From: Candidatus Omnitrophota bacterium
GTDB lineage: Bacteria > Omnitrophota > Omnitrophia > Omnitrophales > Aquincolibacteriaceae
Reading direction: 5' to 3'
Assembly (NCBI GenBank): GCA_016930235.1
Contig: JAFGHI010000063.1
Span: 799 to 64,798 of the forward strand
Length of the DNA: 64,000 bases
Shown here: positions 1 to 64,000 of the stretch, one piece after another
Position numbering within the stretch: position 1 is the first letter of the stretch
Layout of the letters: each line of letters begins with the position of its first letter
The notes under the pieces: model-generated
The model's database searches: none
What the model was told of the DNA's origin: nothing
Seen by the model: the letters and a program-made list of their open reading frames with translations, nothing else
Translations under genes and position numbers: made by a program

Positions 1-955
1 TGACGAGATCGTTGCCTGAAACATCGGCCTTTAATTCTTCTTTCGCTTCTCCCATATTGGGAGATCGAGAAGACAGAAGAATCTTCCCTTTTACAAAATC
101 CATCTTGATTGCGGGTGAGTCCGCGGATGTTAAAAGCGCTGTTCTCCTAACAACCCTTAAGAAATCTTCCCGGTTCGCTGAAGAGGTTGTTTTCTTCCCT
201 TTTGGAATGACTTGTTCATAGTTAGGAAAGTGTCCTTCGATTAATCGGGAAACGAGAAAGGTATCTCCTAACACAAAAACAACCTGATTTTGAGACGGGA
301 TCATCTTCACTGTTCCCTCCCATGTCAGCATCTTAAGCAGTTCCTGGACGGCTTTGACCGGAACGATCATTTCAAACGTCTGCCCGTCCTTATTCTCAAT
401 CTCTTTTTCCGAGCATGCCAGTCTTCGCCCATCTGTCGCCACAAACCTTATTAGCTTGTCGGTTACGGAAACGAGAACGCCATTAAGAACATATCTCGTC
501 TCGTCATAGGAAATGGCAAAAGACGTCAAAGCGAGGCACTCTTTTAATAAGGCTTGATCCAACTCTATTGCGTTTTCATTGTTCCATTCCGGAAGTTTGG
601 GATAGTCCTCCTTCATCAGTCCCATGACCTTAAAAAATGCTTTTCCCGCTTTAATATTTACGGCATTGTTTTTCGCAACTGTAATTTCTATCTCCCCTTC
701 CGGAAGTTCGCGCACAATTTCCGATATCTTCTTTGCTGGAATTGTAATAGCGCCCTCTTTTTGAATTTCTGCGGGGACCGTTGTTGAGATTCCTACCTCG
801 AGATCCGTTCCGATTATCTTCAAACAATCCTCTTTCTTGGAGGCTTCGAACAGCATATTCCCAAGAATAGGCAGCGTTGCAGCTTTTTGCGCAGTTACAT
901 TGCCGACGAGCGTTATTCCTCGTAATAGGTTGCTTTTTGATAACTTTATTTCCAT
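1..955 (-). CDS. dnaN: DNA polymerase III beta sliding clamp, 3' end truncated by the window edge
   Basis: The minus-strand translation starts MEIKLSKSNLLRGITLVGN at the ATG complementary to 953-955. An internal DETRYVLNGVLV clamp motif is present. The position immediately downstream of dnaA is the canonical one. Confidence 0.85.
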   Translation of the reverse strand, partial: MEIKLSKSNLLRGITLVGNVTAQKAATLPILGNMLFEASKKEDCLKIIGTDLEVGISTTVPAEIQKEGAITIPAKKISEIVRELPEGEIEITVAKNNAVNIKAGKAFFKVMGLMKEDYPKLPEWNNENAIELDQALLKECLALTSFAISYDETRYVLNGVLVSVTDKLIRFVATDGRRLACSEKEIENKDGQTFEMIVPVKAVQELLKMLTWEGTVKMIPSQNQVVFVLGDTFLVSRLIEGHFPNYEQVIPKGKKTTSSANREDFLRVVRRTALLTSADSPAIKMDFVKGKILLSSRSPNMGEAKEELKADVSGNDLV

Positions 956-1092
956 AACAATCACTCCTTCTCTATTATGATTATTCTATTTTAACAAAAT
1001 AGCCGTCGTAATAATAGTCCTTGTTTATTTGTTGATAACTACCCTATCTATATGTTTTAAAAGGAATTAAGAGAAACATATGTTGTGGATAA
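956..1092. promoter_or_regulatory. AT-rich dnaA-dnaN intergenic region with DnaA boxes (oriC part 2 / incC-like)
   Basis: TGTTGATAA sits at about 1030-1038 and a perfect TGTGGATAA at 1084-1092. The spacer is AT-rich. Confidence 0.6.
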
Positions 1093-2493
1093 TTAGCTCC
1101 CTTTTTTCAACAGATTTCGGATCTGTTCTAAAACTCTTCTTGTCTCTGAGCTTGTCTCACTTTCACTGTTTATTTTGTTGACCGCGTGTAGAACGGTCGT
1201 GTGGTCCCGGCCCCCGAAGTATTCGCCTATTTCAGGCAGAGAGTGAGAAGTAAGATTCCGAATAAGGAACATCGCAATTTGCCGCGGGCGGGCGACGGAA
1301 CGACTCCTTCTCTTGGCCCGTAAATCCGAGACCTTTAAATGAAAGAAATCAGCGACGGTACGTTGGATTTGCTCCATACCGACCTTCTGTTCTTCTTCTT
1401 TAAGAGAATCCCGAAGCATCTCTTGAGCAAGCTTGAGATCTACAATCTGACCCGTTAATGTCCCGTAAGCAACGACCCTTATGAGAGCACCTTCCAGCTC
1501 CCGAATATTAGAACGTATTTTACTGGCAATAAAATAGAGGACATCGTCGGGGACATGGACCGTTTCCTTCTCCATCTTCTTTTTAAGAATAGCAACCCTA
1601 GTCTCAAAATCAGGTGGTTGTATGTCTGTTACAAGCCCCCATCCGAACCGCGAGACTAATCTCTCCTCGAGACCAGGGATCTCCTTTGGTGGTCTATCGC
1701 TGGAAACAACGATTTGCTTATGGGCATCGTACAGCGTGTTGAATGTGTGAAAAAACTCTTCCTGGGTCGCTTCCTTCTCGGCTATGAAATGAATATCATC
1801 AATAAGGAGAAGATCAACCGTTCTGAATTTATTCCTAAATTGCGTCGTAGAGCGGGTTTGTATAGCGGTGATAAGTTGATTTGTAAACTTTTCGCTCGGG
1901 ATATAAAGGAATTTGAACCCAGGATTCCTTCTCTTGATTTCATGCGCTATGGATTGCATGAGATGGGTCTTTCCCAGCCCGACCGGACCGTAGATAAATA
2001 AGGGGTTATATTGCCGCGCTGGGGCTTCACAAACAGCCATCGCAGCAGCATGTGCAAATCGGTTACCAGGACCTATGACAAAATCCTCGAACGTATAGCG
2101 GCTATTGAGGTTAGGCCCAATTATTTCTCCTCCGTGTTTGCTGATATCTTGGAATGGCGGTTTTGCCGGAAGGGGTTCCTTTTTGTTGGGTTTCGGTGCA
2201 GAGACGAATTCAATGCTTAATCTTTTTCCTACAACTTCTTCGCATGCACTTGCAATGATTTCATGATAGTGAGATTTCAGCCAGTTTCCATAATACTGAT
2301 CGGGGACTTCGAGTTTAATCAATTGATCATCCAAATAATTGCAGAGCACTGGCTCAAACCATGTTTTGAAAGATTGGTCGCTTAATTCACGAGATAAAAC
2401 TGATTTTATCTTCACCCAATGGGGATCAGGGGTTTTATCCTGTAGCGGAGATGTTGCCTGCGACTTGGCGCTTGAGGGAGAATAGTTATCCAC
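1093..2493 (-). CDS. dnaA: Chromosomal replication initiator DnaA
   Basis: The 466-aa product has the AAA+ Walker A GPVGLGKTHL, a DnaA-type domain III, and a C-terminal DNA-binding domain (GGRDHTTVLHA). The start codon is GTG at 2491-2493. Confidence 0.95.
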   Translation of the reverse strand: MDNYSPSSAKSQATSPLQDKTPDPHWVKIKSVLSRELSDQSFKTWFEPVLCNYLDDQLIKLEVPDQYYGNWLKSHYHEIIASACEEVVGKRLSIEFVSAPKPNKKEPLPAKPPFQDISKHGGEIIGPNLNSRYTFEDFVIGPGNRFAHAAAMAVCEAPARQYNPLFIYGPVGLGKTHLMQSIAHEIKRRNPGFKFLYIPSEKFTNQLITAIQTRSTTQFRNKFRTVDLLLIDDIHFIAEKEATQEEFFHTFNTLYDAHKQIVVSSDRPPKEIPGLEERLVSRFGWGLVTDIQPPDFETRVAILKKKMEKETVHVPDDVLYFIASKIRSNIRELEGALIRVVAYGTLTGQIVDLKLAQEMLRDSLKEEEQKVGMEQIQRTVADFFHLKVSDLRAKRRSRSVARPRQIAMFLIRNLTSHSLPEIGEYFGGRDHTTVLHAVNKINSESETSSETRRVLEQIRNLLKKGS

Positions 2494-2750
2494 AGCTAGT
2501 CCACATAGTATAATAAATTATTTTACAAGTTACCGTGGAATATTAATAAATTATCCACAGAAAAGCACAATGAAATTAACAAGATAATAACATGTTATCA
2601 ACATATCAATAAGTCGATAATCCTACCCCGAAATTGAATTTCAGGGAAAACGCGGTATTGTAACGCGAGACGATCTAAAAGTCCAAGGTTTTTCAAACGG
2701 TAAAAAAGAAAAATTTCACTTCTGCTCCCTTTTTGCTATAATCCCTCGCC
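2494..2750. promoter_or_regulatory. oriC-like region upstream of dnaA: DnaA boxes plus an AT-rich DUE-like stretch
   Basis: TTATCCACA occurs at 2485-2493 (overlapping the dnaA GTG start) and at 2551-2559, with TTATCAACA at about 2595-2603. The 2500-2620 stretch is very AT-rich. Confidence 0.6.
2737..2742 (+). promoter_or_regulatory. -10 TATAAT hexamer 8 nt upstream of the rpmH GTG start
   Basis: The sequence is ttttgcTATAATccctcgccGTG. No Shine-Dalgarno lies between the hexamer and the start codon. Confidence 0.4.
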
Positions 2751-2888
2751 GTGAAAAGAACTTATCAGCCTTCCAAAAGAAAGAGACGCTCCAAGCATGG
2801 ATTCCTCGCTCGAAAGCGGTCAAAAGGCGGGAGAAAGATTCTACGCCGGCGCCGGAAAAAAGGGCGATCACGACTAACCCCTGTCTAG
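2751..2888 (+). CDS. rpmH: 50S ribosomal protein L34
   Basis: A GTG start gives [45 protein letters not shown]. This is the classic L34 sequence, too short (45 aa) for the ORF track. Confidence 0.85.
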
Positions 2889-2896
2889 AAAACAAG

Positions 2897-3280
2897 ATGA
2901 GCCTGAGCTTGTTGTCGAGCCAAAGGATTTACAAGCCTAGTCATTTTGAATCCCTGATAAAAAAAGGGAAATTCTTCAGAGGAAAGTTGCTAAATGCTTG
3001 GATCAATATGAAGGGGGAAGTCTGTCCGAGGGCAGCCCGCCCGATGATAGCTGTTATGATCAGCCGAAAGGTTGCACAAAGAGCAAACAAACGAAATTTA
3101 TGGAAGAGGAGAATTAAAGAGGCTTTTCGGCGGAATCAAAAGGAAATCAAAAGAGGGGTCGCCGTTCTGATCCAGGGCCGGAAAGTCAATGATCCCCCGC
3201 CCTATCGTGAGATAGAAAAAGAACTCATTTATTTTTTGAAGAAGGCGAAGGCATGGGAAAAGATCGAGGGAAGGAGTTAA
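2897..3280 (+). CDS. rnpA: RNase P protein component
   Basis: The 127-aa basic protein carries an RnpA-like KSHFESLIKKGKFFRG segment. Its position between rpmH and yidC is conserved. Confidence 0.85.
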   Translation: MSLSLLSSQRIYKPSHFESLIKKGKFFRGKLLNAWINMKGEVCPRAARPMIAVMISRKVAQRANKRNLWKRRIKEAFRRNQKEIKRGVAVLIQGRKVNDPPPYREIEKELIYFLKKAKAWEKIEGRS

Positions 3281-3283
3281 GAA

Positions 3284-4957
3284 GTGAGCCGCGATCCTGA
3301 AATGGAGAGGAATTATTTTCTCGCAATTGTTTTATCTTTACTTGTCGTTGTGGGCTATCCGCTATTCATGCAGAAAACTCGTAACCCGAATCCGATCGGA
3401 GAAGAAGCGAAAATAGAAGAAAATAAAGAAGATGTTTCGGGGGGCCAGAGCGAGCGCGATTGGGCGGAAGAGACTCCATCGGCTTCGGCGATACAAATTC
3501 CCACAAAACCGTCCATCGAGACGTTTGAGAATGATTTGTTCTACATTGAATTTACTTCTCTTGGAGGCGCCATTTCTAAGCTTGTGTATAAGGGAGAGCA
3601 CAAGAACGGAGGCGTGGATGCAACTTCGTTTTTCGACCAAGACTCTCTTCAAACAGGTATTTTTGGAACAAAAATCTCACATGAGAACATTGATTTAACC
3701 CAGGCGATCTTCGGTGTCAAAAAAGGGGCCGGAGGCAAAGAGATCGTCGAGTTTTCATATGAAAAGCCAGAAGAATTTCGGTTAGTAAAACGCTATTACG
3801 TTGATTCGGAGCATCCCGTTCTCGGGCAGGATATGATTATCGAGAATCTTAGTTCGCGGACGAAACATTTCCCCGTCGAATTCGTTTATGGGATGCAATA
3901 CGATTTGTCAGATAGCATGATCGCCCGCAGTTATGAATTGGTTGCCAGGACCGATAAAATCGAGAGCGCGAATATCCATAAAATTGCAAAGAAGGGATAT
4001 GATTTATCAGCAGAAATCACATGGGCGGGTTTAATTAAACGCTATTACGCTTTGATTGTCAATCCAGACTGGAAGATCATTCATATTTCTTCAAACACGG
4101 ATAAAGAAAGCGCGAAAACCGGGACCCTGTATACAACTCTTCGAATGGAGCCTATTTCTATTGAACCCGGGCAGAAGATCGGAAAACAGTTTTTCGTTTA
4201 TGCGGGGCCGCAGCGTTACGAAACACTCAAGAGTTTTAATATGGGATTTGAAAAGATATTGACGCGTGGTTTTTTAGGAAATTTCAAGATTTGGATTTTG
4301 TTGGCGCTCAAATTTATTTACCGGTACACGCATAATTATGGCTGGGCTATTATTTTATTCACGCTGCTCTTGAAAGGTGTTTTTCTTCCTCTAACCCACC
4401 AAAGCTCGAAGCAGATGAAGAAAATGCAAGCCCTAAATCCCAAAGTGAAAGCTTTGCAAGAAAGGCTCAAGAGCGATCCCCAAAAGATGCAGAAAGAACT
4501 GACCCAATTATATAAACGCAACAAAGTTAATCCTGCTGCGGGTTGTTTACCGATGTTGATTCAGATGCCAATATTTATTGCCATGTTCCGATTGCTTCCG
4601 GAAGCCGTCGAGTTAAAGGGGGCCCCTTTTATTTGGTGGATTAAGGATTTATCGCAGCCCGATCGGTTGCTTACGCTTCCCTTTACGATTCCCCTTTTAG
4701 GGTGGGATGCGATCAACTTGGTTCCCATCGTGATGGTGGTTTCACAATTTTGGTATCAGAAAACGATGCCGCAACCAAGCACAAGTAATGAACAGGCCAA
4801 AATTATGGCCTTTATGCCCGTTTTCTTCGGATTTATTTGTTACAACATGCCTTCTGGGCTTGTCTTGTACTGGTTTATGCAGAATATCTTCTCGGTCATT
4901 CACCAAGTTTTCATCAATAAGATTGTCGTTGTCCTTCATCACGAAGACCGGGAATAG
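3284..4957 (+). CDS. yidC: Membrane protein insertase YidC
   Basis: An N-terminal TM is followed by a periplasmic domain and a C-terminal 5-TM YidC/Oxa1 core. Confidence 0.9.
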   Translation: MSRDPEMERNYFLAIVLSLLVVVGYPLFMQKTRNPNPIGEEAKIEENKEDVSGGQSERDWAEETPSASAIQIPTKPSIETFENDLFYIEFTSLGGAISKLVYKGEHKNGGVDATSFFDQDSLQTGIFGTKISHENIDLTQAIFGVKKGAGGKEIVEFSYEKPEEFRLVKRYYVDSEHPVLGQDMIIENLSSRTKHFPVEFVYGMQYDLSDSMIARSYELVARTDKIESANIHKIAKKGYDLSAEITWAGLIKRYYALIVNPDWKIIHISSNTDKESAKTGTLYTTLRMEPISIEPGQKIGKQFFVYAGPQRYETLKSFNMGFEKILTRGFLGNFKIWILLALKFIYRYTHNYGWAIILFTLLLKGVFLPLTHQSSKQMKKMQALNPKVKALQERLKSDPQKMQKELTQLYKRNKVNPAAGCLPMLIQMPIFIAMFRLLPEAVELKGAPFIWWIKDLSQPDRLLTLPFTIPLLGWDAINLVPIVMVVSQFWYQKTMPQPSTSNEQAKIMAFMPVFFGFICYNMPSGLVLYWFMQNIFSVIHQVFINKIVVVLHHEDRE

Positions 4958-5010
4958 ACAAGGTCGACATCTTCTCATACTCGAAAAATTAGGCAGGTTT
5001 CTTTTCAGAA

Positions 5011-6819
5011 ATGACCACACAGAAGTTCGATTCGATTATTGTCGGAGCAGGCCATGCGGGGGTTGAAGCGGCCTTGGCAATAGCGCGAACAGGCTATCAG
5101 GTTTTACTACTAGGGCTAGACATCAGCACTGTAGCGAAGATGTCCTGCAATCCTGCAATCGGTGGCCTTGCTAAGGGGCATATCGTCCGGGAAATCGATG
5201 CTCTGGGCGGTGAAATGGGGCTGGCGATTGATCAGACAGGGATCCAGTTTCGTATGCTCAATAGGTCGAAAGGCCCTGCTGTTTGGGCGCCTCGAGCCCA
5301 AGCGGACAAGCAAGAATACTCTGAGTATATGCGGCGCGCAATCGACGCCGAGTCAAATATATGCCTTAAAGAAGGCCAAGCGGCTGCTATCCTTGTGAAG
5401 GATGGCAAGTGTTATGGAGTGAGGATCCAAGAGGGAGAAGAATTTTTAAGTAAGACGGTTATATTGTGTACAGGGACGTTTCTCCAAGGGCTTATACATA
5501 TTGGCGAAGTCAATTATCCCGGAGGCCGCGGTGGCGAAGACCCAGCCATCGGCCTTTCTGATTCCCTTCGCGAGGCAGGAATTGAACTCGTGCGATTCAA
5601 AACCGGGACGCCGCCGCGACTGCATGTTAAATCAATAGATTGGAATCTTCTCGAAGAGCAAAAAGGTGATGATCCTCCCCTGCCCTTTTCCTATCGGACA
5701 AAGAAAATTAATAGGCCTCAACGCTCTTGTTTTCTTACTTATACAAACAAACAAACGCATGAAATTATAAGAAAGAATCTTCATCGGTCCCCTTTGTACG
5801 CTGGCGTGATTGTTGGAACAGGCCCGCGCTATTGCCCTTCGATTGAGGATAAAATAGTTAAATTTGCAGATAAGGACCGACATCAGATCTACTTAGAACC
5901 CGAAGGCCTTCATAACGATGAGATTTACGCGAATGGTTTGCCGACAAGTCTGCCTAAAGATGTTCAAGAGGATCTTGTCCATTCCATACGAGGGCTGGAA
6001 AGAGCTGAATTTATTCGGTATGGATATGCCATTGAGTATGATTGTGCGCCACCTACGCAATTACATCACACCCTCGAAACAAAGAAGATTGAAAATCTTT
6101 TCTTTGCCGGACAAATCAACTGCACATCAGGTTACGAAGAGGCAGCTGGACAAGGTCTTGTAGCGGCTTTTAATGTTATAAGAAAATTAAAAGGTCAATC
6201 ACCTTTCATCCTTGATCGGTCGGAAGCCTATATTGGAGTCCTCATCGATGATTTGGTCACTCGAGGGACGAATGAACCCTACCGCATGTTTACATCGCGT
6301 GCAGAATTCAGGTTAATCCTGCGTCAGGATAATGCAGACGAAAGGTTAATTCAATATGGGCATCAATTTGGTCTCATAACGAAAGACCAATTTGATGTTT
6401 CATGCGAAAAGTATAATAAAATCAGGCTTGAGATTGAAAGATTGCGGTCTGTTAGAAAGAATGGAAAAACATTAGAGGAGCATATCAGAAGACCCGATCA
6501 AAACTATAAAGCCTTATATGATAATGCATTATGCTCATGCATATTTAATGATGATGAGATACACTCGATCGAAACAAAGATAAAATATGAAGGTTATATT
6601 TCAAGACAAAATACTGAAATAGGAAAATTTAAGAAATTAGAATCTAAACAAATACCGGATGAATTTGATTATAAGAAATTGAAAGGTATTAGCATTGAAG
6701 CCATAGAAAAATTAGATAAAATCCGACCAAAATCGATCGGACAAGCTTCCAGAATTCCCGGAGTATCATCCTGCGATCTTTCAGTGCTAGCAATCCACCT
6801 GAGGCAAGGCTATCTATAG
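5011..6819 (+). CDS. mnmG: tRNA uridine 5-carboxymethylaminomethyl modification enzyme MnmG (GidA)
   Basis: The product has the FAD-binding N-terminus DSIIVGAGHAGVEAALAIAR and a GidA-family length of 602 aa. Confidence 0.95.
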   Translation: MTTQKFDSIIVGAGHAGVEAALAIARTGYQVLLLGLDISTVAKMSCNPAIGGLAKGHIVREIDALGGEMGLAIDQTGIQFRMLNRSKGPAVWAPRAQADKQEYSEYMRRAIDAESNICLKEGQAAAILVKDGKCYGVRIQEGEEFLSKTVILCTGTFLQGLIHIGEVNYPGGRGGEDPAIGLSDSLREAGIELVRFKTGTPPRLHVKSIDWNLLEEQKGDDPPLPFSYRTKKINRPQRSCFLTYTNKQTHEIIRKNLHRSPLYAGVIVGTGPRYCPSIEDKIVKFADKDRHQIYLEPEGLHNDEIYANGLPTSLPKDVQEDLVHSIRGLERAEFIRYGYAIEYDCAPPTQLHHTLETKKIENLFFAGQINCTSGYEEAAGQGLVAAFNVIRKLKGQSPFILDRSEAYIGVLIDDLVTRGTNEPYRMFTSRAEFRLILRQDNADERLIQYGHQFGLITKDQFDVSCEKYNKIRLEIERLRSVRKNGKTLEEHIRRPDQNYKALYDNALCSCIFNDDEIHSIETKIKYEGYISRQNTEIGKFKKLESKQIPDEFDYKKLKGISIEAIEKLDKIRPKSIGQASRIPGVSSCDLSVLAIHLRQGYL

Positions 6820-6824
6820 AGCAC

Positions 6825-6840
6825 TGTTTCACGTGAAACA
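6825..6840. promoter_or_regulatory. parS site, perfect palindrome TGTTTCACGTGAAACA
   Basis: Exact match to the consensus ParB-binding site. Confidence 0.85.
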
Positions 6841-7006
6841 TTCTATTTGTTTAAAAATGCTATTGCTTGTTTGATCATCGTGAATATAATAAAGGAATAT
6901 CCAGTCAAGATAAAGATAAAGAAAAAAGGATTCTAGTCGAACTTAGAGATAGAAATGTCGTTCAATCGAATTAGAAAACCTCTTCTGAAGGAATCCTCAG
7001 TTGTAG

Positions 7007-7022
7007 TGTTTCACGTGAAACA
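7007..7022. promoter_or_regulatory. parS site, perfect palindrome TGTTTCACGTGAAACA
   Basis: This second exact copy sits 16 nt upstream of the parA start. Confidence 0.85.
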
Positions 7023-7037
7023 AAATATAGGTGATAT

Positions 7038-8084
7038 ATGAGCAAAATTGCATCTTTCTGCAATCAAAAAGGTGGAGTTGGGAAAACCACGTCAGTTATA
7101 AATTTGGCGTCGATTTTAGGCCAATACGGTAAAAAGGTTTTAGTTATAGATGTAGATTCACAAGCTAATGCTACAAGCGGCTTTGGGATTGATAAACCAA
7201 AAACAATAGAATCCACAACTTATCAACTCATTGTGGATAAGAGAGATCCATTGGAATTGATAAGAGAAACCGGGGTTAGTAATGTATCGCTTATAGCATC
7301 CAATTTTGAATTATCGGGAGCAGAGCTTGAATTGATATCACAAGAGAAGAGAGAATTCAGCCTAAAAGAGCAACTAAGTAAAATAGAAAATAATTATGAT
7401 TACATATTTATAGATTGCCCGCCATCGCTTGGCCTTATGACCATAAATGCTTTAGTAGCAAGCAGATATATAATAATTCCATTGCAATGCGAATATTACG
7501 CACTAGAGGGTCTTGGGCAGCTACTCCACACATATCATCTGGTAAAACAAAAATTGAATAGTGAGTTGGAGATAGGCGGTGTAATTTTAACAATGGCGGA
7601 CTTTCGAACAAATTTAACACAACAGGTAATAGAGGAAGTAAAAAGTTACTTTAAAGAAAAAGTATTTAAAAACATTATACCAAGAACTGTAAAACTATCG
7701 GAAGCACCAAGTTTTGGAAAACCTGCAGTCATCTATGATCCGCACAATAAGGGATCAGAAGGATATCGATCTGTAGGAATCGAGCTTTTGGAAAGATTTG
7801 AAGGGATAATTATCAATAGGAAAAATGAGGCAAACGGAATCAATGAGAGGGGCCATGAAGAGGGATTGAAAGAGCAAGCGCACGAGAATGATAAAGCGGA
7901 AGAGTCAGGAGAGGTCGCGCAATATGCGGAACCAGAAAAGATTGAAAACATAGGTAATTCTGATCGAGGAGATGTTTTGGTGAAGGACGAAAGAAAAGAA
8001 ATAATTAATACTGAAGAGCTTAATAAAGGCGGAAAAGTTTATGAACAAAACGCAGATGTAATCAAAGAGGAGATTCAACAATGA
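7038..8084 (+). CDS. parA: Chromosome partitioning ATPase ParA/Soj with a roughly 95-aa acidic C-terminal tail
   Basis: The deviant Walker A KGGVGKTT is present. The canonical ParA part ends near LLERFEG and is followed by a low-complexity E/K/N-rich extension. Confidence 0.9.
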   Translation: MSKIASFCNQKGGVGKTTSVINLASILGQYGKKVLVIDVDSQANATSGFGIDKPKTIESTTYQLIVDKRDPLELIRETGVSNVSLIASNFELSGAELELISQEKREFSLKEQLSKIENNYDYIFIDCPPSLGLMTINALVASRYIIIPLQCEYYALEGLGQLLHTYHLVKQKLNSELEIGGVILTMADFRTNLTQQVIEEVKSYFKEKVFKNIIPRTVKLSEAPSFGKPAVIYDPHNKGSEGYRSVGIELLERFEGIIINRKNEANGINERGHEEGLKEQAHENDKAEESGEVAQYAEPEKIENIGNSDRGDVLVKDERKEIINTEELNKGGKVYEQNADVIKEEIQQ

Positions 8085-8998
8085 AGAAAGCTCTCGGAAA
8101 AGGGCTGAATGCTTTAATACCGGACACTTATATTGAAGAATCGAAAATCGGGAGTATGACGGAGGAGAAAATTGATAGTAAGGGCGGAAAGGAGAATTTC
8201 AGAGAGAGCGGATTTGCGCTTATCCCCATAACAAAAATCAAAACAAACAAAGAACAACCGAGAAAAGAGTTTTCCCCAGAAGCCATAGAAGAACTTGCTA
8301 TGTCCATAAAAGAAAAGGGAATGCTTCAACCAATCATAGTAAAAAAAGGGGCGCAAGGAGATTATGATCTTGTTTGCGGGGAAAGAAGACTAAGAGCAGC
8401 CATATTGTGTGGATTAACCGAAGTCCCCGCAGTCATTAAAGATGTTGCCAAAGAAGAATTTTTCGAGTGGGCCCTGATCGAAAACATACAGAGAGAAGAT
8501 TTAAATCCAATCGAAGAAGCTGACGCTTATCGTCGCTTAATGGAGGAAAGGGTTATTGACCAAGAGGAAGTTGCAAAGCGAGTAGGCAAAGATCGCTCAA
8601 CGATAGCGAATATGGTTCGATTGTTAAGACTTCCCGAAGAAGTCAGAAATTATCTAGCATCGGGGCAGTTAACAGCGGGGCATGCGCGCGCAATTTTAGG
8701 GTTGCTGACCCCAGAACACCAGCGCCAAATGGCAAAGAGAATTATCGAAGAAACCTTGTCTGTTCGGCAAGTCGAGGCGATCGTCACAAGGAGTAACGCT
8801 CAAAAAAGGAGGCCTAAGAGAGCCAGGCATTTAAGCCCTGAAATCATTGACCTTGAACAAAGACTTGAGCGACACTTGGGGACGAAGGTTAAAATACACC
8901 CGAAGAAAAATCGCCGGGAGGGTCGGATCGAAATCACCTATTTTTCATTAGACGAACTGGATCATTGCTTGGGGAAAATCGGATTGCCTACTTCGTAA
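8081..8998 (+). CDS. parB: Chromosome partitioning protein ParB/Spo0J
   Basis: The product has a GKGLNALI N-terminus, a ParB box (LVCGERRLRAA) and an HTH. Its start overlaps the parA stop (ATGA). Confidence 0.9.
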   Translation: MKKALGKGLNALIPDTYIEESKIGSMTEEKIDSKGGKENFRESGFALIPITKIKTNKEQPRKEFSPEAIEELAMSIKEKGMLQPIIVKKGAQGDYDLVCGERRLRAAILCGLTEVPAVIKDVAKEEFFEWALIENIQREDLNPIEEADAYRRLMEERVIDQEEVAKRVGKDRSTIANMVRLLRLPEEVRNYLASGQLTAGHARAILGLLTPEHQRQMAKRIIEETLSVRQVEAIVTRSNAQKRRPKRARHLSPEIIDLEQRLERHLGTKVKIHPKKNRREGRIEITYFSLDELDHCLGKIGLPTS

Positions 8999-9032
8999 AT
9001 TAACACGAAGGGGGAGAGGCCCTCTCAGCAGG

Positions 9033-9060
9033 TTGACACGAAAGGTGGGTATGCTATAAT
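9033..9060 (+). promoter_or_regulatory. Sigma70-type promoter TTGACA-16-TATAAT
   Basis: TTGACA at 9033-9038 and TATAAT at 9055-9060 lie upstream of the solute-binding-protein gene, leaving a roughly 140-nt leader. Confidence 0.55.
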
Positions 9061-9204
9061 CGCCGGACTTTGCGAGCCCCCACCCATTGCAAAAAGGAAT
9101 TCACCACAGAAATTTAAATCGTTTAACCCGCAGAAAAAACGGATAAGTGTAGATTATCCAGTTAAGAAAGCAGTGAAAGAAAGCAAAGCAAGGTTTAGAG
9201 GAAG

Positions 9205-10485
9205 ATGCGGAAGAGATTGAAGCTGACGGTATTAGCTCTGTGTCTCGGAGTGCTTGCCGGTTGCGGCGGGGTTGCCGGGGATGATGGGAAAATCCCTATT
9301 AAAGTCGCATTCTGGGGAAGCCCGGATGAAATTGATATTATCTCAGATTCGATCAAAGATTGGCAGGTATCCCACCCGAATATTAAAGTTGTCTTTGAAC
9401 ATACTCCTTATACCGGATATGACAGTAAAATTCTAACACGTATTGCGGGAGGCGCTGCTCCCGATATTATCGCCACAGAAGTTGATTACTTTGTTACTTT
9501 TGCGACAAAGAACGTCCTTGAAGATTTAACGCCCTACCTAGAAGAAGATGCGACCTTTTCCCAAGACGATTTCTTCCCGACAATTCTCGACCGTTTTACG
9601 GTAAAGGGGCACTTGCTTGCCTTGCCTCGCGATGTTGCACCGTTCGCTTGTGTTTTTTACAACAAAGAGTTGTTCGATGAAATGGGGCTAGACTATCCTA
9701 AGGATGATTGGTCATGGGACGACCTTTTGCGCTTAGCTCGAGTTTTAACAAAGAAAGATGCGAATGGACGCATTACCCAATATGGATTCTATGGCTGGGC
9801 TTGGCAGAATTTCGTGTACGGAAATGGCGGAGCTATTGTGGATGACATCAAAAATCCCACAAGGACCCTTTTAGATTCACCGGAGTCAATCCAAGGCGTT
9901 CAATTTTATGCAGATCTCATCAATATATATGAAGTGATGCCGACGCCCGTCGTTCTTTCCAATCTAGGGATGGGCATTGATTTAATGTTTGCAAGCGGCC
10001 GCTTAGCCATGTTGTTGTCCGGGATTTGGGAAACTCCGGGGCTGAGGAATTATAAATTCGATTGGGACGTTGCCATGTTTCCTAAAAACCCTAAAGGGGT
10101 TCGCGCTTTTGGTTCGGGCGGATCCGGGTACGCCATTTTAAAGTCCTCCAAACACAAGGAAGAAGCCTGGGAAGTTATCAAAGCTTTGACTGGCCCGGAA
10201 GGGCAAGCCGAATTAGCTAAACGAGGCCTGGCTCAACCCTCACGCATCGCCGTTGCTAAGGGGAAAGCTTGGGCAAAAGATCCGTCACGGCCCGCAAATA
10301 AAAAGATGCTTAATGAGGCCGTTAATTACATCAAATTTAGCCCGTTTCACCCAAGATGGCGTGAAGTTGAGGAAAAGTATCTGGCGCAAAAACTAGACCT
10401 TGTTTTTAATGGCAGGAAACAGGCCTCGGAAGTGTTAACGGAATTAGCTCCCACAATAAACGAGATATTACAGAGCTCCAAATAA
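9205..10485 (+). CDS. Extracellular solute-binding lipoprotein (ABC sugar-binding family 1)
   Basis: A lipobox LAGC signal is followed by an SBP_bac_1-like sequence. No permease or ATPase genes are adjacent. Confidence 0.75.
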   Translation: MRKRLKLTVLALCLGVLAGCGGVAGDDGKIPIKVAFWGSPDEIDIISDSIKDWQVSHPNIKVVFEHTPYTGYDSKILTRIAGGAAPDIIATEVDYFVTFATKNVLEDLTPYLEEDATFSQDDFFPTILDRFTVKGHLLALPRDVAPFACVFYNKELFDEMGLDYPKDDWSWDDLLRLARVLTKKDANGRITQYGFYGWAWQNFVYGNGGAIVDDIKNPTRTLLDSPESIQGVQFYADLINIYEVMPTPVVLSNLGMGIDLMFASGRLAMLLSGIWETPGLRNYKFDWDVAMFPKNPKGVRAFGSGGSGYAILKSSKHKEEAWEVIKALTGPEGQAELAKRGLAQPSRIAVAKGKAWAKDPSRPANKKMLNEAVNYIKFSPFHPRWREVEEKYLAQKLDLVFNGRKQASEVLTELAPTINEILQSSK

Positions 10486-10507
10486 GCAAAGAGGAATTTG
10501 ATTTAAC

Positions 10508-12952
10508 ATGGTTGACGCCGCTGTCCGCCCAAAAAAGAAAAAAACAAAATCTCAGAACGAAGAAAGAAAATTCGCTTCAAAATACGGGTATTTCACTTCG
10601 AACGGACGTGAATATGTGATCACACGCCCAGATACCCCCAGGCCCTGGGTGAATGTTATCTGTAATGGAGAATATGGGATGATCGAATCCCAAACAGGGT
10701 CCGGATTTTCCTGGTTTCATAACTCCAATCTTTCAAGAATAACCCGTTGGGAACAGGATTTAATCAAAGACAGTTGGGGGAAATATATTTATGTTCGGGA
10801 TCGGGAAAACAAGAAATTCTGGTCTGCGACATGGAAGCCTTGTTGCCCCAAGTTTGATTTTTTCGAAGCGCGCCATGGACAGGGGTATTCCATCCTGAAG
10901 AGCGTATATCAAGGCATCGAAATAACCAAAACGGTTTTCGTCGATTCTCTGGAAACCGCAGAGGTCTGGCACCTGAAAGTCAAAAATATTGAAAGGAAGA
11001 AGAGAAAGCTAAGCCTTTTTTCCTACTTCGAATGGTGTTTGGGGAATGCTGCAGATACCCATCGTGAGTTCCAAAAGACCTTCATTGAGACAAGGATTGA
11101 CCGAAAGAATCATTGTCTTTGGGGGCGAAAAAGACCCGCCTTAGTCCCGGGTTTTATTTCCACGGGGCTTTCGGAATCTCCTCTCGAGGCGTTCCATGCA
11201 TGCAACATTAAACCGGTTGCTTATGAGGGGGACAAAGAAGCTTTCTTCGGGAGATATGGGGAGATTCAATCCCCGAAAGCTGTTCGAGACGGGCACCTTC
11301 AAGACACAGACGGAAAGTGGGTGGATTCCATCGCGAGTTTGCAGGTTGATCTTGATTTGGCTCCGGGCGAAACGAAAGATGTTGTTTTTATCCTCGGGGC
11401 AACAAAAACCCGGGAGCACTGTGAAAATATTATCCAAAAATATAAGAACGCCGCATCTGTTAACCGAGAGCTTCTAAAGGTAAAAAAGTTCTGGGATTCT
11501 CTTGTCAATGCAACAACGATCGAGACGCCTGATGAAGCCATGGATATCATGACCAATATCTGGCTCAAGTATCAGGCGATCTCGGCGCGGCTGTGGGCGC
11601 GATGTGCCTATTATCAATCAAGCGGAGGATTCGGATTCCGCGATCAACTTCAAGATTCGCAAATTTTCTTTAGTTTGAAACCGGAATTGGCAAAACGGCA
11701 GATTTTACTCCATTCTGAACAACAGTTTCCGGACGGGACAGTGCACCATTGGTGGCATCATGGAACCTCGGTGGGGGCCGTGACCCACATGACAGACGAT
11801 TTGCTATGGTTGGTTTTTCTTACGCTCAATTATCTAGATGAAACAGCTGATGAAACCCTTTTAGAAGAAAGAACAAAATTTTTGCCCGACCCCAAAACAA
11901 AAGAGATCACAGAAGGGGCCATCTATGATCACTGCGTCAGGGCTATTCGGAAAGTCCTTTCCCGCTGGTCTGAACGAGGGCTCCCTTTGATTGGAGAAGG
12001 TGATTGGAATGACGGGATGAGCCATGTTGGGCTGAAATGGAAGGGGGAGTCGATTTGGCTTGGGCATTTTTTGTATGGGATATTAAAACGTTTTGCACCT
12101 ATTGCTGAACAGCGCGGAGAAAAGAATCTTAGTGACGAGTTTCTTCAGCGGGCGGAAGCTTTAAAAGACGCGATTAACAAGTACGGTTGGGATGGGGAGT
12201 GGTATCTCCGCGCGACGCGGGATGACGGGCGTCCACTGGGGAGTCAGGTTTGTGATGAAGGCAAGATTTTCTTGAATGCGCAAACATGGGCTGTTATTCA
12301 TGGAACCGCGACACCTGATCGGGCAAAAAAAGCCATGGAATCGGTTGCCAAATACCTTTACCGGGAATACGGACCGCTTCTTTTCACGCCAGCTTTTTCG
12401 GTGACGGATCCAACGATCGGATATTTGTCGCGTTATGCACCGTCTGTTCGTGAAAATGGAGGTCTTTATACCCATGCTGGGACTTGGGCTATTCAAGCGG
12501 AATGTATCATGCGCGATGCCCAGAAGGCCTACTCCGCTTATAAGAGTTTTAATCCTATTTTGCGAGGGCTTGATCCGGATCTTTATTATTGTGAACCGTA
12601 TGTAACACCTGGGAATGTCGATGGCCCCGACTCACCTAACTTTGGCAGGGGAGGATGGACGTGGTATACCGGATCCGGGACTTGGTATTATGTTATTGTC
12701 ATTAACTGGCTTCTGGGTATCCGGCCAATTCGCGAAGGGCTGCTTATTGATCCGGTAATTCCTCAAGATTGGCCGGGTTTTCGCATCAAAAGATATTTTC
12801 GAGGATCGCTTTATGAGATCGACGTAAAGAATCCGAACAAGTCCGGACAAGGCGTTAGAGAAATTCGAGTTGATCAGAAAAAGCAGTATTCAAACGTTGT
12901 CCCAGCATTTCATGACGGGAAAACTCACAAGGTTTGGGTGATTTTAAAATAG
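10508..12952 (+). CDS. GH94-family glycoside phosphorylase (cellobiose/chitobiose/beta-glucan-oligosaccharide phosphorylase-like)
   Basis: The N-terminal YGYFTSNGREYVITRPDTPRPWVNVICN block and the GEGDWNDGMS catalytic region are present. The 814-aa size fits the family. Confidence 0.8.
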   Translation: MVDAAVRPKKKKTKSQNEERKFASKYGYFTSNGREYVITRPDTPRPWVNVICNGEYGMIESQTGSGFSWFHNSNLSRITRWEQDLIKDSWGKYIYVRDRENKKFWSATWKPCCPKFDFFEARHGQGYSILKSVYQGIEITKTVFVDSLETAEVWHLKVKNIERKKRKLSLFSYFEWCLGNAADTHREFQKTFIETRIDRKNHCLWGRKRPALVPGFISTGLSESPLEAFHACNIKPVAYEGDKEAFFGRYGEIQSPKAVRDGHLQDTDGKWVDSIASLQVDLDLAPGETKDVVFILGATKTREHCENIIQKYKNAASVNRELLKVKKFWDSLVNATTIETPDEAMDIMTNIWLKYQAISARLWARCAYYQSSGGFGFRDQLQDSQIFFSLKPELAKRQILLHSEQQFPDGTVHHWWHHGTSVGAVTHMTDDLLWLVFLTLNYLDETADETLLEERTKFLPDPKTKEITEGAIYDHCVRAIRKVLSRWSERGLPLIGEGDWNDGMSHVGLKWKGESIWLGHFLYGILKRFAPIAEQRGEKNLSDEFLQRAEALKDAINKYGWDGEWYLRATRDDGRPLGSQVCDEGKIFLNAQTWAVIHGTATPDRAKKAMESVAKYLYREYGPLLFTPAFSVTDPTIGYLSRYAPSVRENGGLYTHAGTWAIQAECIMRDAQKAYSAYKSFNPILRGLDPDLYYCEPYVTPGNVDGPDSPNFGRGGWTWYTGSGTWYYVIVINWLLGIRPIREGLLIDPVIPQDWPGFRIKRYFRGSLYEIDVKNPNKSGQGVREIRVDQKKQYSNVVPAFHDGKTHKVWVILK

Positions 12953-12974
12953 TTTTTTACGAAGAAGTTACGCA

Positions 12975-15047
12975 TTGTTAATCAATAATCGCGGATTATA
13001 CAAACAGGGATATCGAAACCGTAAAAGAGGGCGGAAACCGCATCGGCTTTATTTAAGCCTTCTTTATGGCCTTCTCACATTGTTGTGTGGCTTAATTCCC
13101 ACTGTTGTTATGGCCGACATCAATCTTGCCCCAGAAAGCCTGCCGCAAGTCTATGAGACAGTCCCCTCAAACCTTTCACTTCAATCTGCTTCGAGATTTA
13201 TTGTTCTCGATGATTTTAACCGTGGTCAGATGGAAAGCCCCGATGGCACCACATGGAGAATAAAGGCCCCGGAAATAGGGGCGCTCGATTTATCCTTAGA
13301 AAAGGAAGATAGCCGGAGCGAACGCCGCGGTCGGTCACTCAAGGCAAAATTCCATCTTATGGCTGGAGAGAGAGTTTCGTGGAGAAGATTATTCCAGAGA
13401 ATAGATGTCAGCCAAGCGGAGTACCTCGTTTTCCGTTACCGCCTCGAAAGCGATAAGCCTTTTGGTGGGAAGATCATTGTTTCGATGACCGATGGAAATT
13501 ACAAGCGGGCAAGTTATGAGATCGCGAGCGAGCGAGTTGAAGTTTCGAAAGCATGGAAAGATGTAATCCTTCCCCTGAAATATTTTGAAGGGATTGATTT
13601 CGACCAGTTTTTTTCTTTGAGGTTTTCTATCCAAGCCGAAAAAAGCGAGCTTTCAGGTAGTTTGCGGCTTGATGAAATTGCCTTTTTTGGGCAGGAAGAT
13701 CTTGAATTTGAATGCCGGCGGGACAATTTAAAGGGATTTCCTGAGAAATCGTATGATGAAACCGCCCGCCAGAAACTACTCAGGGAGACAGATAGCCGCC
13801 GCCTGCTAGAGAAGATTGCCAGAGACACTTGGAAATATTTTGAAAACGCCAGAGACAAGGAGACGCACTTAATTGTTGACCATCTCCGGGTAGGTGAAAT
13901 TTCTTTGGCGGCCGATTATACGTCGCCCACCAATATTGCTATGGACCTGCTGGCAGTACTTACAGCAAGGGAGATGGGGTTCATCTCCAAAGATGGGGCT
14001 CGGAAAACAACCCGGAATATTCTTGAAACTTTAAAGCAACTCAAGCGCTATAAAGGATTTTTCTACAATTTTTATCACACTCGAAACCTTTTGGTAACGC
14101 GCAGTTACGTTTCGACTGTCGACAATGGTTGGCTCGCGACAGCGCTTGTGGTTGTTCGGCAAGCCTACGGGGAGGAGATCCACGAGATTGCGACAAGCAT
14201 TTTAGATTCAATTTCCTTTGATAAGCTGCTGGACTCAGAAAATAAGCAGTTGGTCATTGGCCTTGAAGTTCCGGAAAAGGATTTTGGGAAATATCATTAC
14301 GGGATGTTAATCTCAGAAGCTAGGGCAACGAGCCTTTATGCTATCGGGAAAGGCGATATTCCGCGGGACCACTGGTGGTTTTTATTTCGAACGCCCCCTC
14401 AAAGTTGGACATGGCAAAATCAAAAACCGAAAGGCGAAGTCGTTTCCTATGATGAGGCGGATGTTTTCGAAGGATATTACGAGTATAACGGAAAAAAATT
14501 TGTTCCCAGTTGGGGCGGATCTCTCTTCGAATTCTTGATGCCAACGCTCGTGCTTAAGACCAGAGAATTAGCGCCTAAGAGTTTTGGTCTAAATAATCGT
14601 ATCGTTGCGGAAATTCACCGCGATTACGCATTAATCGAAAAAAAGTATCCCGTTTGGGGAATTTCCCCTGCCGCCACTTCGGATGGCAGGAGGTGGCGGT
14701 ACGAAGAATATGGGATTAAAGGCTTGGCGGTGAAGGGTTATCCGGACAAGGGCATTTTGACACCGCATGTAAGCTTTCTTGCACTGGATGTTTTGCCGGA
14801 AGATGCTATCATCAATATTCAGAATTTTCTGAAGTTTCCTATCTATGGGGAATATGGATTTTATGATTCTCTGGATGCCAAGCGAAATCAGGTTAATCCG
14901 CAATACTTGGCGCTTGACCAGGGGATGATTTTGGCAGCCTTGTGCAACTATCTTCGCGGGGGTGTTATTCAGGAATATTTTCATCAAGACCCTGTTGGAA
15001 AGGCTGCCGAAGACCTCCTTATGAAAGAAAGATTCTTCGGGCAATAA
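12975..15047 (+). CDS. Secreted large protein with an N-terminal beta-sandwich (CBM-like) domain and a C-terminal (alpha/alpha)6 glucoamylase-like domain; possibly DUF3131/GH144-like
   Basis: The N-terminus is signal-peptide-like (LLYGLLTLLCGLIPTVVMA). The C-terminal region is rich in W/Y/G motifs typical of six-hairpin glycosidases. The exact family is not certain. Confidence 0.5.
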   Translation: MLINNRGLYKQGYRNRKRGRKPHRLYLSLLYGLLTLLCGLIPTVVMADINLAPESLPQVYETVPSNLSLQSASRFIVLDDFNRGQMESPDGTTWRIKAPEIGALDLSLEKEDSRSERRGRSLKAKFHLMAGERVSWRRLFQRIDVSQAEYLVFRYRLESDKPFGGKIIVSMTDGNYKRASYEIASERVEVSKAWKDVILPLKYFEGIDFDQFFSLRFSIQAEKSELSGSLRLDEIAFFGQEDLEFECRRDNLKGFPEKSYDETARQKLLRETDSRRLLEKIARDTWKYFENARDKETHLIVDHLRVGEISLAADYTSPTNIAMDLLAVLTAREMGFISKDGARKTTRNILETLKQLKRYKGFFYNFYHTRNLLVTRSYVSTVDNGWLATALVVVRQAYGEEIHEIATSILDSISFDKLLDSENKQLVIGLEVPEKDFGKYHYGMLISEARATSLYAIGKGDIPRDHWWFLFRTPPQSWTWQNQKPKGEVVSYDEADVFEGYYEYNGKKFVPSWGGSLFEFLMPTLVLKTRELAPKSFGLNNRIVAEIHRDYALIEKKYPVWGISPAATSDGRRWRYEEYGIKGLAVKGYPDKGILTPHVSFLALDVLPEDAIINIQNFLKFPIYGEYGFYDSLDAKRNQVNPQYLALDQGMILAALCNYLRGGVIQEYFHQDPVGKAAEDLLMKERFFGQ

Positions 15048-15173
15048 GATATCCTTTGAAAAAATATTTTTTAGCGATACAATACTTCCCACTTAACAAC
15101 TATAGCCATTTTAAAAACCCACTAAAAAGATTATTAAATGTTTTTTTGATTTTTAGAAAGGAGCTTATCCGCC

Positions 15174-16397
15174 ATGCCAATGATCAAACAGATTCTCCTC
15201 AAAGACCGAATTCTCACTGACAAGGAACGGAAAAATCTTGCGATCCTGGAAGTGATTCGCAAAAACGGACCGATTTCTAGAACAGATATCTCGAAAATCA
15301 CAGAGCTGAACATTGTAACTGTATCAAATTATGTCAATCACTACATCCGCAAAGGGTTGGTCGTGGAAGGAGAATTGGATGAATCCACGGGCGGTCGAAA
15401 GCCCGTTTTAGTGGAATTGAATTCGAAAGCGGGCTACATCGTAGGCGTTGGGTTGAATATGATGAGCACGGTCGGCGTTCTGGTGGATTTAGAAATTAAT
15501 GTGGTAGCGGAAATGAAACGGGACCGGCATCCTGAAAATTCAGAAGCTGTCATTGAGAGTATGGTCAATATGGCCACAGAAGTCATTGAAAAAGCAAATG
15601 TGGACCGGGATAAAATTGTTGGCGTTGGCGTTGGTGTCCCCGGAATTATTGACGAAAGAGGGCGCACGATTCGTTGGCCGCAAAGCTTGGGGGAGAAGGA
15701 TATTTCTGTTTGTTTATCAATCAAAGACACTTTTGAGAAACGTCTCAACATTCCGACTTTTGTTGAGAATGATGCTAACGCTGCTGTCTTGGGTGAAAAA
15801 TGGCTTGGGTTAGATCGGGATGTTCGGCACATGCTGTATATGTTTTCAGGTGTTGGATGCGGAATCCTCGTCAACGGTGAGATCTATCGAGGAGCAACGG
15901 GGGCAGCGGGGGAACTTGGCATTTCTAGCTCTCAGGCATCGAAAGAGCAAGCACACGAGATTGCAAAGCAGTTGGGGCGGTGGGAAATGGATTTGGGTGT
16001 GACCCGCCGCATGAGAACCGCGATTGAAAAAGGATCGCCGACAATTCTCAAAGATTTTGTGAACGGGGATGCTTCCAAACTTACTTTTAAAGACATTGTT
16101 AGGGCCGTGAAAGAGAAAGATAAGCTTACTATTCAAGCCATCGAAGAAGGGGGCTATGAGTTAGGAAAGAAGATAGCTTTCCTCATCAATCTTTTGAATC
16201 CTGAGATTGTTGTGATTGGCGGCGGGGTTGAAGATTGCGGTTCCCCGATTCTTGATTCGATCAAGACGGCGATAAAAGAATGGGCTGTAGAAGAAGCTTC
16301 TTCCCAAGTGAAAATAATTCCTTCGGCTTTCGGCGAAAATGCTGTTGCCTTAGGAGTGGTCGGGATCGTCGCAAGAGAAGTTTTTGCGCAAGCCTAA
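15174..16397 (+). CDS. ROK-family transcriptional regulator (NagC/XylR-like)
   Basis: An N-terminal HTH is followed by a ROK sugar-kinase-like fold with glycine-rich motifs. Confidence 0.85.
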   Translation: MPMIKQILLKDRILTDKERKNLAILEVIRKNGPISRTDISKITELNIVTVSNYVNHYIRKGLVVEGELDESTGGRKPVLVELNSKAGYIVGVGLNMMSTVGVLVDLEINVVAEMKRDRHPENSEAVIESMVNMATEVIEKANVDRDKIVGVGVGVPGIIDERGRTIRWPQSLGEKDISVCLSIKDTFEKRLNIPTFVENDANAAVLGEKWLGLDRDVRHMLYMFSGVGCGILVNGEIYRGATGAAGELGISSSQASKEQAHEIAKQLGRWEMDLGVTRRMRTAIEKGSPTILKDFVNGDASKLTFKDIVRAVKEKDKLTIQAIEEGGYELGKKIAFLINLLNPEIVVIGGGVEDCGSPILDSIKTAIKEWAVEEASSQVKIIPSAFGENAVALGVVGIVAREVFAQA

Positions 16398-17115
16398 TGT
16401 GCCTCTAGAAGATTTTGTTTCACATCTCGAAGAATTTCGAAGGCGCCTCCTTGTTTCTCTGCTGGCTTTTGGCGGGGCGACGGTTCTGTGTTTATTCTTT
16501 TCAGGACAACTCCTCGATTTTTTCATTAAGCCTCTCCAAGAGTATGGGGATTTACAACTTTTTTTTCAAAAGCCATACGAAGCATTTTTGACTCACTTAA
16601 AGGTTGCGGCCCTTGGCGGGATCTTTCTGGCCTCTCCCATTATTTTTTCTCAAGTTTGGTTGTTTGTCGCTCCGGGGCTTTACGACTCGGAAAAGAAGAT
16701 TTTGACGCCGCTTATCCTTGTCTCAGTTCTTCTCTTTTCGTCGGGGGCCTTCTTTGCTTATCAAGTGGTGATCCCCTGGGGGCTTCGGTTTCTTTTAAGT
16801 TATCAGACGGAAAGTTTAAGGCCTTTATTGGGGGTCGGGCCTTATTTTTCATTTCTTATGGGAACGATAATTGCCTTTGGCGTCCTTTTTGAGTTTCCAA
16901 TCGTGATGGTGGGCCTTGTTCAACTTCAGATTGCGCAAACTAAGGACCTTGCAAGAAGTCGACGGTTGATTATTGTCCTTATTTTTGTTGCGGCTGCTGT
17001 TCTAACACCTTCACCGGATCCTGTTAGTCAAGTATTCTTAGCTGTCCCCTTAATGATTCTTTTTGAAATATCCCTATGGGTATGTCAATGGGTTGAGAAA
17101 AGGAAGAATTCATAG
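16384..17115 (+). CDS. tatC: Sec-independent protein translocase TatC
   Basis: The product has six TM segments and a TatC N-terminal HLxELRxRL-like motif (HLEEFRRRLL). It overlaps the ROK gene by 14 nt. Confidence 0.85.
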   Translation: MRKPNVPLEDFVSHLEEFRRRLLVSLLAFGGATVLCLFFSGQLLDFFIKPLQEYGDLQLFFQKPYEAFLTHLKVAALGGIFLASPIIFSQVWLFVAPGLYDSEKKILTPLILVSVLLFSSGAFFAYQVVIPWGLRFLLSYQTESLRPLLGVGPYFSFLMGTIIAFGVLFEFPIVMVGLVQLQIAQTKDLARSRRLIIVLIFVAAAVLTPSPDPVSQVFLAVPLMILFEISLWVCQWVEKRKNS

Positions 17116-17128
17116 ATCGGGGGAGAGA

Positions 17129-17157
17129 TTGACACCCCTAGGCTTTGATTGTATATT
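17129..17157 (+). promoter_or_regulatory. Sigma70-type promoter TTGACA-17-TATATT upstream of cysC
   Basis: TTGACA at 17129-17134 and TATATT at 17152-17157 precede a roughly 140-nt leader that contains an imperfect hairpin. Confidence 0.5.
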
Positions 17158-17302
17158 GACAAAGTTTAGCTCCCATTGAGAGATCATGAAATCTTCCTAA
17201 CCTTATCTGCCATAAGGAGTTAGGCCTGGCCAGTTTGATCTTGATGTTTTTCTGGGTTAGAAATTTGAAGGGAATTACAATTTTTTAAGGAGGTTTTAAA
17301 CA

Positions 17303-17884
17303 ATGAGTCATTCTGTTTTAGAGGCACAGAGCGTAAAATTGCTGAAAGGGGTTACAATCTGGTTTACAGGTCTTCCCAGTTCGGGGAAATCGACCATTGC
17401 CAACATTTTAGGGCGGGCGTTTCGAAAATGGGGCGTCAAATCCGAAATTCTAGACGGAGATGTTGTTCGGACAAATCTTAGCAAAGGGCTCGGTTTTTCT
17501 AAAGAAGACCGCGATATTAACATCAAAAGAATAGGTTTTGTTTGCCATCTCTTGACTCGCAACGATGTTGTTGCGATTGCCGCCGCTATTTCCCCTTATC
17601 GTGAAATTCGGGACTTTAATCGAAGAATGATCGGTAATTTTATGGAAGTTTATGTCCAAACATCGCTGGAAGAATGTGAAAAACGCGATGTCAAAGGACT
17701 TTATCAAAAAGCCAGATCAGGAGCCATTAAGGGATTTACCGGCGTTGATGACCCTTACGAAACGCCTCTGGCCCCCGAAGCGGTTTGCGAGACGGAAAAA
17801 GAAACTCCGGAAGAGTCCGCAAGCAAAGTCATTGCTCGAATGGAGGAGCTGGGGTATCTCCAAATTCAGGAAGCAGCCGTATAG
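17303..17884 (+). CDS. cysC: Adenylyl-sulfate (APS) kinase
   Basis: The P-loop GLPSSGKSTIA and the 193-aa APS kinase fold are present, preceded by a strong RBS AAGGAGG. Confidence 0.9.
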   Translation: MSHSVLEAQSVKLLKGVTIWFTGLPSSGKSTIANILGRAFRKWGVKSEILDGDVVRTNLSKGLGFSKEDRDINIKRIGFVCHLLTRNDVVAIAAAISPYREIRDFNRRMIGNFMEVYVQTSLEECEKRDVKGLYQKARSGAIKGFTGVDDPYETPLAPEAVCETEKETPEESASKVIARMEELGYLQIQEAAV

Positions 17885-17903
17885 TTGCCCGAAAAAGATT
17901 CGC

Positions 17904-18773
17904 ATGAATAAAATCGACCTGCATATTCACACAACGTGCTCAGACGGCTCTTACTCGCCTCTTGAGATTATGAAAAAGGCGAAGGCCGAAGGGATATGGC
18001 TTATTTCCGTGACGGATCATGATACTCTTTCAGGTTACGAGGAGTGTTGTCGGGAAGCCCGTCGTTTCGAAGTTCAGTATATCCCAGGTATTGAAATGAG
18101 CGCTCAGTTTGATCCTGGAACTCTGCATATTCTTGGATATTTTGTTAATCCGGGAAATGGTGAACTCCAACGGAAAATCCAGGAGGTTCAGCAGGCTAGA
18201 TTGGATCGCAATCCTCAGATCATTGAAAAGTTGAATTTCCATGGAGTTGAGATAACTTTGAAAGAGGTTCAAGCCGTGGCTTATGGCAGCGCTGGCGGAG
18301 GGCAAGAAGGTCAACAATTAGGGCGTCCTCATTTTGCGGAGACACTTCTGAGAAAAGGCTACGTCAAGACATATCAAGAAGCTTTTGAAAAATTTTTGGC
18401 GAAGGGGAAGATCGCCTATGTTGACAAGCGACGTTTGACATCCGAAGAGATCATCCAAGCGATTCATCAGGCAGGCGGCGTTGCTGTTGTGGCACACCCG
18501 AAACTTATGCGTCTTGGAGAAATTGCTTTAGAAGAAGCGCTCGAGAAAATGGTTGGGGAAGGGCTTGACGGGCTCGAGGTTTATAGCAGTTGTCATGGGG
18601 CCTCCGACGTTGCATCTTATCAAAAATTGGCGAAACGGTTCGGGTTGATTCAAACCGGCGGAAGCGATTTTCACGGGACCAAGAAACCGAATGTTCGATT
18701 GGGCGATATCGGGAAGGGTTTTGAGCTTCAAGAAGATATTTACGAAACGCTTCGCGCGAAATCGAAGATGTGA
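17904..18773 (+). CDS. PHP-domain phosphoesterase (candidate 3',5'-bisphosphate nucleotidase)
   Basis: The protein starts MNKIDLHIHTTCSDGS, the PHP metal-binding motif. The ORF-track entry 17652-18773 overlaps cysC in another frame, so the true start is the in-frame ATG at 17904. Confidence 0.8.
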   Translation: MNKIDLHIHTTCSDGSYSPLEIMKKAKAEGIWLISVTDHDTLSGYEECCREARRFEVQYIPGIEMSAQFDPGTLHILGYFVNPGNGELQRKIQEVQQARLDRNPQIIEKLNFHGVEITLKEVQAVAYGSAGGGQEGQQLGRPHFAETLLRKGYVKTYQEAFEKFLAKGKIAYVDKRRLTSEEIIQAIHQAGGVAVVAHPKLMRLGEIALEEALEKMVGEGLDGLEVYSSCHGASDVASYQKLAKRFGLIQTGGSDFHGTKKPNVRLGDIGKGFELQEDIYETLRAKSKM

Positions 18774-18809
18774 AACTTTAAATTCATTGACTGAAGGGAA
18801 GGAAAAGAA

Positions 18810-20003
18810 ATGGAAGATTTAATTCAACCGCATGGCGGGAAATTGATTTCAAAAGAACTGAGCGGGGAGGAAGCGAAAGAGGGGGTAAGAAAAGCCAAGG
18901 AGCTTAAGAAACTGGAACTGGCTCCCTATGAGGTTTCGGACTTGGAGATGATCGCTTCAGGAGCCATGAGCCCCTTGGAAGGTTTTATGGGCCAAGAACA
19001 AATGCAGTCCGTTCTAAAAAGAATGCGGCTGCCCAGCGGGCTCGTTTGGTCTTTGCCTGTTGTAAAGTCTGTGTCCGGAGAGGAGAAAAAATCTCTGAAG
19101 GTGGGGGAAGAAGTCGGATTAATCGATGGGGAAAGCAGAGAGGTTTTGGCGATTCTGAAGGTTGCGGAAATTTTCCCTCATGATAAAAAAGTTCACGCAA
19201 ACGAGACTTACCAAACTGAAGATCCGGCTCATCCTGGTGTGGCGCGGATTCTTTCTATGGAAGAGTTCCTTGTCGGGGGGGACATCCAATTAGTCCAAAA
19301 ACCGAAACACACAAAGTTTTTGAATTATCGACGAGACCCCAAGGATACGCGGGCACTTTTTATTCAGAAGAAGTGGAAGCGGGTGGTGGCTTTCCAAACA
19401 CGCAATCCCATTCACCGGGCGCATGAGTATTTAACAAAATGCGCTCTTGAAATGACTGATGGCTTAATGATCCATCCTCTTGTCGGGCAAACTAAAGGGG
19501 ACGATATCTCCGCGGAAGTCAGGATGAAATGCTACGAGGTTCTGATGGAGAAATATTATGCCAATGACCGCGTGCTATTATCTGTTTTTCCCGCAGCGAT
19601 GCGCTATGCGGGTCCTAGGGAAGCGATTTTCCATGCCGTGGTCAGAAAAAATTATGGCTGCACACATTTCATTGTCGGACGGGATCATGCCGGGGCCTCC
19701 AAGCCGGACGGGAAACCTTATTATGGGTCATTTGATGCGCAGCTGATTTTTAACAATTTTGAGCCGGAAGAAATTGGGATCACGCCGATTTTCTTTGATT
19801 TTACTTTTTACTGCAAGACTTGTCAGGGGATGGTGTCTCCCAAAACATGCCCTCATGATAAAAGTCATCATCTCAGCTTAAGCGGGACCAAGGTGCGTGA
19901 AATGCTCCGCCAAGGGGAAATTCCGCCGCCCGAATTCACCCGCCCTGAAGTTGCCCGGATTTTGATCGAAGCGATGAAGGAAAAAAGCGCAGTAAGTTCG
20001 TAA
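18810..20003 (+). CDS. sat: Sulfate adenylyltransferase (homo-oligomeric ATP sulfurylase)
   Basis: The QTRNPIHRAHE motif (HxxH) and the 397-aa length match the family. Confidence 0.9.
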   Translation: MEDLIQPHGGKLISKELSGEEAKEGVRKAKELKKLELAPYEVSDLEMIASGAMSPLEGFMGQEQMQSVLKRMRLPSGLVWSLPVVKSVSGEEKKSLKVGEEVGLIDGESREVLAILKVAEIFPHDKKVHANETYQTEDPAHPGVARILSMEEFLVGGDIQLVQKPKHTKFLNYRRDPKDTRALFIQKKWKRVVAFQTRNPIHRAHEYLTKCALEMTDGLMIHPLVGQTKGDDISAEVRMKCYEVLMEKYYANDRVLLSVFPAAMRYAGPREAIFHAVVRKNYGCTHFIVGRDHAGASKPDGKPYYGSFDAQLIFNNFEPEEIGITPIFFDFTFYCKTCQGMVSPKTCPHDKSHHLSLSGTKVREMLRQGEIPPPEFTRPEVARILIEAMKEKSAVSS

Positions 20004-20013
20004 GGAGGATCTT

Positions 20014-20970
20014 ATGACGACTGGTTCTGTAAAAATGTTTACGAAACCGCTGGTCGCGAAAAATGTTCTCGAGTTGATTTTTAACACGCCTTTGGTGAAA
20101 TTGAACAAGATTGTGCAGCCCGGAATGGCAAATGTTTTCGGTAAGCTTGAGTTTTTTAGTCCGGGCGGGAGCGTGAAGGACAGGATCTGCTATAGCATGA
20201 TTCGCCAGGCAGAAGAGAAGAACTTGATCAAACAAGATACGATTATTGTCGAGCCGACGTCGGGCAATACAGGGGTTGGATTAGCTCTGGTTTGTGCGGT
20301 CAAAGGTTATCGGTTGATTTTAACGATGCCGGAGACTATGAGCATTGAGAGACGGCAATTACTCAAAAGATATGGCGCTGAAGTCGTATTGACGCCTGGC
20401 GAAGAAGGGATGAAAGGGGCTGTCAAGAAAGCCGAAGAACTAACCCAGCAATATAAGAACAGCTTTATGCCTCAGCAATTCAATAATCCGGCCAACCCCG
20501 AAATTCATAAACAAACCACAGCCGAAGAAATTTTAGCAGCCTTAGATGGAAAAATCGATGCCTTTGTGGCAGGCGTTGGGACCGGCGGGACGATTACAGG
20601 GTGCGGAGAACTTTTTAAGAAGAAGAATTCAAAGATCAAAATTATTGCCGTCGAGCCAAAAAACTCGCCCGTGCTTTCAGGCGGCCAACCCGGCAAACAT
20701 AAAATTCAAGGGATAGGGGCAGGTTTTGTTCCTGAAGTTTTGAACCGCGAAATCCTCGATGAAATTGTACAAGTTGATGATCAGGATGCCTGGGATATGG
20801 CCATGGAGCTTGTGAAGCAAGAAGGTATTCTAAGCGGGATCTCCACAGGGGCGATTTTTGTTGCTGCGCTTAAGGTTGCTAAGGAGCTTGGCCCCGGCAA
20901 AAATGTCGTAGGCATTGTTTGTGACACGGGAGAACGTTATCTCAGCATGGACGAAGTTTTCCGGGTTTGA
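20014..20970 (+). CDS. cysK: Cysteine synthase (O-acetylserine sulfhydrylase)
   Basis: The PLP lysine motif SVKDRI and the TSGNTG loop are present. Confidence 0.9.
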   Translation: MTTGSVKMFTKPLVAKNVLELIFNTPLVKLNKIVQPGMANVFGKLEFFSPGGSVKDRICYSMIRQAEEKNLIKQDTIIVEPTSGNTGVGLALVCAVKGYRLILTMPETMSIERRQLLKRYGAEVVLTPGEEGMKGAVKKAEELTQQYKNSFMPQQFNNPANPEIHKQTTAEEILAALDGKIDAFVAGVGTGGTITGCGELFKKKNSKIKIIAVEPKNSPVLSGGQPGKHKIQGIGAGFVPEVLNREILDEIVQVDDQDAWDMAMELVKQEGILSGISTGAIFVAALKVAKELGPGKNVVGIVCDTGERYLSMDEVFRV

Positions 20971-20992
20971 ATTTAAGGGTGCTCCCCGATTT

Positions 20993-22045
20993 ATGAAAGC
21001 GTTTATATCGAATTTGAAAGAGCGGATTTTTACGGGCGGCGAAATCCTCTTTAACGAGGCCATGAAGCTTGCCGAGATTGCTGACGAACAGAGTTTTCAT
21101 CTCCTCCTTGAAACGGCCCACGATATCACTTCCCGGTTTTGTCCGAAGGAACCGGATCTATGTTCTCTTATCAATGCGAAGAGCTATCTTTGCGGCGAAG
21201 ACTGTAAGTTTTGTGCGCAATCGTCAAAATATCAAACCGGAGTTCATCGTTATCCCCTCATCACAGTTGACGAAGCGTTAGGGAAGGCAAAGCTCTTTGA
21301 AAAAGAGGGCGTCAAGACTGTTTGCCTTGTCACAAGCGGTGGCACCTTGAGCGAAAAAGAATATGAGCAAGTCCTTCGGATGATCGAGGCCATCAAGAAA
21401 GAAACAAGAATGGAGGTTGATGGATCTTTGGGATTTTTGTCTATCGAACAAGTCAAGCGTTTGAGAGAAACGGGATTGAGAAGGATTAATAATAACTTGC
21501 AATGTTCAAAGGAATTCTATCCGGAGATCGTTTCGACCCATCGCTATGAAAAACGGCTTGAAACCATGGATAACCTCCAAGAAGGCGGGATCGAAATTTG
21601 TTCGGGCGGAATTTTTAATCTTGGGGAATCCCGGGAGGACAGAATCCGAATGGCTTTCGAATTGAAACCTTTTCGGCCTAAGTGTTTGCCGATTAATATC
21701 CTGAATCCCAGGCCGGGCACGCCTCTTGAAAATCAACCCCGGATGGATCCTAAGGAGATTCTGAAGACAGTGGCCGTTTATCGGTTTATACATCCGACAG
21801 CAAATATAAAACTGGCAGGAGGCCGGGAAGTCAACCTTTCACTTGAGGAGCAGGCCCTTGCGCTTAGGGGCGGGGCTAATGGATTGGTCGTTTGCGGGTA
21901 TTTGACAACGGCAGGGAATCCGCTAGAAGAGGATATGGTATTATTAAGGCAAGCAGGCTTTGATACGGCAAGGCATCCCCGCGCATGCGGTCATGCTGGA
22001 GAAACTCAAGCGATACATCATTCAATTGGTTTATCAACATCTTGA
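20993..22045 (+). CDS. bioB: Biotin synthase
   Basis: The radical-SAM CGEDCKFCAQS motif and the YNHNL-like region (INNNLQ) are present. The start was chosen at the in-frame ATG 20993, after the cysK stop. Confidence 0.9.
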   Translation: MKAFISNLKERIFTGGEILFNEAMKLAEIADEQSFHLLLETAHDITSRFCPKEPDLCSLINAKSYLCGEDCKFCAQSSKYQTGVHRYPLITVDEALGKAKLFEKEGVKTVCLVTSGGTLSEKEYEQVLRMIEAIKKETRMEVDGSLGFLSIEQVKRLRETGLRRINNNLQCSKEFYPEIVSTHRYEKRLETMDNLQEGGIEICSGGIFNLGESREDRIRMAFELKPFRPKCLPINILNPRPGTPLENQPRMDPKEILKTVAVYRFIHPTANIKLAGGREVNLSLEEQALALRGGANGLVVCGYLTTAGNPLEEDMVLLRQAGFDTARHPRACGHAGETQAIHHSIGLSTS

Positions 22046-22770
22046 ATAAAATTCTTTCCCAGAAAATCATTTTAATTACCGGCGGGACAAGTCAACTGGG
22101 TAGAATTTATGTGACAAAGGCCCTCGACGAAGGAGCTAAGGTTTATTTCACTTATTTCAAACAAAAAGATCTGGCCAAGGAGCTTTCCCAGAAAGGGGCT
22201 CATGGATTTGAGCTTAACCTTGCCGACACCCCAAGCTTGGATCAGTTTGTGAAATCCTTTAGGGAGAAGGAGAAATCCCTGGATGTTCTAATTCATAATG
22301 CGGCAGCTGTCCGGGATGGGATGATCCAAAATATGAGCGAAGAAGCTTGGGATTACGTTTTAAATGTGAATCTCAAAGCGCCGTTTTATCTTTCAAAAAA
22401 ATTGTTGCCGCTCCTTTTTCAAAGGAAATCGTCGAAAATATTTATGCTGACAAGTCGCTTAGCCCTTAAAGGGGCACCCGGCGTTGCAAATTACGCGGCC
22501 TCTAAAGCTGGGCTCATTGCAGTCGTAAAAACAATGGCCCAGGAGCTTGGTCGAAAAAAAGTTTTGGTGAATGCGGTCAATCCGGGATTTATGAAGTCCC
22601 CGATGACGGCGGATGCACCGGAGTCAGTGATTCGCCAAAATTTGCAGGATAGCTCGCTCGGCCAGTTTTCGAATCCTGAAGAGGTGGCAGATTTTTTGAT
22701 TTATTTGTGCTCGGATAAAATGACTCAGGTGACCGGCCAGGTTTTTCACTTTGATTCGAGGAAGATATGA
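21985..22770 (+). CDS. Short-chain dehydrogenase/reductase, FabG-like 3-oxoacyl-ACP reductase paralog
   Basis: The product has the Rossmann motif ILITGGTSQLG and the YxxxK catalytic pair (YAASK). The true start is probably TTG at about 22042, overlapping the bioB stop. Confidence 0.8.
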   Translation: MRSCWRNSSDTSFNWFINILNKILSQKIILITGGTSQLGRIYVTKALDEGAKVYFTYFKQKDLAKELSQKGAHGFELNLADTPSLDQFVKSFREKEKSLDVLIHNAAAVRDGMIQNMSEEAWDYVLNVNLKAPFYLSKKLLPLLFQRKSSKIFMLTSRLALKGAPGVANYAASKAGLIAVVKTMAQELGRKKVLVNAVNPGFMKSPMTADAPESVIRQNLQDSSLGQFSNPEEVADFLIYLCSDKMTQVTGQVFHFDSRKI

Positions 22771-23972
22771 GAAGAAGAGTTGTAATTACAGGAATGGGGG
22801 TTGTCTCGCCCATAGGAAATACGGCGGTAACTTTCTTAGAGAGCTTAAAGAATGGACGCTCAGGAGAAGGCGCCATTACAAGTTTTGATGCGACAAATTT
22901 CCCGGTCAAAAGAGCTTTTGAGGTTAAACAATTTGATGCAAAAAGATATAAGACCCACATGATGGATCCTTTCATCCAGTATGCCATGGGGGCGGCGACG
23001 GAGGCGGTTGAAGATGCCTGTTTTGATATGAATGCTGTAGATCATTTCCGGATCGGTTTGGCAATCGGCTCAAGCAAGGGGGGAGTTCACACCATTGATC
23101 GGTTTAAAGAGCGGTTTGAAAAACATCCGAGCGCCATTTTAGGGGCTCGGATTTACACTAATGCCGTTCCAAATTTTGCGGCTCAATGGATTGCCAGAAG
23201 ATGGGATATCGGAGGCCCGGCGAAATGTTATGTTGCAGCTTGCGCGACAGGGACAGTGGGTATTATCGAAGGTATCCGGATGGTTGAAGCCGGTGATGTG
23301 GATTATTGTCTTGCGGGGGCGAGCGATGCGTCGATTGTTCCTCTTATGCTGGCAGGGTATCGGAATATGAAGGCCTTATCGCCTGACGCGATCCGGCCCT
23401 TTGATCTTAGCCGTAACGGGTTCGTAATTGGAGAAGGAGCAGGAATTGTTTTTTTGGAAACAATTGAAAGTGCGCAAGCCCGGAATGCAGCAATTTACGG
23501 AGAAGTTGCCGGGTACGCTTATGGAAATGATTGTTATCACCCTGTTCAATTCGATCCTTGCGGAGATGCCTTGGCTCGAACGCTCGATCTTTTATTTAGG
23601 AAATGTGCGTTATCAAAAAGAGATGTTGATTATGTCAATCTCCACGGGACTGGAACAGTTGCGGGGGATCTTTATGAAGCAAGGCAGCTTCGAAAATTTT
23701 TTGGGGAAAAAACGGACAACATTTCGATGAGTGCGACAAAATCTATGACAGGGCACATGTTGGGAGCGTCGGGTGCTGTGGAATTGATTGCGGCCATCCT
23801 GGCCATAAAAGAGGATTTCGTTCCCCCAACGATCGGGATCGAGAAACAAGATCCGGAGTGTGACATCGATATCACTTGCCTTGGAGCAAAAGAGAGAAAA
23901 ATCAAGGCCGCTCTTTCCCTCTCAATGGGATTTGGCGGGCACATTGCGACGATTGCGATCAAGAAAATATGA
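22767..23972 (+). CDS. Beta-ketoacyl-ACP synthase I/II-like (FabF/FabB paralog)
   Basis: The active-site Cys lies in AACATG, the His residues in HGTGT and TGHMLGASG. Both ends overlap neighbouring genes (ATGA). Confidence 0.85.
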   Translation: MRRRVVITGMGVVSPIGNTAVTFLESLKNGRSGEGAITSFDATNFPVKRAFEVKQFDAKRYKTHMMDPFIQYAMGAATEAVEDACFDMNAVDHFRIGLAIGSSKGGVHTIDRFKERFEKHPSAILGARIYTNAVPNFAAQWIARRWDIGGPAKCYVAACATGTVGIIEGIRMVEAGDVDYCLAGASDASIVPLMLAGYRNMKALSPDAIRPFDLSRNGFVIGEGAGIVFLETIESAQARNAAIYGEVAGYAYGNDCYHPVQFDPCGDALARTLDLLFRKCALSKRDVDYVNLHGTGTVAGDLYEARQLRKFFGEKTDNISMSATKSMTGHMLGASGAVELIAAILAIKEDFVPPTIGIEKQDPECDIDITCLGAKERKIKAALSLSMGFGGHIATIAIKKI

Positions 23973-25123
23973 GTCCTCTAACCCTTCAAGAAGAACTGGC
24001 AGGAATTGCTTCCCAAGATTTATTCAGAAAGATTCGAACCCTCGAACGGATTGACAGTACGCGAGCGGTTTTAAACGGGCGCGAAATTCAACTTTTTTGC
24101 AGCAATGACTATTTGGGGCTTTCTTATCACCCCCGGATCATTGCGGTTGTTCAAAAAGCCGTTTCAATTTATGGGGTGGGGGCAGGCGCGGCGAGACTTA
24201 TTTCCGGGAGTACCAATCTTCATGAAAACTTGGAGAAGAGACTCGCGGAATTGAAACAGAAGGAAAAAGCACTGCTTTTTACAACGGGGTATCTCGCGAA
24301 TCTCGGGATTCTTACAGCGCTAGCTGGCAAAGAAGACATCATTGTGATGGATAAGTTATGTCATGCCTCGATTGTAGATGGAGCCCGGCTTTCAGGCGCT
24401 ACAATACGAGTTTTCCCTCACAAAAACTATGCGCGCCTGGAAGAAATCTTGTCCAAGGCAGTTTCGTTTAGAAGGCGGCTTGTTGTTACGGATACTGTAT
24501 TCAGCATGGATGGTGATTTGGCCGATATCCCCGAATTGATTCACCTAAAGAAAAAGTTTGATGCATTACTCATCGTAGACGACGCCCATGGCACGGGGGT
24601 TTTGGGAGCCACGGGCCAAGGAGCGACTGAGGATATCAACGGGGCAGAGGAAGTCGATATTGTGATGGGGACGCTTTCCAAAGCCTTAGGTTGTCTTGGC
24701 GGGTTTGCTTGCGGGAACAAAGCGCTTATCGATTATTTAATCAATTTTGCACGGCCTTTTATTTTTGCGACGGCATTGCCCCCCATGTGTTGTGCTGCCT
24801 CGATCGAAGCGATTAAGATTCTCAAAGAAGAGCCATTGCTACGAGAAAGATTATGGAACAATGTAAGCCTCGCTCGTGGGAACCTTAAGAATTTAGGGTT
24901 TGATTTTTCTCAATTGGCATCGCCGATTCTTCCCCTTATTGTAGGGGAAGAAAAAAGAGCTGTTGAAATATCGGAGTCTCTTCTTCAAGAAGGGTTCCTC
25001 GTTCCCGCTGTTCGAACCCCGACCGTCCCGCGGGGGAAAGCCAGGTTACGTCTTACGATTAGTGCTTCTCATACTCAACGGGATATAGAAAAGATTTGCA
25101 CTGTATTGAAAAAAACGCTTTAA
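23969..25123 (+). CDS. bioF: 8-amino-7-oxononanoate synthase
   Basis: This is a PLP-dependent alpha-oxoamine synthase (TLSKALG lysine region). The start ATG overlaps the upstream stop. Confidence 0.85.
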   Translation: MSPLTLQEELAGIASQDLFRKIRTLERIDSTRAVLNGREIQLFCSNDYLGLSYHPRIIAVVQKAVSIYGVGAGAARLISGSTNLHENLEKRLAELKQKEKALLFTTGYLANLGILTALAGKEDIIVMDKLCHASIVDGARLSGATIRVFPHKNYARLEEILSKAVSFRRRLVVTDTVFSMDGDLADIPELIHLKKKFDALLIVDDAHGTGVLGATGQGATEDINGAEEVDIVMGTLSKALGCLGGFACGNKALIDYLINFARPFIFATALPPMCCAASIEAIKILKEEPLLRERLWNNVSLARGNLKNLGFDFSQLASPILPLIVGEEKRAVEISESLLQEGFLVPAVRTPTVPRGKARLRLTISASHTQRDIEKICTVLKKTL

Positions 25124-25219
25124 CATGGAGATATCTTGGATAATCAGACTCCAGCATGTCTTCTTATCTTTTGAAATATCATAGCCGGTAGTCTTAAAAG
25201 TAAAAGAAGGTAGCCTCTG

Positions 25220-25972
25220 ATGCGGCATATAGTTGTTTTGCCCTACTATTCGGATGAAGAAGTCCAGGTCTTCCATGAAATTGCAGACATATGGAAGGTG
25301 CTGACAAAGACGGAATGCGATTATACCTTTTTGCTTGTGTCTAGGTTTGACCGCAAACCCGATGAGGGATTACTGAGAAAATATTTAGAAATCGCACCGA
25401 CACAAAGTATTCGATCCACTACCGAGGGCCGAGGGATCAAAAAGCCTGACGTGGGATTTAAAGTTGAAGGGCCTACGGCGATGTTTTGGGATGCGGTTGA
25501 ATTTGTCAGCCAAAATTTTCCCCATGACGGAGGATTTATGCTTTGGTTTGAATATGATATGGTCCCTCTGGTCCCCGATTGGTTGGATCGGCTGGAAAAG
25601 GAGTGGAAAATCAGCCGGTACGTATTGATGGGGAAGTTGATTGACCGAGAATGGGCCAAAGAAAATATTCCTAGCCAATCAGATAATATCGTCAAACATA
25701 TCAACGGTGGGGCATGTTATTCAAAAGATTTTATTCGTAAAGTGCCTAAGCAAAAATTTAATATGGCAATGCCGTGGGATATGCAGGTTTATCGATATAT
25801 TTCTTCGTGGCATAATCGGTTCAGGCTTCGATATAAAACAACGAATTTGATCGAATTTCGCTATGCTAGTTCCTCATTGGAAAAGCCACCTTTACATGAT
25901 AGCGCTATCCTTCATGGGGTCAAGGACGGTTCAGCTCGGGCGTATATCCACGAGAAAGTCCAAAGTCCCTAA
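25220..25972 (+). CDS. Hypothetical protein, possibly GT-A-like nucleotide-sugar transferase fold
   Basis: The 250-aa product has a WFEYDMVP segment (DxD-like) and HINGGACY. No confident family assignment is possible. Confidence 0.5.
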   Translation: MRHIVVLPYYSDEEVQVFHEIADIWKVLTKTECDYTFLLVSRFDRKPDEGLLRKYLEIAPTQSIRSTTEGRGIKKPDVGFKVEGPTAMFWDAVEFVSQNFPHDGGFMLWFEYDMVPLVPDWLDRLEKEWKISRYVLMGKLIDREWAKENIPSQSDNIVKHINGGACYSKDFIRKVPKQKFNMAMPWDMQVYRYISSWHNRFRLRYKTTNLIEFRYASSSLEKPPLHDSAILHGVKDGSARAYIHEKVQSP

Positions 25973-26049
25973 GCCGTCACTCCTAAGCTGCGATCTTGTA
26001 GGTTCCGAGGAGATGCTGTAAGATACACACCTTTGGAGCCAATATCCCG

Positions 26050-26826
26050 ATGAAATTCACACAACAACGGTTAAGCCAGGTTCTCGATCGGAATCAGCAA
26101 CGGATCGCTGCGGAAAAGAAAATTCTGGGAGTTTTGGCTATTCTCAATTTGCTGGGCCTTGCGTTTTCAGTCTCAGTTATATTTTTTTATGTCCCCAGCC
26201 TGCCCGAACTTTTTTCTCCCCCGGCTCACGCGGCAATCGCCGTATTCATGTGTATGTTTGCAGCGAATTTGCTTTTGATCTGGATGATCATTCGATCCAG
26301 GCGTGCGTGGACCGATGCTGCGAAAAATATTGAATGCGATAAGCTGACAGGGGCTTTGCATTGGCGGAGTTTTCTTGAAGTTTTGGACGAAGAGGTGCGT
26401 CGGGCGGGACGTTATCGATACCCTTTAAGTTTATGTCTCTTAGATTTAGATGATTTTCAGTCGGCAAATAATAATTTTGGGACCACTCATGGGGATGAGA
26501 TCTTACAACGTTTCTCAAAATTCATGATGGGAACGGTTCGTTTTACGGATACGTTTGCGAGGTATGACCGGGATGAATTTCTTGTGCTTTTACCGCATAC
26601 CGATATCGTCAGGGCTCAGAAATTTGCTTCCCGTACTTTGATGCAGTCGATCGAGAGAATCGATAGCAGTTTCAGTGCCGGTCTGACGCTGTTTCAAGTC
26701 GGAGAGAAAAAAGAACAATTTTTAGAGAGGGCCGCCTTAGCGCTGAAGCAAGCCAAGCGGGAAGGGAAGAAAAGGATTCAATGTGTGATTGCTGAAGGAG
26801 GAATGCAAACGGCGCTGTCGTTATAG
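26050..26826 (+). CDS. Membrane-anchored GGDEF-domain protein with a degenerate active site (DRDEF) and an intact I-site (RFTD)
   Basis: Two N-terminal TM segments precede a GGDEF fold (DKLTGALHWRSF ... LLDLDDFQSANNNFG). RYDRDEF replaces RYGGEEF, but the RxxD motif five residues upstream is retained. Confidence 0.75.
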   Translation: MKFTQQRLSQVLDRNQQRIAAEKKILGVLAILNLLGLAFSVSVIFFYVPSLPELFSPPAHAAIAVFMCMFAANLLLIWMIIRSRRAWTDAAKNIECDKLTGALHWRSFLEVLDEEVRRAGRYRYPLSLCLLDLDDFQSANNNFGTTHGDEILQRFSKFMMGTVRFTDTFARYDRDEFLVLLPHTDIVRAQKFASRTLMQSIERIDSSFSAGLTLFQVGEKKEQFLERAALALKQAKREGKKRIQCVIAEGGMQTALSL

Positions 26827-26879
26827 GCATTCTGGGGTTTCTTCACAAGGAAGTTCATTAGAAGGGTTTCCTCGAAGAG

Positions 26880-27275
26880 ATGAAGAAAAAACGAATTATT
26901 GTATTATGCACGGTTGTGGCGGCTATTATATTTATCCCCTCGATGGTTTATGCTCAAGTGGGCGGAGTGAACATCCAACACGTCGCGGCAAAACAGAGGA
27001 CGCCCAGCAAATATGTGCTAACGGCCGAGCTTGTTAATGACAGCGGAGAAGATAAGGAAGTTATTTTAAGGGGGCAGATTACCTTTTATGACAAAGCCGC
27101 CCCCAAGGGTGATTTGCCGGTGACATCTGTGAGGAAAGATGTCTCGGTTGTTTTACGAAAGTACGAAACCCGGAATTTTGAGACGTTGCTAATCATAGAA
27201 GGAACCCCGCCGGTTGGTTCTCTTCGGATGGAACCCTCGCTTCGCATCCGACGTTCTCGCGAATGGAATTATTAG
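26880..27275 (+). CDS. Small secreted hypothetical protein
   Basis: An N-terminal signal peptide (MKKKRIIVLCTVVAAIIFIPSMVYA) is followed by a roughly 105-aa mature part with no recognisable motif. Confidence 0.5.
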   Translation: MKKKRIIVLCTVVAAIIFIPSMVYAQVGGVNIQHVAAKQRTPSKYVLTAELVNDSGEDKEVILRGQITFYDKAAPKGDLPVTSVRKDVSVVLRKYETRNFETLLIIEGTPPVGSLRMEPSLRIRRSREWNY

Positions 27276-27309
27276 ATTTCCCAAATAGGAGTAAGGGGAA
27301 TAAAAAAAG

Positions 27310-29449
<2,140 letters not shown>

Positions 29450-29505
29450 CGAAATAAAATCAGCATTCATTTCAAGCCGGATTAATCGTAAAGGGGGTAT
29501 CGTCT

Positions 29506-30609
29506 TTGGAATATCCTATGGGGAAAAAGAAAATTCTTGTTGCAATGAGTGGGGGGGTCGACAGCTCTGTCACCGCAGCGTTGCTTAAATACGATGGACA
29601 CGAAGTGAGCGGCGCGACCATGCGGACTTGGTCACTCGAAAAATGCGCCCTTGGACAAAAACAGGGGTGTTGCGGTATCGGCGGCGTTCAAGACGCTAGA
29701 GAAGTTGCTGACCGATTGGGCATTTCTCATTGGGTTTTCAATTTTGAGGATGAATTTAAGAATCAAGTGATGGACGACTTTGCTGAAGAATATCGGGAAG
29801 GAAGAACCCCCAATCCTTGCATTTCTTGTAATGAGCGTATTAAATTCAAACTTTTTCTTACTCGCGCTCGACAATTGGGTTTCGAGGCTATTGCCACAGG
29901 ACATTATGCGCAAGTCGACTATAGTCATCAAAGGCAGTCGTACTTTATTCGCGAGGGACGAGATGCGAGTAAGGATCAGTCCTACGTTTTGTATTCGTTG
30001 GATCAAGAGATTTTAAGCCATTTAGTCCTCCCGATAGGAAAATTTACTAAGAAAGAGATTCGCGCTACGGCCAAGACATGGAATCTCCCAGTTTGGACAA
30101 AGCCGGATTCACAGGAAATTTGCTTTGTCCCGGATCAAGATTATGCAAGATTTTTGATGGAGGAGTATGGGATCGCGTCATCCAAGAAAGGAGTGATCCG
30201 GACGAAAGACGGGAAGGTTGTTGGAGAACATGACGGGTATTTTCGTTTTACACGCGGCCAACGCCGGGGTCTGAGAGTTCCTTTTGGTCAAAGAATCTAT
30301 GTCGTGGAGACAAATCCTGAGACGAATGAGGTCATTGTTGGGACCAAACAGGAGGTTCTGAATCAAGTGTGCCTTGTCTCTCAAGTGAAATGGTTTTTAA
30401 GGCCGGATTTTGACAAAGAGGTCCGCGCTCATGTTAAAATACGGTATTTACATTCGAAAGCCCTTGCATCTTTGAACGATGCGGGAAATGGCTCTGTTCG
30501 GGTAGTCTTTGACAAACCTCAAGAAGCTATCACAAAAGGGCAAAGCGCTGTTTTTTATGAAGACGATCAGGTTATCGGAGGAGGGCGGATTGAGGAATTT
30601 TGGGATTAG
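29506..30609 (+). CDS. mnmA: tRNA-specific 2-thiouridylase MnmA
   Basis: The PP-loop VAMSGGVDSSV and C-terminal MnmA domains are present. Confidence 0.9.
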   Translation: MEYPMGKKKILVAMSGGVDSSVTAALLKYDGHEVSGATMRTWSLEKCALGQKQGCCGIGGVQDAREVADRLGISHWVFNFEDEFKNQVMDDFAEEYREGRTPNPCISCNERIKFKLFLTRARQLGFEAIATGHYAQVDYSHQRQSYFIREGRDASKDQSYVLYSLDQEILSHLVLPIGKFTKKEIRATAKTWNLPVWTKPDSQEICFVPDQDYARFLMEEYGIASSKKGVIRTKDGKVVGEHDGYFRFTRGQRRGLRVPFGQRIYVVETNPETNEVIVGTKQEVLNQVCLVSQVKWFLRPDFDKEVRAHVKIRYLHSKALASLNDAGNGSVRVVFDKPQEAITKGQSAVFYEDDQVIGGGRIEEFWD

Positions 30610-30626
30610 TTCAGTTAAAGGAAATT

Positions 30627-31997
30627 ATGAGATACGGCATATGCCTTGAAGGTAAAAAAGAAGCAAGTTTAATTTCTTGGGCCATTGGGCGAATTTCTCT
30701 TGCCGAGCGGGTTAGAATTCCATTAACCAATAGCTTGCGAGAACGGGTTGAGCCTATGATTGAGATTGGAGAAGATGTTGGACTCGGCCAAAAGATAGCT
30801 GTGCCTGCCTCTGTGGATTCCGTTTCTGTTCATGCCAGCATTTCGGGAAGAATTACGGATATCAGGGACTTTCCTTATCCCTTAGGTGGGATGAGGACGG
30901 CTATAGAGATCACTGCTCATGAGGAAAACAGAAGAGAATTTTATCAACCCATAGAAAGAGAAGATTGGAACAATCTCTCCCGAGAAGAGATCCTTAAGAT
31001 TTGTCAGGAATTGGGGCTTGTGGATCTTGTCCCGGAGATGCATCCGCTTCATAAAAAAATTCTCAAAGTCGGAGAAAAGAGTTCATTTTTGATCATCAAT
31101 GCATGCGAGTCGGAACCTTATATTACAACCAATCACGCCTTATTGATGTCTCATCCCGTTGAGGTTTTAAAGGGGGCAGAGATTTTAAGAAAAACATTGG
31201 GCGCTGAGCGTGTTTTGCTGGCATTGGAAGATCATCAATTAGAAGTGGCTGAGCTGATAAAAAGTAAAATTTATTTCTTGAGGTGGAAAAATTACGAAGT
31301 TAAATTATTTCGAGCAAGGTATCCTCAAGGCAACCCGTCAATTTTAGCATCGGATATTTTAAAGGCAAAATTTGAAGGATCCGGAAAGTTTGCGGAGATT
31401 GAGGCGCCTGTTTTTGATGCGGCGACTCTCTATGCTTTATATGAAGCCGTTGTTTATCAAAAACCCTTGATAGAAAGGCCTGTGACGATTGGGGGAGGAT
31501 GTACGGTCGAATCTCGAAATGTATGGCTTCCTATCGGGGCATCGTTCCAAGATGTATTAAGAAAGTGCCGAGGCCTTCTTCGAGAACCCGGGAAGTTATT
31601 AATGGGGGGGCCGATGAGAGGGTTTGCTCAACAGTCTTATGAGGTTCCTGTTCTCAAGGGAACACAAGCGATTCTTGCGCTTCCTCGAGAAGTCGTTAAA
31701 AAGGGGAAAGAAGGCCCATGTATTCGCTGCAACCGCTGTGTGGAAGCCTGTCCGGTTGAGATATCGCCCGTGCTGGTGGCTACAGCATCAGAATTTGGGG
31801 ATTTCGATCTTGCCAGGACTTATGGCGCAGAACAATGTATCGAATGCGGCAACTGCAGTTATATTTGTCCGGCCAAACGCCCCATGTTGGACTGGATACG
31901 CGCGGCAAAGCAGGATGCGATTATCCTTGAAGAGGATTTTGTTGATATCCACCAGAATCAAGAGCAAGATCTATTATCCGGCGCAAAAATCAGGTGA
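30627..31997 (+). CDS. rnfC: Rnf/RnfC-type electron-transport complex subunit C
   Basis: Two ferredoxin-type 4Fe-4S motifs are present (CIRCNRCVEACP and CIECGNCSYICP). The start was chosen at the ATG with the AAAGGA RBS. Confidence 0.8.
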   Translation: MRYGICLEGKKEASLISWAIGRISLAERVRIPLTNSLRERVEPMIEIGEDVGLGQKIAVPASVDSVSVHASISGRITDIRDFPYPLGGMRTAIEITAHEENRREFYQPIEREDWNNLSREEILKICQELGLVDLVPEMHPLHKKILKVGEKSSFLIINACESEPYITTNHALLMSHPVEVLKGAEILRKTLGAERVLLALEDHQLEVAELIKSKIYFLRWKNYEVKLFRARYPQGNPSILASDILKAKFEGSGKFAEIEAPVFDAATLYALYEAVVYQKPLIERPVTIGGGCTVESRNVWLPIGASFQDVLRKCRGLLREPGKLLMGGPMRGFAQQSYEVPVLKGTQAILALPREVVKKGKEGPCIRCNRCVEACPVEISPVLVATASEFGDFDLARTYGAEQCIECGNCSYICPAKRPMLDWIRAAKQDAIILEEDFVDIHQNQEQDLLSGAKIR

Positions 31998-32029
31998 TCA
32001 AACTAGGATATCCTTAAATTCATAGTCGC

Positions 32030-32956
32030 ATGAGAGTAAAAACTCAGTTACCCCCGCATATTTCAGCAAGTTCTTCTGTCCCTCAAATCGTGTGGAAAAT
32101 CGTTGCAGCGCTCTTCCCGCTTATCGGAGTTTCCCTTTGGTTTTATCAGTGGGATGCGGTACGCGTCTTCGCGTTTTCAGTTTTAGGAAGTTTAACGGCA
32201 GAATTTTTATGCACTTTTTTATGGAAAGGGAAACTGACTTTGTATGATGGCAGCACGATTCTGACGTCGCTTTTGCTTGCCTTGATGTTACCGCCCACTC
32301 TTCCGGCTTGGATGATTATTTTAGGAAGTTTTTTTGCTGTGTTCTTCGGGAAGGAAGTTTTTGGGGGTTTGGGGCATATGCCTTTTCACCCAGCGATTGT
32401 CGGGCGAGTTTTCCTGCAAGTGACGTTTCCAGTTTCGATGTCTTTTACGCTTCAACCTTTGGAAGGCTTAAGTCGCCCCGCTCCCTTTCTATGGATGAAG
32501 GAGGAAATTTATTTAAATATGCCGCCTTTGCCGGGTTTACTCTTGGGGAATTATCCGGGGACATTAGGAGAAACATGTATCGTTGCCATTTTAGTTGGCG
32601 GTTTGATTCTCTTTTGGCAGCGGCTTATTTATTGGGAAGTCCCAGTCTTGTTTGTTCTGACAGTTTCTTTGATCTCCTGGGGGATGGGCCTTCATCCTTG
32701 GGAGAGCGTTCTTGTCGGAGGAATTATCTTTGTGGCTTGTTTTATCATTACAGATCCCGTGACAACACCATTAACACGTGAAGGGAACCGTGTTTTTTCG
32801 GTTCTTGCGGGTGTTTTAGTTTGTGTGCTTCGAAAATGGACTTCTTCTCTCGAGGGAATTGGCTTTGCGATTCTGATGGCGAATGCCCTAACGCCATGGT
32901 TGGATCAATGGATAAGACCCCGAGGGACACGTTCGAATGAGCGAGGGAAAAGATAA
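32030..32956 (+). CDS. rnfD: Rnf/Nqr subunit D-type polytopic membrane protein
   Basis: An RnfD/NqrB-like TM core is present (GGLGHMPFHPAIVGRVFLQ). Confidence 0.8.
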   Translation: MRVKTQLPPHISASSSVPQIVWKIVAALFPLIGVSLWFYQWDAVRVFAFSVLGSLTAEFLCTFLWKGKLTLYDGSTILTSLLLALMLPPTLPAWMIILGSFFAVFFGKEVFGGLGHMPFHPAIVGRVFLQVTFPVSMSFTLQPLEGLSRPAPFLWMKEEIYLNMPPLPGLLLGNYPGTLGETCIVAILVGGLILFWQRLIYWEVPVLFVLTVSLISWGMGLHPWESVLVGGIIFVACFIITDPVTTPLTREGNRVFSVLAGVLVCVLRKWTSSLEGIGFAILMANALTPWLDQWIRPRGTRSNERGKR

Positions 32957-32959
32957 AAG

Positions 32960-33646
32960 ATGAAATTTCAACAAAAGCAAGATTCAACAAAACGAGAATT
33001 TTTCTGGAAAGAATTTGCCCGCGCTCTTTTTTTTCTAATTTTTATAGGGGGATTAATCGCAGCAGTTTTATTTTCAAAAACGAAGACAAAAAGGATGGCT
33101 GGGGATAAAAGGCCAGATACCGCCGCTTATCATTTCGAAGAAATTTTACCGCGGTTTGATAACCGACCAAGAGAGACCCCCATTTATTTAGATGGAAAAA
33201 CAATTTATCCTGTTTTCCGATTAGAATCCCAAGAAAAAGTTGTCTTGACGGAAGGGGAAGTGAATGAAACGCGAGTTGTTACAACGATCCGCGAGCTTGT
33301 CGGCATTGCTTTTGAGATCAGCGCAAAAGGGTATCGAGATGATCTCCGGTTGTTTTTAGGACTTGATATGGAGGGGAAAATAACAGGAATTCAATGGTTG
33401 GAAGATCATGAGGCGCCGGCTTTTAGCCACCATATTCAGGGACAGAAGGAGTTCTTTAGTTCATTTCTTGGCATGACGAAAGAGGAATTGTTGAGAAAGG
33501 ATAGGAAGGAAATCATGACGGCCAGTAATCAAGTTGCGATTATAGCAAAAGGAATTGCTCAAGAGTTGTTAGCCTCAATAGATTTCTTCGAAAAGAGAAA
33601 AGAGATGATTGTCGAAAAGGCGTTTCAAGGAGCAAATTTATCGTGA
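32960..33646 (+). CDS. rnfG: RnfG-like FMN-binding-domain subunit (divergent)
   Basis: An N-terminal TM is followed by a KGY...LFLGLDMEGKITGIQWLEDHEAP block that aligns with the RnfG/NqrC core. The canonical S/TGAT flavinylation motif is not evident. Confidence 0.6.
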   Translation: MKFQQKQDSTKREFFWKEFARALFFLIFIGGLIAAVLFSKTKTKRMAGDKRPDTAAYHFEEILPRFDNRPRETPIYLDGKTIYPVFRLESQEKVVLTEGEVNETRVVTTIRELVGIAFEISAKGYRDDLRLFLGLDMEGKITGIQWLEDHEAPAFSHHIQGQKEFFSSFLGMTKEELLRKDRKEIMTASNQVAIIAKGIAQELLASIDFFEKRKEMIVEKAFQGANLS

Positions 33647-34179
33647 AATTTAAAAAGGACAATTTTTTTGCGGTTGTCATCGCGATTTTACCTGTCTTAA
33701 ATGGCGTTCTCAAGGCAGATGAATCCTTGCGCATCGCAATTTTGGTGACAGGAACGTATTGGGGGGGAATTGTTTTTTTTGGCTTATGCCAGAATGGGTT
33801 TCCTCAAAAGCTTTGGCGCCTAGGATTGATAGGATGGCTCGCTGCGTGCGCCCAAATTGCCTATTATCTTCTTGGACAATCGCCCGTTTGGGTCTTAAGC
33901 GTTCTTCTTTTGTTTCCACCCTCATGGTTCTGCTATGTTGGTGAAGAAACTGCCCAGGGGGATTTTAAGGGGTTGGTCTCTCAGGGGGTCACAAGAGGAA
34001 TCGGGTTTTTCATATTAGTATGTTATCTGGGTATTTTTCAGGAAATCTTCAGGGAACGGTTGCTGTTTTGGAGTTTTCAAGGATCGGTTGGAGCTTTTTT
34101 GCTTTTAGCTTCGGTTGCTTTTGTTTGGCAGAATCAACCGAGAAAGGTTAAGACAGAAAAGGAGCATGGGGCAATATGA
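33643..34179 (+). CDS. Small polytopic membrane protein, possibly divergent RnfE/RnfA-type subunit
   Basis: The product has 5-6 predicted TM segments and a partial GLC motif (FFGLCQNG). It is translationally coupled to rnfG. Confidence 0.4.
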   Translation: MKFKKDNFFAVVIAILPVLNGVLKADESLRIAILVTGTYWGGIVFFGLCQNGFPQKLWRLGLIGWLAACAQIAYYLLGQSPVWVLSVLLLFPPSWFCYVGEETAQGDFKGLVSQGVTRGIGFFILVCYLGIFQEIFRERLLFWSFQGSVGAFLLLASVAFVWQNQPRKVKTEKEHGAI

Positions 34180-34697
34180 TCAACGCGTGGATTTTTTTGG
34201 CCGCTTCTCTTGCAACTCTTTATATTTTTGAGGAGCCTTTGGATCAGACGAAGCGGAAAAAGTGGGGGAAAAAGGAGGGAAAATATTTTTTTGCCGAGCA
34301 TGTTGAAATTTTTGCGGCAGTGCTTTTCCTTTTATTCATTAATTTTGTAGGCAAGACAACCGAAACTCCGAGCCCTTATGGGCAAGAGGGGGGCATTCTC
34401 TTTGCGATGCTTTTTGCTTATCTTTATGCGATTTTAAGAAACCGTTCGAGAGGTTTTTTTGTCGCGGTTTTGGTTCTCGCAATGGTTATCCCTTCGGCGT
34501 TGAAGAGCGAAATTTTCCTTACGCAAGCTGTCTTTGCCCTTCTTTGCGTTTTTGGCGTGAGCCTTTTTCGATTTTTTCTCTATGCGCTTGGAATGCGATT
34601 GGAATATTCAAAGATTCCAAGCCCTATGAGTGGGTTGCCTGTTTATTTTGTTACGGTTGCTATTCTTTGTTTGGCTTTGCTTGGGATAGGGCAATGA
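34176..34697 (+). CDS. Small polytopic membrane protein, possibly divergent RnfA/RnfE-type subunit
   Basis: The product has 5-6 predicted TM segments. It is translationally coupled to the preceding gene. Confidence 0.4.
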   Translation: MINAWIFLAASLATLYIFEEPLDQTKRKKWGKKEGKYFFAEHVEIFAAVLFLLFINFVGKTTETPSPYGQEGGILFAMLFAYLYAILRNRSRGFFVAVLVLAMVIPSALKSEIFLTQAVFALLCVFGVSLFRFFLYALGMRLEYSKIPSPMSGLPVYFVTVAILCLALLGIGQ

Positions 34698-34776
34698 GAA
34701 GGAGTGGTATCCTAATGTTTTTATCAAGCGGGCCGTTAAACGATATGTTAAAAAGAGAATTTTAAAAGGGGGCATT

Positions 34777-35850
34777 ATGGCTATCGAGGCAATTTTAAAT
34801 ACTGCGATTGAAAGAGAAGCATCGGATGTACATCTTACCATCGGTCGTCCATGGACAATCCGTGTGGCGGGAGATCTCATTTCTGTTGGCAAAGAATTGC
34901 TGGAACCGGAAGATACGGAAGCTTTCGCTCGCGAGATTACAACAGAAGAGCAAAGAAAAAAAATAGAAGAGGTGGGAGGTATCGATTTTGGCTTTACTTT
35001 TGAAGATAAAGCTCGTTTTCGTGTTTCCTGCTTCAAGCAGCGCGGTACGTATGCGATGACGCTTCGTTTGTTGCCAAGCAAGTTTTATAGTTTTGAAGAT
35101 ATTGGTTTGCCGAAACAGCTTGTGGATTTGATTTCAAGGCCACGAGGACTTATTTTAGTAACAGGGCCAACGGGTAGCGGGAAGACAACAACTTTGGCAA
35201 CGATGTTGAATTACATCAATGAAAACCTTCCAAAACACATTATTACAGCTGAGGATCCTATCGAATTTTTGCATCCGAATAAAAAAGGGATTGTAACGCA
35301 ACGGGAAGTTGGAGCAGATGTTCCGAGCTTTGCTGAGGCGGTGGTTAAAGCGCTACGCCAGGATCCGGATGTCGTTCTTATCGGTGAAATGCGGGATCTT
35401 TCCACAATGGAGGCAGCCATTAGGGCGGCAGAAACAGGACACCTGGTTTTTTCGACGCTTCACACAACGGGAGCAGCGCGTACAGTTGACCGGATTATTG
35501 ATGTCTTTCCCTCTTATCAACAAACGCAGATAAGAATCCAATTGTCCGCAACAATTGCTGCAGTGATTTCCCAAACATTGCTACCCAAATTAGACGGGAA
35601 AGGGCGAATTGCGGCTTTTGAGATCATGTTTGCGACACCCGCTATCCGCAATCTCATACGAGAAGGCAAAACTTATCAGGTGATATCAGAAATCCAGACG
35701 GGGATGCGATACGGTATGAGAGCTCTTGATGATCATTTAAAGGAGATTTATCAACAGGGGGTCATCGGATATGACGTCATGATTGAATCAGCGCAGGACC
35801 CCAAGGATCTTGCTCAGCGGGTAACCAAACCGGCAGCCCCGAAGAAATAG
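34777..35850 (+). CDS. pilT: Type IV pilus retraction ATPase PilT
   Basis: Walker A GPTGSGKTTT is present, together with PilT-type Asp/His boxes and a 357-aa length. Confidence 0.9.
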   Translation: MAIEAILNTAIEREASDVHLTIGRPWTIRVAGDLISVGKELLEPEDTEAFAREITTEEQRKKIEEVGGIDFGFTFEDKARFRVSCFKQRGTYAMTLRLLPSKFYSFEDIGLPKQLVDLISRPRGLILVTGPTGSGKTTTLATMLNYINENLPKHIITAEDPIEFLHPNKKGIVTQREVGADVPSFAEAVVKALRQDPDVVLIGEMRDLSTMEAAIRAAETGHLVFSTLHTTGAARTVDRIIDVFPSYQQTQIRIQLSATIAAVISQTLLPKLDGKGRIAAFEIMFATPAIRNLIREGKTYQVISEIQTGMRYGMRALDDHLKEIYQQGVIGYDVMIESAQDPKDLAQRVTKPAAPKK

Positions 35851-36114
35851 GCGCAACAATAGTGTTTAAAAGGATTTAGACAAAAAAGGGAGATGAGGAA
35901 ATAAGACTTGACCGCCATTTTTGAATTCAGTACACTAATGGCCACTGGGACAAAGACCATTCTTCGACCCACGCGCGTGATCCTAAATACCTAAGAAAAA
36001 TCATTGGAATACAAAGACCGCGAGAAAACTTTCCTTTTAGTTCTGAAATGAATCCTTACTCGAGAGTGCGGTTATGGGTTTGAATATGTTACCGGGCCAG
36101 AACAGTGCCTGCTT

Positions 36115-38802
36115 GTGGGTGAGATGAAATTTTTCATAGTTGACGGTAATTCATTTCTATATCGAGCTTATTATGCAATTCGGCTCCTTTCTACGTCCAA
36201 AGGAGAGCCGACCAACGCCATCTATGGGTTTATTACCATGATGAATAAGCTCATTCAAGAGGGCGCGCCGGAATATTTGGCTATTTGTTTTGATCGTCGG
36301 GAGCCGACGTTCAGGCATGAAAAGTTCAAAGATTATAAAGCGCAGCGTAAGCCAATGCCGGATGATTTAGCCGAACAAATTGAGCCGATCAAAAATTTTT
36401 GCCATGCCTATCGATATGCCATTTTTGAGAAAGCGGGATTTGAGGCAGATGACATTATCGGAACGTTAGCGCGCATGGCAGAGGAAAAGGGTTTTGAGGT
36501 TTATATCGTTACCGGGGATAAGGATGCTATGCAGTTAGTGAATGGCAATGTTAAGATTTTGAACCCGCATAAAGAGGGAGTAGTTTTGGGGGTTGAAGAT
36601 GTCCGGAAGCGTTTAGATGGGATCGGGCCCGAAAGGGTTGTTGATCTTATGGCGCTTATGGGAGACTCCTCCGATAACATTCCGGGAGTTTCGGGGATTG
36701 GCGAAAAGACCGCGATCAAATTAATCCAAAAATTTAATACGGTTGAAAATCTGCTAAAACAGATCGACAAGGTTTCGTCAAAGTCTCAACAAAATCTTTT
36801 GCGAAAGCACGAAAAAGAAGCTTTGCTCTCAAAAGAATTAGCGCAGATCGACGTTCATGTGCCTCTAGAGGTTAGATGGGATGATCTCAAATTAAGCGAG
36901 CCGGATGGCGAGGCCCTTATTTCTCTTTTTAAACGGTATGAGTTTAGGGCCCTCTTGAAAAATGTGAAGGCTGAAGAAAGCAAAGAAGATAAGGATAGAA
37001 ATTATAAGGGGATTGTTAGCGAAAAAGACTTTAAACTTTTTTTGGCGCAGATTGGAAAAGTTAAAGTATTCAGTTTTGATACAGAAACAACAGGCGAAGA
37101 TCCTATGCGAGCAGAACTTGTGGGGATGAGTTTCTCGTGGGAAGCCCGGCAGGCTTTTTATATTCCGGTAAGGACATCGACTCATGGTGGTCCGGGCCTT
37201 CCAAAAGAGACTGTTTTAAAGGCTCTCCAGCCTATCCTCGAGAATGAAAAACAAGGGAAATGCGGGCAGAACATTAAATATGATTGGATTGTGATGAAGC
37301 GAATGGGAATCGAATTGAAAGGGATTGTTTTTGACACAATGATTGCAAGCTACCTTATTAATCCGATCAAGCTTAACCATAACCTTGACGACATCGCTAT
37401 GGAATATTTGGGGATCCGTAAGATTTCAATCGAGTCGCTGATTGGCAGCAAAAAAGAACAAATCAGTATGGCGGATGTGCCTCTCGAAAAAGTTACCGAG
37501 TATGCAGGAGAGGATGCCGATTGTGTTTTTCGGTTAAAATCTATTTTAGAAGAAAAACTAGATGAGCTTGAATTAAAAGAGCTATTTTTGGATGTTGAAA
37601 TACCGTTGTCTCAGGTTCTGGCCAAAATGGAAATGAACGGTGTTTATTTGGATTTGGGGTATCTTCAAGAACTTTCCGAAAGGGCGGGCGATGACCTAAA
37701 AAAACTTACAGCCGCCATTTATCATGCAGCGGGGGAGGAGTTTAATATTAATTCAACGAAACAACTTGCCGATATCCTTTTCACCAAAATGAAATTGCCC
37801 GTCATCAAGCGGACCAAAACAGGTTATTCAACGGATGTAAGCGTTCTCGAAAAATTGTCTTTGAGTTATGAATTGCCGCGTATGATCTTAGAATATCGCG
37901 AGAAGGCAAAATTGAAATCAACCTATCTTGATGCCCTTCCGGAGATGATTCACCCTGAAACAAGGGCGGTTCATACTTCTTACCATCAGACAACAACAGC
38001 AACAGGACGACTTTCGAGTTCCGACCCAAATCTTCAAAATATACCCATCCGTACCGAAGGCGGAAGATTGATCCGGAAAGCTTTTGTTCCGAGACCTGAA
38101 AAGGGTAAAAAAAGAAGGATCCTTTCCGCGGATTATTCTCAAATAGAACTTCGGATTTTAGCACATCTTTCGGGAGATGAAAGTTTAACAGAGGCTTTCC
38201 GAAGAGACAGAGACATTCACAAAGTGACGGCAACGCGTCTCTATGATGTTTCTGAAAATGAAGTGACTCGCCAAATGCGAGATGTTGCGAAAACAATTAA
38301 TTTCAGTGTCATCTACGGAAAGACAGCTTATGGTCTTTCGCAGGATTTGGGTATTTCGGTGTCTGAGGCGGATAGTTTTATTTCTAATTATTTTGAACGG
38401 TATGCAAAGGTTAAAGCCTATCTGGAATCTCAGAAAGACAAAGCCCGCGAACAAGGGTATTTGATAACTCTTTTAGGGAGAAGGTCTTACTTCCCGGACA
38501 TCCATTCCAAAAATGTACAGGTCAGGCAATTTGCCGAACGGGCCGCAATCAATGCGCCGATTCAAGGTTCAGCGGCTGATCTAATCAAGCTGGCGATGAT
38601 TCGTATTGAGAGACGGCTTGAAGCAGAAAAATGTCAAAGTTTGATGATTATGCAGGTTCACGACGAGCTTGTTTTTGATGTGGCGGCGGGTGAGCAAGAT
38701 CAGATAGAAGAGATGGTTCGTGAAGAAATGGAAGGGGCCTATTCGTTGAAAGTGCCTTTAAAGGTTGATATTTTTGTTGGCGATTCATGGTACAAAAATT
38801 AA
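36115..38802 (+). CDS. polA: DNA polymerase I
   Basis: The product has the 5'-nuclease N-terminus, the 3'-5' exo DxE motif (FDTETTG), and the polymerase motifs (QVHDELVFD). Confidence 0.95.
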   Translation: MGEMKFFIVDGNSFLYRAYYAIRLLSTSKGEPTNAIYGFITMMNKLIQEGAPEYLAICFDRREPTFRHEKFKDYKAQRKPMPDDLAEQIEPIKNFCHAYRYAIFEKAGFEADDIIGTLARMAEEKGFEVYIVTGDKDAMQLVNGNVKILNPHKEGVVLGVEDVRKRLDGIGPERVVDLMALMGDSSDNIPGVSGIGEKTAIKLIQKFNTVENLLKQIDKVSSKSQQNLLRKHEKEALLSKELAQIDVHVPLEVRWDDLKLSEPDGEALISLFKRYEFRALLKNVKAEESKEDKDRNYKGIVSEKDFKLFLAQIGKVKVFSFDTETTGEDPMRAELVGMSFSWEARQAFYIPVRTSTHGGPGLPKETVLKALQPILENEKQGKCGQNIKYDWIVMKRMGIELKGIVFDTMIASYLINPIKLNHNLDDIAMEYLGIRKISIESLIGSKKEQISMADVPLEKVTEYAGEDADCVFRLKSILEEKLDELELKELFLDVEIPLSQVLAKMEMNGVYLDLGYLQELSERAGDDLKKLTAAIYHAAGEEFNINSTKQLADILFTKMKLPVIKRTKTGYSTDVSVLEKLSLSYELPRMILEYREKAKLKSTYLDALPEMIHPETRAVHTSYHQTTTATGRLSSSDPNLQNIPIRTEGGRLIRKAFVPRPEKGKKRRILSADYSQIELRILAHLSGDESLTEAFRRDRDIHKVTATRLYDVSENEVTRQMRDVAKTINFSVIYGKTAYGLSQDLGISVSEADSFISNYFERYAKVKAYLESQKDKAREQGYLITLLGRRSYFPDIHSKNVQVRQFAERAAINAPIQGSAADLIKLAMIRIERRLEAEKCQSLMIMQVHDELVFDVAAGEQDQIEEMVREEMEGAYSLKVPLKVDIFVGDSWYKN

Positions 38803-39410
38803 GGAAGAATCTCGGGGATAAAATCTTAGTCGGGATTACTGGGGTCTTCGGAAGCGGCAAGAGTACTGTGGCCGAGATCTTGGGGACGCTTGGGGCATCC
38901 GTGGTGGACGCAGACCTTTTGGCGCACGAGGTTTTTGAAAAAGGGAATCCTCTTTATTCGGTGATTCAGGCAAAATTTTCGGAAGCATTTCAGGAAGGGT
39001 TCAACCGGAAGAAATTAGCCGAGATTGTTTTTTCAGATGAATTACGAAGAAAAGAGCTTGAGGCCGTTATTCATCCTTATGTTTTTAAAAGGATTGAAGA
39101 GGAAATGACGAAAGCAAAGACAAAGGTTGTGGCGGTCGAGGTTCCTTTATTATTTGAAAGCGGTTTTCATGATTGTTGCTGTTTTACCGTTGTGGTGAAA
39201 GCTTCTCAATCTGTGATTCAACAAAGGCTAGAGGAGAAAGGTTTTGCCTTGGAGGACATGCGCGTACGGACACAAGCGCAAATGTCTCTTGAGGAAAAAT
39301 GCAGGAAAGCGGATTTTGTCATTGATAATTCAAAATCAATAGAAGAAACAAGGAGTGAAGTTGAGATAAAGGTTTGGGAAAAACTCCACTCCCTTTTAAA
39401 AGGAGCATAA
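38787..39410 (+). CDS. coaE: Dephospho-CoA kinase
   Basis: The P-loop [12 protein letters not shown] is present. The gene overlaps the polA 3' end by 16 nt. Confidence 0.85.
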
Positions 39411-39414
39411 GAAA

Positions 39415-40866
39415 ATGATGGAAAAAGACAGAAGACATTCAGGAAGAAGAATGCACGGGAATTTTAATCACCGTCAAAATTATAACGGAGGGAGTCGGCA
39501 TTTTCGTCATGATGCTCATAAGTCGCAGCAGCATCAGAATCCGAATCGAAATGAAGACGCCCCAGCCGCGGTGACCGAGGAGCGCCGCCCAAAGCCTGGT
39601 GAAAAGGCTTTTGCTGTTGCCAGTCTCAAGAAGTTAAAGGTGGCCGAATTGCATCAACTGGCCAAAAAATTTGATATTGGACCGACGGCCGGGATTAAGA
39701 AACAAGATCTTATTTTTAAGATTTTGCAAACACAAGCGGAACGTTCAGGTCTTATGTTCGGAGAAGGTGTTTTGGAGATTTTAGATGATGGTTTTGGGTT
39801 TTTAAGATCTCCTAATTATAACTATCTCCCTTCACCGGACGACATTTATGTTTCCCCAAGTCAAATCCGAAGATTCAATCTTCGGACAGGCGATATCGTA
39901 AGCGGGGAAATTCGTCCACCAAAAGAAGGCGAGCGTTATTTTGCTCTATTGAAAGTGGAGTTGGTCAATTTTGAGGATCCGGAAGGATTGAGAGACAAGA
40001 TTCCTTTTGATAACTTAACGCCGCTTTATCCGGAGAGAAGGATTAAACTCGAAACGAGCCCCGAAGAAGTTTCGATGCGAGTCATGGATTTGTTGACGCC
40101 GCTCGGTTTCGGACAACGCGGACTTATCGTGGCGCCGCCCTACAGCGGGAAGACAATACTGCTTCAGAAAATCGCCAATAGCATTACGGCGAATCATCCT
40201 GACACGTATATGATTATCCTACTGATTGACGAACGACCGGAAGAAGTAACAGATATGGAACGCTCAGTTAAAGGGGAGGTCATTTCTTCGACATTTGATG
40301 AGCCTGCCGAACGACATGTTCAAGTGGCGGAGATCGTGCTTGAAAAGGCCAAACGGTTGGTTGAGCACAAGAAAGACGTGGTTATTCTTTTGGACAGCAT
40401 TACGCGTCTTGCTCGCGCTTACAACACAGTGGTACCTCATTCCGGGAAAATTCTCTCAGGCGGTGTGGATTCCAGCGCCCTTCATAAACCGAAACGTTTT
40501 TTTGGGGCTGCTCGAAACATTGAAGAGGGTGGGAGTTTGACGATTATTGCAACAGCTTTGGTTGACACAGGTTCGCGTATGGATGAAGTGATTTTCGAAG
40601 AGTTTAAAGGAACTGGAAACATGGAATTGCAGCTTGACCGTAACCTATTCCAGCGCCGCATCTATCCGGCCATTGATGTAAAGAAATCAAACACGAGAAA
40701 AGAAGATATGTTGATGCATCCGGATGAATTGAGCCGGGTTTGGATCCTTCGCAAAGTCCTGAATGAGTTGAACCCGACGGAGGCGATGGAGCTTTTAGTC
40801 GAGCGTTTGAAGAAGACAAAATCAAACGCCGAATTCCTCCTCAGCATGAATAAAATTGATAAATGA
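39415..40866 (+). CDS. rho: Transcription termination factor Rho with a roughly 65-aa H/N/R/Q-rich N-terminal extension
   Basis: The canonical Rho N-terminal domain begins near [22 protein letters not shown]. The Walker [12 protein letters not shown] is present. Confidence 0.95.
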
Positions 40867-40897
40867 GGAATAATAAAATAAAAGGAGAAGTTGAACG

Positions 40898-41200
40898 ATG
40901 AAAGAAAAAATCCATCCAGAATATGGCAAAACAGCCTTTCGCTGTGCTTGTGGAAATGTTATTGAAACACGCAGCGTCATACGTGGAAATATGCAAGTTG
41001 ATGTTTGCTCAGCGTGCCATCCCTTTTTTACCGGGAAGCAGAAGCTTATGGATACAGCAGGCCGAATCGATCGGTTCAAGAAGAAGTTTGGATCGAAGAT
41101 CGCTCTTGGTGGGGCGAAGAAAGTAAAGAAAGTAGCTCCGAAAAAAGCCAAAGAGGTCGAGGAAAAGCCTGTCGTTGAGAAACAAGAAAAGCAAGGCTAA
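40898..41200 (+). CDS. rpmE: 50S ribosomal protein L31 with a lysine-rich C-terminal tail
   Basis: The CxxC...CxxC zinc ribbon is present (CACGN...CSACHPFF), followed by an extra roughly 30-aa tail [19 protein letters not shown]. Confidence 0.85.
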
Positions 41201-41214
41201 GGCGGGAGAAACCA

Positions 41215-42294
41215 GTGATTTTTCTTGATCGCCTAAAAAGGATTGAGGCTAGGTTGTGTGAAGTTGAAAAAGAACTTTCGGACCCCGAGGTAGTTAAAAA
41301 GCAGCCTCAGTTTCAGAAGCTCACGAAAGAATTAGCTGGCCTACGTCCAGTTGTCGAAGCGTTTCAGTCTTATAAAAAGATGGAAAATGAGATGACTGGA
41401 TTGGCGGATCATCTTCAAGAAGGTGACCTCGATCAAGAAATGAGGCGGCTTTATGAGGATGAAATCCGAGCGCTTGAGGCGAGGAAAAAAGAGACGGTTT
41501 TAGAGCTTGAAAAGCTTCTTTTGAAAGAAGACGATCCGAATTCAGGGAGAGATGTTATTGTTGAAATTAGGGCAGGAACGGGCGGAGATGAAGCGACCCT
41601 TTTTGTTGCTAATTTGTTTAGGATGTACTCAAAATATGCGGCTGCTCACCGCTTGTCTTTTGAGGTAATCAATTCCAACCCGACAGGAATTGGGGGATTC
41701 AAGGAAATTTCCTTCGGCGTAGGAGGAATGGATGCTTATGTGCTTTTTAAATATGAGATGGGAATTCACCGGGTTCAAAGGGTACCGGTCACAGAATCGA
41801 GCGGCAGAATTCATACTTCAGCGGTAACGGTGGCTGTGCTCCCGGAAGTTGATGAAGGAGAACTTGAGATAGACCCAAGCGATCTTAAAATCGACGTTTT
41901 TAGAGCTTCGGGGGCGGGTGGGCAGCATGTGAATAAAACCGAATCAGCTGTCCGCATTACGCATCTACCGTCAGGGGTTGTTGTGAGTTGTCAGGATGAA
42001 CGGTCTCAGCATAAGAATCGGGCAAAGGCCATGCGGGTGTTAAGGGCAAGGCTTTATGATGCTATGCAGCAAAAACAAATGGCCGAAATAGCCAAGCAAA
42101 GAAAAGATCAAATTGGATCAGGGGATCGCTCCGGGAAAATAAGGACTTATAACTTTCCAGATCAACGAGTTACGGATCATCGAATCGGTTTGACTTTGCA
42201 TAGCCTCGATGATATTTTAGACGGCCATTTAGAGCCCATCGTTCAGGCTTTAGAGCAGGACGAAAGAGAGCGGAAACTCACAGATGCAGCATGA
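41215..42294 (+). CDS. prfA: Peptide chain release factor 1
   Basis: The GGQ motif (SGAGGQHVN) and a PxT-type recognition region are present. Confidence 0.95.
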
Positions 42295-43217
42295 GAACCG
42301 CGGCTAGACCTAAGAGTTTAAATACCCGTAAGTTGGGGCCTATCTATTCATTGGGGAAGGTCGAGGTAAGCCGTCTCCTTCAGTGGGGGAGGAGAGAGCT
42401 TCGAGATCTCGGAGAAGAAGAGGCCCGGGCGAGCGCTGAACGGTTGTTGGAAGAAATACTTCAGATCAACCGTTCAGCGGTGTACTTAGATCTCGCAAAA
42501 GAAGTCACCCAAGACCAAGCCAAAGAATTCAGCAGGCTTGTGATTCTCCGCAAGGAGAGGATGCCCCTTGCTTATTTAGTGAAGAGGGCTTATTTTCGGG
42601 ACGAAGTAGTGGAAGTTGGGCCAGGTTGTTTGATCCCGAGACCTGAAACGGAGTTGCTCATTGAAAATTTTCTTAAAGAAGATCAGGATGTCCTCACGAG
42701 AGATTTCGAATTTCTCGATTTGGGAACTGGCTCAGGCGCCTTGGGGATTTCGCTCTTAAGGGTTCTTCCTCGAGCGCGAGGGACGCTTTCAGATATTTCT
42801 CCTGAAGCGCTTGAATATGCCGAATCAAATCTAAAACGGTATAAACTCGAGGAACGAAGTCGGATAATTTTATCGGACTTATTTGAATGCTTTAAAAGGC
42901 AGAAGGCCGTCCCAAAGTGGGATGCTATTTTCTGCAATGCTCCTTACCTTTCAGCCAAAGATCTTCGGGAGGCACAACCCGAGATTTGTTTTGAGCCAAG
43001 GGTTGCCTTGGATGGAGGTGAGGACGGACTCGATTTTTATCGCAGACTTTTTCGAGAGTGTGCGAATTTTTTGAAATGCCATGGGGCTCTCATTTTAGAA
43101 ATCGGCTCAACGCAAAGGGAAAGATTAACCTTGATGATTCGCGAACTGAACTTATTTTCATCGGTTCATAGTTATCAAGATTTAGCCGGGCTGGATCGAG
43201 TCATCATAGCCCGATAG
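42291..43217 (+). CDS. prmC: Release factor glutamine methyltransferase PrmC/HemK
   Basis: The SAM motif LDLGTGSGA and the substrate motif NAPY (a variant of NPPY) are present. The start overlaps the prfA stop. Confidence 0.85.
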
Positions 43218-43223
43218 GATACA

Positions 43224-44489
43224 ATGGATAAAATTGTCATTACTGGCGGGAGAAAATTAAAGGGCGACATTGAAATTTCGGGCGCGAAGAATGCGGCTTT
43301 GCCCATCATGGCGGCTGCACTCCTAACAGATGAAGAATCGGTGATTGAGAATGTCCCTGATCTCAGAGACATTCAAACGATGATTAGATTGTTGAGGTCC
43401 TTGGGTGTAAAAGCTCTTTATGATCATGGGCGCGTTTTGGTTCGACCGGGGAAAAGTTTAAAGCCGATTGCTTCTTATAAATTAGTGAGTACAATGCGTG
43501 CTTCCGTGTGTGTTTTGGGGCCCCTTCTTGCTCGGATGGGAGAGGCTCAAGTATCCTTGCCCGGTGGTTGCGTGATCGGGCCCAGACCCATTGATCTTCA
43601 TCTAAAAGGACTTGAAGCTTTAGGTGCGCAGATCGAGGTTCAGCACGGTTATGTGAATGCCCGGGCGATTAAGAAATTGAAGGGCAATGATATTTATTTG
43701 GGAGGAGCTTTTGGCTCCTCAGTTTTAGCAACAGCCAATGTGATGATGGCGGCCGTTCTTGCTCGTGGAGTGACCACGATAGAGAATGCGGCTTGTGAAC
43801 CCGAGATTGTTGATTTGGCTCGATTTTTGAAAAAAATGGGTGCTAAGATAGCCGGAGAAGGATCCCCAAGTATTGAAATTGAAGGAGTTAAAAAGTTAAA
43901 GGGAGTCCGTTATGGGATAATTCCCGACCGGATTGAAGCGGGGACTTATATGGTGGCCTCCGCGATGGCGGGAGGGGATGTGAATATCCGGCAAGTGGAG
44001 CCGAGCCATCAAAATGCTTTGATCGATAAATTTCGGGAAGCGGGCATCCGCGTGGATAAAATGAAGACATCCATCCGTATCCGGCGATCAGGCCGTTTGA
44101 AACCGGTTGATGTGGCAACTCTTTCATATCCCGGGTTTCCAACGGATCTACAGGCTCAGATGATGGCGTTAATGACGGTGACACCTGGAATTAGTGTGAT
44201 CACCGAAAAAATTTATCCTGATCGATTTATGCATGTCAGTGAATTAAACAGAATGGGCGCAAGAATTTTCCTAGAGGGCCCAAGCGCAATTGTTCATGGC
44301 GTCAAACGCTTGAGCGGGGCTCCTGTGATGGCTTCCGATTTGAGGGCAAGCGCGGCTCTTGTCATTGCCGGACTTGTTGCGGAGGGAACGACAGAAGTAC
44401 AGCGTGTCTATCATTTAGACCGTGGGTATGAGAAGTTAGAAATTAAATTATCTTCGTTGGGGGCATCGGTCCACCGCGAAAAAGAGTAA
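43224..44489 (+). CDS. murA: UDP-N-acetylglucosamine 1-carboxyvinyltransferase
   Basis: The 421-aa EPSP-synthase-fold MurA carries the catalytic Cys (LPGGCVIG). Confidence 0.95.
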   Translation: MDKIVITGGRKLKGDIEISGAKNAALPIMAAALLTDEESVIENVPDLRDIQTMIRLLRSLGVKALYDHGRVLVRPGKSLKPIASYKLVSTMRASVCVLGPLLARMGEAQVSLPGGCVIGPRPIDLHLKGLEALGAQIEVQHGYVNARAIKKLKGNDIYLGGAFGSSVLATANVMMAAVLARGVTTIENAACEPEIVDLARFLKKMGAKIAGEGSPSIEIEGVKKLKGVRYGIIPDRIEAGTYMVASAMAGGDVNIRQVEPSHQNALIDKFREAGIRVDKMKTSIRIRRSGRLKPVDVATLSYPGFPTDLQAQMMALMTVTPGISVITEKIYPDRFMHVSELNRMGARIFLEGPSAIVHGVKRLSGAPVMASDLRASAALVIAGLVAEGTTEVQRVYHLDRGYEKLEIKLSSLGASVHREKE

Positions 44490-44547
44490 TAAAAGTAAGG
44501 ACCTAATATTTTGTTCAAAGGTTCTTACTTAAAAGAGGAGGTTTCAA

Positions 44548-44811
44548 TTGGCAGTTCGAATTCGATTAAAACGTTTCGGAACTAAAAATCGCTTGCAGTG
44601 GCGCGTAGTTGTCTCTGATGTCAAAATGCCGCGGGATGGCCGGTTTATCGAAGAAATCGGTTATTATGACCCGCTTCCTATTGATGAAAAGTTTGTGATT
44701 CAAAAGGACAGGCTGGATTATTGGTTGGGACAAGGTGCGCAGCTGAGTAGTTCGGTTAGAAGCTTGCTGAAACGGGCAAATAAAAAAGCCAAGAAGACAG
44801 CAAAAGCTTAA
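44548..44811 (+). CDS. rpsP: 30S ribosomal protein S16
   Basis: A TTG start with RBS AAGAGGAGG gives MAVRIRLKRFG. Confidence 0.9.
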   Translation: MAVRIRLKRFGTKNRLQWRVVVSDVKMPRDGRFIEEIGYYDPLPIDEKFVIQKDRLDYWLGQGAQLSSSVRSLLKRANKKAKKTAKA

Positions 44812-44826
44812 ATAGTCTGGATTGAA

Positions 44827-45519
44827 ATGAAACTTGAGATTGACATCGTGACGCTGTTTCCTCGCTTTTTCGATGGGCCTCTTCAAGAATCCATTCTTAA
44901 CCGTGCCCAACAAAAGCAGCACGTCAAGATTAGGGTTCACGATCTCAGAAAATACACGCATGATCGGCACAAAACCGCTGATGATAAACCGTTTGGCGGT
45001 GGTGCTGGCATGGTAATGAAGCCCGAACCAATTTTTGAGTGTGTAGAGGATATCCGGAAAAAAGGGTGGGTTGTTTTGCTCGATCCTCAAGGCGAGAGGA
45101 TGACACAGAGAATGGCTGCCCGATTGGCAAGAAAGCGACACATTATTTTTATCGCGGGGCATTATGAAGGTGTCGATCATCGAGTTAAAGAACACCTTGT
45201 TGATCAAGAAATCTCAGTCGGTGATTTTGTGACGATGGGGGGAGAAGCGCCTGCCGTATGTATTTTAGAAGCTGTGATCAGGCTTTTACCAGGCGTTTTA
45301 GGGAACAAAGATTCTCTAGTGCATGAAAGTTTCCAATCAGGATTGCTAGAGTACCCTCAATATACGCGTCCGAGGAATTTCCGCGGATGGAAGGTCCCAG
45401 ATATTTTGATGTCAGGGAATCATTGTGAAGTGGAAAAATGGCGCTCGCGAATAGCTCGTCAGTTAACGCAAAAAAAAAGACCTGATTTGTTAAAACTGAG
45501 TCAAAAAAGAAAAACTTAA
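44827..45519 (+). CDS. trmD: tRNA (guanine37-N1)-methyltransferase
   Basis: The SPOUT-fold TrmD motifs are present. The 3' end contains an A9 tract. Confidence 0.9.
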   Translation: MKLEIDIVTLFPRFFDGPLQESILNRAQQKQHVKIRVHDLRKYTHDRHKTADDKPFGGGAGMVMKPEPIFECVEDIRKKGWVVLLDPQGERMTQRMAARLARKRHIIFIAGHYEGVDHRVKEHLVDQEISVGDFVTMGGEAPAVCILEAVIRLLPGVLGNKDSLVHESFQSGLLEYPQYTRPRNFRGWKVPDILMSGNHCEVEKWRSRIARQLTQKKRPDLLKLSQKRKT

Positions 45520-45554
45520 TTGGTAATAATTCAATAGGGAATGAGGAGAAAACG

Positions 45555-45869
45555 GTGAAAGCGATTGAATGGATCGAAAAAGAAGTGAAGAAAAAGAAGG
45601 TTCCTGACTTTCGGCCAGGGGATACTTTGAAAGTTCATATTCGGGTCAAAGAAGGGGACAAAACACGCACTCAGCTTTTTGAAGGCGTTTGTATCCGACG
45701 ACGGGGGGTTGGGATCAATGCAAGTTTTTCGGTGGTTCGGGAAAGTCATGGGGATATAATCGAAAAACTATTCCCGCTTTACTCACCCAATGTTGAAAAG
45801 ATTGTAGTCAGCCGCAAAGGCAAAGCTAAGCGGGCCAAACTTTATCATCTTAGGAAAAAGAAAAGCTAA
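45555..45869 (+). CDS. rplS: 50S ribosomal protein L19
   Basis: A 104-aa L19 with the GDTLKVHIRVKEG segment. Confidence 0.9.
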   Translation: MKAIEWIEKEVKKKKVPDFRPGDTLKVHIRVKEGDKTRTQLFEGVCIRRRGVGINASFSVVRESHGDIIEKLFPLYSPNVEKIVVSRKGKAKRAKLYHLRKKKS

Positions 45870-45888
45870 TTATTGATTAAGGAGTGCA

Positions 45889-46536
45889 GTGGAATCAGAG
45901 CGGTTCGATTGCCTTCGCGCTTTTGATCTGTCCGAAATTTCGGACAGGGGGAATTTGTTGGCAGGAGTTGATGAAGCCGGCCGGGGGCCACTCGCGGGGC
46001 CGGTTGTTGCCGCAGCGGTTATCCTTCCAATTAACGTTGTGATTCTTGGTTTGAACGATTCAAAGAAAATCTCACCCCGCCGCCGTGAGATTCTTTATGA
46101 AGACATTAAAGGGAAGTGTCTTGTGGGGGTCGGTATTGCCGATGAACAAGAGATCGATACCTTGAATATCCTGCAAGCTTCCCGTTTAGCCATGAAAAAA
46201 GCTGTGCTCGCCCTTCCTTGTACGCCCGATTTAGTATTAATAGATGGTCGCGAAACGTTGGATCTTGCTTTCCCTCAAAAGGCCGTTATCGGCGGGGATG
46301 GAAAATCAGCAAGCATTGCGGCTGCGTCAATTATTGCGAAGGTTTATCGCGACCGGTTAATGGACGAGTGGCATGAAACTTATCCCGCCTATAACTTTAA
46401 GAAGCATAAAGGTTATCCAACCCGTGATCATATTCAGAAAATCAGGGAGGTCGGGCCTTGCCCTATCCATCGGAAAAGCTTTGGACCCGTTCAAGAAGCA
46501 TGGCAGCAGCTCGGAATAACAGAAAATTCATTTTGA
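45889..46536 (+). CDS. rnhB: Ribonuclease HII
   Basis: The catalytic GVDEAGRGPLAGPVV motif is present. Confidence 0.9.
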   Translation: MESERFDCLRAFDLSEISDRGNLLAGVDEAGRGPLAGPVVAAAVILPINVVILGLNDSKKISPRRREILYEDIKGKCLVGVGIADEQEIDTLNILQASRLAMKKAVLALPCTPDLVLIDGRETLDLAFPQKAVIGGDGKSASIAAASIIAKVYRDRLMDEWHETYPAYNFKKHKGYPTRDHIQKIREVGPCPIHRKSFGPVQEAWQQLGITENSF

Positions 46537-46916
46537 AGAAGGATTTCAATTTCTCTTTGGGAAAGCGCGGAGAAATCATGGCTTGGAATTATTTGATCGA
46601 AAAAGGTTACAAGCTTCTTGAAAAAAATTACAGCTGTCGCTTGGGCGAAATTGATGTAGTAGCAAAAAAAGAAGGTCGGTACCGGTTCGTTGAGATTAAA
46701 ACTCGTGCTCAAAAGCGGTTCGGTATGCCGGAGGAATCCGTGCATCACGTTAAACAAAAAAGACTTGTTCGGCTGGCTTTATGGTATCTTAAAGAAAAGA
46801 AATTGGGTGAACCTCCCGTCAGTTTTGATGTTTTGTCGGTTTACTATGATGGCGAGGATGAACCAGGAATCCGGCTTATTGAAAATGCCTTTTCTGTCGA
46901 TAATGAAATCGGATAA
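46500..46916 (+). CDS. yraN: YraN/UPF0102-family predicted endonuclease
   Basis: The GKRGE and GEIDVVAKK...FVEIKTR motifs are present. The start is chosen at the in-frame ATG 46500, overlapping the rnhB end. The ORF-track start 46458 is also possible. Confidence 0.7.
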   Translation: MAAARNNRKFILKKDFNFSLGKRGEIMAWNYLIEKGYKLLEKNYSCRLGEIDVVAKKEGRYRFVEIKTRAQKRFGMPEESVHHVKQKRLVRLALWYLKEKKLGEPPVSFDVLSVYYDGEDEPGIRLIENAFSVDNEIG

Positions 46917-49328
46917 ATGAATCATCTTTCTCGGCTTTTAACCAATTTATTAAAACCTTTAATTGAAATTCGCCCTGGCGAGCGCGCTAAAACGCTTGTC
47001 ATGTTCGTCTATTTCTTCCTGATTATCGCTTCGGTCTGGATCTTAAAACCCGTCAGGGACTCACTTTTCCTTGAAGAGCTCGGGGCAAAAAATCTTCGCT
47101 ATATTTACATTGCCGAAGCCGGTTTTATGGTTGCTATTGTTTGGGGGTTTTCGCAATTTGCCAGGAGGGTGACCCAAAAGGTTCTTTATACAGGAGTCTT
47201 ATCGTTTTATATCGTGTGCCTTTTATTTTTTTGGATTTTGTTTCATTGGAAAGTTCCCTATCTATCTTTCTTTTTCTATATCTGGGTTGCGTCTTATTCC
47301 ATTGCAATGACAACGTTATTCTTTACTTTGGCCAATGATATCTTTAATCCCCAAGAAGCGAGGCGTCTGTTTGGCCTTATTCTCAGCGGAGGGAGCATTG
47401 GAGGAGTTCTTGGAGGATTGATAACGGAAAAACTGGCTGTTTTGCTTCATACTGAGAATCTTTTACTGGTGGTTGCTGTTATTATTAGCGCGTGTTGCCT
47501 TTTAGTTGGGATGATGTGGAAACACATTTCTCCGACCATCGATCACGCACCTCTTCCTAATGATCCCCCTCAAGAAAACAAGGGTAAAGCTGAACAGACG
47601 GTCCCTTTCCCGTCCGCGAAGAAACTTTTTACTGGATCTTCTTATTTGATGATGCTGGCGGGCCTCGTCATGATCGTTAAGATATCTTCTGCTGTTGTGG
47701 ACAATCAATTTAAAGGTATCGTTGAAGCATCGATTATCGGACTTGATTCCCGGACAGCTTTTTTGGGAGGATTTTTTAAGTGGCTCAATGCAGCTTCCTT
47801 TTTTAGCCAACTGTTTTTGACAAGTTTGGCTTTGAGATATTTAGGGGTCGGAATTTCCCTCTGGATTTTGCCGGTAGGACTGGCCATCGGGTCTGTTTTT
47901 AGTTTCTTGAATCCTATTCTTTTGACTGGGGGGGCTATAAAACTTTTTGACGGCAGTGGAAATTATTCGATTCAACAAGCGTGTCGGGAAGTTCTTTATC
48001 TACCGGTTCCGAGCAAGGTTCGGTATAGGGTCAAGCCGGTTATCGACATGCTGGGATTTCGTATTGCGAAGGGGTTGGGGGGTCTTTATATTGCCATTTT
48101 TGCCCCATTGCTTGGATTAGCTAATGAAAGATTAAGCTTGCTCGTTCTTCTTTTAATTCCCTTTTGGTTCATTCTTGCTTGGAGAATGAAAAAAGGATAT
48201 TCAAAGCTTTTGAAGGAACGGCTTGTTAAGAAGGGCAAATTTGATCAAGCTGTAAAAGCGCAGAGAGCGACGGATGTCTTGAGTATTCTCCATGACGAAA
48301 AAGGTTTTCATGATATCAAAGCTTTCATGAATCATCGATCTTCTTATGCTCGAAAATTGGCGGCGGCTGCTTATTTAGCCTATGCAAAGGCATCTAAGGA
48401 TGTTGGGCCGGCCAGGATTTTTATCAATCAGATGATTCAGCAGGAGGCATTTGACCAGGTTGAAGAGGCGGTCAATCAAGAGGGTTTGTTTGAGCGGGAT
48501 ATCTGTTTCTTGCAAGAATTGCTACAAGGAGAGGTGAAGGAAAAAGTTCCTAATGATGCAACATTCCGGGATTATTTGGACCGACATTCAGAAAGCGTTT
48601 TGTTGAAATTGGGAACAATTTTAAGGGATCCGGATTTGGGGTTGGCTATCAAGAGAAGAGCGGTTAGGCTAACAGAGATGATTCCCAAACAAGAATCGGT
48701 CGATCTTTTGCTTCACACACTTGCCAGCGCACAAGAGCATGCTTTCCGTTTCGTCATGATTAAAGCGCTGAATCGTTTGCAGACGCAAGACAAGACTTTG
48801 CGAATGAACCGATTTCTGATTAAAAGTGAGATTTCGAGAGAGGCAAAGATTCATGATAAAATTCAAAAAATCAGGTATTTTTACCATCAGCAACCATCCG
48901 TTACCGGTTCGGAAGATTATTTGGAAGTAGCGCTTAAGGCGATTTTGGAGGAGAGCCTTGAAAGGATTTTTTATTATCTTAATCTTTTGTATCCCGAGGA
49001 AGGGATTTTGGTCATTTTTGAGAGGATTCAGGAATATGCCGAAGATGATCCAGTTCGAGCGCATGCAGTTGAGCTTCTGAGCAATACTGTCGAGACAGAT
49101 CTTCATATTATTATTCACAAAATTTTGGATGGGCGAAAACTTCTGAAGGTAAAAGAAAGAGATATTATCGAAATTCTGAAAAATTTTGCAGGATCCCAAG
49201 ACCGTTGGTTTTCCATCACGAGTTACTTTTTGCTCTCAGGTCTTGGACTGACACAAAAATGGCCTGAACTAGCAGAGCTCGAAATTTTTCAGGATCTTGA
49301 TAGCAACCCATTTAAAGCAGAAACTTGA
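46917..49328 (+). CDS. TLC-family (ATP/ADP-translocase-like, Npt-type) 12-TM transporter fused to a C-terminal roughly 330-aa HEAT-like alpha-helical repeat domain
   Basis: The N-terminus LKPLIEIRPGERAKTLVMFVYFFLIIASVWILKPVRDSLF matches the TLC signature. The C-terminal segments DPDLGLAIKRRAVRL and DPVRAHAVELLSN are HEAT-like. The start abuts the yraN stop (TAAATG). Confidence 0.7.
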   Translation: MNHLSRLLTNLLKPLIEIRPGERAKTLVMFVYFFLIIASVWILKPVRDSLFLEELGAKNLRYIYIAEAGFMVAIVWGFSQFARRVTQKVLYTGVLSFYIVCLLFFWILFHWKVPYLSFFFYIWVASYSIAMTTLFFTLANDIFNPQEARRLFGLILSGGSIGGVLGGLITEKLAVLLHTENLLLVVAVIISACCLLVGMMWKHISPTIDHAPLPNDPPQENKGKAEQTVPFPSAKKLFTGSSYLMMLAGLVMIVKISSAVVDNQFKGIVEASIIGLDSRTAFLGGFFKWLNAASFFSQLFLTSLALRYLGVGISLWILPVGLAIGSVFSFLNPILLTGGAIKLFDGSGNYSIQQACREVLYLPVPSKVRYRVKPVIDMLGFRIAKGLGGLYIAIFAPLLGLANERLSLLVLLLIPFWFILAWRMKKGYSKLLKERLVKKGKFDQAVKAQRATDVLSILHDEKGFHDIKAFMNHRSSYARKLAAAAYLAYAKASKDVGPARIFINQMIQQEAFDQVEEAVNQEGLFERDICFLQELLQGEVKEKVPNDATFRDYLDRHSESVLLKLGTILRDPDLGLAIKRRAVRLTEMIPKQESVDLLLHTLASAQEHAFRFVMIKALNRLQTQDKTLRMNRFLIKSEISREAKIHDKIQKIRYFYHQQPSVTGSEDYLEVALKAILEESLERIFYYLNLLYPEEGILVIFERIQEYAEDDPVRAHAVELLSNTVETDLHIIIHKILDGRKLLKVKERDIIEILKNFAGSQDRWFSITSYFLLSGLGLTQKWPELAELEIFQDLDSNPFKAET

Positions 49329-49409
49329 TGGCCAGCCTCTAGCTTTGTTTTCGGGCGATAAGATTAACCTAAGTGCTTTTAAACGGGTGCGTTAAGAAAA
49401 GACAAGCCC

Positions 49410-49438
49410 TTGTCGAAAATTAATCAACAGGGTATAAT
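49410..49438 (+). promoter_or_regulatory. Sigma70-type promoter TTGTCG-17-TATAAT
   Basis: TTGTCG at 49410-49415 and TATAAT at 49433-49438 lie upstream of the Omp85-like gene. Confidence 0.55.
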
Positions 49439-49454
49439 GTTTTTACTTTAACAG

Positions 49455-50798
49455 ATGGGGCGTATGAAACATTGCAGAACTTCTTTTTATAAAGTAGCTT
49501 TCTTTTTCCTCGGCGTTTTGTTTATTGCCAGTCCTCTTTTTGCCCAAGATCTCTCCTATGATCGGTATACGGAAACTCTGCGGGAGCCTGAAGCGCCCTC
49601 TCGGGTCGGGCGGAGTATTGCTCATTTCCTTGTTTATCCGTTTGAAATTATTCGCTATGGGACGGATAAGACCTTGGTAGCAATCGAAAAGCATCACATT
49701 GACAAAAAAGTGAAATGGATTTATGAAAAAATTCAAAGCTATGGCATTAGTCCGCATCTTAATTTTGTAAGTATGAGCAATCGCTCATATGGAGCCGACA
49801 TCGATTTTATACGGCTCGTTCAGAAGAAAGAGTATTTGCCCGATTCGACATTGAGTGGGTGGGTTCGGTGGGCTGAGGACGGATATTTTCGAGCAGGAGG
49901 AAAGGTCGGATGGAGCCTCATCAAGGGGACTGGTCTTAGGACTTTCGGTATTGCCAATTATGAAAATCGTCACGAGGAACATTTTTACGGGGTAGGCCCC
50001 CATTCAAGTGCAGGGGATGGAGCCGTTTTCTCATGGGAAGAAACGAAGTTGGAATATCAGTTAGGATACAGCAAGACTCCGGAATGGGGCATTGACGGGA
50101 AATTTAGTTATCGTAATGTGAATATCTCAGGCGGGCGGGATGGTGGTAGGGGGCAAATCGGAGAAATTCCCACTTTCAGTGAAGAAAGGATACCGGGTTT
50201 TCATGGGGATTCCTTTTTAACCTGGAAGCTTGAAGTGATTCATGATACGCGTAATCAAAAAGAAAATTCCACGATAGGGGGGATGCAGCGATTCGGTTTC
50301 AGCTTTAACGAGGGATTAAATAGTTCGCTGGCGCGTTTTTTTCGATATGAAACAGAAGTGAGTCATTATTTTCGCCTGGGGGCCGACCGGAGGGTTTTAG
50401 CCTTTCATTTCTATGGGGAACACAATGATGAAGTAAACAACGGGCAGGTACCTTTCCACCAAATGGCAAAATTAGGCGGGTACGGAACTAGCCCGCATAT
50501 GAGTCATACGCTACGAGGCTATGATTTTAACCGTTTTTTTGATGAGAGCGCCTTGCTTTTCAATATAGAATACCGTTATACAATATGGGAATATCGTGAT
50601 TATAAATTAGATACGGTCTTTTTCTGGGACGAAGGCCAGGTTTTTGGCGAATTCAGTGAATTTCAGTTAAGTGATTTCAGGGAATCTTACGGAATAGGGT
50701 TCCGATTAAGCGTTGCGAATGTCATGTTTTTAGCTCTTGAAGTTGCACATGGAGATGAGGGTACCAATCTATATGTTAAAGGAAGCAGCCCATTTTAA
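49455..50798 (+). CDS. Omp85-superfamily outer-membrane beta-barrel protein (short N-terminal region, at most one POTRA)
   Basis: A signal peptide is followed by a C-terminal barrel with the loop-6 RGY motif (TLRGYDFNRFF). Strand signatures alternate aromatic residues and the protein ends in F. Confidence 0.6.
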   Translation: MGRMKHCRTSFYKVAFFFLGVLFIASPLFAQDLSYDRYTETLREPEAPSRVGRSIAHFLVYPFEIIRYGTDKTLVAIEKHHIDKKVKWIYEKIQSYGISPHLNFVSMSNRSYGADIDFIRLVQKKEYLPDSTLSGWVRWAEDGYFRAGGKVGWSLIKGTGLRTFGIANYENRHEEHFYGVGPHSSAGDGAVFSWEETKLEYQLGYSKTPEWGIDGKFSYRNVNISGGRDGGRGQIGEIPTFSEERIPGFHGDSFLTWKLEVIHDTRNQKENSTIGGMQRFGFSFNEGLNSSLARFFRYETEVSHYFRLGADRRVLAFHFYGEHNDEVNNGQVPFHQMAKLGGYGTSPHMSHTLRGYDFNRFFDESALLFNIEYRYTIWEYRDYKLDTVFFWDEGQVFGEFSEFQLSDFRESYGIGFRLSVANVMFLALEVAHGDEGTNLYVKGSSPF

Positions 50799-52413
50799 GA
50801 TATTTGCCTGGTTTGTAATCGCAGGGTTAGCGTTATTCCCGAATATGGGGAACGCTGACCAAGCAGCAAACTATAAGAAAAACGATGTCGGTCTTTATCG
50901 GGACGTTTTTGATCAGAATATCTATTATGAAGGGACAAATTTTCTTCATTTAGAACGGCTCTATCGGGCCATTTTTAGGAAAAAGAGCCGATCTGCCAAC
51001 ATTAATATCTTTGACGAGGTTCCCGACTCAAACTTTTTCACAAATCGCCATGCCCGAACGCGGTTGAATGCAAGGGAGCTTGAAGAGGGCTTCCGACAGG
51101 GGGCTCCTCCGAGTTCGAACGGGAAACTTACTGTGACGAAGGGGAAATTTGAAGGGTTGCATCCTGGATTTTATGTTCGAGATGACAAAGGAGATGAATA
51201 TCTTTTGAAGTTTGATCCGCTTGATTATTTTGAGCTGGCGACGGGCGCAGAAACAGTCGCGAATCGATTTTTGTATGCCATTGGGTATAACGTTCCCCAA
51301 TATGATGTTTTCTACTTCAACGCAGACCGTTTGGTCCCCGCTCCTGAAGCAACAACCGTGGATGATACAGGTTTTTGCAAGAAGTTAGATCAGGCAAAAT
51401 TGGAAGAATATCTTCTTTATTTACCACAGGGTGACGATGGCAAATATCGTGCGGCGGCCAGCAACCTTTTGAAGGGCGAAAATCTTGGAGGGTTTAGTTT
51501 CGCCGGCCGGCGGAAAGATGACCGTGAAGATATTTATGATCATCAGGATCGGCGTGAGATTCGAGCGCTTCGGGTATTTTCCTCCTGGATCAATAATAAT
51601 GATGTTCGAGAAGGGAACACCCTTGATGTCCTCGTTGAAGAAAATGGGCGGTCTTTTATTAAACATTATTTAATTGATTTTAACGCATCGTTGGGTGCGG
51701 GTTCAGACGGGGCAAAACCGCCGATGTTTACCCATGAATATATGATTGACTATGGAGAAGCAACAAAAGCTTTTTTGGGCCTGGGTTTATGGCAGAAACC
51801 GTGGCAAAAGCGGTGGCAAGAAGCGGGTGAGACTTTTTCGCAATCTCCAGCCGTTGGTTATTTTGATAATCGTTATTTTGACCCAAGTAAGTATAAGACA
51901 CAATTACCTTATTTTGCTTTCAAAGATTTAACCCGCGCGGATGGTTTTTGGGCAGCAAGAATTATTATGTCCTTCACCGATGATGACATCCGCGCGATGG
52001 TTAAGGCGGGGGAATATAGTGAACCAGAAGATGCTGACTATATTGCCCAAACCCTGATTGAAAGAAGAGATATTATTGGGCGCTATTGGTTTAGTGAATC
52101 AAACCCACTTGATAAGTTTTCCATGACAGGAGATGCCCTGACTTTCAATAACCTAGCTGTTGATTACGGGTTCGAATCGAAAGAGGGGATCACTTATCAT
52201 GTTAAAATCATTGAGAAGATTAAGAAGCGGGGCAAAGAGCTAGAAACCATTCAAATTAGCCAGCCGTCTGTAGACCTTGGGAAATGGCTTTCCGAGGCGG
52301 GTTCCTTAGATATCTTAATCAAAACTGAATGGGCTCAACAAGGCGAACTAAGCCCGATGGTTTTGGTTGAAATTAGGCAAGGAAAAGTTGCCGGCATTAT
52401 CCACGAAGATTAA
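50773..52413 (+). CDS. Secreted hypothetical protein with a protein-kinase-like (PKL) fold signature
   Basis: The signal peptide is MLKEAAHFKIFAWFVIAGLALFPNMGNA. A G-loop-like GKFEGLHPG is followed by a lysine in YLLKF. A catalytic-loop-like NNDVREGN (D-x4-N) and a DFG-like LIDFNAS lie 25 residues apart. The start lies inside the Omp85 gene's 3' end. Confidence 0.45.
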   Translation: MLKEAAHFKIFAWFVIAGLALFPNMGNADQAANYKKNDVGLYRDVFDQNIYYEGTNFLHLERLYRAIFRKKSRSANINIFDEVPDSNFFTNRHARTRLNARELEEGFRQGAPPSSNGKLTVTKGKFEGLHPGFYVRDDKGDEYLLKFDPLDYFELATGAETVANRFLYAIGYNVPQYDVFYFNADRLVPAPEATTVDDTGFCKKLDQAKLEEYLLYLPQGDDGKYRAAASNLLKGENLGGFSFAGRRKDDREDIYDHQDRREIRALRVFSSWINNNDVREGNTLDVLVEENGRSFIKHYLIDFNASLGAGSDGAKPPMFTHEYMIDYGEATKAFLGLGLWQKPWQKRWQEAGETFSQSPAVGYFDNRYFDPSKYKTQLPYFAFKDLTRADGFWAARIIMSFTDDDIRAMVKAGEYSEPEDADYIAQTLIERRDIIGRYWFSESNPLDKFSMTGDALTFNNLAVDYGFESKEGITYHVKIIEKIKKRGKELETIQISQPSVDLGKWLSEAGSLDILIKTEWAQQGELSPMVLVEIRQGKVAGIIHED

Positions 52414-52600
52414 TATCGAAACGAGCTAAGCAATTACGCTCAAGCCAGGAATCTTGAGTTGTCCCTTAATATTTTCTGCGGCAATTGCGAAAATCTATGG
52501 ATGGAGGTCATATCTATATTAACCATGACGAGAATGGGGCGTCACTGCTTGTGATTATATGAGAAAATGATAGGCGGAGCAGGGAACAAGGAGAATCCTC

Positions 52601-53647
52601 GTGCGAGAGATATTGCTCGAATGTTTGATATGCCCAAGATGTGGGAAGCAAGAATGGAAAATTCAGGTAGACTCAAAGAGTGAGTATGAGATCCGAGAAG
52701 GAATCCTGTCATGCCTTTCTTGTGGGCGGCAGAATACTATTACCAAGGGTATTGTGGATTGCCTTGGCGAACTTTCTTTGGAAGTAGCTCATGAGAAAAA
52801 TCACGCCGAATCCCTTGGATACTTGGTTACCCCCGAAGGAGAAAGTTGTGTAATCAACGAGGAAACAATCCAATGTTTTCGAAATCTCTTCTTATCGCTT
52901 CCGGCAGGGGATGGAAGTGCTTATTTTAAGCCGGGTGGCAGTTTTGACAATCAGGCTGGCAACGCGGAGCGGTTTTTTAAAACTCTTGATTTGCTTAATC
53001 TGACCGGGGAAGAAAAAATTTTGGAGGTTGGAGCAAGTTTTGGGTGGGGAGCATGGCGATTTGCTCAGCGAGGATGTCAGGTTGTTGCTCTTGATGTGAC
53101 AAATTATTTACAGGCTGCCGATCTTTATTTTGATAAAGATGGGTGTTACTTTGATCGAGTCATGGCTGATATGAACGCACTCCCTTTTTCGGACGGAAGT
53201 TTTGATATCATTTTTTCTCATTCCGTGATTCATCATTGCAAGAATATTGAAAATTTATTCTGCGAGTTTTATCGAGTTCTCCGACCTGGAGGGAGAGTTG
53301 TTGCACTTCATGAATGTGCTTTCGGAATTTTTGAGGACAAATCAGGTAAAGCGTTAAAAAAAGCGATCGATGAAGGTTTTAATGAAAATGCCTATACTCT
53401 TTGGGAGTGGTGGCAGGGGGCAAGACGGGGAGGATTTTTAAATATACGATTTCATTTCTTTTCTCTTGTTGATGATTATATCCACCGAAAAAAAATTCGC
53501 GGCTCAGGAATGACAGGCAAACTACGATTTGCTTATTGGATCAAAGCTCGTCCTTTCTTAAATCGATTGATTAATCTTCTGAGTATTATCCCACGAATTA
53601 TATTAAGACCTAAAGCCTGGATGATGATGGCTAGCCGGTCGAAATAA
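52601..53647 (+). CDS. Class I SAM-dependent methyltransferase with N-terminal tandem zinc-ribbon (Trm112-like) domain
   Basis: CPRCG and CLSCG ribbons are present, followed by motif I ILEVGASFGWGA and the Methyltransf_11-like LPFSDGSFDIIFSHSVIHH. The start is GTG with an AAGGAG RBS. Confidence 0.7.
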   Translation: MREILLECLICPRCGKQEWKIQVDSKSEYEIREGILSCLSCGRQNTITKGIVDCLGELSLEVAHEKNHAESLGYLVTPEGESCVINEETIQCFRNLFLSLPAGDGSAYFKPGGSFDNQAGNAERFFKTLDLLNLTGEEKILEVGASFGWGAWRFAQRGCQVVALDVTNYLQAADLYFDKDGCYFDRVMADMNALPFSDGSFDIIFSHSVIHHCKNIENLFCEFYRVLRPGGRVVALHECAFGIFEDKSGKALKKAIDEGFNENAYTLWEWWQGARRGGFLNIRFHFFSLVDDYIHRKKIRGSGMTGKLRFAYWIKARPFLNRLINLLSIIPRIILRPKAWMMMASRSK

Positions 53648-53842
53648 TTCCAAAATCTTCTTAGTCCCATTTAGGCTTGCCTCGGATGTTTCTATTAAAG
53701 GGTCTTGATTGCACTTTAATGAAGTGGACTTCTAAAAGATCATAATTGCTATGTGTTGCTACAACGCTCTATCGGGAAATATACTTATTAATATTGTAAA
53801 ATAAGTCTTTTTCAGCTAGTCTTTATAAAAGGGGGTTTTTCG

Positions 53843-54310
53843 ATGAAAATGAATAGCAATAGCTCGCATTTATGGAGGATTGGGGAGATATTGCTTCAGC
53901 ACAACTGGATTGAGTGGGAGCAGCTTCGAAATGCCCTTATGTCCCAAAGAGAATCGGGAGAAAGAATAGGCTCAATTTTGGTACATATGGGGGCTGTGAC
54001 CAAGGAAAGAGTTGCTAGAGCCGTAGCCGAACAGCATCAAAAACCCTTTGTTGATCTTCATATCTTAAATGCTCAGACGGATGCTATTCACCGTATCCCA
54101 AAAAGATTTGTTCACCAGTATCAAATCATGCCTCTTCTTGTCAGCGACAGAACACTTCTTGTTGCAGTTTCTGATCCCCTTGATTCATGGGTGGAAGCGG
54201 AGATTGCACGAATTGCGAAATGCTCCGACATCAAAACGGTCATTGCTTGTGCCGATACGATTCAGGAAGCCATTCTTGAAGTCTACGGCAGAGAAGGAAT
54301 GGCTGCTTAA
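53843..54310 (+). CDS. Stand-alone T2SS-E N-terminal (MshEN-type) domain protein, candidate c-di-GMP receptor
   Basis: The LGEILLQHNWIEWEQLRNAL...RIGSILVHMGAVTKERV segment matches the GspE_N/MshEN helical fold, with a second repeat downstream. Confidence 0.6.
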   Translation: MKMNSNSSHLWRIGEILLQHNWIEWEQLRNALMSQRESGERIGSILVHMGAVTKERVARAVAEQHQKPFVDLHILNAQTDAIHRIPKRFVHQYQIMPLLVSDRTLLVAVSDPLDSWVEAEIARIAKCSDIKTVIACADTIQEAILEVYGREGMAA

Positions 54311-54417
54311 TTCACCTCTACAAAGAGTCTGCCGATAATTTTATTGTTAGACCAATTCTCTTTTAAGCCGTCTAAAATATAAGATAGCATGGAAGAAAGA
54401 TTCGAAAGGGGAAAATT

Positions 54418-54786
54418 ATGTGTAAGATTAAACCATTTATAGCAATTTGCTCTTTGCTAGGGCTGATGATTGTTTTCTCTCTGACAGCGGTATCTGCGTG
54501 GGCGTTTAAGAATAATCCTCCAGGACCGAAAGGTGGGAAAGGGACAAACTGGAATAATCCCCCTGGCCCGGAAGGAGGGCCGGGAGCAAGCCCTAAAGAA
54601 GTCGATTCAAATAAATGGTGGCAGTCCAAGGTGGCGTATCATAAGTTGGAAAGGGAAGAACTTAGGACTAAGTTAGAAAAGCTGAAAGAATATCGGTCTG
54701 AATTAATGGCTAGCGGGGCCGATGGAGATCTCATCGCAGAAATTAATGATGAAATCGAAGACGTTGAAGAAGCCTTATTCCGCTAA
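54418..54786 (+). CDS. Small exported protein with a tandem NNPPGP(K/E)GG repeat and a C-terminal coiled coil
   Basis: A signal peptide is followed by two direct repeats and a charged helical tail (KLEREELRTKLEKLKEYRSEL). Confidence 0.5.
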   Translation: MCKIKPFIAICSLLGLMIVFSLTAVSAWAFKNNPPGPKGGKGTNWNNPPGPEGGPGASPKEVDSNKWWQSKVAYHKLEREELRTKLEKLKEYRSELMASGADGDLIAEINDEIEDVEEALFR

Positions 54787-54788
54787 GA

Positions 54789-54835
54789 GAAAGAGCGTCT
54801 TCGCTTAACTATTGCGTGGACGCTCTTTTTCTATT
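54789..54835 (+). terminator. Rho-independent terminator hairpin (AAGAGCGTC...GACGCTCTT followed by TTTTC)
   Basis: A 9-bp GC-rich stem is followed by a U tract. It lies between convergent genes and may act in both directions. Confidence 0.65.
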
Positions 54836-54849
54836 TCTTTTTGAGAAGA

Positions 54850-55182
54850 TTAAAGCTCAACTCCTCCATCAAGGAGCGGAACGTCAAGAGATGTAATGGG
54901 GAAAGTAATAACATGGAGTACTCCACCTAGGGTATAGGTCATTGTTTTTACAAATCCCATGCCTGCTCCCGCAATGACATTTTTCCCCTCTTGTTTGTAA
55001 TTATAGGGCTCAGAAAAGAGAGCCGTCCAGCCGCCAAGGATGTTTTTCATGCCATAATCTAGCTTGCCAGTCATTTTGGCACCATAGGTTGCTTCTTCAG
55101 TCCATGGGCTTGCCGCAGAGGCCAAAGAAGGCATAAGCGTAAGGGTTAGGGCTACAAAAAGGATAGACGTGATTTTTTTCAT
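54850..55182 (-). CDS. Small exported hypothetical protein (110 aa)
   Basis: A signal peptide (MKKITSILFVALTLTLMPSLASA) and RBS GAGGT are present. The mature part is glycine-rich. Confidence 0.5.
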   Translation of the reverse strand: MKKITSILFVALTLTLMPSLASAASPWTEEATYGAKMTGKLDYGMKNILGGWTALFSEPYNYKQEGKNVIAGAGMGFVKTMTYTLGGVLHVITFPITSLDVPLLDGGVEL

Positions 55183-55258
55183 GATCGACCTCGGCTTTCT
55201 GAGTTTTTTATGTAGTGCAAATTCCGTTCGCCATTTTTTTTAAGGGCTTCCGAGTATT

Positions 55259-56209
55259 CTAATCGGAATATTGAAAAGCGACAAGGTCAGAAAGAGAAAT
55301 AATCTCAAAGCCCTCATTGATGAGTTCTGGAATTCTCGCTTGCAAAACGCGCAGGGTTTTAGGTCGGTAATGGCCAATTCCAATGGCATAACCGTGTTTC
55401 CTGGCACGTTCAGCGAGCTCCGCAATTTTTATTTCGATGGAAGGACGGAGATTTTGATTATCCAGAAAAACGCTCCGAGTCAGAACCGGAAGGTTGATTT
55501 TGCTTCCAATTTCGACAGCGGTTGTTTGAGACGTTGTATAACTGTCGAGATAAAAGAGTCCCCGGTCTTTTAATTCTTGGAGAATAACCCCCATCAGTTT
55601 TGGATTTTTGCTACCTAGGGAACCCATATGATTGTTGACGCCCACATGCGGGCTTACCGAAATTAAGTTACGGTTCAATACGTCAAGGACTTGAGATTCG
55701 GGCATCCGATCAGTGATTAGACCTGGCCCTGGGATGGTTCCATCCGCAGCTTCAAGAGGGAGGTGAAGAATGACCTCAGCTCCCGTTTTCTGGCTTAATC
55801 GGCTGAACGTCCTGGAATAAGGCAGCATAGGCAGAATGGCATAAGTGACTTTGTCACCTAATTTCACAAGTTCGTCCTGATAAGAAAGGGTATTTCCAAT
55901 GTCGTCGATAACAAAGGCAATTTTGGGTTTATCAAGGGATACTTTCCGTGACCGTATTTTCCAAAGCGGGATCAAGGGCTTAGATTTATCTACAGCGATA
56001 ACCTTTTCGATCGTAGGGAGGGAAGAGGGTTTGATTTCTACTTTTCTTTGAATGGGTAGAAAACCTGATTCATAGAGGAGATAGAAAAAGCTAGCAAGCA
56101 ACAAAAAATTAAAGATGTGACCCACCAGCTTCAATTTCTTTTTGGTTTTTGCCTTAAGCCTAAAAACGAATCTTTTTCGTTTGCCCTTTTTGCGTGTGCG
56201 CGCAACCAT
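55259..56209 (-). CDS. Divergent polysaccharide deacetylase family protein (YibQ-like)
   Basis: A basic N-terminus with a TM segment is followed by the IAFVIDDIGN and NHMGS motifs. A strong SD GGAGG is present. Confidence 0.7.
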   Translation of the reverse strand: MVARTRKKGKRKRFVFRLKAKTKKKLKLVGHIFNFLLLASFFYLLYESGFLPIQRKVEIKPSSLPTIEKVIAVDKSKPLIPLWKIRSRKVSLDKPKIAFVIDDIGNTLSYQDELVKLGDKVTYAILPMLPYSRTFSRLSQKTGAEVILHLPLEAADGTIPGPGLITDRMPESQVLDVLNRNLISVSPHVGVNNHMGSLGSKNPKLMGVILQELKDRGLFYLDSYTTSQTTAVEIGSKINLPVLTRSVFLDNQNLRPSIEIKIAELAERARKHGYAIGIGHYRPKTLRVLQARIPELINEGFEIISLSDLVAFQYSD

Positions 56210-56353
56210 ATCTATCTCCTCCCAGGCCTATTTTGCTTCAAGATGTGGATAAATTCAAGGGATCTGCTCTTAATAAGAGATTTTCTAGATTTTGAAGCAA
56301 CATGACGATAATTAAATTAAAATCAAACAGCGATAAAGACAAAGGAGTCCAAG

Positions 56354-56806
56354 GTGAATTCGGAATTCATCGGTGGATTGATGTTCGTTGCTGGAGTTGT
56401 GATGAGCATTGTTGGACAATTCATGTTAATTTGCGCAGCGTTTTCTAAAAGTATTCTTTGGGGATTATCGTATCTTTTTATCCCCGGTATTGGCCCCCTT
56501 ATTTTCATACTACGGTTTTGGCGCCAAATCAAAGGGCCTCTTCTTATTTTTTTTGTTTCACTTTGTATGCTCGGGGGAGGCGCTTTTATGACAATAAAGC
56601 CTCTTGAAGATCGGCATTTAACGATAAAGAAGCAGATAAAACATCTCAACCCGTATTTTAAGAAATGGTTCGACAGTGGCGGTGAAATTCGCGTTTGGGA
56701 GGCTAAGACATGGGGAAAATGGAGACCTATCAGGACAATCGGAGAAGGTTCCGTTGTTGAAGTTTCTGATATCAAAATCCAGGCCAGCGGAAACGAACCA
56801 AACTAA
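56354..56806 (+). CDS. Hypothetical small membrane protein (about 3 TM plus a soluble C-terminal domain)
   Basis: A GTG start with an AAAGGAG RBS is present. The stop lies 13 nt upstream of the radical SAM gene. Confidence 0.45.
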   Translation: MNSEFIGGLMFVAGVVMSIVGQFMLICAAFSKSILWGLSYLFIPGIGPLIFILRFWRQIKGPLLIFFVSLCMLGGGAFMTIKPLEDRHLTIKKQIKHLNPYFKKWFDSGGEIRVWEAKTWGKWRPIRTIGEGSVVEVSDIKIQASGNEPN

Positions 56807-56818
56807 TTTCGAATCATA

Positions 56819-58327
56819 ATGAGTAATTCGAAACTTTTATTATCAGATATGAGCGGGATTCGAGGGATATCGGTGCGATATCTTTCTGCTTACGCGAAAT
56901 CCCAAGGGGTGGAGACAGAATTGCTTTTCCCTTTGATTTTAGGACGCGGATTCGAGGATTTACCTCGTTTGAAGGTTGAGCAACAACAGGCTGTGCTTGA
57001 TTTTCTTAGAACCCACGGGGTAACTCATTTTGGATGCTATTTAATGACAGGTCATTTAAGGGCTTTCAAAGAACTTGTCGAGTTTATCAGAAGTCGCGGA
57101 TGGCAGGGATGTATCATCGCGGGAGGTGTGCATCCTACAGTTTGCTGCGAAGAATCGTTGATGGACGGTGTCGATTATGTAGTCATGGGACCTGGTGAAA
57201 AATCGCTAGTTGATATTGTTAATGGGATGGGTTTAAGCCGTATTAGTGGGTTGGTATACAGAGAAAACGGTAGGATCAAAATCAATCAAGTTGCCGAAGA
57301 CGCTTATGTCGATTTGAATCTTCTCCCATTCCCTGATTACGATTTTAAGACTCATTATGTTATTCGTAATAAAGGAATTGAACTGTTAACGATTAAGGTT
57401 TACCGAGAACTAGAGACATGGAAGGGCATTTATTATTTTTTAACAACCACAAGAGGATGCCCCTATCATTGCTCTTATTGCGTGAATCTTAATCGGAAGC
57501 ATCTTCAACGTGCTTCCATTGACCGCGTGATAGAGGAATTGCATTCCGCCAAGAAGCGAATGCCTTTTATTAAAGGATGTAACATTCAAGACGATTCTTT
57601 TTTTATTGGTTCGGATGAATGGATAAATGAGTTTTGTCGACGATTCAAAAAAGAGTTTAATTGGCCGTTCATTGCTCGCGTCATGCCTCGATTTGCAACC
57701 GATAAGCGTTTGAGAATGATGAAAGAAAGCGGATTAAAATATGTATCTGTAGGATTGCAGGGATCTGAAAGGATGAACCGTGAGATTTATGATCGGCATG
57801 AGACCAATAAATCCTTTGTCGATGCATGTCATATAATGAATAAACTAGGCATCCATTATGTTGTTGATGTCATATTAGATAACGCCTATGAAGCGGAAGA
57901 AGATTTAAAAGAAATTGCGAGGGTTTTAAACAGTATCCCGAGGCCATTTAAAGTCTTAGCCTATGGGATGACCCCTTTCCCAGGGACAAGTTTTTATCAA
58001 CGAGTTGTAAGAGATGGGTTGTTAGAGAGGTTTGCGGCAGATGCCTATGAATCGATGTTCACCCCAACGCGGCCCGGCGCTTATGAAACACCGACTTATT
58101 GGAGATTACTCATCTCGAAAGTAATCCCTTTGTATCGGAATAAAGTCGTGAATCAATTAATAGAGTCGGGGCCTAATAATGAAAGGGCTGTTCATCAATT
58201 AGAGAGTATTTGTAAAAATGCTGAAAGAAAAATTGTTCTAGCAGAAGGATTAAGGCGGGTGTGGCCTGAGGGCTTTGGTTTTGGGTTAAGTTTCTACAAG
58301 GCTCTAATGCGGTGGTGGACCCACTGA
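56819..58327 (+). CDS. B12-binding-domain radical SAM protein (class B rSAM-like)
   Basis: An N-terminal Rossmann-like B12-binding region (IIAGGVHPTV) is followed by the CxxxCxxC cluster motif TTRGCPYHCSYC. Confidence 0.8.
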   Translation: MSNSKLLLSDMSGIRGISVRYLSAYAKSQGVETELLFPLILGRGFEDLPRLKVEQQQAVLDFLRTHGVTHFGCYLMTGHLRAFKELVEFIRSRGWQGCIIAGGVHPTVCCEESLMDGVDYVVMGPGEKSLVDIVNGMGLSRISGLVYRENGRIKINQVAEDAYVDLNLLPFPDYDFKTHYVIRNKGIELLTIKVYRELETWKGIYYFLTTTRGCPYHCSYCVNLNRKHLQRASIDRVIEELHSAKKRMPFIKGCNIQDDSFFIGSDEWINEFCRRFKKEFNWPFIARVMPRFATDKRLRMMKESGLKYVSVGLQGSERMNREIYDRHETNKSFVDACHIMNKLGIHYVVDVILDNAYEAEEDLKEIARVLNSIPRPFKVLAYGMTPFPGTSFYQRVVRDGLLERFAADAYESMFTPTRPGAYETPTYWRLLISKVIPLYRNKVVNQLIESGPNNERAVHQLESICKNAERKIVLAEGLRRVWPEGFGFGLSFYKALMRWWTH

Positions 58328-58347
58328 AATGATGAAGAATTATGAAG

Positions 58348-59877
58348 TTATTGCCCCCACCACTGACGGTCTAAGCTTCGGTATTGGATGGCTTCGGCGA
58401 TATGTTCGGGACGGATCTCGCTTGATTCAGCCATATCGCCGATGGTTCTTGAAATCTTGAGGATCTTAAAATAACCGCGGGCTGAGAGCCTTAATTCCTT
58501 CATGGCAAGTTCAAGGAGTTTACGCCCTTCTGCGTTGGGCGAAGCATACAATTTGATGTCGCGAGGGCTCATCCGCGCGTTGGTCCGGTAATTTTTTTTC
58601 TGATAACGTTCTGTTTGAATTTGTCGGTATCGAGTGATTCTGGAGCGGATTGCAGAAGAGCTTTCCGAAGAATCGTCTTTGCTCAAATGAGAAAAGGGAA
58701 GTGCGCTAACTTCCACCTGCAAATCAATCCTGTCTAAGATGGGACCGGATACCTTGGCTTGGTATTTTTGTATTTGGTGAAGAGTACATCGGCATGTCCT
58801 GCGTCTGTCCGTTAAATAACCACACGGACACGGATTCATGGCTGCCACGAGAGTTGTTTTAGACGGAAAAGAGATTCGTGTTTTTGCTCTTGAAACGGTA
58901 ATCATGCCGTCTTCTAAAGGGGATCGCAGGGATTCTAGGACATCCCGGCGGAATTCCGGGAATTCATCAAGAAATAGGACCCCTTCGTGAGCGAGAGATA
59001 TTTCTCCGGGTTTGGGCCAAGTCCCGCCGCCAATCATAGCCACAGGAGAAATTGTATGATGAGGAGATCGAAAGGGTCGTTCTTGGATGAGCGGCGCTCC
59101 ATTTTGGATGAGTCCCGCAACGCTATGGATTTTGGTTACGGCCATCGTTTCATCAAATTGAAGTGGCGGGAGGATGGTTGGGATTCGTCTTGCCAACATC
59201 GTTTTTCCAGCGCCGGGTGGACCAATTAAAAGAAGATTATGCTCTCCTGCAACTGCGATTTCGATAGCACGTTTGGCAAAATGTTGACCTTTAACGTCAG
59301 AAAAATCTGTTGAATAAGTGGGAGACCAAAGGTCAGAATGCAAAGAGTTTGAAGCGATAGGTTGAATATCACGTTCTCCTGACAAAAACTCCGCGACTTC
59401 TCTAAGAGAATTAACGGGGTAGACAAGGGCTTCTTTGTCCAGGGACGCTTCCAAAGCATTTTGAATGGGTAGAACAAGAGTGTTGGATTTCTTGAGGCTT
59501 GAAGCAATGACGACAGCGCCTTTGAAAGGCCGCAAAGATCCGTCGAGAGCTAATTCGCCAAGAAAGATGTGTTTTCTGAGCGTTTCTTGAGGAATGATTT
59601 CTTGAGAGGCTAAGATGCCTAATGCGACTGGGAGATCGAAGGAGGGGCCTTCTTTTCGGATATCGGCAGGAGCGAGGTTGACGGTAATCCGATCTTGGGG
59701 GAAAGGATACCCACTGTTTTTAATTGCTGCTCGGACCCGGTCTCGTGATTCCTTGACACTTGTATCTGGCAAACCGACAACTGTAAATTGTGGCAGCCCT
59801 TCTGTTATGTCGACCTCAATCTCTACATGATAAGCATCAATCCCTAAGAATGCAGCGCTTTGGATTTTCGACATCAT
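58348..59877 (-). CDS. comM: Mg-chelatase-like AAA+ ATPase ComM/YifB
   Basis: Walker A GPPGAGKT is present with YifB-family N-terminal Lon-protease-like and C-terminal domains, in a 509-aa product. Confidence 0.9.
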   Translation of the reverse strand: MMSKIQSAAFLGIDAYHVEIEVDITEGLPQFTVVGLPDTSVKESRDRVRAAIKNSGYPFPQDRITVNLAPADIRKEGPSFDLPVALGILASQEIIPQETLRKHIFLGELALDGSLRPFKGAVVIASSLKKSNTLVLPIQNALEASLDKEALVYPVNSLREVAEFLSGERDIQPIASNSLHSDLWSPTYSTDFSDVKGQHFAKRAIEIAVAGEHNLLLIGPPGAGKTMLARRIPTILPPLQFDETMAVTKIHSVAGLIQNGAPLIQERPFRSPHHTISPVAMIGGGTWPKPGEISLAHEGVLFLDEFPEFRRDVLESLRSPLEDGMITVSRAKTRISFPSKTTLVAAMNPCPCGYLTDRRRTCRCTLHQIQKYQAKVSGPILDRIDLQVEVSALPFSHLSKDDSSESSSAIRSRITRYRQIQTERYQKKNYRTNARMSPRDIKLYASPNAEGRKLLELAMKELRLSARGYFKILKISRTIGDMAESSEIRPEHIAEAIQYRSLDRQWWGQ

Positions 59878-60028
59878 TGGAAATCACCCTTGCTTTTTGT
59901 AAAGTGCGTTCTTATAATCCTTTTGCTTACTAGAAAAGCGTATTGCGTGTATTTATTTAATGTATAAATATTATGATATTTAATCATATATTCTATAGAA
60001 CGTCAAGCCTTTACGTGGGAGACGACCT

Positions 60029-60490
60029 GTGACCTCCTTTGAAGCAATAGAGCCACCTTTCTCCCACTTCCAAGCATGGGCTGCTGTTTTTTTAAGCTGG
60101 TTAACAGCTCAGCTTGCTAAGGTGGCCAGAAGCGCCCTTCAAGAAAAACGACTAAGTTTAAGATGGTTGTTTGGAGCAGGAGGGATGCCAAGTTCCCACT
60201 CAGCAACCGTTTCAAGCCTTTCGACGGTTACAGGGCTTTATTTTGGGTTCAGTTCTTTACCCTTTTTGATCGTTCTCATATTTACACTGATTACGATGTT
60301 TGATGCTGCAGGGGTTCGAAGAAACGTAGGCCGTCAAGCAAGGATTTTGAATAAAATGCTGGACGAATTTTATGAAAAAGGAGAATTCAAGGAAGGAAGA
60401 TTAAAAGAACTTTTGGGGCATACGCCTGTAGAGGTATTTGCGGGCGCCTTCCTTGGCATAATCATCGCCCTTTTGATCTGCGCTTTTTAA
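60029..60490 (+). CDS. Divergent PAP2/acid-phosphatase-related membrane protein (DUF212-like)
   Basis: The GGMPSSHSA motif is present in a 153-aa protein with 3-4 TM segments. Confidence 0.65.
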   Translation: MTSFEAIEPPFSHFQAWAAVFLSWLTAQLAKVARSALQEKRLSLRWLFGAGGMPSSHSATVSSLSTVTGLYFGFSSLPFLIVLIFTLITMFDAAGVRRNVGRQARILNKMLDEFYEKGEFKEGRLKELLGHTPVEVFAGAFLGIIIALLICAF

Positions 60491-60497
60491 AAGCATC

Positions 60498-61271
60498 ATG
60501 AAAAGATCCCTTTTCCTTATTATCATGTTCTGTTGTGTATGGGGGGGGCAAATTATGCCAGCCGATCCAAGCGTTTTGGATCAGGTTCAGGAAGCCGTGG
60601 AGCTAACGGAGCAAGGGAAATATCTTGAAGCGCAAGGCAAATACGAAGGGATTCTTTGTCAATCTAATCTTACAGAAGATGAGAAAGTTGCTATTCAAAA
60701 GGGCTATGAAGAACTTAATATGAAGTTGATTTTTTCCCGAATTGAAACGCCTAATAGTTTTTTTCATCAAGTTCAACCGGGCGAAAGTTTGTATAAAATC
60801 GCAAAGAAGTATGCCGTAACTATAGATCTTTTGAGAAAAAGCAATTCCCTGACTTCGGATGTCATTCATCCTGAAATGAAGTTAAAAGTTCAAAAAGGGG
60901 TTTTCTCAGTTCAGGTTGATAAATCTGATAATATTTTAATCCTGCTGCTTGATGAGAAACCCATAAAACATTATCCTGTTGCAACCGGAAGAGATAATAG
61001 AACCCCGATAGGGGAGTTTGAAATAAAAAATAAGCTTGTGAATCCTACATGGTTTCATGCCGGAACGGTTGTCCCGCCCGAAAGTCCTGAGAATATCTTA
61101 GGGACGCGTTGGCTTGGGTTTGATTACCAAGGTTACGGGATCCATGGGACGACACAACCCGACTCTATAGGGAAACAGGCGACATCCGGATGTATCCGGA
61201 TGCATAATCATGACGTTGAAGAAATCTATTCTATTTTACCAAGGGGGACAAAAGTCATAATTGCGGACTGA
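60498..61271 (+). CDS. LysM-domain L,D-transpeptidase (YkuD family)
   Basis: The LysM segment [18 protein letters not shown] and the YkuD catalytic SGCIRMHN are present. A G8 tract lies in the signal peptide. Confidence 0.8.
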
Positions 61272-62319
61272 TAATATGGGTAAAAAAAACAAAAAACAAG
61301 AAAACGGTAACACCGAAATAAAAAGAGAAAAGATACGTTTAGGAGAGCGGGATCTTGCAGATGCTTGTTTGCCTTTCGAAAGACCCATTGTTGAGCTGGA
61401 GAAAAAGATTGATGAGCTGAGAAGTTCAAGTGATAGTGAAATTGATTTGTCCGGTGAAATCAAAAGTGCGGAGAAAAAATTAGAAAAAGCACTGAAAGAT
61501 GTTTTTGATAATTTGACCCCTTGGCAGCGTGTTCAAGTTGCACGCCATCCTTTAAGGCCTTATACATTAGATTATGTTAATTATCTAACCACCGATTTTC
61601 TTGTGCTTCATGGAGACCGTCATTTTAGTGATGATCGTGCGATTATCTGCGGTTTTGGCAGATGGAAAGGGAAGAAACCTGTTTGTATAATCGGGCATCA
61701 AAAAGGACGGGATACAAAGGAGAATCTTCTCCGGAGCTTTGGCAGCGCTCATCCTGAAGGATACCGAAAAGCTATTCGAATTATGCGAATGGCAGAGAAA
61801 TTCGGACACCCCATCATTTGTTTTATAGATACTCCAGGGGCTTACCCTGGTATTGGTGCTGAGGAAAGAGGACAGGCAGAGGCGATTGCCTATAATCTTC
61901 GTGAAATGGCAGAATTAACCGTTCCGATTGTGGCAGTTGTGATTGGTGAAGGAGGAAGCGGTGGGGCCTTAGGCATAGGCGTAGCGGATAAAATACTGAT
62001 CCTTGAAAATGCATATTACTCAGTCATTTCTCCCGAAGGTTGTGCGGCAATCTTATGGAAAGAAAACTCAAGAGCGCCTGATGCCGCAAAAGCTTTAAAA
62101 TTGACAGGAGAAGATCTAAAAGGTCTAGGTATTATTGATGGAATTATTTCTGAACCGTTAGGTGGTGCCCACCGTGATTTTGAAGCGACAGCAGAAAATT
62201 TGGGAGAAGCGATTGATGAAGCTCTTCTAGAGCTTAGTAAGATTTCAAGGAGAGAGTTGCCCCAACGCCGTTATGAGAAATTCCGAAAGATGGGGGTCTA
62301 TCAATCAAAAAAAACGTGA
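61261..62319 (+). CDS. accA: Acetyl-CoA carboxylase carboxyltransferase subunit alpha
   Basis: The carboxyltransferase motifs GGSGGALG and [10 protein letters not shown] are present. Confidence 0.9.
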
Positions 62320-62511
62320 ATACCTTCTTTTTAACCGCATCAAACGATTGAAAGCTTTTTGCTCTGAGATGATTTCTCTTAAAGTACCCTCAGGAATATC
62401 TAATAGGGCGACTTCTGAAACACGGCGTATATCATGAGGATAACGGCGGGCGAGTTCAGACGTTGATACCCCCTCACTAAACTTAAGCTGAAAAAGCTTT
62501 TGGTAAGTCAC
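62305..62511 (-). CDS. Small hypothetical protein (68 aa)
   Basis: The likely start is GTG, 4 nt after a strong GGAGG Shine-Dalgarno. The 3' end overlaps the accA stop region antisense. There is no recognisable domain. Confidence 0.3.
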
Positions 62512-62772
62512 ATTTCCTCCAAATATTTCTCATCGGCGAATCTGATTTCATCTCGCTTGTCGAAAATGAAACCTCGGCTTACGTTGGGATTATCGTCTAA
62601 TCAAGCGGCCAACCTTAAAAAATAACTGGCCAAGATCCCCTATATGTTGTGCCCATCTCGCGAATGACCACAATTGCTAGTTATCGCTAAAAAAAGATTA
62701 AAATTATGCTTGACTGATGGAGTCAATATTTATAAAGTGTAATTTATAAAATATAAAGTACAAAGTATAAAC

Positions 62773-63432
62773 ATGAGATACTTAGCCATAATGCTTTTAA
62801 CAATGACTTTAACGGCCTGCCAAACCATGAGAAGCGGAACAATTATCCAAGACAATCCGGCAAGCATCGAAAAAGCAAATCAACATTTTCAAGCGGGAGA
62901 GCTTTATCGGGCAAAAAAGATGGCTCGGTCATTGCTCGATAAGGATCCAACCAATGAAGATGCTCAATCCTTAATGGCAAAGATTATTACGGCAGAGATA
63001 GCTCAACAGAAAGTAGTAAGCAATCACCCAGCCATTGATGATATGGAGGATTCCGAGAGGGCGTTAGTTGTTAAGACATGGTTAGAAAGAAGCCGTTCTT
63101 TGATGGAGATACAACAGTATGAAGAAGCCTTAGCGGCTGCTGAGGAAATTTTTATTTATGATCCCGATTCTCATGAGGCATCCAGGCTTGTCGATGAAAT
63201 TAGAAGAAAAGCCATCAATGAAGGAAAGAGAGACGGAAAGATTGTTTATCAAATGAAACATGAAGAGGTTGTAAAAAGGATTGATCGTTACAGGCAAGAG
63301 GCAGAATCATCGTTTGAGGCCGGTTATTGGCATTCAGCAAAGTTAGCGGTGGAGAAAATTCTTCTACTGATGCCTGGAGATAGCGAAGCTCAAAAGCTGC
63401 ATAAGGAAATCCAGGCCCAAATACAAGGGTAA
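62773..63432 (+). CDS. TPR-like lipoprotein
   Basis: The lipobox LTAC is followed by helical repeats. Confidence 0.55.
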   Translation: MRYLAIMLLTMTLTACQTMRSGTIIQDNPASIEKANQHFQAGELYRAKKMARSLLDKDPTNEDAQSLMAKIITAEIAQQKVVSNHPAIDDMEDSERALVVKTWLERSRSLMEIQQYEEALAAAEEIFIYDPDSHEASRLVDEIRRKAINEGKRDGKIVYQMKHEEVVKRIDRYRQEAESSFEAGYWHSAKLAVEKILLLMPGDSEAQKLHKEIQAQIQG

Positions 63433-63438
63433 CAGCCT

Positions 63439-63681
63439 TTGAAGAGAGAAAAACTCTATAAAATTGGCGAAGTAATGCAGTACACAGGTTTATCGCGTCA
63501 AACCGTTCATAACTATACGCTAGCAGGCCTTATCTATGAAGCAAGGCGCACACCTTCAGGGCATCGGCTTTATGATGAATCCGTATTTGATCGTCTGGAG
63601 CAAATTAAGATTTTACAGTCAAAAAATTACACGCTTTTTCAGATCAAGAAAATTCTCGAACAACAAAAGAATAACGCATAA
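63439..63681 (+). CDS. MerR-family HTH transcriptional regulator (short, 80 aa)
   Basis: The N-terminal HTH YKIGEVMQYTGLSRQTVHNYTLAGLI matches the MerR family. Confidence 0.65.
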   Translation: MKREKLYKIGEVMQYTGLSRQTVHNYTLAGLIYEARRTPSGHRLYDESVFDRLEQIKILQSKNYTLFQIKKILEQQKNNA

Positions 63682-63717
63682 CTAATAAGTAAATGTGTCT
63701 TTGAAAGGAGAGCCCCC

Positions 63718-64000
63718 ATGCATGAAGCGGAAATTAAAATGTGGAGAAAATACAAGAGAACGAAAAGTCAAGCGTTGCGCGAAGAGATTGTAAAGAAGTA
63801 CTTGTACCTCGTGAAATACGTAGCAGGGCGCGTTGCGATTGGATTGCCTCCTAATGTTGAATTTAATGATCTCGTGAGTTATGGCATTTTAGGATTGTTT
63901 GATGCGATCAATAAATATGATGTTTCGCAAGGGAATAAGTTTGAGACATATGCTGTTGCAAGAATTCGTGGATCCATTATGGATGAACTTAGGAAGCTTG
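63718..64000 (+). CDS. Sigma-70 family sigma factor, FliA/WhiG (sigma-28)-like, 3' end truncated by the window edge
   Basis: An ATG with RBS AAGGAGAG starts a product whose region 2 is ...NKFETYAVARIRGSIMDELR... Confidence 0.7.
   Translation, partial: MHEAEIKMWRKYKRTKSQALREEIVKKYLYLVKYVAGRVAIGLPPNVEFNDLVSYGILGLFDAINKYDVSQGNKFETYAVARIRGSIMDELRKL

Follow-up and report, generated by a model that had tools for sequence, protein, structure and literature searches.

In the BioC-BioH route of E. coli, the pimeloyl chain of biotin grows on an acyl carrier protein (ACP) through condensation and reduction cycles of the fatty-acid type, with the carboxylate masked as a methyl ester and with housekeeping FabB/F, FabG, FabZ and FabI as the only elongation enzymes. 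BioZ of alpha-proteobacteria is a KAS III recruited as a condensing-enzyme paralogue into the bio operon (PMC7645780, PMC8024396, PMC12625853); it has a FabH fold and a Cys-His-Asn triad, accepts a free-carboxylate primer (glutaryl-CoA from lysine catabolism) whose carboxylate is recognized by the polar pocket residues Ser84 and Ser287, and passes 3-oxopimeloyl-ACP to FAS II. E. coli FabG, FabA and FabI act on this free-carboxyl C7 product in vitro (PMC7645780). In the anaerobe Desulfovibrio vulgaris, fab-like genes were described in the bio cluster (DVU2558-DVU2565) by Rodionov 2004 (PMC545781), and Trotter 2023 (PMC10102598) showed by genetics that Desulfovibrio, in which bioC and bioH are absent, needs these genes to make biotin; that evidence leaves the chemistry unestablished. 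This extended cluster, for which a methyl-ester-free elongation to pimeloyl-ACP has been proposed, also includes genes for an ACP and for two FabZ-like dehydratases, and it depends on a nitroreductase-like protein.

The locus described here comes from the MAG of an uncultured Candidatus Omnitrophota bacterium and lies in a stretch of 64 kb, the whole of which was analysed and is called the window. Its features are as follows.

20993 to 22045, plus strand: bioB, biotin synthase, 350 aa (ATG at 20993, TGA at 22045)
22042 to 22770, plus strand: FabG-like SDR, putative bio-linked 3-oxoacyl reductase, 242 aa (TTG start within TTGA, overlapping the bioB stop)
22456 to 22458, plus strand: codon for SDR Arg139, adjoining the catalytic Ser138
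22767 to 23972, plus strand: bio-linked beta-ketoacyl synthase (KAS) of KAS II (FabF) fold, 401 aa (ATG within ATGA, overlapping the SDR stop)
23076 to 23078, plus strand: codon for KAS Lys104, equivalent to FabF Ile108, a back-gate residue of the acyl pocket
23241 to 23243, plus strand: codon for the KAS active-site Cys159, aligned to FabF Cys163
23358 to 23360, plus strand: codon for KAS Tyr198, equivalent to FabF Phe202, the second back-gate residue
23969 to 25123, plus strand: bioF, 8-amino-7-oxononanoate synthase, 384 aa (ATG within ATGA, overlapping the KAS stop)
25220 to 27275, plus strand: three non-core genes between bioF and bioA, missing from compact operons
25220 to 25972, plus strand: the first of these, hypothetical protein
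26050 to 26826, plus strand: the second, membrane protein with a degenerate GGDEF domain
26880 to 27275, plus strand: the third, small protein with a signal peptide
27310 to 28707, plus strand: bioA, SAM-dependent KAPA aminotransferase (TIGR00508, 561 bits, cut-off 405)
28718 to 29449, plus strand: bioD, dethiobiotin synthase (TIGR00347, 164 bits, cut-off 83)

Direct inspection of the open reading frames confirmed a 4-base overlap at every junction of bioB, SDR, KAS and bioF (TTGA, ATGA and ATGA in that order), as expected of the single translationally coupled unit that the preliminary description had taken them for, and the public gene calls give identical boundaries for bioB and likewise 242 aa for SDR. 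BioB scores 351 bits against TIGR00433 (cut-off 225) and contains the Radical_SAM and BATS domains; BioF scores 465 bits against TIGR00858 (cut-off 426). The locus extends beyond what had been pictured earlier, with bioA and bioD further downstream and a close-packed run of cysC, a PHP protein gene, sat and cysK (gaps of at most 36 bp) 5' of bioB. The three genes that separate bioF from bioA are considered non-core because they are absent from two relatives' loci, L010 and L114, in which bioF abuts bioA; no relative of the hypothetical protein was found in the fetched loci. The window also encodes accA, which indicates that a biotin-dependent enzyme is in use in this bacterium and that it is able to make malonyl-CoA.

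The placing of a FabF-like KAS and a FabG-like reductase inside a bioB/F/A/D cluster resembles DVU2558-DVU2565, although the phylum and the gene order are different, and the two Desulfovibrio papers (PMC545781, PMC10102598) bear out the earlier remark that fab-like insertions in bio clusters have a precedent of unestablished chemistry. Neither the window nor the surroundings of the bio-linked KAS relatives that were checked yielded the Desulfovibrio-type ACP, FabZ-like dehydratases or nitroreductase-like protein. Nor were bioC, bioH, bioW, bioI, bioZ, ACP or FabZ genes found in the 64 kb window, whose genes outside the cluster were mostly assigned from their translations and not by HMM scan. 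Two expectations of the preliminary description thus hold: none of the five known pimelate genes is visible across the 64 kb, and local genes for ACP, dehydratase and enoyl reductase are missing, both here and, by tblastn, from the loci of the bio-linked relatives checked. In the relatives' loci checked by tblastn, acpP, fabZ and bioH were not found near the KAS.

Both inserted proteins share the fold and catalytic residues of the housekeeping enzymes. SDR has FabG as its best family match (TIGR01830), with an intact catalytic tetrad (Asn110, Ser138, Tyr151 and Lys155); its score of 190 bits is below the cut-off of 298 and its identity to E. coli FabG is about 30%. KAS matches FabF best (TIGR03150) at 405 bits, below the cut-off of 494, with about 40% identity to B. 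subtilis FabF and 35-40% to FabF overall, and its AF2 model (pLDDT 95.8) superimposes on FabF structures with a TM of 0.96. The catalytic set Cys159, His293, Lys325 and His330, which includes the complete Cys-His-His triad reported earlier, corresponds to FabF Cys163, His303, Lys335 and His340 in invariant columns of two alignments (A1 and A2), and the gatekeeper Phe389 is also present. These family matches, residues and fold are what housekeeping fabF/fabG genes adjoining bio genes by chance would show, an explanation that we regard as very improbable, as both proteins fall under the equivalog cut-offs, the long-chain acyl pocket has other residues at both of its back-gate positions, and the KAS clade is distinct: the 33 sampled KAS bearing the gate Lys form a single clade in a neighbor-joining tree, and this clade takes in no other sequence. 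The genomic context differs as well; acpP lies immediately 5' in 59 of 87 other FabF-like loci and in none of the Lys-clade loci scored alongside that control (25 rows).

The linkage to bio genes is conserved. Among 23 distinct relatives with flanking DNA (41-66% identity), KAS adjoins bioB and/or bioF in 22, and bioF lies directly 3' of KAS in 18 of the 21 with downstream sequence; in the control, bioB or bioF occurs within 6 kb in 0 of 87 loci. Judged by sequence, KAS and SDR are a diverged, bio-specific pair and not housekeeping FabF/FabG, and the earlier view of the pair as private is upheld by the sub-cut-off scores and this linkage. The adjacency of SDR and KAS is itself variable, with cysD/cysN or other genes intervening in some relatives, and SDR is absent between bioB and KAS in three loci (L004, L014 and L031). 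It might be supposed that the pair is unrelated to pimelate and serves another short acyl product or sulfur assimilation, the genes co-travelling in a cofactor/sulfur island. The position of the bio genes within the cysC-PHP-sat-cysK block, the intervening cysD/cysN and one Lys-bearing relative (L117) that has the pair and no bio genes within 9 kb would agree with this. We nevertheless consider it improbable, since the cys-free loci L027/L028, L031 and L032 keep KAS adjoining bioB, SDR or bioF, split clusters retain KAS with bioF and SDR with bioB, and the compact six-gene operon of L114 (bioB-SDR-KAS-bioF-bioA-bioD) consists of bio genes and the pair only.

The substrate pockets also differ from those of the housekeeping enzymes. 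FabF Ile108 and Phe202 form the back gate of the acyl pocket, and changes of gate residues shift chain-length specificity (bioRxiv 10.1101/2021.02.13.431092). In the KAS clade, the Ile108 position, located by aligning KAS with HMMER against B. subtilis FabF and its I108F mutant 4ls6, is Lys in 165 of 165 members (Ile, Met, Leu or Val in the 10 FabFs compared), and the Phe202 position is Tyr in 98% of the 165 aligned (Phe in every FabF compared). FabF Phe132 is replaced by Arg in 91% of the clade, although this residue (Arg128 in KAS) is not kept among distant members. The SDR family has its own characteristic residues, namely Arg139 (98%), the C-terminal Arg240 (100%), Asn180 and the glycine motif TGGT[SG]xLG. 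Arg139, in the place of FabG Val139, is shared by 17 of 18 bio-linked SDRs and by 0 of 34 other FabG-like SDRs, which carry Val, Ile or Thr there. Positions 129 and 172, which we take to be the ACP-docking Arg positions of FabG, are both Lys in SDR (57-66% in the family). Placed relative to the bound substrate by alignment to FabF and FabG, Lys104 and Arg139 belong to a set of pocket changes that would fit acyl chains bearing a free terminal carboxylate. The dedicated elongation advanced in the preliminary description is supported, and it is strengthened by the conserved bio linkage and by these charged or polar pocket residues, which appear in both enzymes.

From the gene order, family membership, conserved linkage and residue substitutions observed here, we infer that SDR and KAS probably make the seven-carbon biotin precursor. 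With a probability of roughly 65%, these two enzymes would be the whole dedicated part of a minimal route to pimeloyl-ACP that involves no methyl ester and takes its ACP, dehydratase and enoyl reductase from housekeeping FAS II. Such a system would be a variant of the extended bio cluster of Desulfovibrio and would correspond in function to BioZ. As dedicated biotin enzymes, they would build the pimeloyl (C7 dicarboxylate) thioester used by BioF through fatty-acid-type cycles on ACP as in E. coli, with the terminal carboxylate of the chains left free instead of being methylated by BioC; unlike in E. coli, BioC and BioH are not in the window, and condensation and reduction have private enzymes with charged pockets. 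The Lys/Tyr gate pair may hold a short primer by its terminal carboxylate and leave no room for longer chains, so that KAS would condense a glutaryl-thioester with malonyl-ACP to 3-oxopimeloyl-ACP and stop at C7. SDR, with Arg beside the catalytic Ser and the invariant C-terminal Arg, would reduce the 3-oxo-omega-carboxyacyl-ACP products. Borrowing of the dehydratase and enoyl reductase appears feasible, given that the E. coli enzymes process the C7 product of BioZ. KAS would thus resemble BioZ in accepting a free-carboxylate primer and handing 3-oxopimeloyl-ACP to FAS II, but it differs in its FabF fold, its Cys-His-His triad and its dedicated reductase partner. The private fatty-acid-type enzymes embedded among the biotin genes would then work by chemistry for which there is as yet no demonstration.

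As for the origin of the glutaryl group, we lean slightly toward iterative action of the same pair from malonyl-ACP (C3 to C5 to C7), the scheme put forward for Desulfovibrio, over a metabolic glutaryl-CoA primer, as in BioZ. Priming of a Cys-His-His ketosynthase with undecarboxylated malonate is chemically demanding, which counts against a malonyl start. Nested within the preferred reading is a BioZ-like single condensation, a tentative and less probable form, in which glutaryl-CoA or glutaryl-ACP is elongated once to 3-oxopimeloyl-ACP and SDR reduces only the C7 intermediate. It would dispense with the malonate priming, and BioZ is a precedent in which one glutaryl-CoA condensation is enough and FAS II completes the chain. 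By our estimate from the gate-mutant literature, some six to eight carbons separate the FabF back gate from the catalytic Cys, a depth that suits the terminal carboxylate of a C5 primer more than that of a C3 primer. FabF-type enzymes, however, normally use acyl-ACP and not acyl-CoA primers, and a gene for glutaryl-CoA supply was not found in any cluster examined. Moreover, a dedicated reductase would be unnecessary for the C7 round alone because E. coli FabG handles that intermediate, yet the SDR with its Arg139 is conserved.

KAS and SDR could instead be a specialised elongation pair for the methyl-ester route, in which the ester would be made by a BioC-type methyltransferase and removed by an esterase, both encoded at other loci, and would be hydrogen-bonded by the Lys/Tyr gate. 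We find this unlikely. The sole methyltransferase in the window (class I, 52601-53647) does have BioC as its top match, as does a 224-aa methyltransferase directly after bioF in a distant operon, L118, whose KAS is 44% identical. With 38 or 54 bits for the former and 68 bits for the latter (its best NCBIfam match), both are far under the BioC cut-off of 185, and they are homologous neither to each other nor to anything in the other loci; tblastn of those bio-linked loci that were checked gave no esterase-like gene. Dedicated copies would also be unexplained, because housekeeping enzymes suffice in BioC/BioH organisms, and an invariant buried Lys suits an anion more than a neutral ester. The L118 operon, the only one with a methyltransferase, is also the only one whose SDR has Gln at the Arg139 position, which would fit a lineage-specific switch; the gate of its KAS is still Lys and Tyr.

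The biotin genes of this Candidatus Omnitrophota contig form a cluster in which a FabG-like reductase (SDR) and a FabF-like condensing enzyme (KAS) stand between bioB and bioF.

Biotin genes and accA in the window
20993-22045, bioB; 351 bits against TIGR00433 (cut-off 225)
22042-22770, SDR, FabG-like, TTG start; best match FabG, below cut-off
22767-23972, KAS, FabF-like; best match FabF, below cut-off
23969-25123, bioF; passes the equivalog cut-off (465 bits against 426)
27310-28707, bioA; downstream of bioF, after three unrelated genes
28718-29449, bioD; downstream of bioA
61261-62319, accA; present in the window

The junctions bioB/SDR, SDR/KAS and KAS/bioF, read directly as TTGA, ATGA and ATGA, agree with the gene calls of the public contig, which have identical boundaries for all four genes, and the chain of overlapping stop and start codons claimed in the preliminary description is real. 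Upstream of bioB, with gaps of no more than 36 bp, lie cysC, a PHP phosphoesterase gene, sat and cysK, and the sole good sigma-70-like site (17129-17157) is found upstream of cysC; counts from a promoter and terminator scan were not above those of shuffled sequences, no BirA operator site with four or fewer mismatches was found, and there were no Rfam matches in 15-31 kb. Across the whole 64 kb window, where genes beyond the cluster were mostly assigned from translations and not by HMM scan, no gene for BioC, BioH, BioW, BioI, BioZ, an ACP or FabZ was found, in keeping with what had been stated of the five bio genes.

The genes upstream of bioB (17129-20970), in which the PHP phosphoesterase is possibly a pAp phosphatase, make up a sulfate-assimilation block with the bio genes inside it. 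Similar cys-bio blocks occur in seven related loci (L004, L005, L010, L012, L015, L029 and L114); in relatives, cysK and bioB are separated by genes for a ThrC-like PALP enzyme, a ThiS/MoaD-like carrier and a NIL-domain protein, and the PHP gene adjoins bioB even where cys genes are lacking (L027, L118).

The AF2 model of KAS (pLDDT 95.8) superposes on FabF structures with a TM of 0.96 and an rmsd of 1.5 Å. Alignment to FabF equates Cys159, His293, Lys325, His330 and Phe389 of KAS with FabF Cys163, His303, Lys335, His340 and Phe400; the catalytic Lys and the gatekeeper Phe are thus present, and the complete Cys-His-His triad described earlier is borne out. KAS scores 405.5 bits against TIGR03150 (FabF), below the equivalog cut-off of 493.75, and 385.6 against PRK07314, for which the threshold is 387. 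Its distinguishing residues were identified by comparing 10 FabFs (the E. coli sequence being checked against PDB 6okg) with 165 members of a bio-linked group that carries Lys at the position of FabF Ile108, referred to here as the Lys clade. The FabF acyl pocket has what has been called a "back gate", consisting of Ile108 and Phe202, and alteration of a gate residue leads to changed chain-length specificity and antibiotic resistance (bioRxiv 10.1101/2021.02.13.431092; see also PMC4606726). This hydrophobic gate is not retained in KAS, in which Lys104 stands in place of Ile108 (165/165 of the clade) and Tyr198 in place of Phe202 (98%). The Lys104 column was fixed independently by HMMER alignment to B. 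subtilis FabF and the I108F mutant 4ls6, which differ exactly there, and from the alignment to FabF together with the literature we infer where Lys104 would lie relative to Cys159. Around the gate, Gly105 and Gly107 are both replaced by Ser, turning GSGIGG into SSSKGG (GSSKGG in the window copy). Phe132 is replaced by Arg128 in 91% of the clade, a change lost in distant members; Ile148 to Arg144, Glu191 to Asp187 and a five-residue deletion after residue 205 complete the set.

SDR scores 190.1 bits against TIGR01830 (FabG), below the equivalog cut-off of 297.75, with the catalytic tetrad Asn110, Ser138, Tyr151 and Lys155 intact. The glycine motif is TGGTSQLG in the window and TGGT[SG]xLG in the family, whereas FabG has TGxxxGIG with Arg15, an arginine missing here. 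Directly after the catalytic Ser138 stands Arg139, where FabG has a hydrophobic residue; this arginine occurs in 17 of 18 bio-linked SDRs as against none of 34 other FabG-like SDRs. Asn180 is a further difference, and a C-terminal Ser-Arg motif (Arg240) is invariant. FabG positions 129 and 172, which we take to be its ACP-docking arginines, are both Lys in SDR, and these residues would fit an ACP-bound substrate.

The gene context of the two enzymes sets them apart as well. KAS with the clade Lys lies within 6 kb of bioB or bioF in 23 of 23 cases and KAS without it in 0 of 87, counts that are phylogenetically non-independent; the ordinary-FabF controls comprise 79 loci of an 80-locus metagenome scan with generic patterns, the rest coming from a genome scan. 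Two further family members, in which the motif could not be parsed, also have bioB or bioF no more than 6 kb away. The usual fab context, with acpP directly upstream in 59 of the 87 controls, is lacking for KAS, acpP being found neither in the window nor near any Lys-clade KAS (25 rows scored). Neighbour joining of 122 sequences placed the 33 Lys-bearing KAS in a single clade with no other sequence inside. It is possible that the genome has no housekeeping fabF or fabG, in which case the pair might serve ordinary fatty acid synthesis; on sequence criteria, namely scores below both equivalog cut-offs, the changed gate and the constant absence of an adjacent acpP, the pair is not housekeeping FabF and FabG, as had been suspected from the start. 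A KAS gene on an Omnitrophota contig (L024, 36% identical) was considered as a housekeeping fabF and rejected, the gene being truncated and followed by a fatty-acyl-reductase-like gene.

The association with biotin genes extends well beyond the window. KAS and SDR themselves match proteins of a Candidatus Omnitrophica MAG without any difference. In the genome scan, KAS at 55-64% identity to that of the window turned up in 16 more Omnitrophota loci, and local annotation gives the consensus order cysC, cysK, bioB, SDR, KAS, bioF, an optional degenerate-GGDEF protein, an optional small secreted protein, bioA, bioD and mnmA. The cleanest case is the compact operon bioB-SDR-KAS-bioF-bioA-bioD of L114. 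The proposal of one translationally coupled unit holds for the window, with its overlapping junctions, but not universally: cysD/cysN are inserted between SDR and KAS in four relatives (L002, L005, L015, L029), SDR is missing between bioB and KAS in three (L004, L014, L031), and in two (L003, L007) the block KAS-bioF-bioA-bioD has no bioB within 8 kb. In split clusters, KAS remains with bioF and SDR with bioB. In the L002 locus, the stretch between SDR and cysD-cysN-KAS (2559-7154) also carries genes for a type I restriction-modification methylase and an AAA ATPase, along with others that look mobile, and this junction of the bio cluster tolerates large inserts.

In a search of 1.8 billion representatives, all Omnitrophota family KAS fell into one 50% cluster, and about 14 single-domain neighbours at 41-48% identity were obtained. 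The list was dominated by giant polyketide synthases; of its roughly 15 usable single-domain hits, 11 had the SSKGG motif. A profile search with the distant members returned mostly the same Omnitrophota family and gave access to the gene context of the following.

Gene context of distant KAS relatives
P0197: PHP-bioB-SDR-KAS
P0299: bioB-SDR-cysD-cysN-KAS-bioF
P0162: bioB-KAS
P0131: SDR-KAS-bioF-bioA
P0142 (locus L118): PHP-bioB-SDR-KAS-bioF-methyltransferase-methyltransferase-RRM-bioA-bioD
P0206 (locus L117): SDR-KAS; no bio genes within 9 kb

The contigs of two others (P0145, P0248) are too short to show gene context. Altogether, of 23 distinct relatives whose flanks were usable, 22 have KAS adjoining bioB and/or bioF, and the linkage holds at identities as low as 41% and where a locus has no cys genes. 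The SDR-KAS pair of L117 (582-2497), with no bio genes within 9 kb, has a KAS that carries the clade Lys together with FabF-like Phe202 and Glu191, and an SDR that is FabG-like, with Ile139 and a TGASRGIG motif; this pair may be transitional, or belong to a sister group with another specialisation.

FabF- and FabG-type enzymes normally bury aliphatic chains. Conserved basic or polar residues now occupy substrate-lining positions in both KAS and SDR, and both have a fixed place in a biotin operon that lacks a single function, the production of pimeloyl-ACP. Most simply read, the two enzymes would take as substrates acyl chains whose terminal carboxylate is free. We propose that KAS would use malonyl-ACP to extend a glutaryl thioester to 3-oxopimeloyl-ACP, with the Lys/Tyr gate holding the terminal carboxylate and stopping elongation past C7, that SDR would reduce the 3-oxo intermediates, and that FabZ, FabI and AcpP would be supplied by FAS II. 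At somewhat better than even odds, we suggest that Omnitrophota and some uncharacterised relatives possess an undescribed minimal pimelate pathway, in which a FabF-scaffold KAS with a Lys/Tyr carboxylate anchor and an Arg-bearing ketoreductase make pimeloyl-ACP directly on the housekeeping ACP, without a methyl ester, a dedicated ACP or a dehydratase of its own. The dedicated fatty-acid-type route to pimelate put forward in the preliminary description is supported as the best available explanation of the sequence data.

Two sources of the glutaryl unit can be considered. It may come from a first round of the same pair starting at malonyl-ACP, as proposed for Desulfovibrio, or possibly from a metabolic glutaryl-CoA primer, as in BioZ. 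We lean slightly towards the malonyl-ACP start, since a dedicated reductase would be superfluous were the C7 round the sole one, FabF-type enzymes prefer ACP-bound primers, and no cluster is accompanied by a glutaryl-CoA supply gene; however, priming with malonate is chemically awkward, and the depth of the gate suits a C5 primer. Borrowing from FAS II is feasible: E. coli FabG, FabA and FabI turn the free-carboxyl product of BioZ into pimeloyl-ACP in vitro (PMC7645780).

The closest precedent is the extended bio cluster of Desulfovibrio, in which homologues of an ACP, a KAS, a reductase and a dehydratase were noticed and a new pimeloyl route was proposed (Rodionov et al. 2004, PMC545781). RB-TnSeq later showed that DVU2560-2563 and a nitroreductase-like gene are required for biotin synthesis, with comparable clusters found in Desulfobacterota and Chrysiogenetes alone, the biochemistry still to be defined (Trotter et al. 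2023, PMC10102598); these two reports confirm that fab-like inserts in bio clusters are known and their chemistry unsettled. A FabF-like KAS and a FabG-like reductase inside the bio cluster are common to both systems, whereas the Omnitrophota cluster has neither a dedicated ACP nor dehydratases. By tblastn, AcpP gave no match in the window or the bio-linked loci examined, positive controls being detected, and the same search found no FabZ-like sequence; nor was a hot-dog domain present among the called genes of the loci. The earlier expectation that ACP and dehydratase are not encoded locally is therefore upheld, and the system is best explained, on present sequence evidence, as a minimal form of the fab-like pimelate route that would dispense with a private ACP and dehydratase.

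Among characterised enzymes BioZ is the nearest functional analogue, but it belongs to the FabH type, uses glutaryl-CoA and binds the carboxylate through hydrogen bonds from Ser84 and Ser287 (PMC7645780, PMC8024396, PMC12625853). KAS, in which no ACP_syn_III domain was found, has the Cys-His-His triad and the FabF fold, not a FabH-like fold with Cys-His-Asn. BioZ (2020) and BioE (2025) were each reported as a separate pimelate route.

It is also possible that BioC and an esterase are encoded elsewhere in the genome, so that pimelate would be made through the methyl ester. In a survey of 176 complete Omnitrophota genomes the biotin pathway was 'uniformly partial' and bioC/bioH were not reported (bioRxiv 10.64898/2026.06.07.730766). 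BioH gave no match by tblastn, and neither the window nor the loci showed an alpha/beta-hydrolase, esterases being diverse. The window does encode a class I methyltransferase (52601-53647), which scores 37.7 bits against a BioC cut-off of 185 and 54 against one of 342; far under these cut-offs, it was rejected as BioC and regarded as a generic methyltransferase. This SAM methyltransferase has an N-terminal Trm112-like zinc ribbon, and its top NCBIfam matches are BioC models. In L118, two methyltransferase genes follow bioF (10370-11689), the first encoding 224 aa with BioC as its best NCBIfam match (68 bits, cut-off 185), so that neither the window nor L118 holds a BioC match above threshold. 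No relative of this methyltransferase was found in the window or the other loci, and Gln replaces Arg139 in the L118 SDR; as a single case, it could reflect one lineage going back to ester chemistry, or have no meaning.

We found no description of the Omnitrophota bio-fab module in the literature. Pimelate supply is the variable, still incomplete first stage of biotin synthesis, and the Desulfovibrio fab-like route, noticed in 2004, has genetic support without biochemistry. Since the Omnitrophota form is cut to two genes with precise candidate determinants, Lys104 and Tyr198 in KAS and Arg139 and Arg240 in SDR, it offers a convenient system for establishing the chemistry. If our proposal is true, the pathway would be a further independent answer to the problem of a charged tail in a greasy pocket, beside BioC/BioH, BioI/BioW, BioZ and BioE; metabolic reconstructions that rate Omnitrophota as biotin-deficient would be corrected, and SSSKGG would serve as an annotation signature telling bio-specific KAS from FabF.

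Three genes separate bioF from bioA in the window. The first encodes a hypothetical protein of 250 aa (25220-25972). It matches nothing in Pfam, NCBIfam or the PDB and has no counterpart in relatives, and was rejected as a component of the system; none of the loci retrieved contains a homologue, and the gene is an insertion, peculiar to this genome, that separates bioF from the GGDEF-like gene. The second encodes a membrane protein with a degenerate GGDEF domain (26050-26826), which is probably not a cyclase because YDRDEF stands in place of GGDEF; about 12 Omnitrophota loci keep the gene in this position, after bioF and before bioA, and the compact operons lack it. The third product (26880-27275), 131 aa long, begins with a signal peptide and matches no known family; its homologues, at 37-46% identity, lie directly upstream of bioA in L004, L005, L007, L008 and L013.

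Two further regions of the window deserve mention. The chromosomal replication origin region occupies 1-9000, with dnaA on the minus strand (1093-2493), rnpA, yidC, mnmG, parA and parB on the plus strand, and a change in the sign of the GC skew near 2 kb. A polytopic membrane protein of 803 aa (46917-49328), whose C-terminal region is long and soluble, shows a weak match (40 bits) to TIGR00769, the NTP/NDP exchange transporter family, and this protein may be of interest because Omnitrophota have been proposed to depend on hosts.

Follow-up and report, generated by a model that had tools for sequence, protein, structure and literature searches.

A POTRA-less Omp85 barrel gene and a gene for an exported protein-kinase-like protein make up an undescribed envelope module

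Why would the gene for an outer-membrane barrel of the Omp85 type overlap that for an exported protein carrying the motifs of a protein kinase? The question is raised by a locus of an uncultured organism, Candidatus Omnitrophota bacterium (GCA_016930235.1, contig JAFGHI010000063.1), within a 64,000-nucleotide stretch of DNA that is called the window here. Three genes follow one another on its (+) strand, encoding an NTT-HEAT transporter (46917-49328), the Omp85 barrel (49455-50798) and the kinase-like protein (50773-52413), with 126 nt between the first two. The region is an undescribed envelope module of an Omp85 barrel and an exported kinase-like protein. This gene pair is common to many phyla and has no earlier description, and every source annotates the kinase-like family as "hypothetical". 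The sequence features listed in an earlier, sequence-only reading of this DNA are all present, and the locus is laid out as follows.

46917-49328, + strand: 803-aa homologue of inner-membrane nucleotide transporters, NTT-HEAT type (TLC family), proposed as the third part of the module
49410-49438, + strand: sigma-70-like hexamers TTGTCG-17-TATAAT in the 126-nt gap, score 10/12
49455-50798, + strand: POTRA-less ('noNterm'-type) Omp85 outer-membrane barrel, 447 aa
49602-49739, + strand: N-terminal periplasmic three-helix extension of the Omp85 protein (AF2 helices 50-58, 61-79, 82-95)
50511-50522, + strand: Omp85 loop-6 lid-lock motif LRGY, residues 353-356, R354 invariant
50622-50636, + strand: Omp85 strand-13 lid-lock motif FxDxG (FWDEG), residues 390-394, G394 invariant
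50773-50798, + strand: overlap of the Omp85 3' end and the kinase-like gene start, 26 nt
50773-52413, + strand: 546-aa exported protein-kinase-like protein, in which a signal peptide is followed by an N-terminal wrap, the kinase core, a helical region and an FN3-like domain
50773-50856, + strand: Sec signal peptide, residues 1-28, cleavage ...GNA/DQ, read directly from sequence
51004-51051, + strand: family-specific N-terminal motif NxFDEVPDSxFFTNRH, residues 78-93, pLDDT 92-95
51142-51168, + strand: Gly-rich-loop-like GKFEGLHPG, residues 124-132, between strands beta1 and beta2
51199-51216, + strand: strand beta3 YLLKFD with putative ATP-anchoring Lys146, residues 143-148 (model strand 142-146)
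51595-51618, + strand: catalytic loop NNDVREGN (D277, R279, N282), residues 275-282
51673-51684, + strand: predicted Mg-binding IDFN (D302), residues 301-304, DFG in most of the family
52108-52410, + strand: C-terminal FN3/Ig-like beta-sandwich, residues 446-546

The downstream protein had been read as a 530-aa Sec-signal protein; the cleavable signal peptide is there, and the length is 546 aa. Its AF2 model (pLDDT 88.4) has the bilobal kinase fold and the fold searches were unanimous, so the fold check proposed for this partner came out in favour of a kinase rather than a non-kinase fold, and the nearest folds include the secreted kinases CtkA, Fam20C and CotH. The placement of K146, E160 and D277/N282 on beta3, alphaC and the catalytic loop is taken from the secondary structure of the model. 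The loop GKFEGLHPG, which is not a GxGxxG sequence, is flanked by model strands 119-125 and 132-136, and its P131 is conserved. Residue conservation was counted over 150 representatives of clusters at ≤50% identity: K125 is found in 122 of them, G128 in 132, K146 in 133 and D148 in 143, while the alphaC position 160 is Glu in 109 and Asp in 25. D277 and N282 are each kept in 134; position 275 is His in 95 and position 279 is Arg in 72 and Lys in 44, giving the family consensus HxDx[KR]xxN. D302, 25 residues after D277, is kept in 141 and F303 in 132, and since position 304 is Gly in 103 of the 150, the kinase-like family carries a true DFG. The window's own clade has Asn both at the DFG Gly position and at the catalytic-loop His position. 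The Lys, Asp, Asn and Asp positions read from the letters are thus kept across the family (K146, D277, N282 and D302 in 133-141/150), and, judged by sequence, the motif set exceeds chance. Taken with the model, this makes the gene product a predicted Sec-exported protein whose atypical protein-kinase-like catalytic core is complete (beta3 Lys, alphaC Glu, D-x4-N, DF[G/N]) and which also has an FN3-like domain.

Profile searches place this protein at a distance from named families. A weak HipA_2 match is all that a Pfam scan returns at E≤1, and among 55 family members weak HipA_C matches occur in 28 and HipA_2 matches in 21 (best E=3.8e-6). None of the matches to HipA or HipA_2 (CtkA-like; PF07804, PF20613) reaches its gathering score, the window protein having 12.7 bits against a cut-off of 27, so the protein is a relative at superfamily level only. 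Fam20C and CotH gave no Pfam matches in the kinase-like proteins, and neither Pfam nor NCBIfam has a model for the family. The TPS (haemagglutination-activity) domain, already noted as missing, is absent from the Pfam scan at E≤1, and the model is a kinase fold, not a beta-helix. The bilobal fold, beta3 Lys, alphaC Glu, D-x4-N and DFG-type Asp are shared with CtkA/HipA, PI4KII/MavQ, Fam20C/Fam20B, CotH and actin-fragmin kinase, among which Fam20 and CotH likewise work outside the cytosol, but identity to these atypical kinases is just 9-15%. Features unique to the family in this comparison are the NxFDEVPDSxFFTNRH wrap, the invariant R261/R264 and D390/W393 pairs and the C-terminal FN3 domain; within the wrap, N78, D81, E82, F89 and R92 are invariant in one alignment of the family (A1), with R92 in 138 of the 150 representatives. 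Unlike the atypical kinases, the family also carries a signal of the bacterial Sec or lipoprotein type and has an Omp85 as its almost obligate partner. An N-terminal hydrophobic segment is present in each of the 133 full-length representatives, and a lipobox-like Cys in 41 of them (about 31%); these last would be membrane-tethered, not released. Kinase folds can instead catalyse AMPylation or glutamylation, or be pseudoenzymes.

The upstream gene (444 aa if read from the NCBI start at 49464) matches Pfam Omp85 PF01103 above its gathering score (E=5.6e-14; 52.8 bits, cut-off 24) and ends in ...SSPF. The barrel type, the loop-6 RGY (LRGY, residues 353-356) and the C-terminal Phe (F447) had all been recognised correctly from the sequence. 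Across 48 homologues R354, G394 and F447 are invariant, and F390 and D392 are present in at least 90%. In the AF2 model (pLDDT 86) a signal helix and three helices (residues 50-95) precede 16 strands, which form a C-terminal beta-barrel resembling BamA/TamA/Sam50/FhaC. BamA has five POTRA domains, TamA three, TpsB two and Sam50 one. Here we found neither a Pfam match to POTRA nor a POTRA fold in the model; the "little N-terminal POTRA region" of the sequence-only reading is three short helices. Because POTRA is absent and only these helices come before the barrel, the protein belongs in the 'noNterm' class. Structural comparison gave 27.4 for BamA, 26.6 for TamA and 26.4 for Sam50 versus 21.5 for FhaC/CdiB, and the modelled barrel is nearer to the insertase/anchor group BamA/TamA/Sam50 than to FhaC/CdiB. 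The gene thus encodes a POTRA-less, BamA/TamA-like Omp85 barrel of the outer membrane. P62, E78, K85 and W88 are conserved in the helical extension of the 48 homologues, and this extension is a candidate docking site for the kinase-like partner.

The noNterm Omp85/TpsB subfamily is of unknown function in every described case (Heinz and Lithgow 2014, PMC4104836; Leptospira paralogues, PMC11358297). Our barrel shares with it the 16 strands, the L6 (L/V)RG(Y/F) and strand-13 FxDxG motifs and the lack of POTRA or any other periplasmic domain, but differs in its conserved ~45-residue three-helix N-terminal extension and in the almost obligate kinase-fold partner gene of its family; the literature reports no kinase-fold partner gene for any noNterm Omp85. 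A Leptospira/Cytophagales subset is marked by DUF5982 over the first two strands (PMC11358297). At E≤1, a Pfam scan of the Omp85 reading frame gave no match besides Omp85 and a spurious one to Tom6, so nothing indicates the DUF5982 signature.

The kinase-like family has more than 3,300 clusters at 50% identity, in Omnitrophota, Zixibacteria, Calditrichota, Latescibacterota, Acidobacteriota, Gemmatimonadota and others. The neighbourhood comparison that had been suggested as a check found an Omp85 gene directly upstream of the kinase-like gene in 85 of 87 informative loci from several phyla, the exceptions being L057 and L092. The pairing is kept in Acidobacteriota, Zixibacteria, Calditrichaceae and unclassified phyla in surroundings that are otherwise unrelated. 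Pairwise identities in one protein track those in the other (matrix correlation r=0.89), and where one genome holds paralogous pairs, the barrel and kinase-like copies fall into matching subgroups. Across phyla the two genes are almost obligate neighbours that duplicate and diverge together. The sequence-only reading had offered to give way if homologues conserved neither the kinase positions nor adjacency to an Omp85 gene; the Lys, Asp, Asn and Asp positions and the adjacency are all conserved, so the pair passes that test.

The overlap seen earlier between the Omp85 3' end and the kinase-like start measures 26 nt in the window; the same 26-nt overlap recurs in 28 of 65 loci, and 36 of the 65 have an overlap of some length. 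A Shine-Dalgarno-like GGAGATGAGGG lies at 50751-50761, 11 nt upstream of the kinase-like ATG, and other in-frame starts are at 50737, 50749 and 50755. The kinase-like gene is probably translationally coupled to the Omp85 gene. The dedicated promoter proposed for the pair fares less well: its hexamers exist and score 10/12, but the 8-kb region has 14 such sites where shuffles predict 14.1. As the site count equals chance, this site is plausible only by its position in the 126-nt gap. The gap holds no terminator-like site, so transcription that reads through from the transporter gene into Omp85 is equally possible.

That transporter matches Pfam TLC PF03219 (61.4 bits, cut-off 21), with a weak HEAT_2 match, and solved NTT structures, namely AtNTT1 9j3j (E=3.8e-9) and 9j3n (E=7.9e-8); it fails the cut-off of the NCBIfam NTP/NDP exchanger model TIGR00769 (40.3 bits vs 387). 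A TLC homologue adjoins the Omp85/kinase-like pair in 43 of 91 loci, and in 48 it is not adjacent. The linkage occurs in at least four gene orders on the same strand, and includes distant high-GC and complete genomes. NTT-HEAT fusions, which have no known function, occur widely among free-living bacteria (Major, Embley and Williams 2017, PMC5381601). Our transporter, with a TLC domain and a C-terminal HEAT region, is like them, and in loci L092 and L093 the NTT-HEAT gene is followed by a cNMP-binding gene, exactly the arrangement of that report. The same report makes no link from NTT-HEAT to Omp85, a kinase-like protein or the periplasm, and the linkage in 43/91 loci is a new context for the NTT-HEAT family. 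In other phyla the module is joined by a DUF5329 lipoprotein gene (present in 30-31 loci), by cNMP-binding or response-regulator genes and by exported metallophosphoesterase (Metallophos) proteins that carry lipoboxes. The recurrent linkage to an inner-membrane NTT-HEAT and to other lipoproteins of the envelope indicates that the pair acts within the envelope.

The explanation that we prefer, at somewhat short of an even chance, is an envelope-resident kinase that is docked to the Omp85 barrel and fed ATP by the NTT-HEAT exchanger. The Omp85 and kinase-like proteins would form a stoichiometric complex on the periplasmic side of the outer membrane, in which the kinase-like subunit would fill the place that POTRA domains, TamB or Bam lipoproteins have in other Omp85 machines. 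This subunit would be an ATP-dependent phosphotransferase acting on an envelope substrate, either a protein or lipoprotein on its way to the outer membrane or a lipid or LPS of that membrane. The upstream NTT-HEAT protein (46917-49328) would be an ATP/ADP counter-exchanger, moving ATP out and ADP in for a cell that makes its own ATP and so supplying the nucleotide otherwise missing from the periplasm, and the metallophosphoesterase lipoprotein of other phyla would be a candidate opposing phosphatase. Like TAM (TamA/TamB) and BAM (BamA plus lipoproteins), whose barrels are the closest structural matches, the module has an Omp85 barrel and a separately encoded periplasmic or lipoprotein partner, and by analogy the two may work jointly. 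Unlike TAM and BAM, it has no POTRA, its partner is a kinase fold with FN3 rather than a DUF490/AsmA-like beta-taco or a Bam lipoprotein, and it is linked to a nucleotide transporter. Several observations count against a periplasmic kinase supplied in this way. On the general view the periplasm contains no ATP, and no NTT is known to work as an ATP exporter in a free-living bacterium. The transporter gene does not adjoin the pair in 48 of 91 loci, the window protein scores far below the TIGR00769 cut-off, L057 and L092 have no upstream Omp85, and Asn replaces the DFG Gly and the catalytic His in the window's clade.

The comparison that the sequence-only reading drew was with two-partner secretion. 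In a two-partner-like (type V-like) system, the POTRA-less Omp85 would thread the unfolded kinase-like protein to the surface or medium, and this would phosphorylate host, prey or matrix targets with extracellular or host ATP. As in FhaC/FHA and CdiB/CdiA, an Omp85-superfamily barrel gene stands upstream of the gene for a Sec-exported partner in one operon, with the layout and stoichiometric coupling of TpsB/TpsA. Moreover, secreted kinases are among the nearest folds, proteins outside the cell typically contain FN3 domains, globular enzymes such as the patatin domain of PlpD are exported by relatives of Omp85 (Heinz and Lithgow, PMC4104836), and many Omnitrophota are proposed to be host-dependent, their ATP/ADP translocases being read as symbiosis factors (PMC10066038). 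But the barrel lacks the two POTRA domains, the TpsA-recognition element, and is closer to BamA/TamA/Sam50 than to FhaC/CdiB, and the cargo has no TPS domain and is predicted to be a globular enzyme, often a lipoprotein (about 31% of relatives), not a TpsA beta-helical fibre. The module also occurs in phyla regarded as free-living (Acidobacteriota, Gemmatimonadota, Calditrichota), and the linked inner-membrane and periplasmic components would be superfluous for a released effector. The missing POTRA and TPS domains, the type of barrel, the lipoproteins and the envelope linkages speak against classical two-partner secretion, and secretion in the looser sense is in our judgement unlikely. Coincidence, in which two unrelated neighbours have kinase-like motifs by accident, has hardly any probability left: the promoter-like site is indeed no better than chance and the genes are not linked by experiment, but unanimous fold searches, residue conservation in 150 representatives, a pair kept in 85/87 loci across phyla and contexts, a conserved overlap, co-divergence and paralogues that duplicate as pairs effectively refute it.

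Two further readings keep the proteins in the envelope. The kinase fold could be a nucleotide-independent scaffold or chaperone, a non-catalytic analogue of POTRA, BamB-E or TamB that supplies the periplasmic substrate-handling domain for a POTRA-less Omp85 serving as insertase or lipid-transfer anchor, with phosphotransfer vestigial. This would suit a barrel that has no periplasmic domain yet retains the lid-lock motifs of working Omp85 machines and has insertases as its closest relatives in structure. It would also suit the Calditrichaceae genome in which the pair directly follows mlaE-mlaF-mlaD (lipid trafficking), the established absence of ATP from the periplasm and the replaced His and Gly of the window's clade. 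Pseudokinases, however, normally lose catalytic residues, whereas about 89-94% of the 150 retain each of K146, D277, N282 and D302 and most members have the canonical HxDx[KR]xxN...DFG; the recurring nucleotide transporter, and the phosphoesterase of some phyla, would be left unexplained. We hold this improbable, and more improbable still a trans-envelope route of nucleotide scavenging, in which the Omp85-type barrel would admit nucleotides, the periplasmic kinase fold bind or re-phosphorylate them and NTT-HEAT import them. Such a route would account for the three-compartment set of outer-membrane barrel, periplasmic nucleotide-binding fold and inner-membrane nucleotide transporter, and for the periplasmic metallophosphoesterase of some phyla, whose family includes nucleotidases and cyclic-nucleotide phosphodiesterases; the characterised NTTs, besides, are all importers (PMC5381601). 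But Omp85 barrels are not known as solute channels, their lumen is closed by loop 6 and the lid-lock motifs are conserved here; a kinase would need a phosphate donor that itself requires supply, and about half of the loci have no adjacent transporter.

The kinase Fam20C relies on ATP that is brought into the lumen of the Golgi. It is conceivable, though we consider it doubtful, that many bacterial phyla have a dedicated system of their own for extracytoplasmic phosphorylation, in which NTT-HEAT would export ATP and retake ADP, an Omp85-docked, Sec-exported eukaryotic-like kinase would modify outer-membrane proteins or lipids and, in some phyla, a metallophosphoesterase would reverse the modification under cNMP or two-component control. 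If this is true, bacteria would possess a counterpart to the Fam20C system of the Golgi, and the orphan NTT-HEAT transporters of free-living bacteria would gain a function. The gene pair described here suggests that ATP-dependent phosphorylation may take place in the bacterial cell envelope.

ORF1 (49455-50798, + strand, 447 aa), which encodes an Omp85 outer-membrane barrel, and ORF2 (50773-52413, + strand, 546 aa), which encodes a kinase-like protein, belong to a near-obligate, co-evolving pairing. We compared 91 non-redundant loci carrying the kinase-like gene, the window included, of which 87 had sufficient upstream DNA; in 85 of the 87 the gene immediately upstream, in the same orientation, encodes an Omp85 homologue, and this also holds among distant family members whose surroundings are otherwise unrelated, so the proposal that the pair is conserved as a gene neighbourhood is borne out. 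The locus set is biased towards Omnitrophota, and the non-Omnitrophota counts come to a dozen loci because the locus patterns were derived from the window's own clade. The only informative loci without an upstream Omp85 gene are L057, a low-coverage 2.6-kb contig with the order NTT fragments-DUF5329-kinase, and L092, in the Latescibacterota genome CP070677.1, where a divergent TPR gene lies upstream of the kinase-like gene. The two genes overlap by 26 nt in the window, and exactly this overlap is found in 28/65 loci (any overlap, 36/65); a Shine-Dalgarno-like GGAGATGAGGG sits within the 3' end of the Omp85 gene, and the two genes are probably translationally coupled.

The two proteins also diverge together, with a correlation of r=0.89 between the pairwise identity matrices of barrel and partner (69 pairs). 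Several Omnitrophota genomes carry two paralogous pairs (L045/L050, L068/L077, L025/L063 and L013/L017), in one case on a single contig, and barrel and partner subgroups match in the three paralogous pairs examined; the pair therefore duplicates as a unit. In such two-pair genomes, the gene for an NTT-HEAT nucleotide transporter often accompanies one copy and is absent from the other. No further copy of the pair was found in the 64-kb window.

On the + strand of the window, which is part of a Candidatus Omnitrophica metagenome-assembled genome, the pair follows a housekeeping string (murA-rpsP-trmD-rplS-rnhB-yraN, gene names from the annotation of the syntenic locus L001) and a TLC-type transporter gene. 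NCBI names ORF1 only as 'BamA/TamA family outer membrane protein', with its start at 49464, and ORF2 is 100% identical to 'hypothetical protein JW893_09710'. The features listed in the sequence-only reading were all found in the window, but the ORF2 length given there, ~530 aa, had to be corrected: counted from the ATG at 50773 it is 546 aa, with in-frame alternative starts further upstream. The dedicated promoter it placed at 49410-49438 is not borne out: the hexamers are present (10/12), but such sites occur at chance frequency (14 in the region vs 14.1 in shuffled sequence). A riboswitch or leader upstream of ORF1 was rejected because no Rfam family reached its gathering score across the whole 64-kb window and the intergenic sequence preceding ORF1 shows no unusual degree of structure (z=-0.12). 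PADLOC gave no defence-system matches for ORF1, ORF2 or the NTT-HEAT protein.

Three further ORFs were noted downstream:
52601-53647, + strand: 348-aa fusion of an N-terminal Trm112-like zinc ribbon with a class-I SAM methyltransferase (Methyltransf_11, E=3e-20); homologues lie downstream of the pair in ~12 related loci, some after a Prok-JAB gene that is absent from the window.
54418-54786, + strand: unannotated 122-aa ORF with a signal-peptide-like N-terminus, a duplicated short Pro/Gly-rich motif (NNPPGPKGGKG ... NNPPGPEGGPG) and then a charged helical tail.
56819-58327, + strand: 502-aa ORF with CPYHCSYC, fitting the CxxxCxxC typical of radical-SAM enzymes.

ORF1 had been described as an Omp85 barrel with little POTRA region. 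It is indeed a POTRA-less member of the Omp85 superfamily and falls in the noNterm class, which has neither POTRA nor any other periplasmic domain; a phmmer search against PDB sequences returned no matches. Assignment as TpsB, the transporter of two-partner secretion, was rejected because ORF1 failed the POTRA test.

The kinase relationship of ORF2 appears at the level of fold and motif. No Pfam or NCBIfam model matches it at threshold, its sole Pfam trace being HipA_2 (E=0.074, residues 257-308), and searches of PDB sequences with ORF2 and the family profile gave only spurious matches. The AlphaFold2 model (pLDDT 88.4, pTM 0.88; input alignment of 55 sequences) has PI4KIIalpha, Fam20C, Fam20A and CtkA as its best Foldseek matches in the PDB. 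Its predicted elements run in kinase order: beta1, a Gly-rich-like loop, beta2, beta3 (K146), alphaC (E160), one further helix, then the catalytic loop with D277...N282, a hairpin and D302-F-N. Across 150 cluster representatives (<=50% identity), K146 is kept in 133, D277 in 134, N282 in 134 and D302 in 141; His occupies position 275 in 95, Arg or Lys position 279 in 116 and Gly position 304 in 103. These per-position counts give the family consensus HxDx[KR]xxN...DFG, as in eukaryotic-like kinases. R92, H257, R261, R264, G308, D390 and W393 are nearly invariant and specific to the family. Sub-threshold matches to HipA_C occur in 28 of 55 members and to HipA_2 in 21 (best E = 3.8e-6). The protein-kinase-like fold first read from the motifs is thus upheld by model matches to kinases and by motif residues kept across the family, and we place ORF2, as predicted from sequence and model, in the protein-kinase-like superfamily. 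It lies outside HipA, HipA_2, Fam20 and CotH because it does not match those family models. Legumin, Munc13 and armadillo repeats were discarded as relatives; they are low-complexity or repeat artefacts aligned to a 26-residue helix only.

An N-terminal hydrophobic signal segment in all 133 full-length representatives and a lipobox-like Cys in 41 of them indicate that the family is exported and in part lipid-anchored. ORF2 is accordingly described as a predicted exported enzyme whose kinase-type active site is complete. In a search space of 1.84 billion representatives, the family profile matches 3392 representative clusters (50% identity), 1005 of them at E<=1e-30, and a profile built from distant members finds >7500 proteins at E<=1e-10. 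Named sources are Omnitrophota, Zixibacteria, Calditrichota, KSB1, Latescibacterota, Poribacteria, Acidobacteriota and Gemmatimonadota, and all members are labelled hypothetical. This defines a large unannotated family of >3,300 clusters at 50% identity, without a Pfam or NCBIfam model, that is exported and kinase-like in fold, with its predicted active site intact.

Beyond the pair, an NTT-HEAT homologue adjoins in 43/91 loci, including distant high-GC and complete genomes. Gene orders are NTT-(DUF5329)-Omp85-kinase, Omp85-kinase-NTT-(DUF5329), DUF5329-Omp85-kinase-NTT and Omp85-kinase-Metallophos-NTT-cNBD. DUF5329 (PF17263) proteins, of ~200 aa and often with a lipobox, occur in 30-31 loci, in several orders with the NTT-HEAT, Omp85 and kinase-like genes; a full-text search found no paper on DUF5329. 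Neither a DUF5329 nor a Metallophos gene was found in the 64-kb window. Module genes are:
Window 46917-49328, + strand: TLC/NTT transporter with a C-terminal HEAT region, 803 aa, directly upstream of the pair.
L003 4080-4685 and L070 7810-8397: example DUF5329 genes.
L091 8143-9189, L092 8729-9979 and L093 8764-10005: metallophosphoesterase with a lipobox, next to the NTT-HEAT gene.

The metallophosphoesterase lies inside the module in these three non-Omnitrophota loci (L092 Latescibacterota, L091 and L093 unclassified), directly between the kinase-like and NTT-HEAT genes in L092 and L093, where cNMP-binding and response-regulator genes come next, and in L091 with a TLC-family gene on either side; this content fits a set of kinase, phosphoesterase and nucleotide transporter. 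In a Calditrichaceae locus (L094, 3048-8674), mlaE-mlaF-mlaD is followed directly by the pair on the same strand, which may point to a connection with outer-membrane lipid homeostasis.

We tentatively prefer, at somewhat less than even probability, a reading in which the barrel and its partner would form a complex associated with the outer membrane, the partner would phosphorylate an envelope substrate, and the NTT-HEAT protein would supply the ATP. In an ATP-making cell, mass action on an ATP/ADP counter-exchanger would send ATP out and bring ADP back. Such a complex would work like TAM and BAM, in which an Omp85 machine has a separately encoded periplasmic partner, and its proposed chemistry would resemble that of the secretory-pathway kinases Fam20C and CotH. 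We prefer it because no other reading accounts at once for the retention of catalytic residues, the occurrence of lipoprotein forms, the insertase-like barrel and the repeated presence of a nucleotide transporter and a phosphoesterase. There is a realistic, though clearly less than even, chance that it amounts to a categorically new ATP-fed extracytoplasmic phosphorylation system.

TPS-like secretion of a kinase effector would use the universal signal segments and the adjoining barrel, and leaves the lipoprotein variants and the transporter aside; we rate it unlikely. Less likely again is that the partner serves an Omp85 machine as an accessory subunit without catalysis, a reading that shares the likeness to TAM and BAM and has the kept catalytic residues against it. 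A nucleotide-scavenging route, which would suit the transporter, we consider improbable. Omnitrophota translocases of NTT type have been read as ATP thieves or scavengers of host ATP (PMC10066038). The host-ATP reading of NTT-HEAT itself is called into question because the gene also lies within the envelope module in phyla regarded as free-living. Coincidence has next to no probability, chance adjacency being ruled out by the co-divergence and linkage of the two genes.

Full-text searches found no paper describing the Omp85/kinase-like pair, and nothing on Omp85 with a kinase-like periplasmic protein or on a periplasmic kinase/ATP system of this type; the combination, and its link to NTT-HEAT transporters, has not previously been described. 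The NTT-HEAT fusion is monophyletic, widespread in free-living bacteria and often followed by a cNMP-binding gene, with its function unknown (Major, Embley and Williams, PMC5381601), and its presence in free-living bacteria has been a puzzle since 2017 (PMC5381601). Both the barrel and the kinase-like family are now tied to these transporters, a linkage that suggests an alternative role for NTT-HEAT in delivering ATP to the periplasm. The noNterm Omp85 barrels, so far enigmatic, gain their first conserved partner. The periplasm is held to be ATP-free; ATP-dependent phosphorylation in the Gram-negative envelope, if true, would overturn that assumption and give outer-membrane biogenesis a new level of regulation. 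If the kinase is instead secreted, the pair would represent a new route of export that depends on Omp85 and dispenses with both POTRA and TPS domains.
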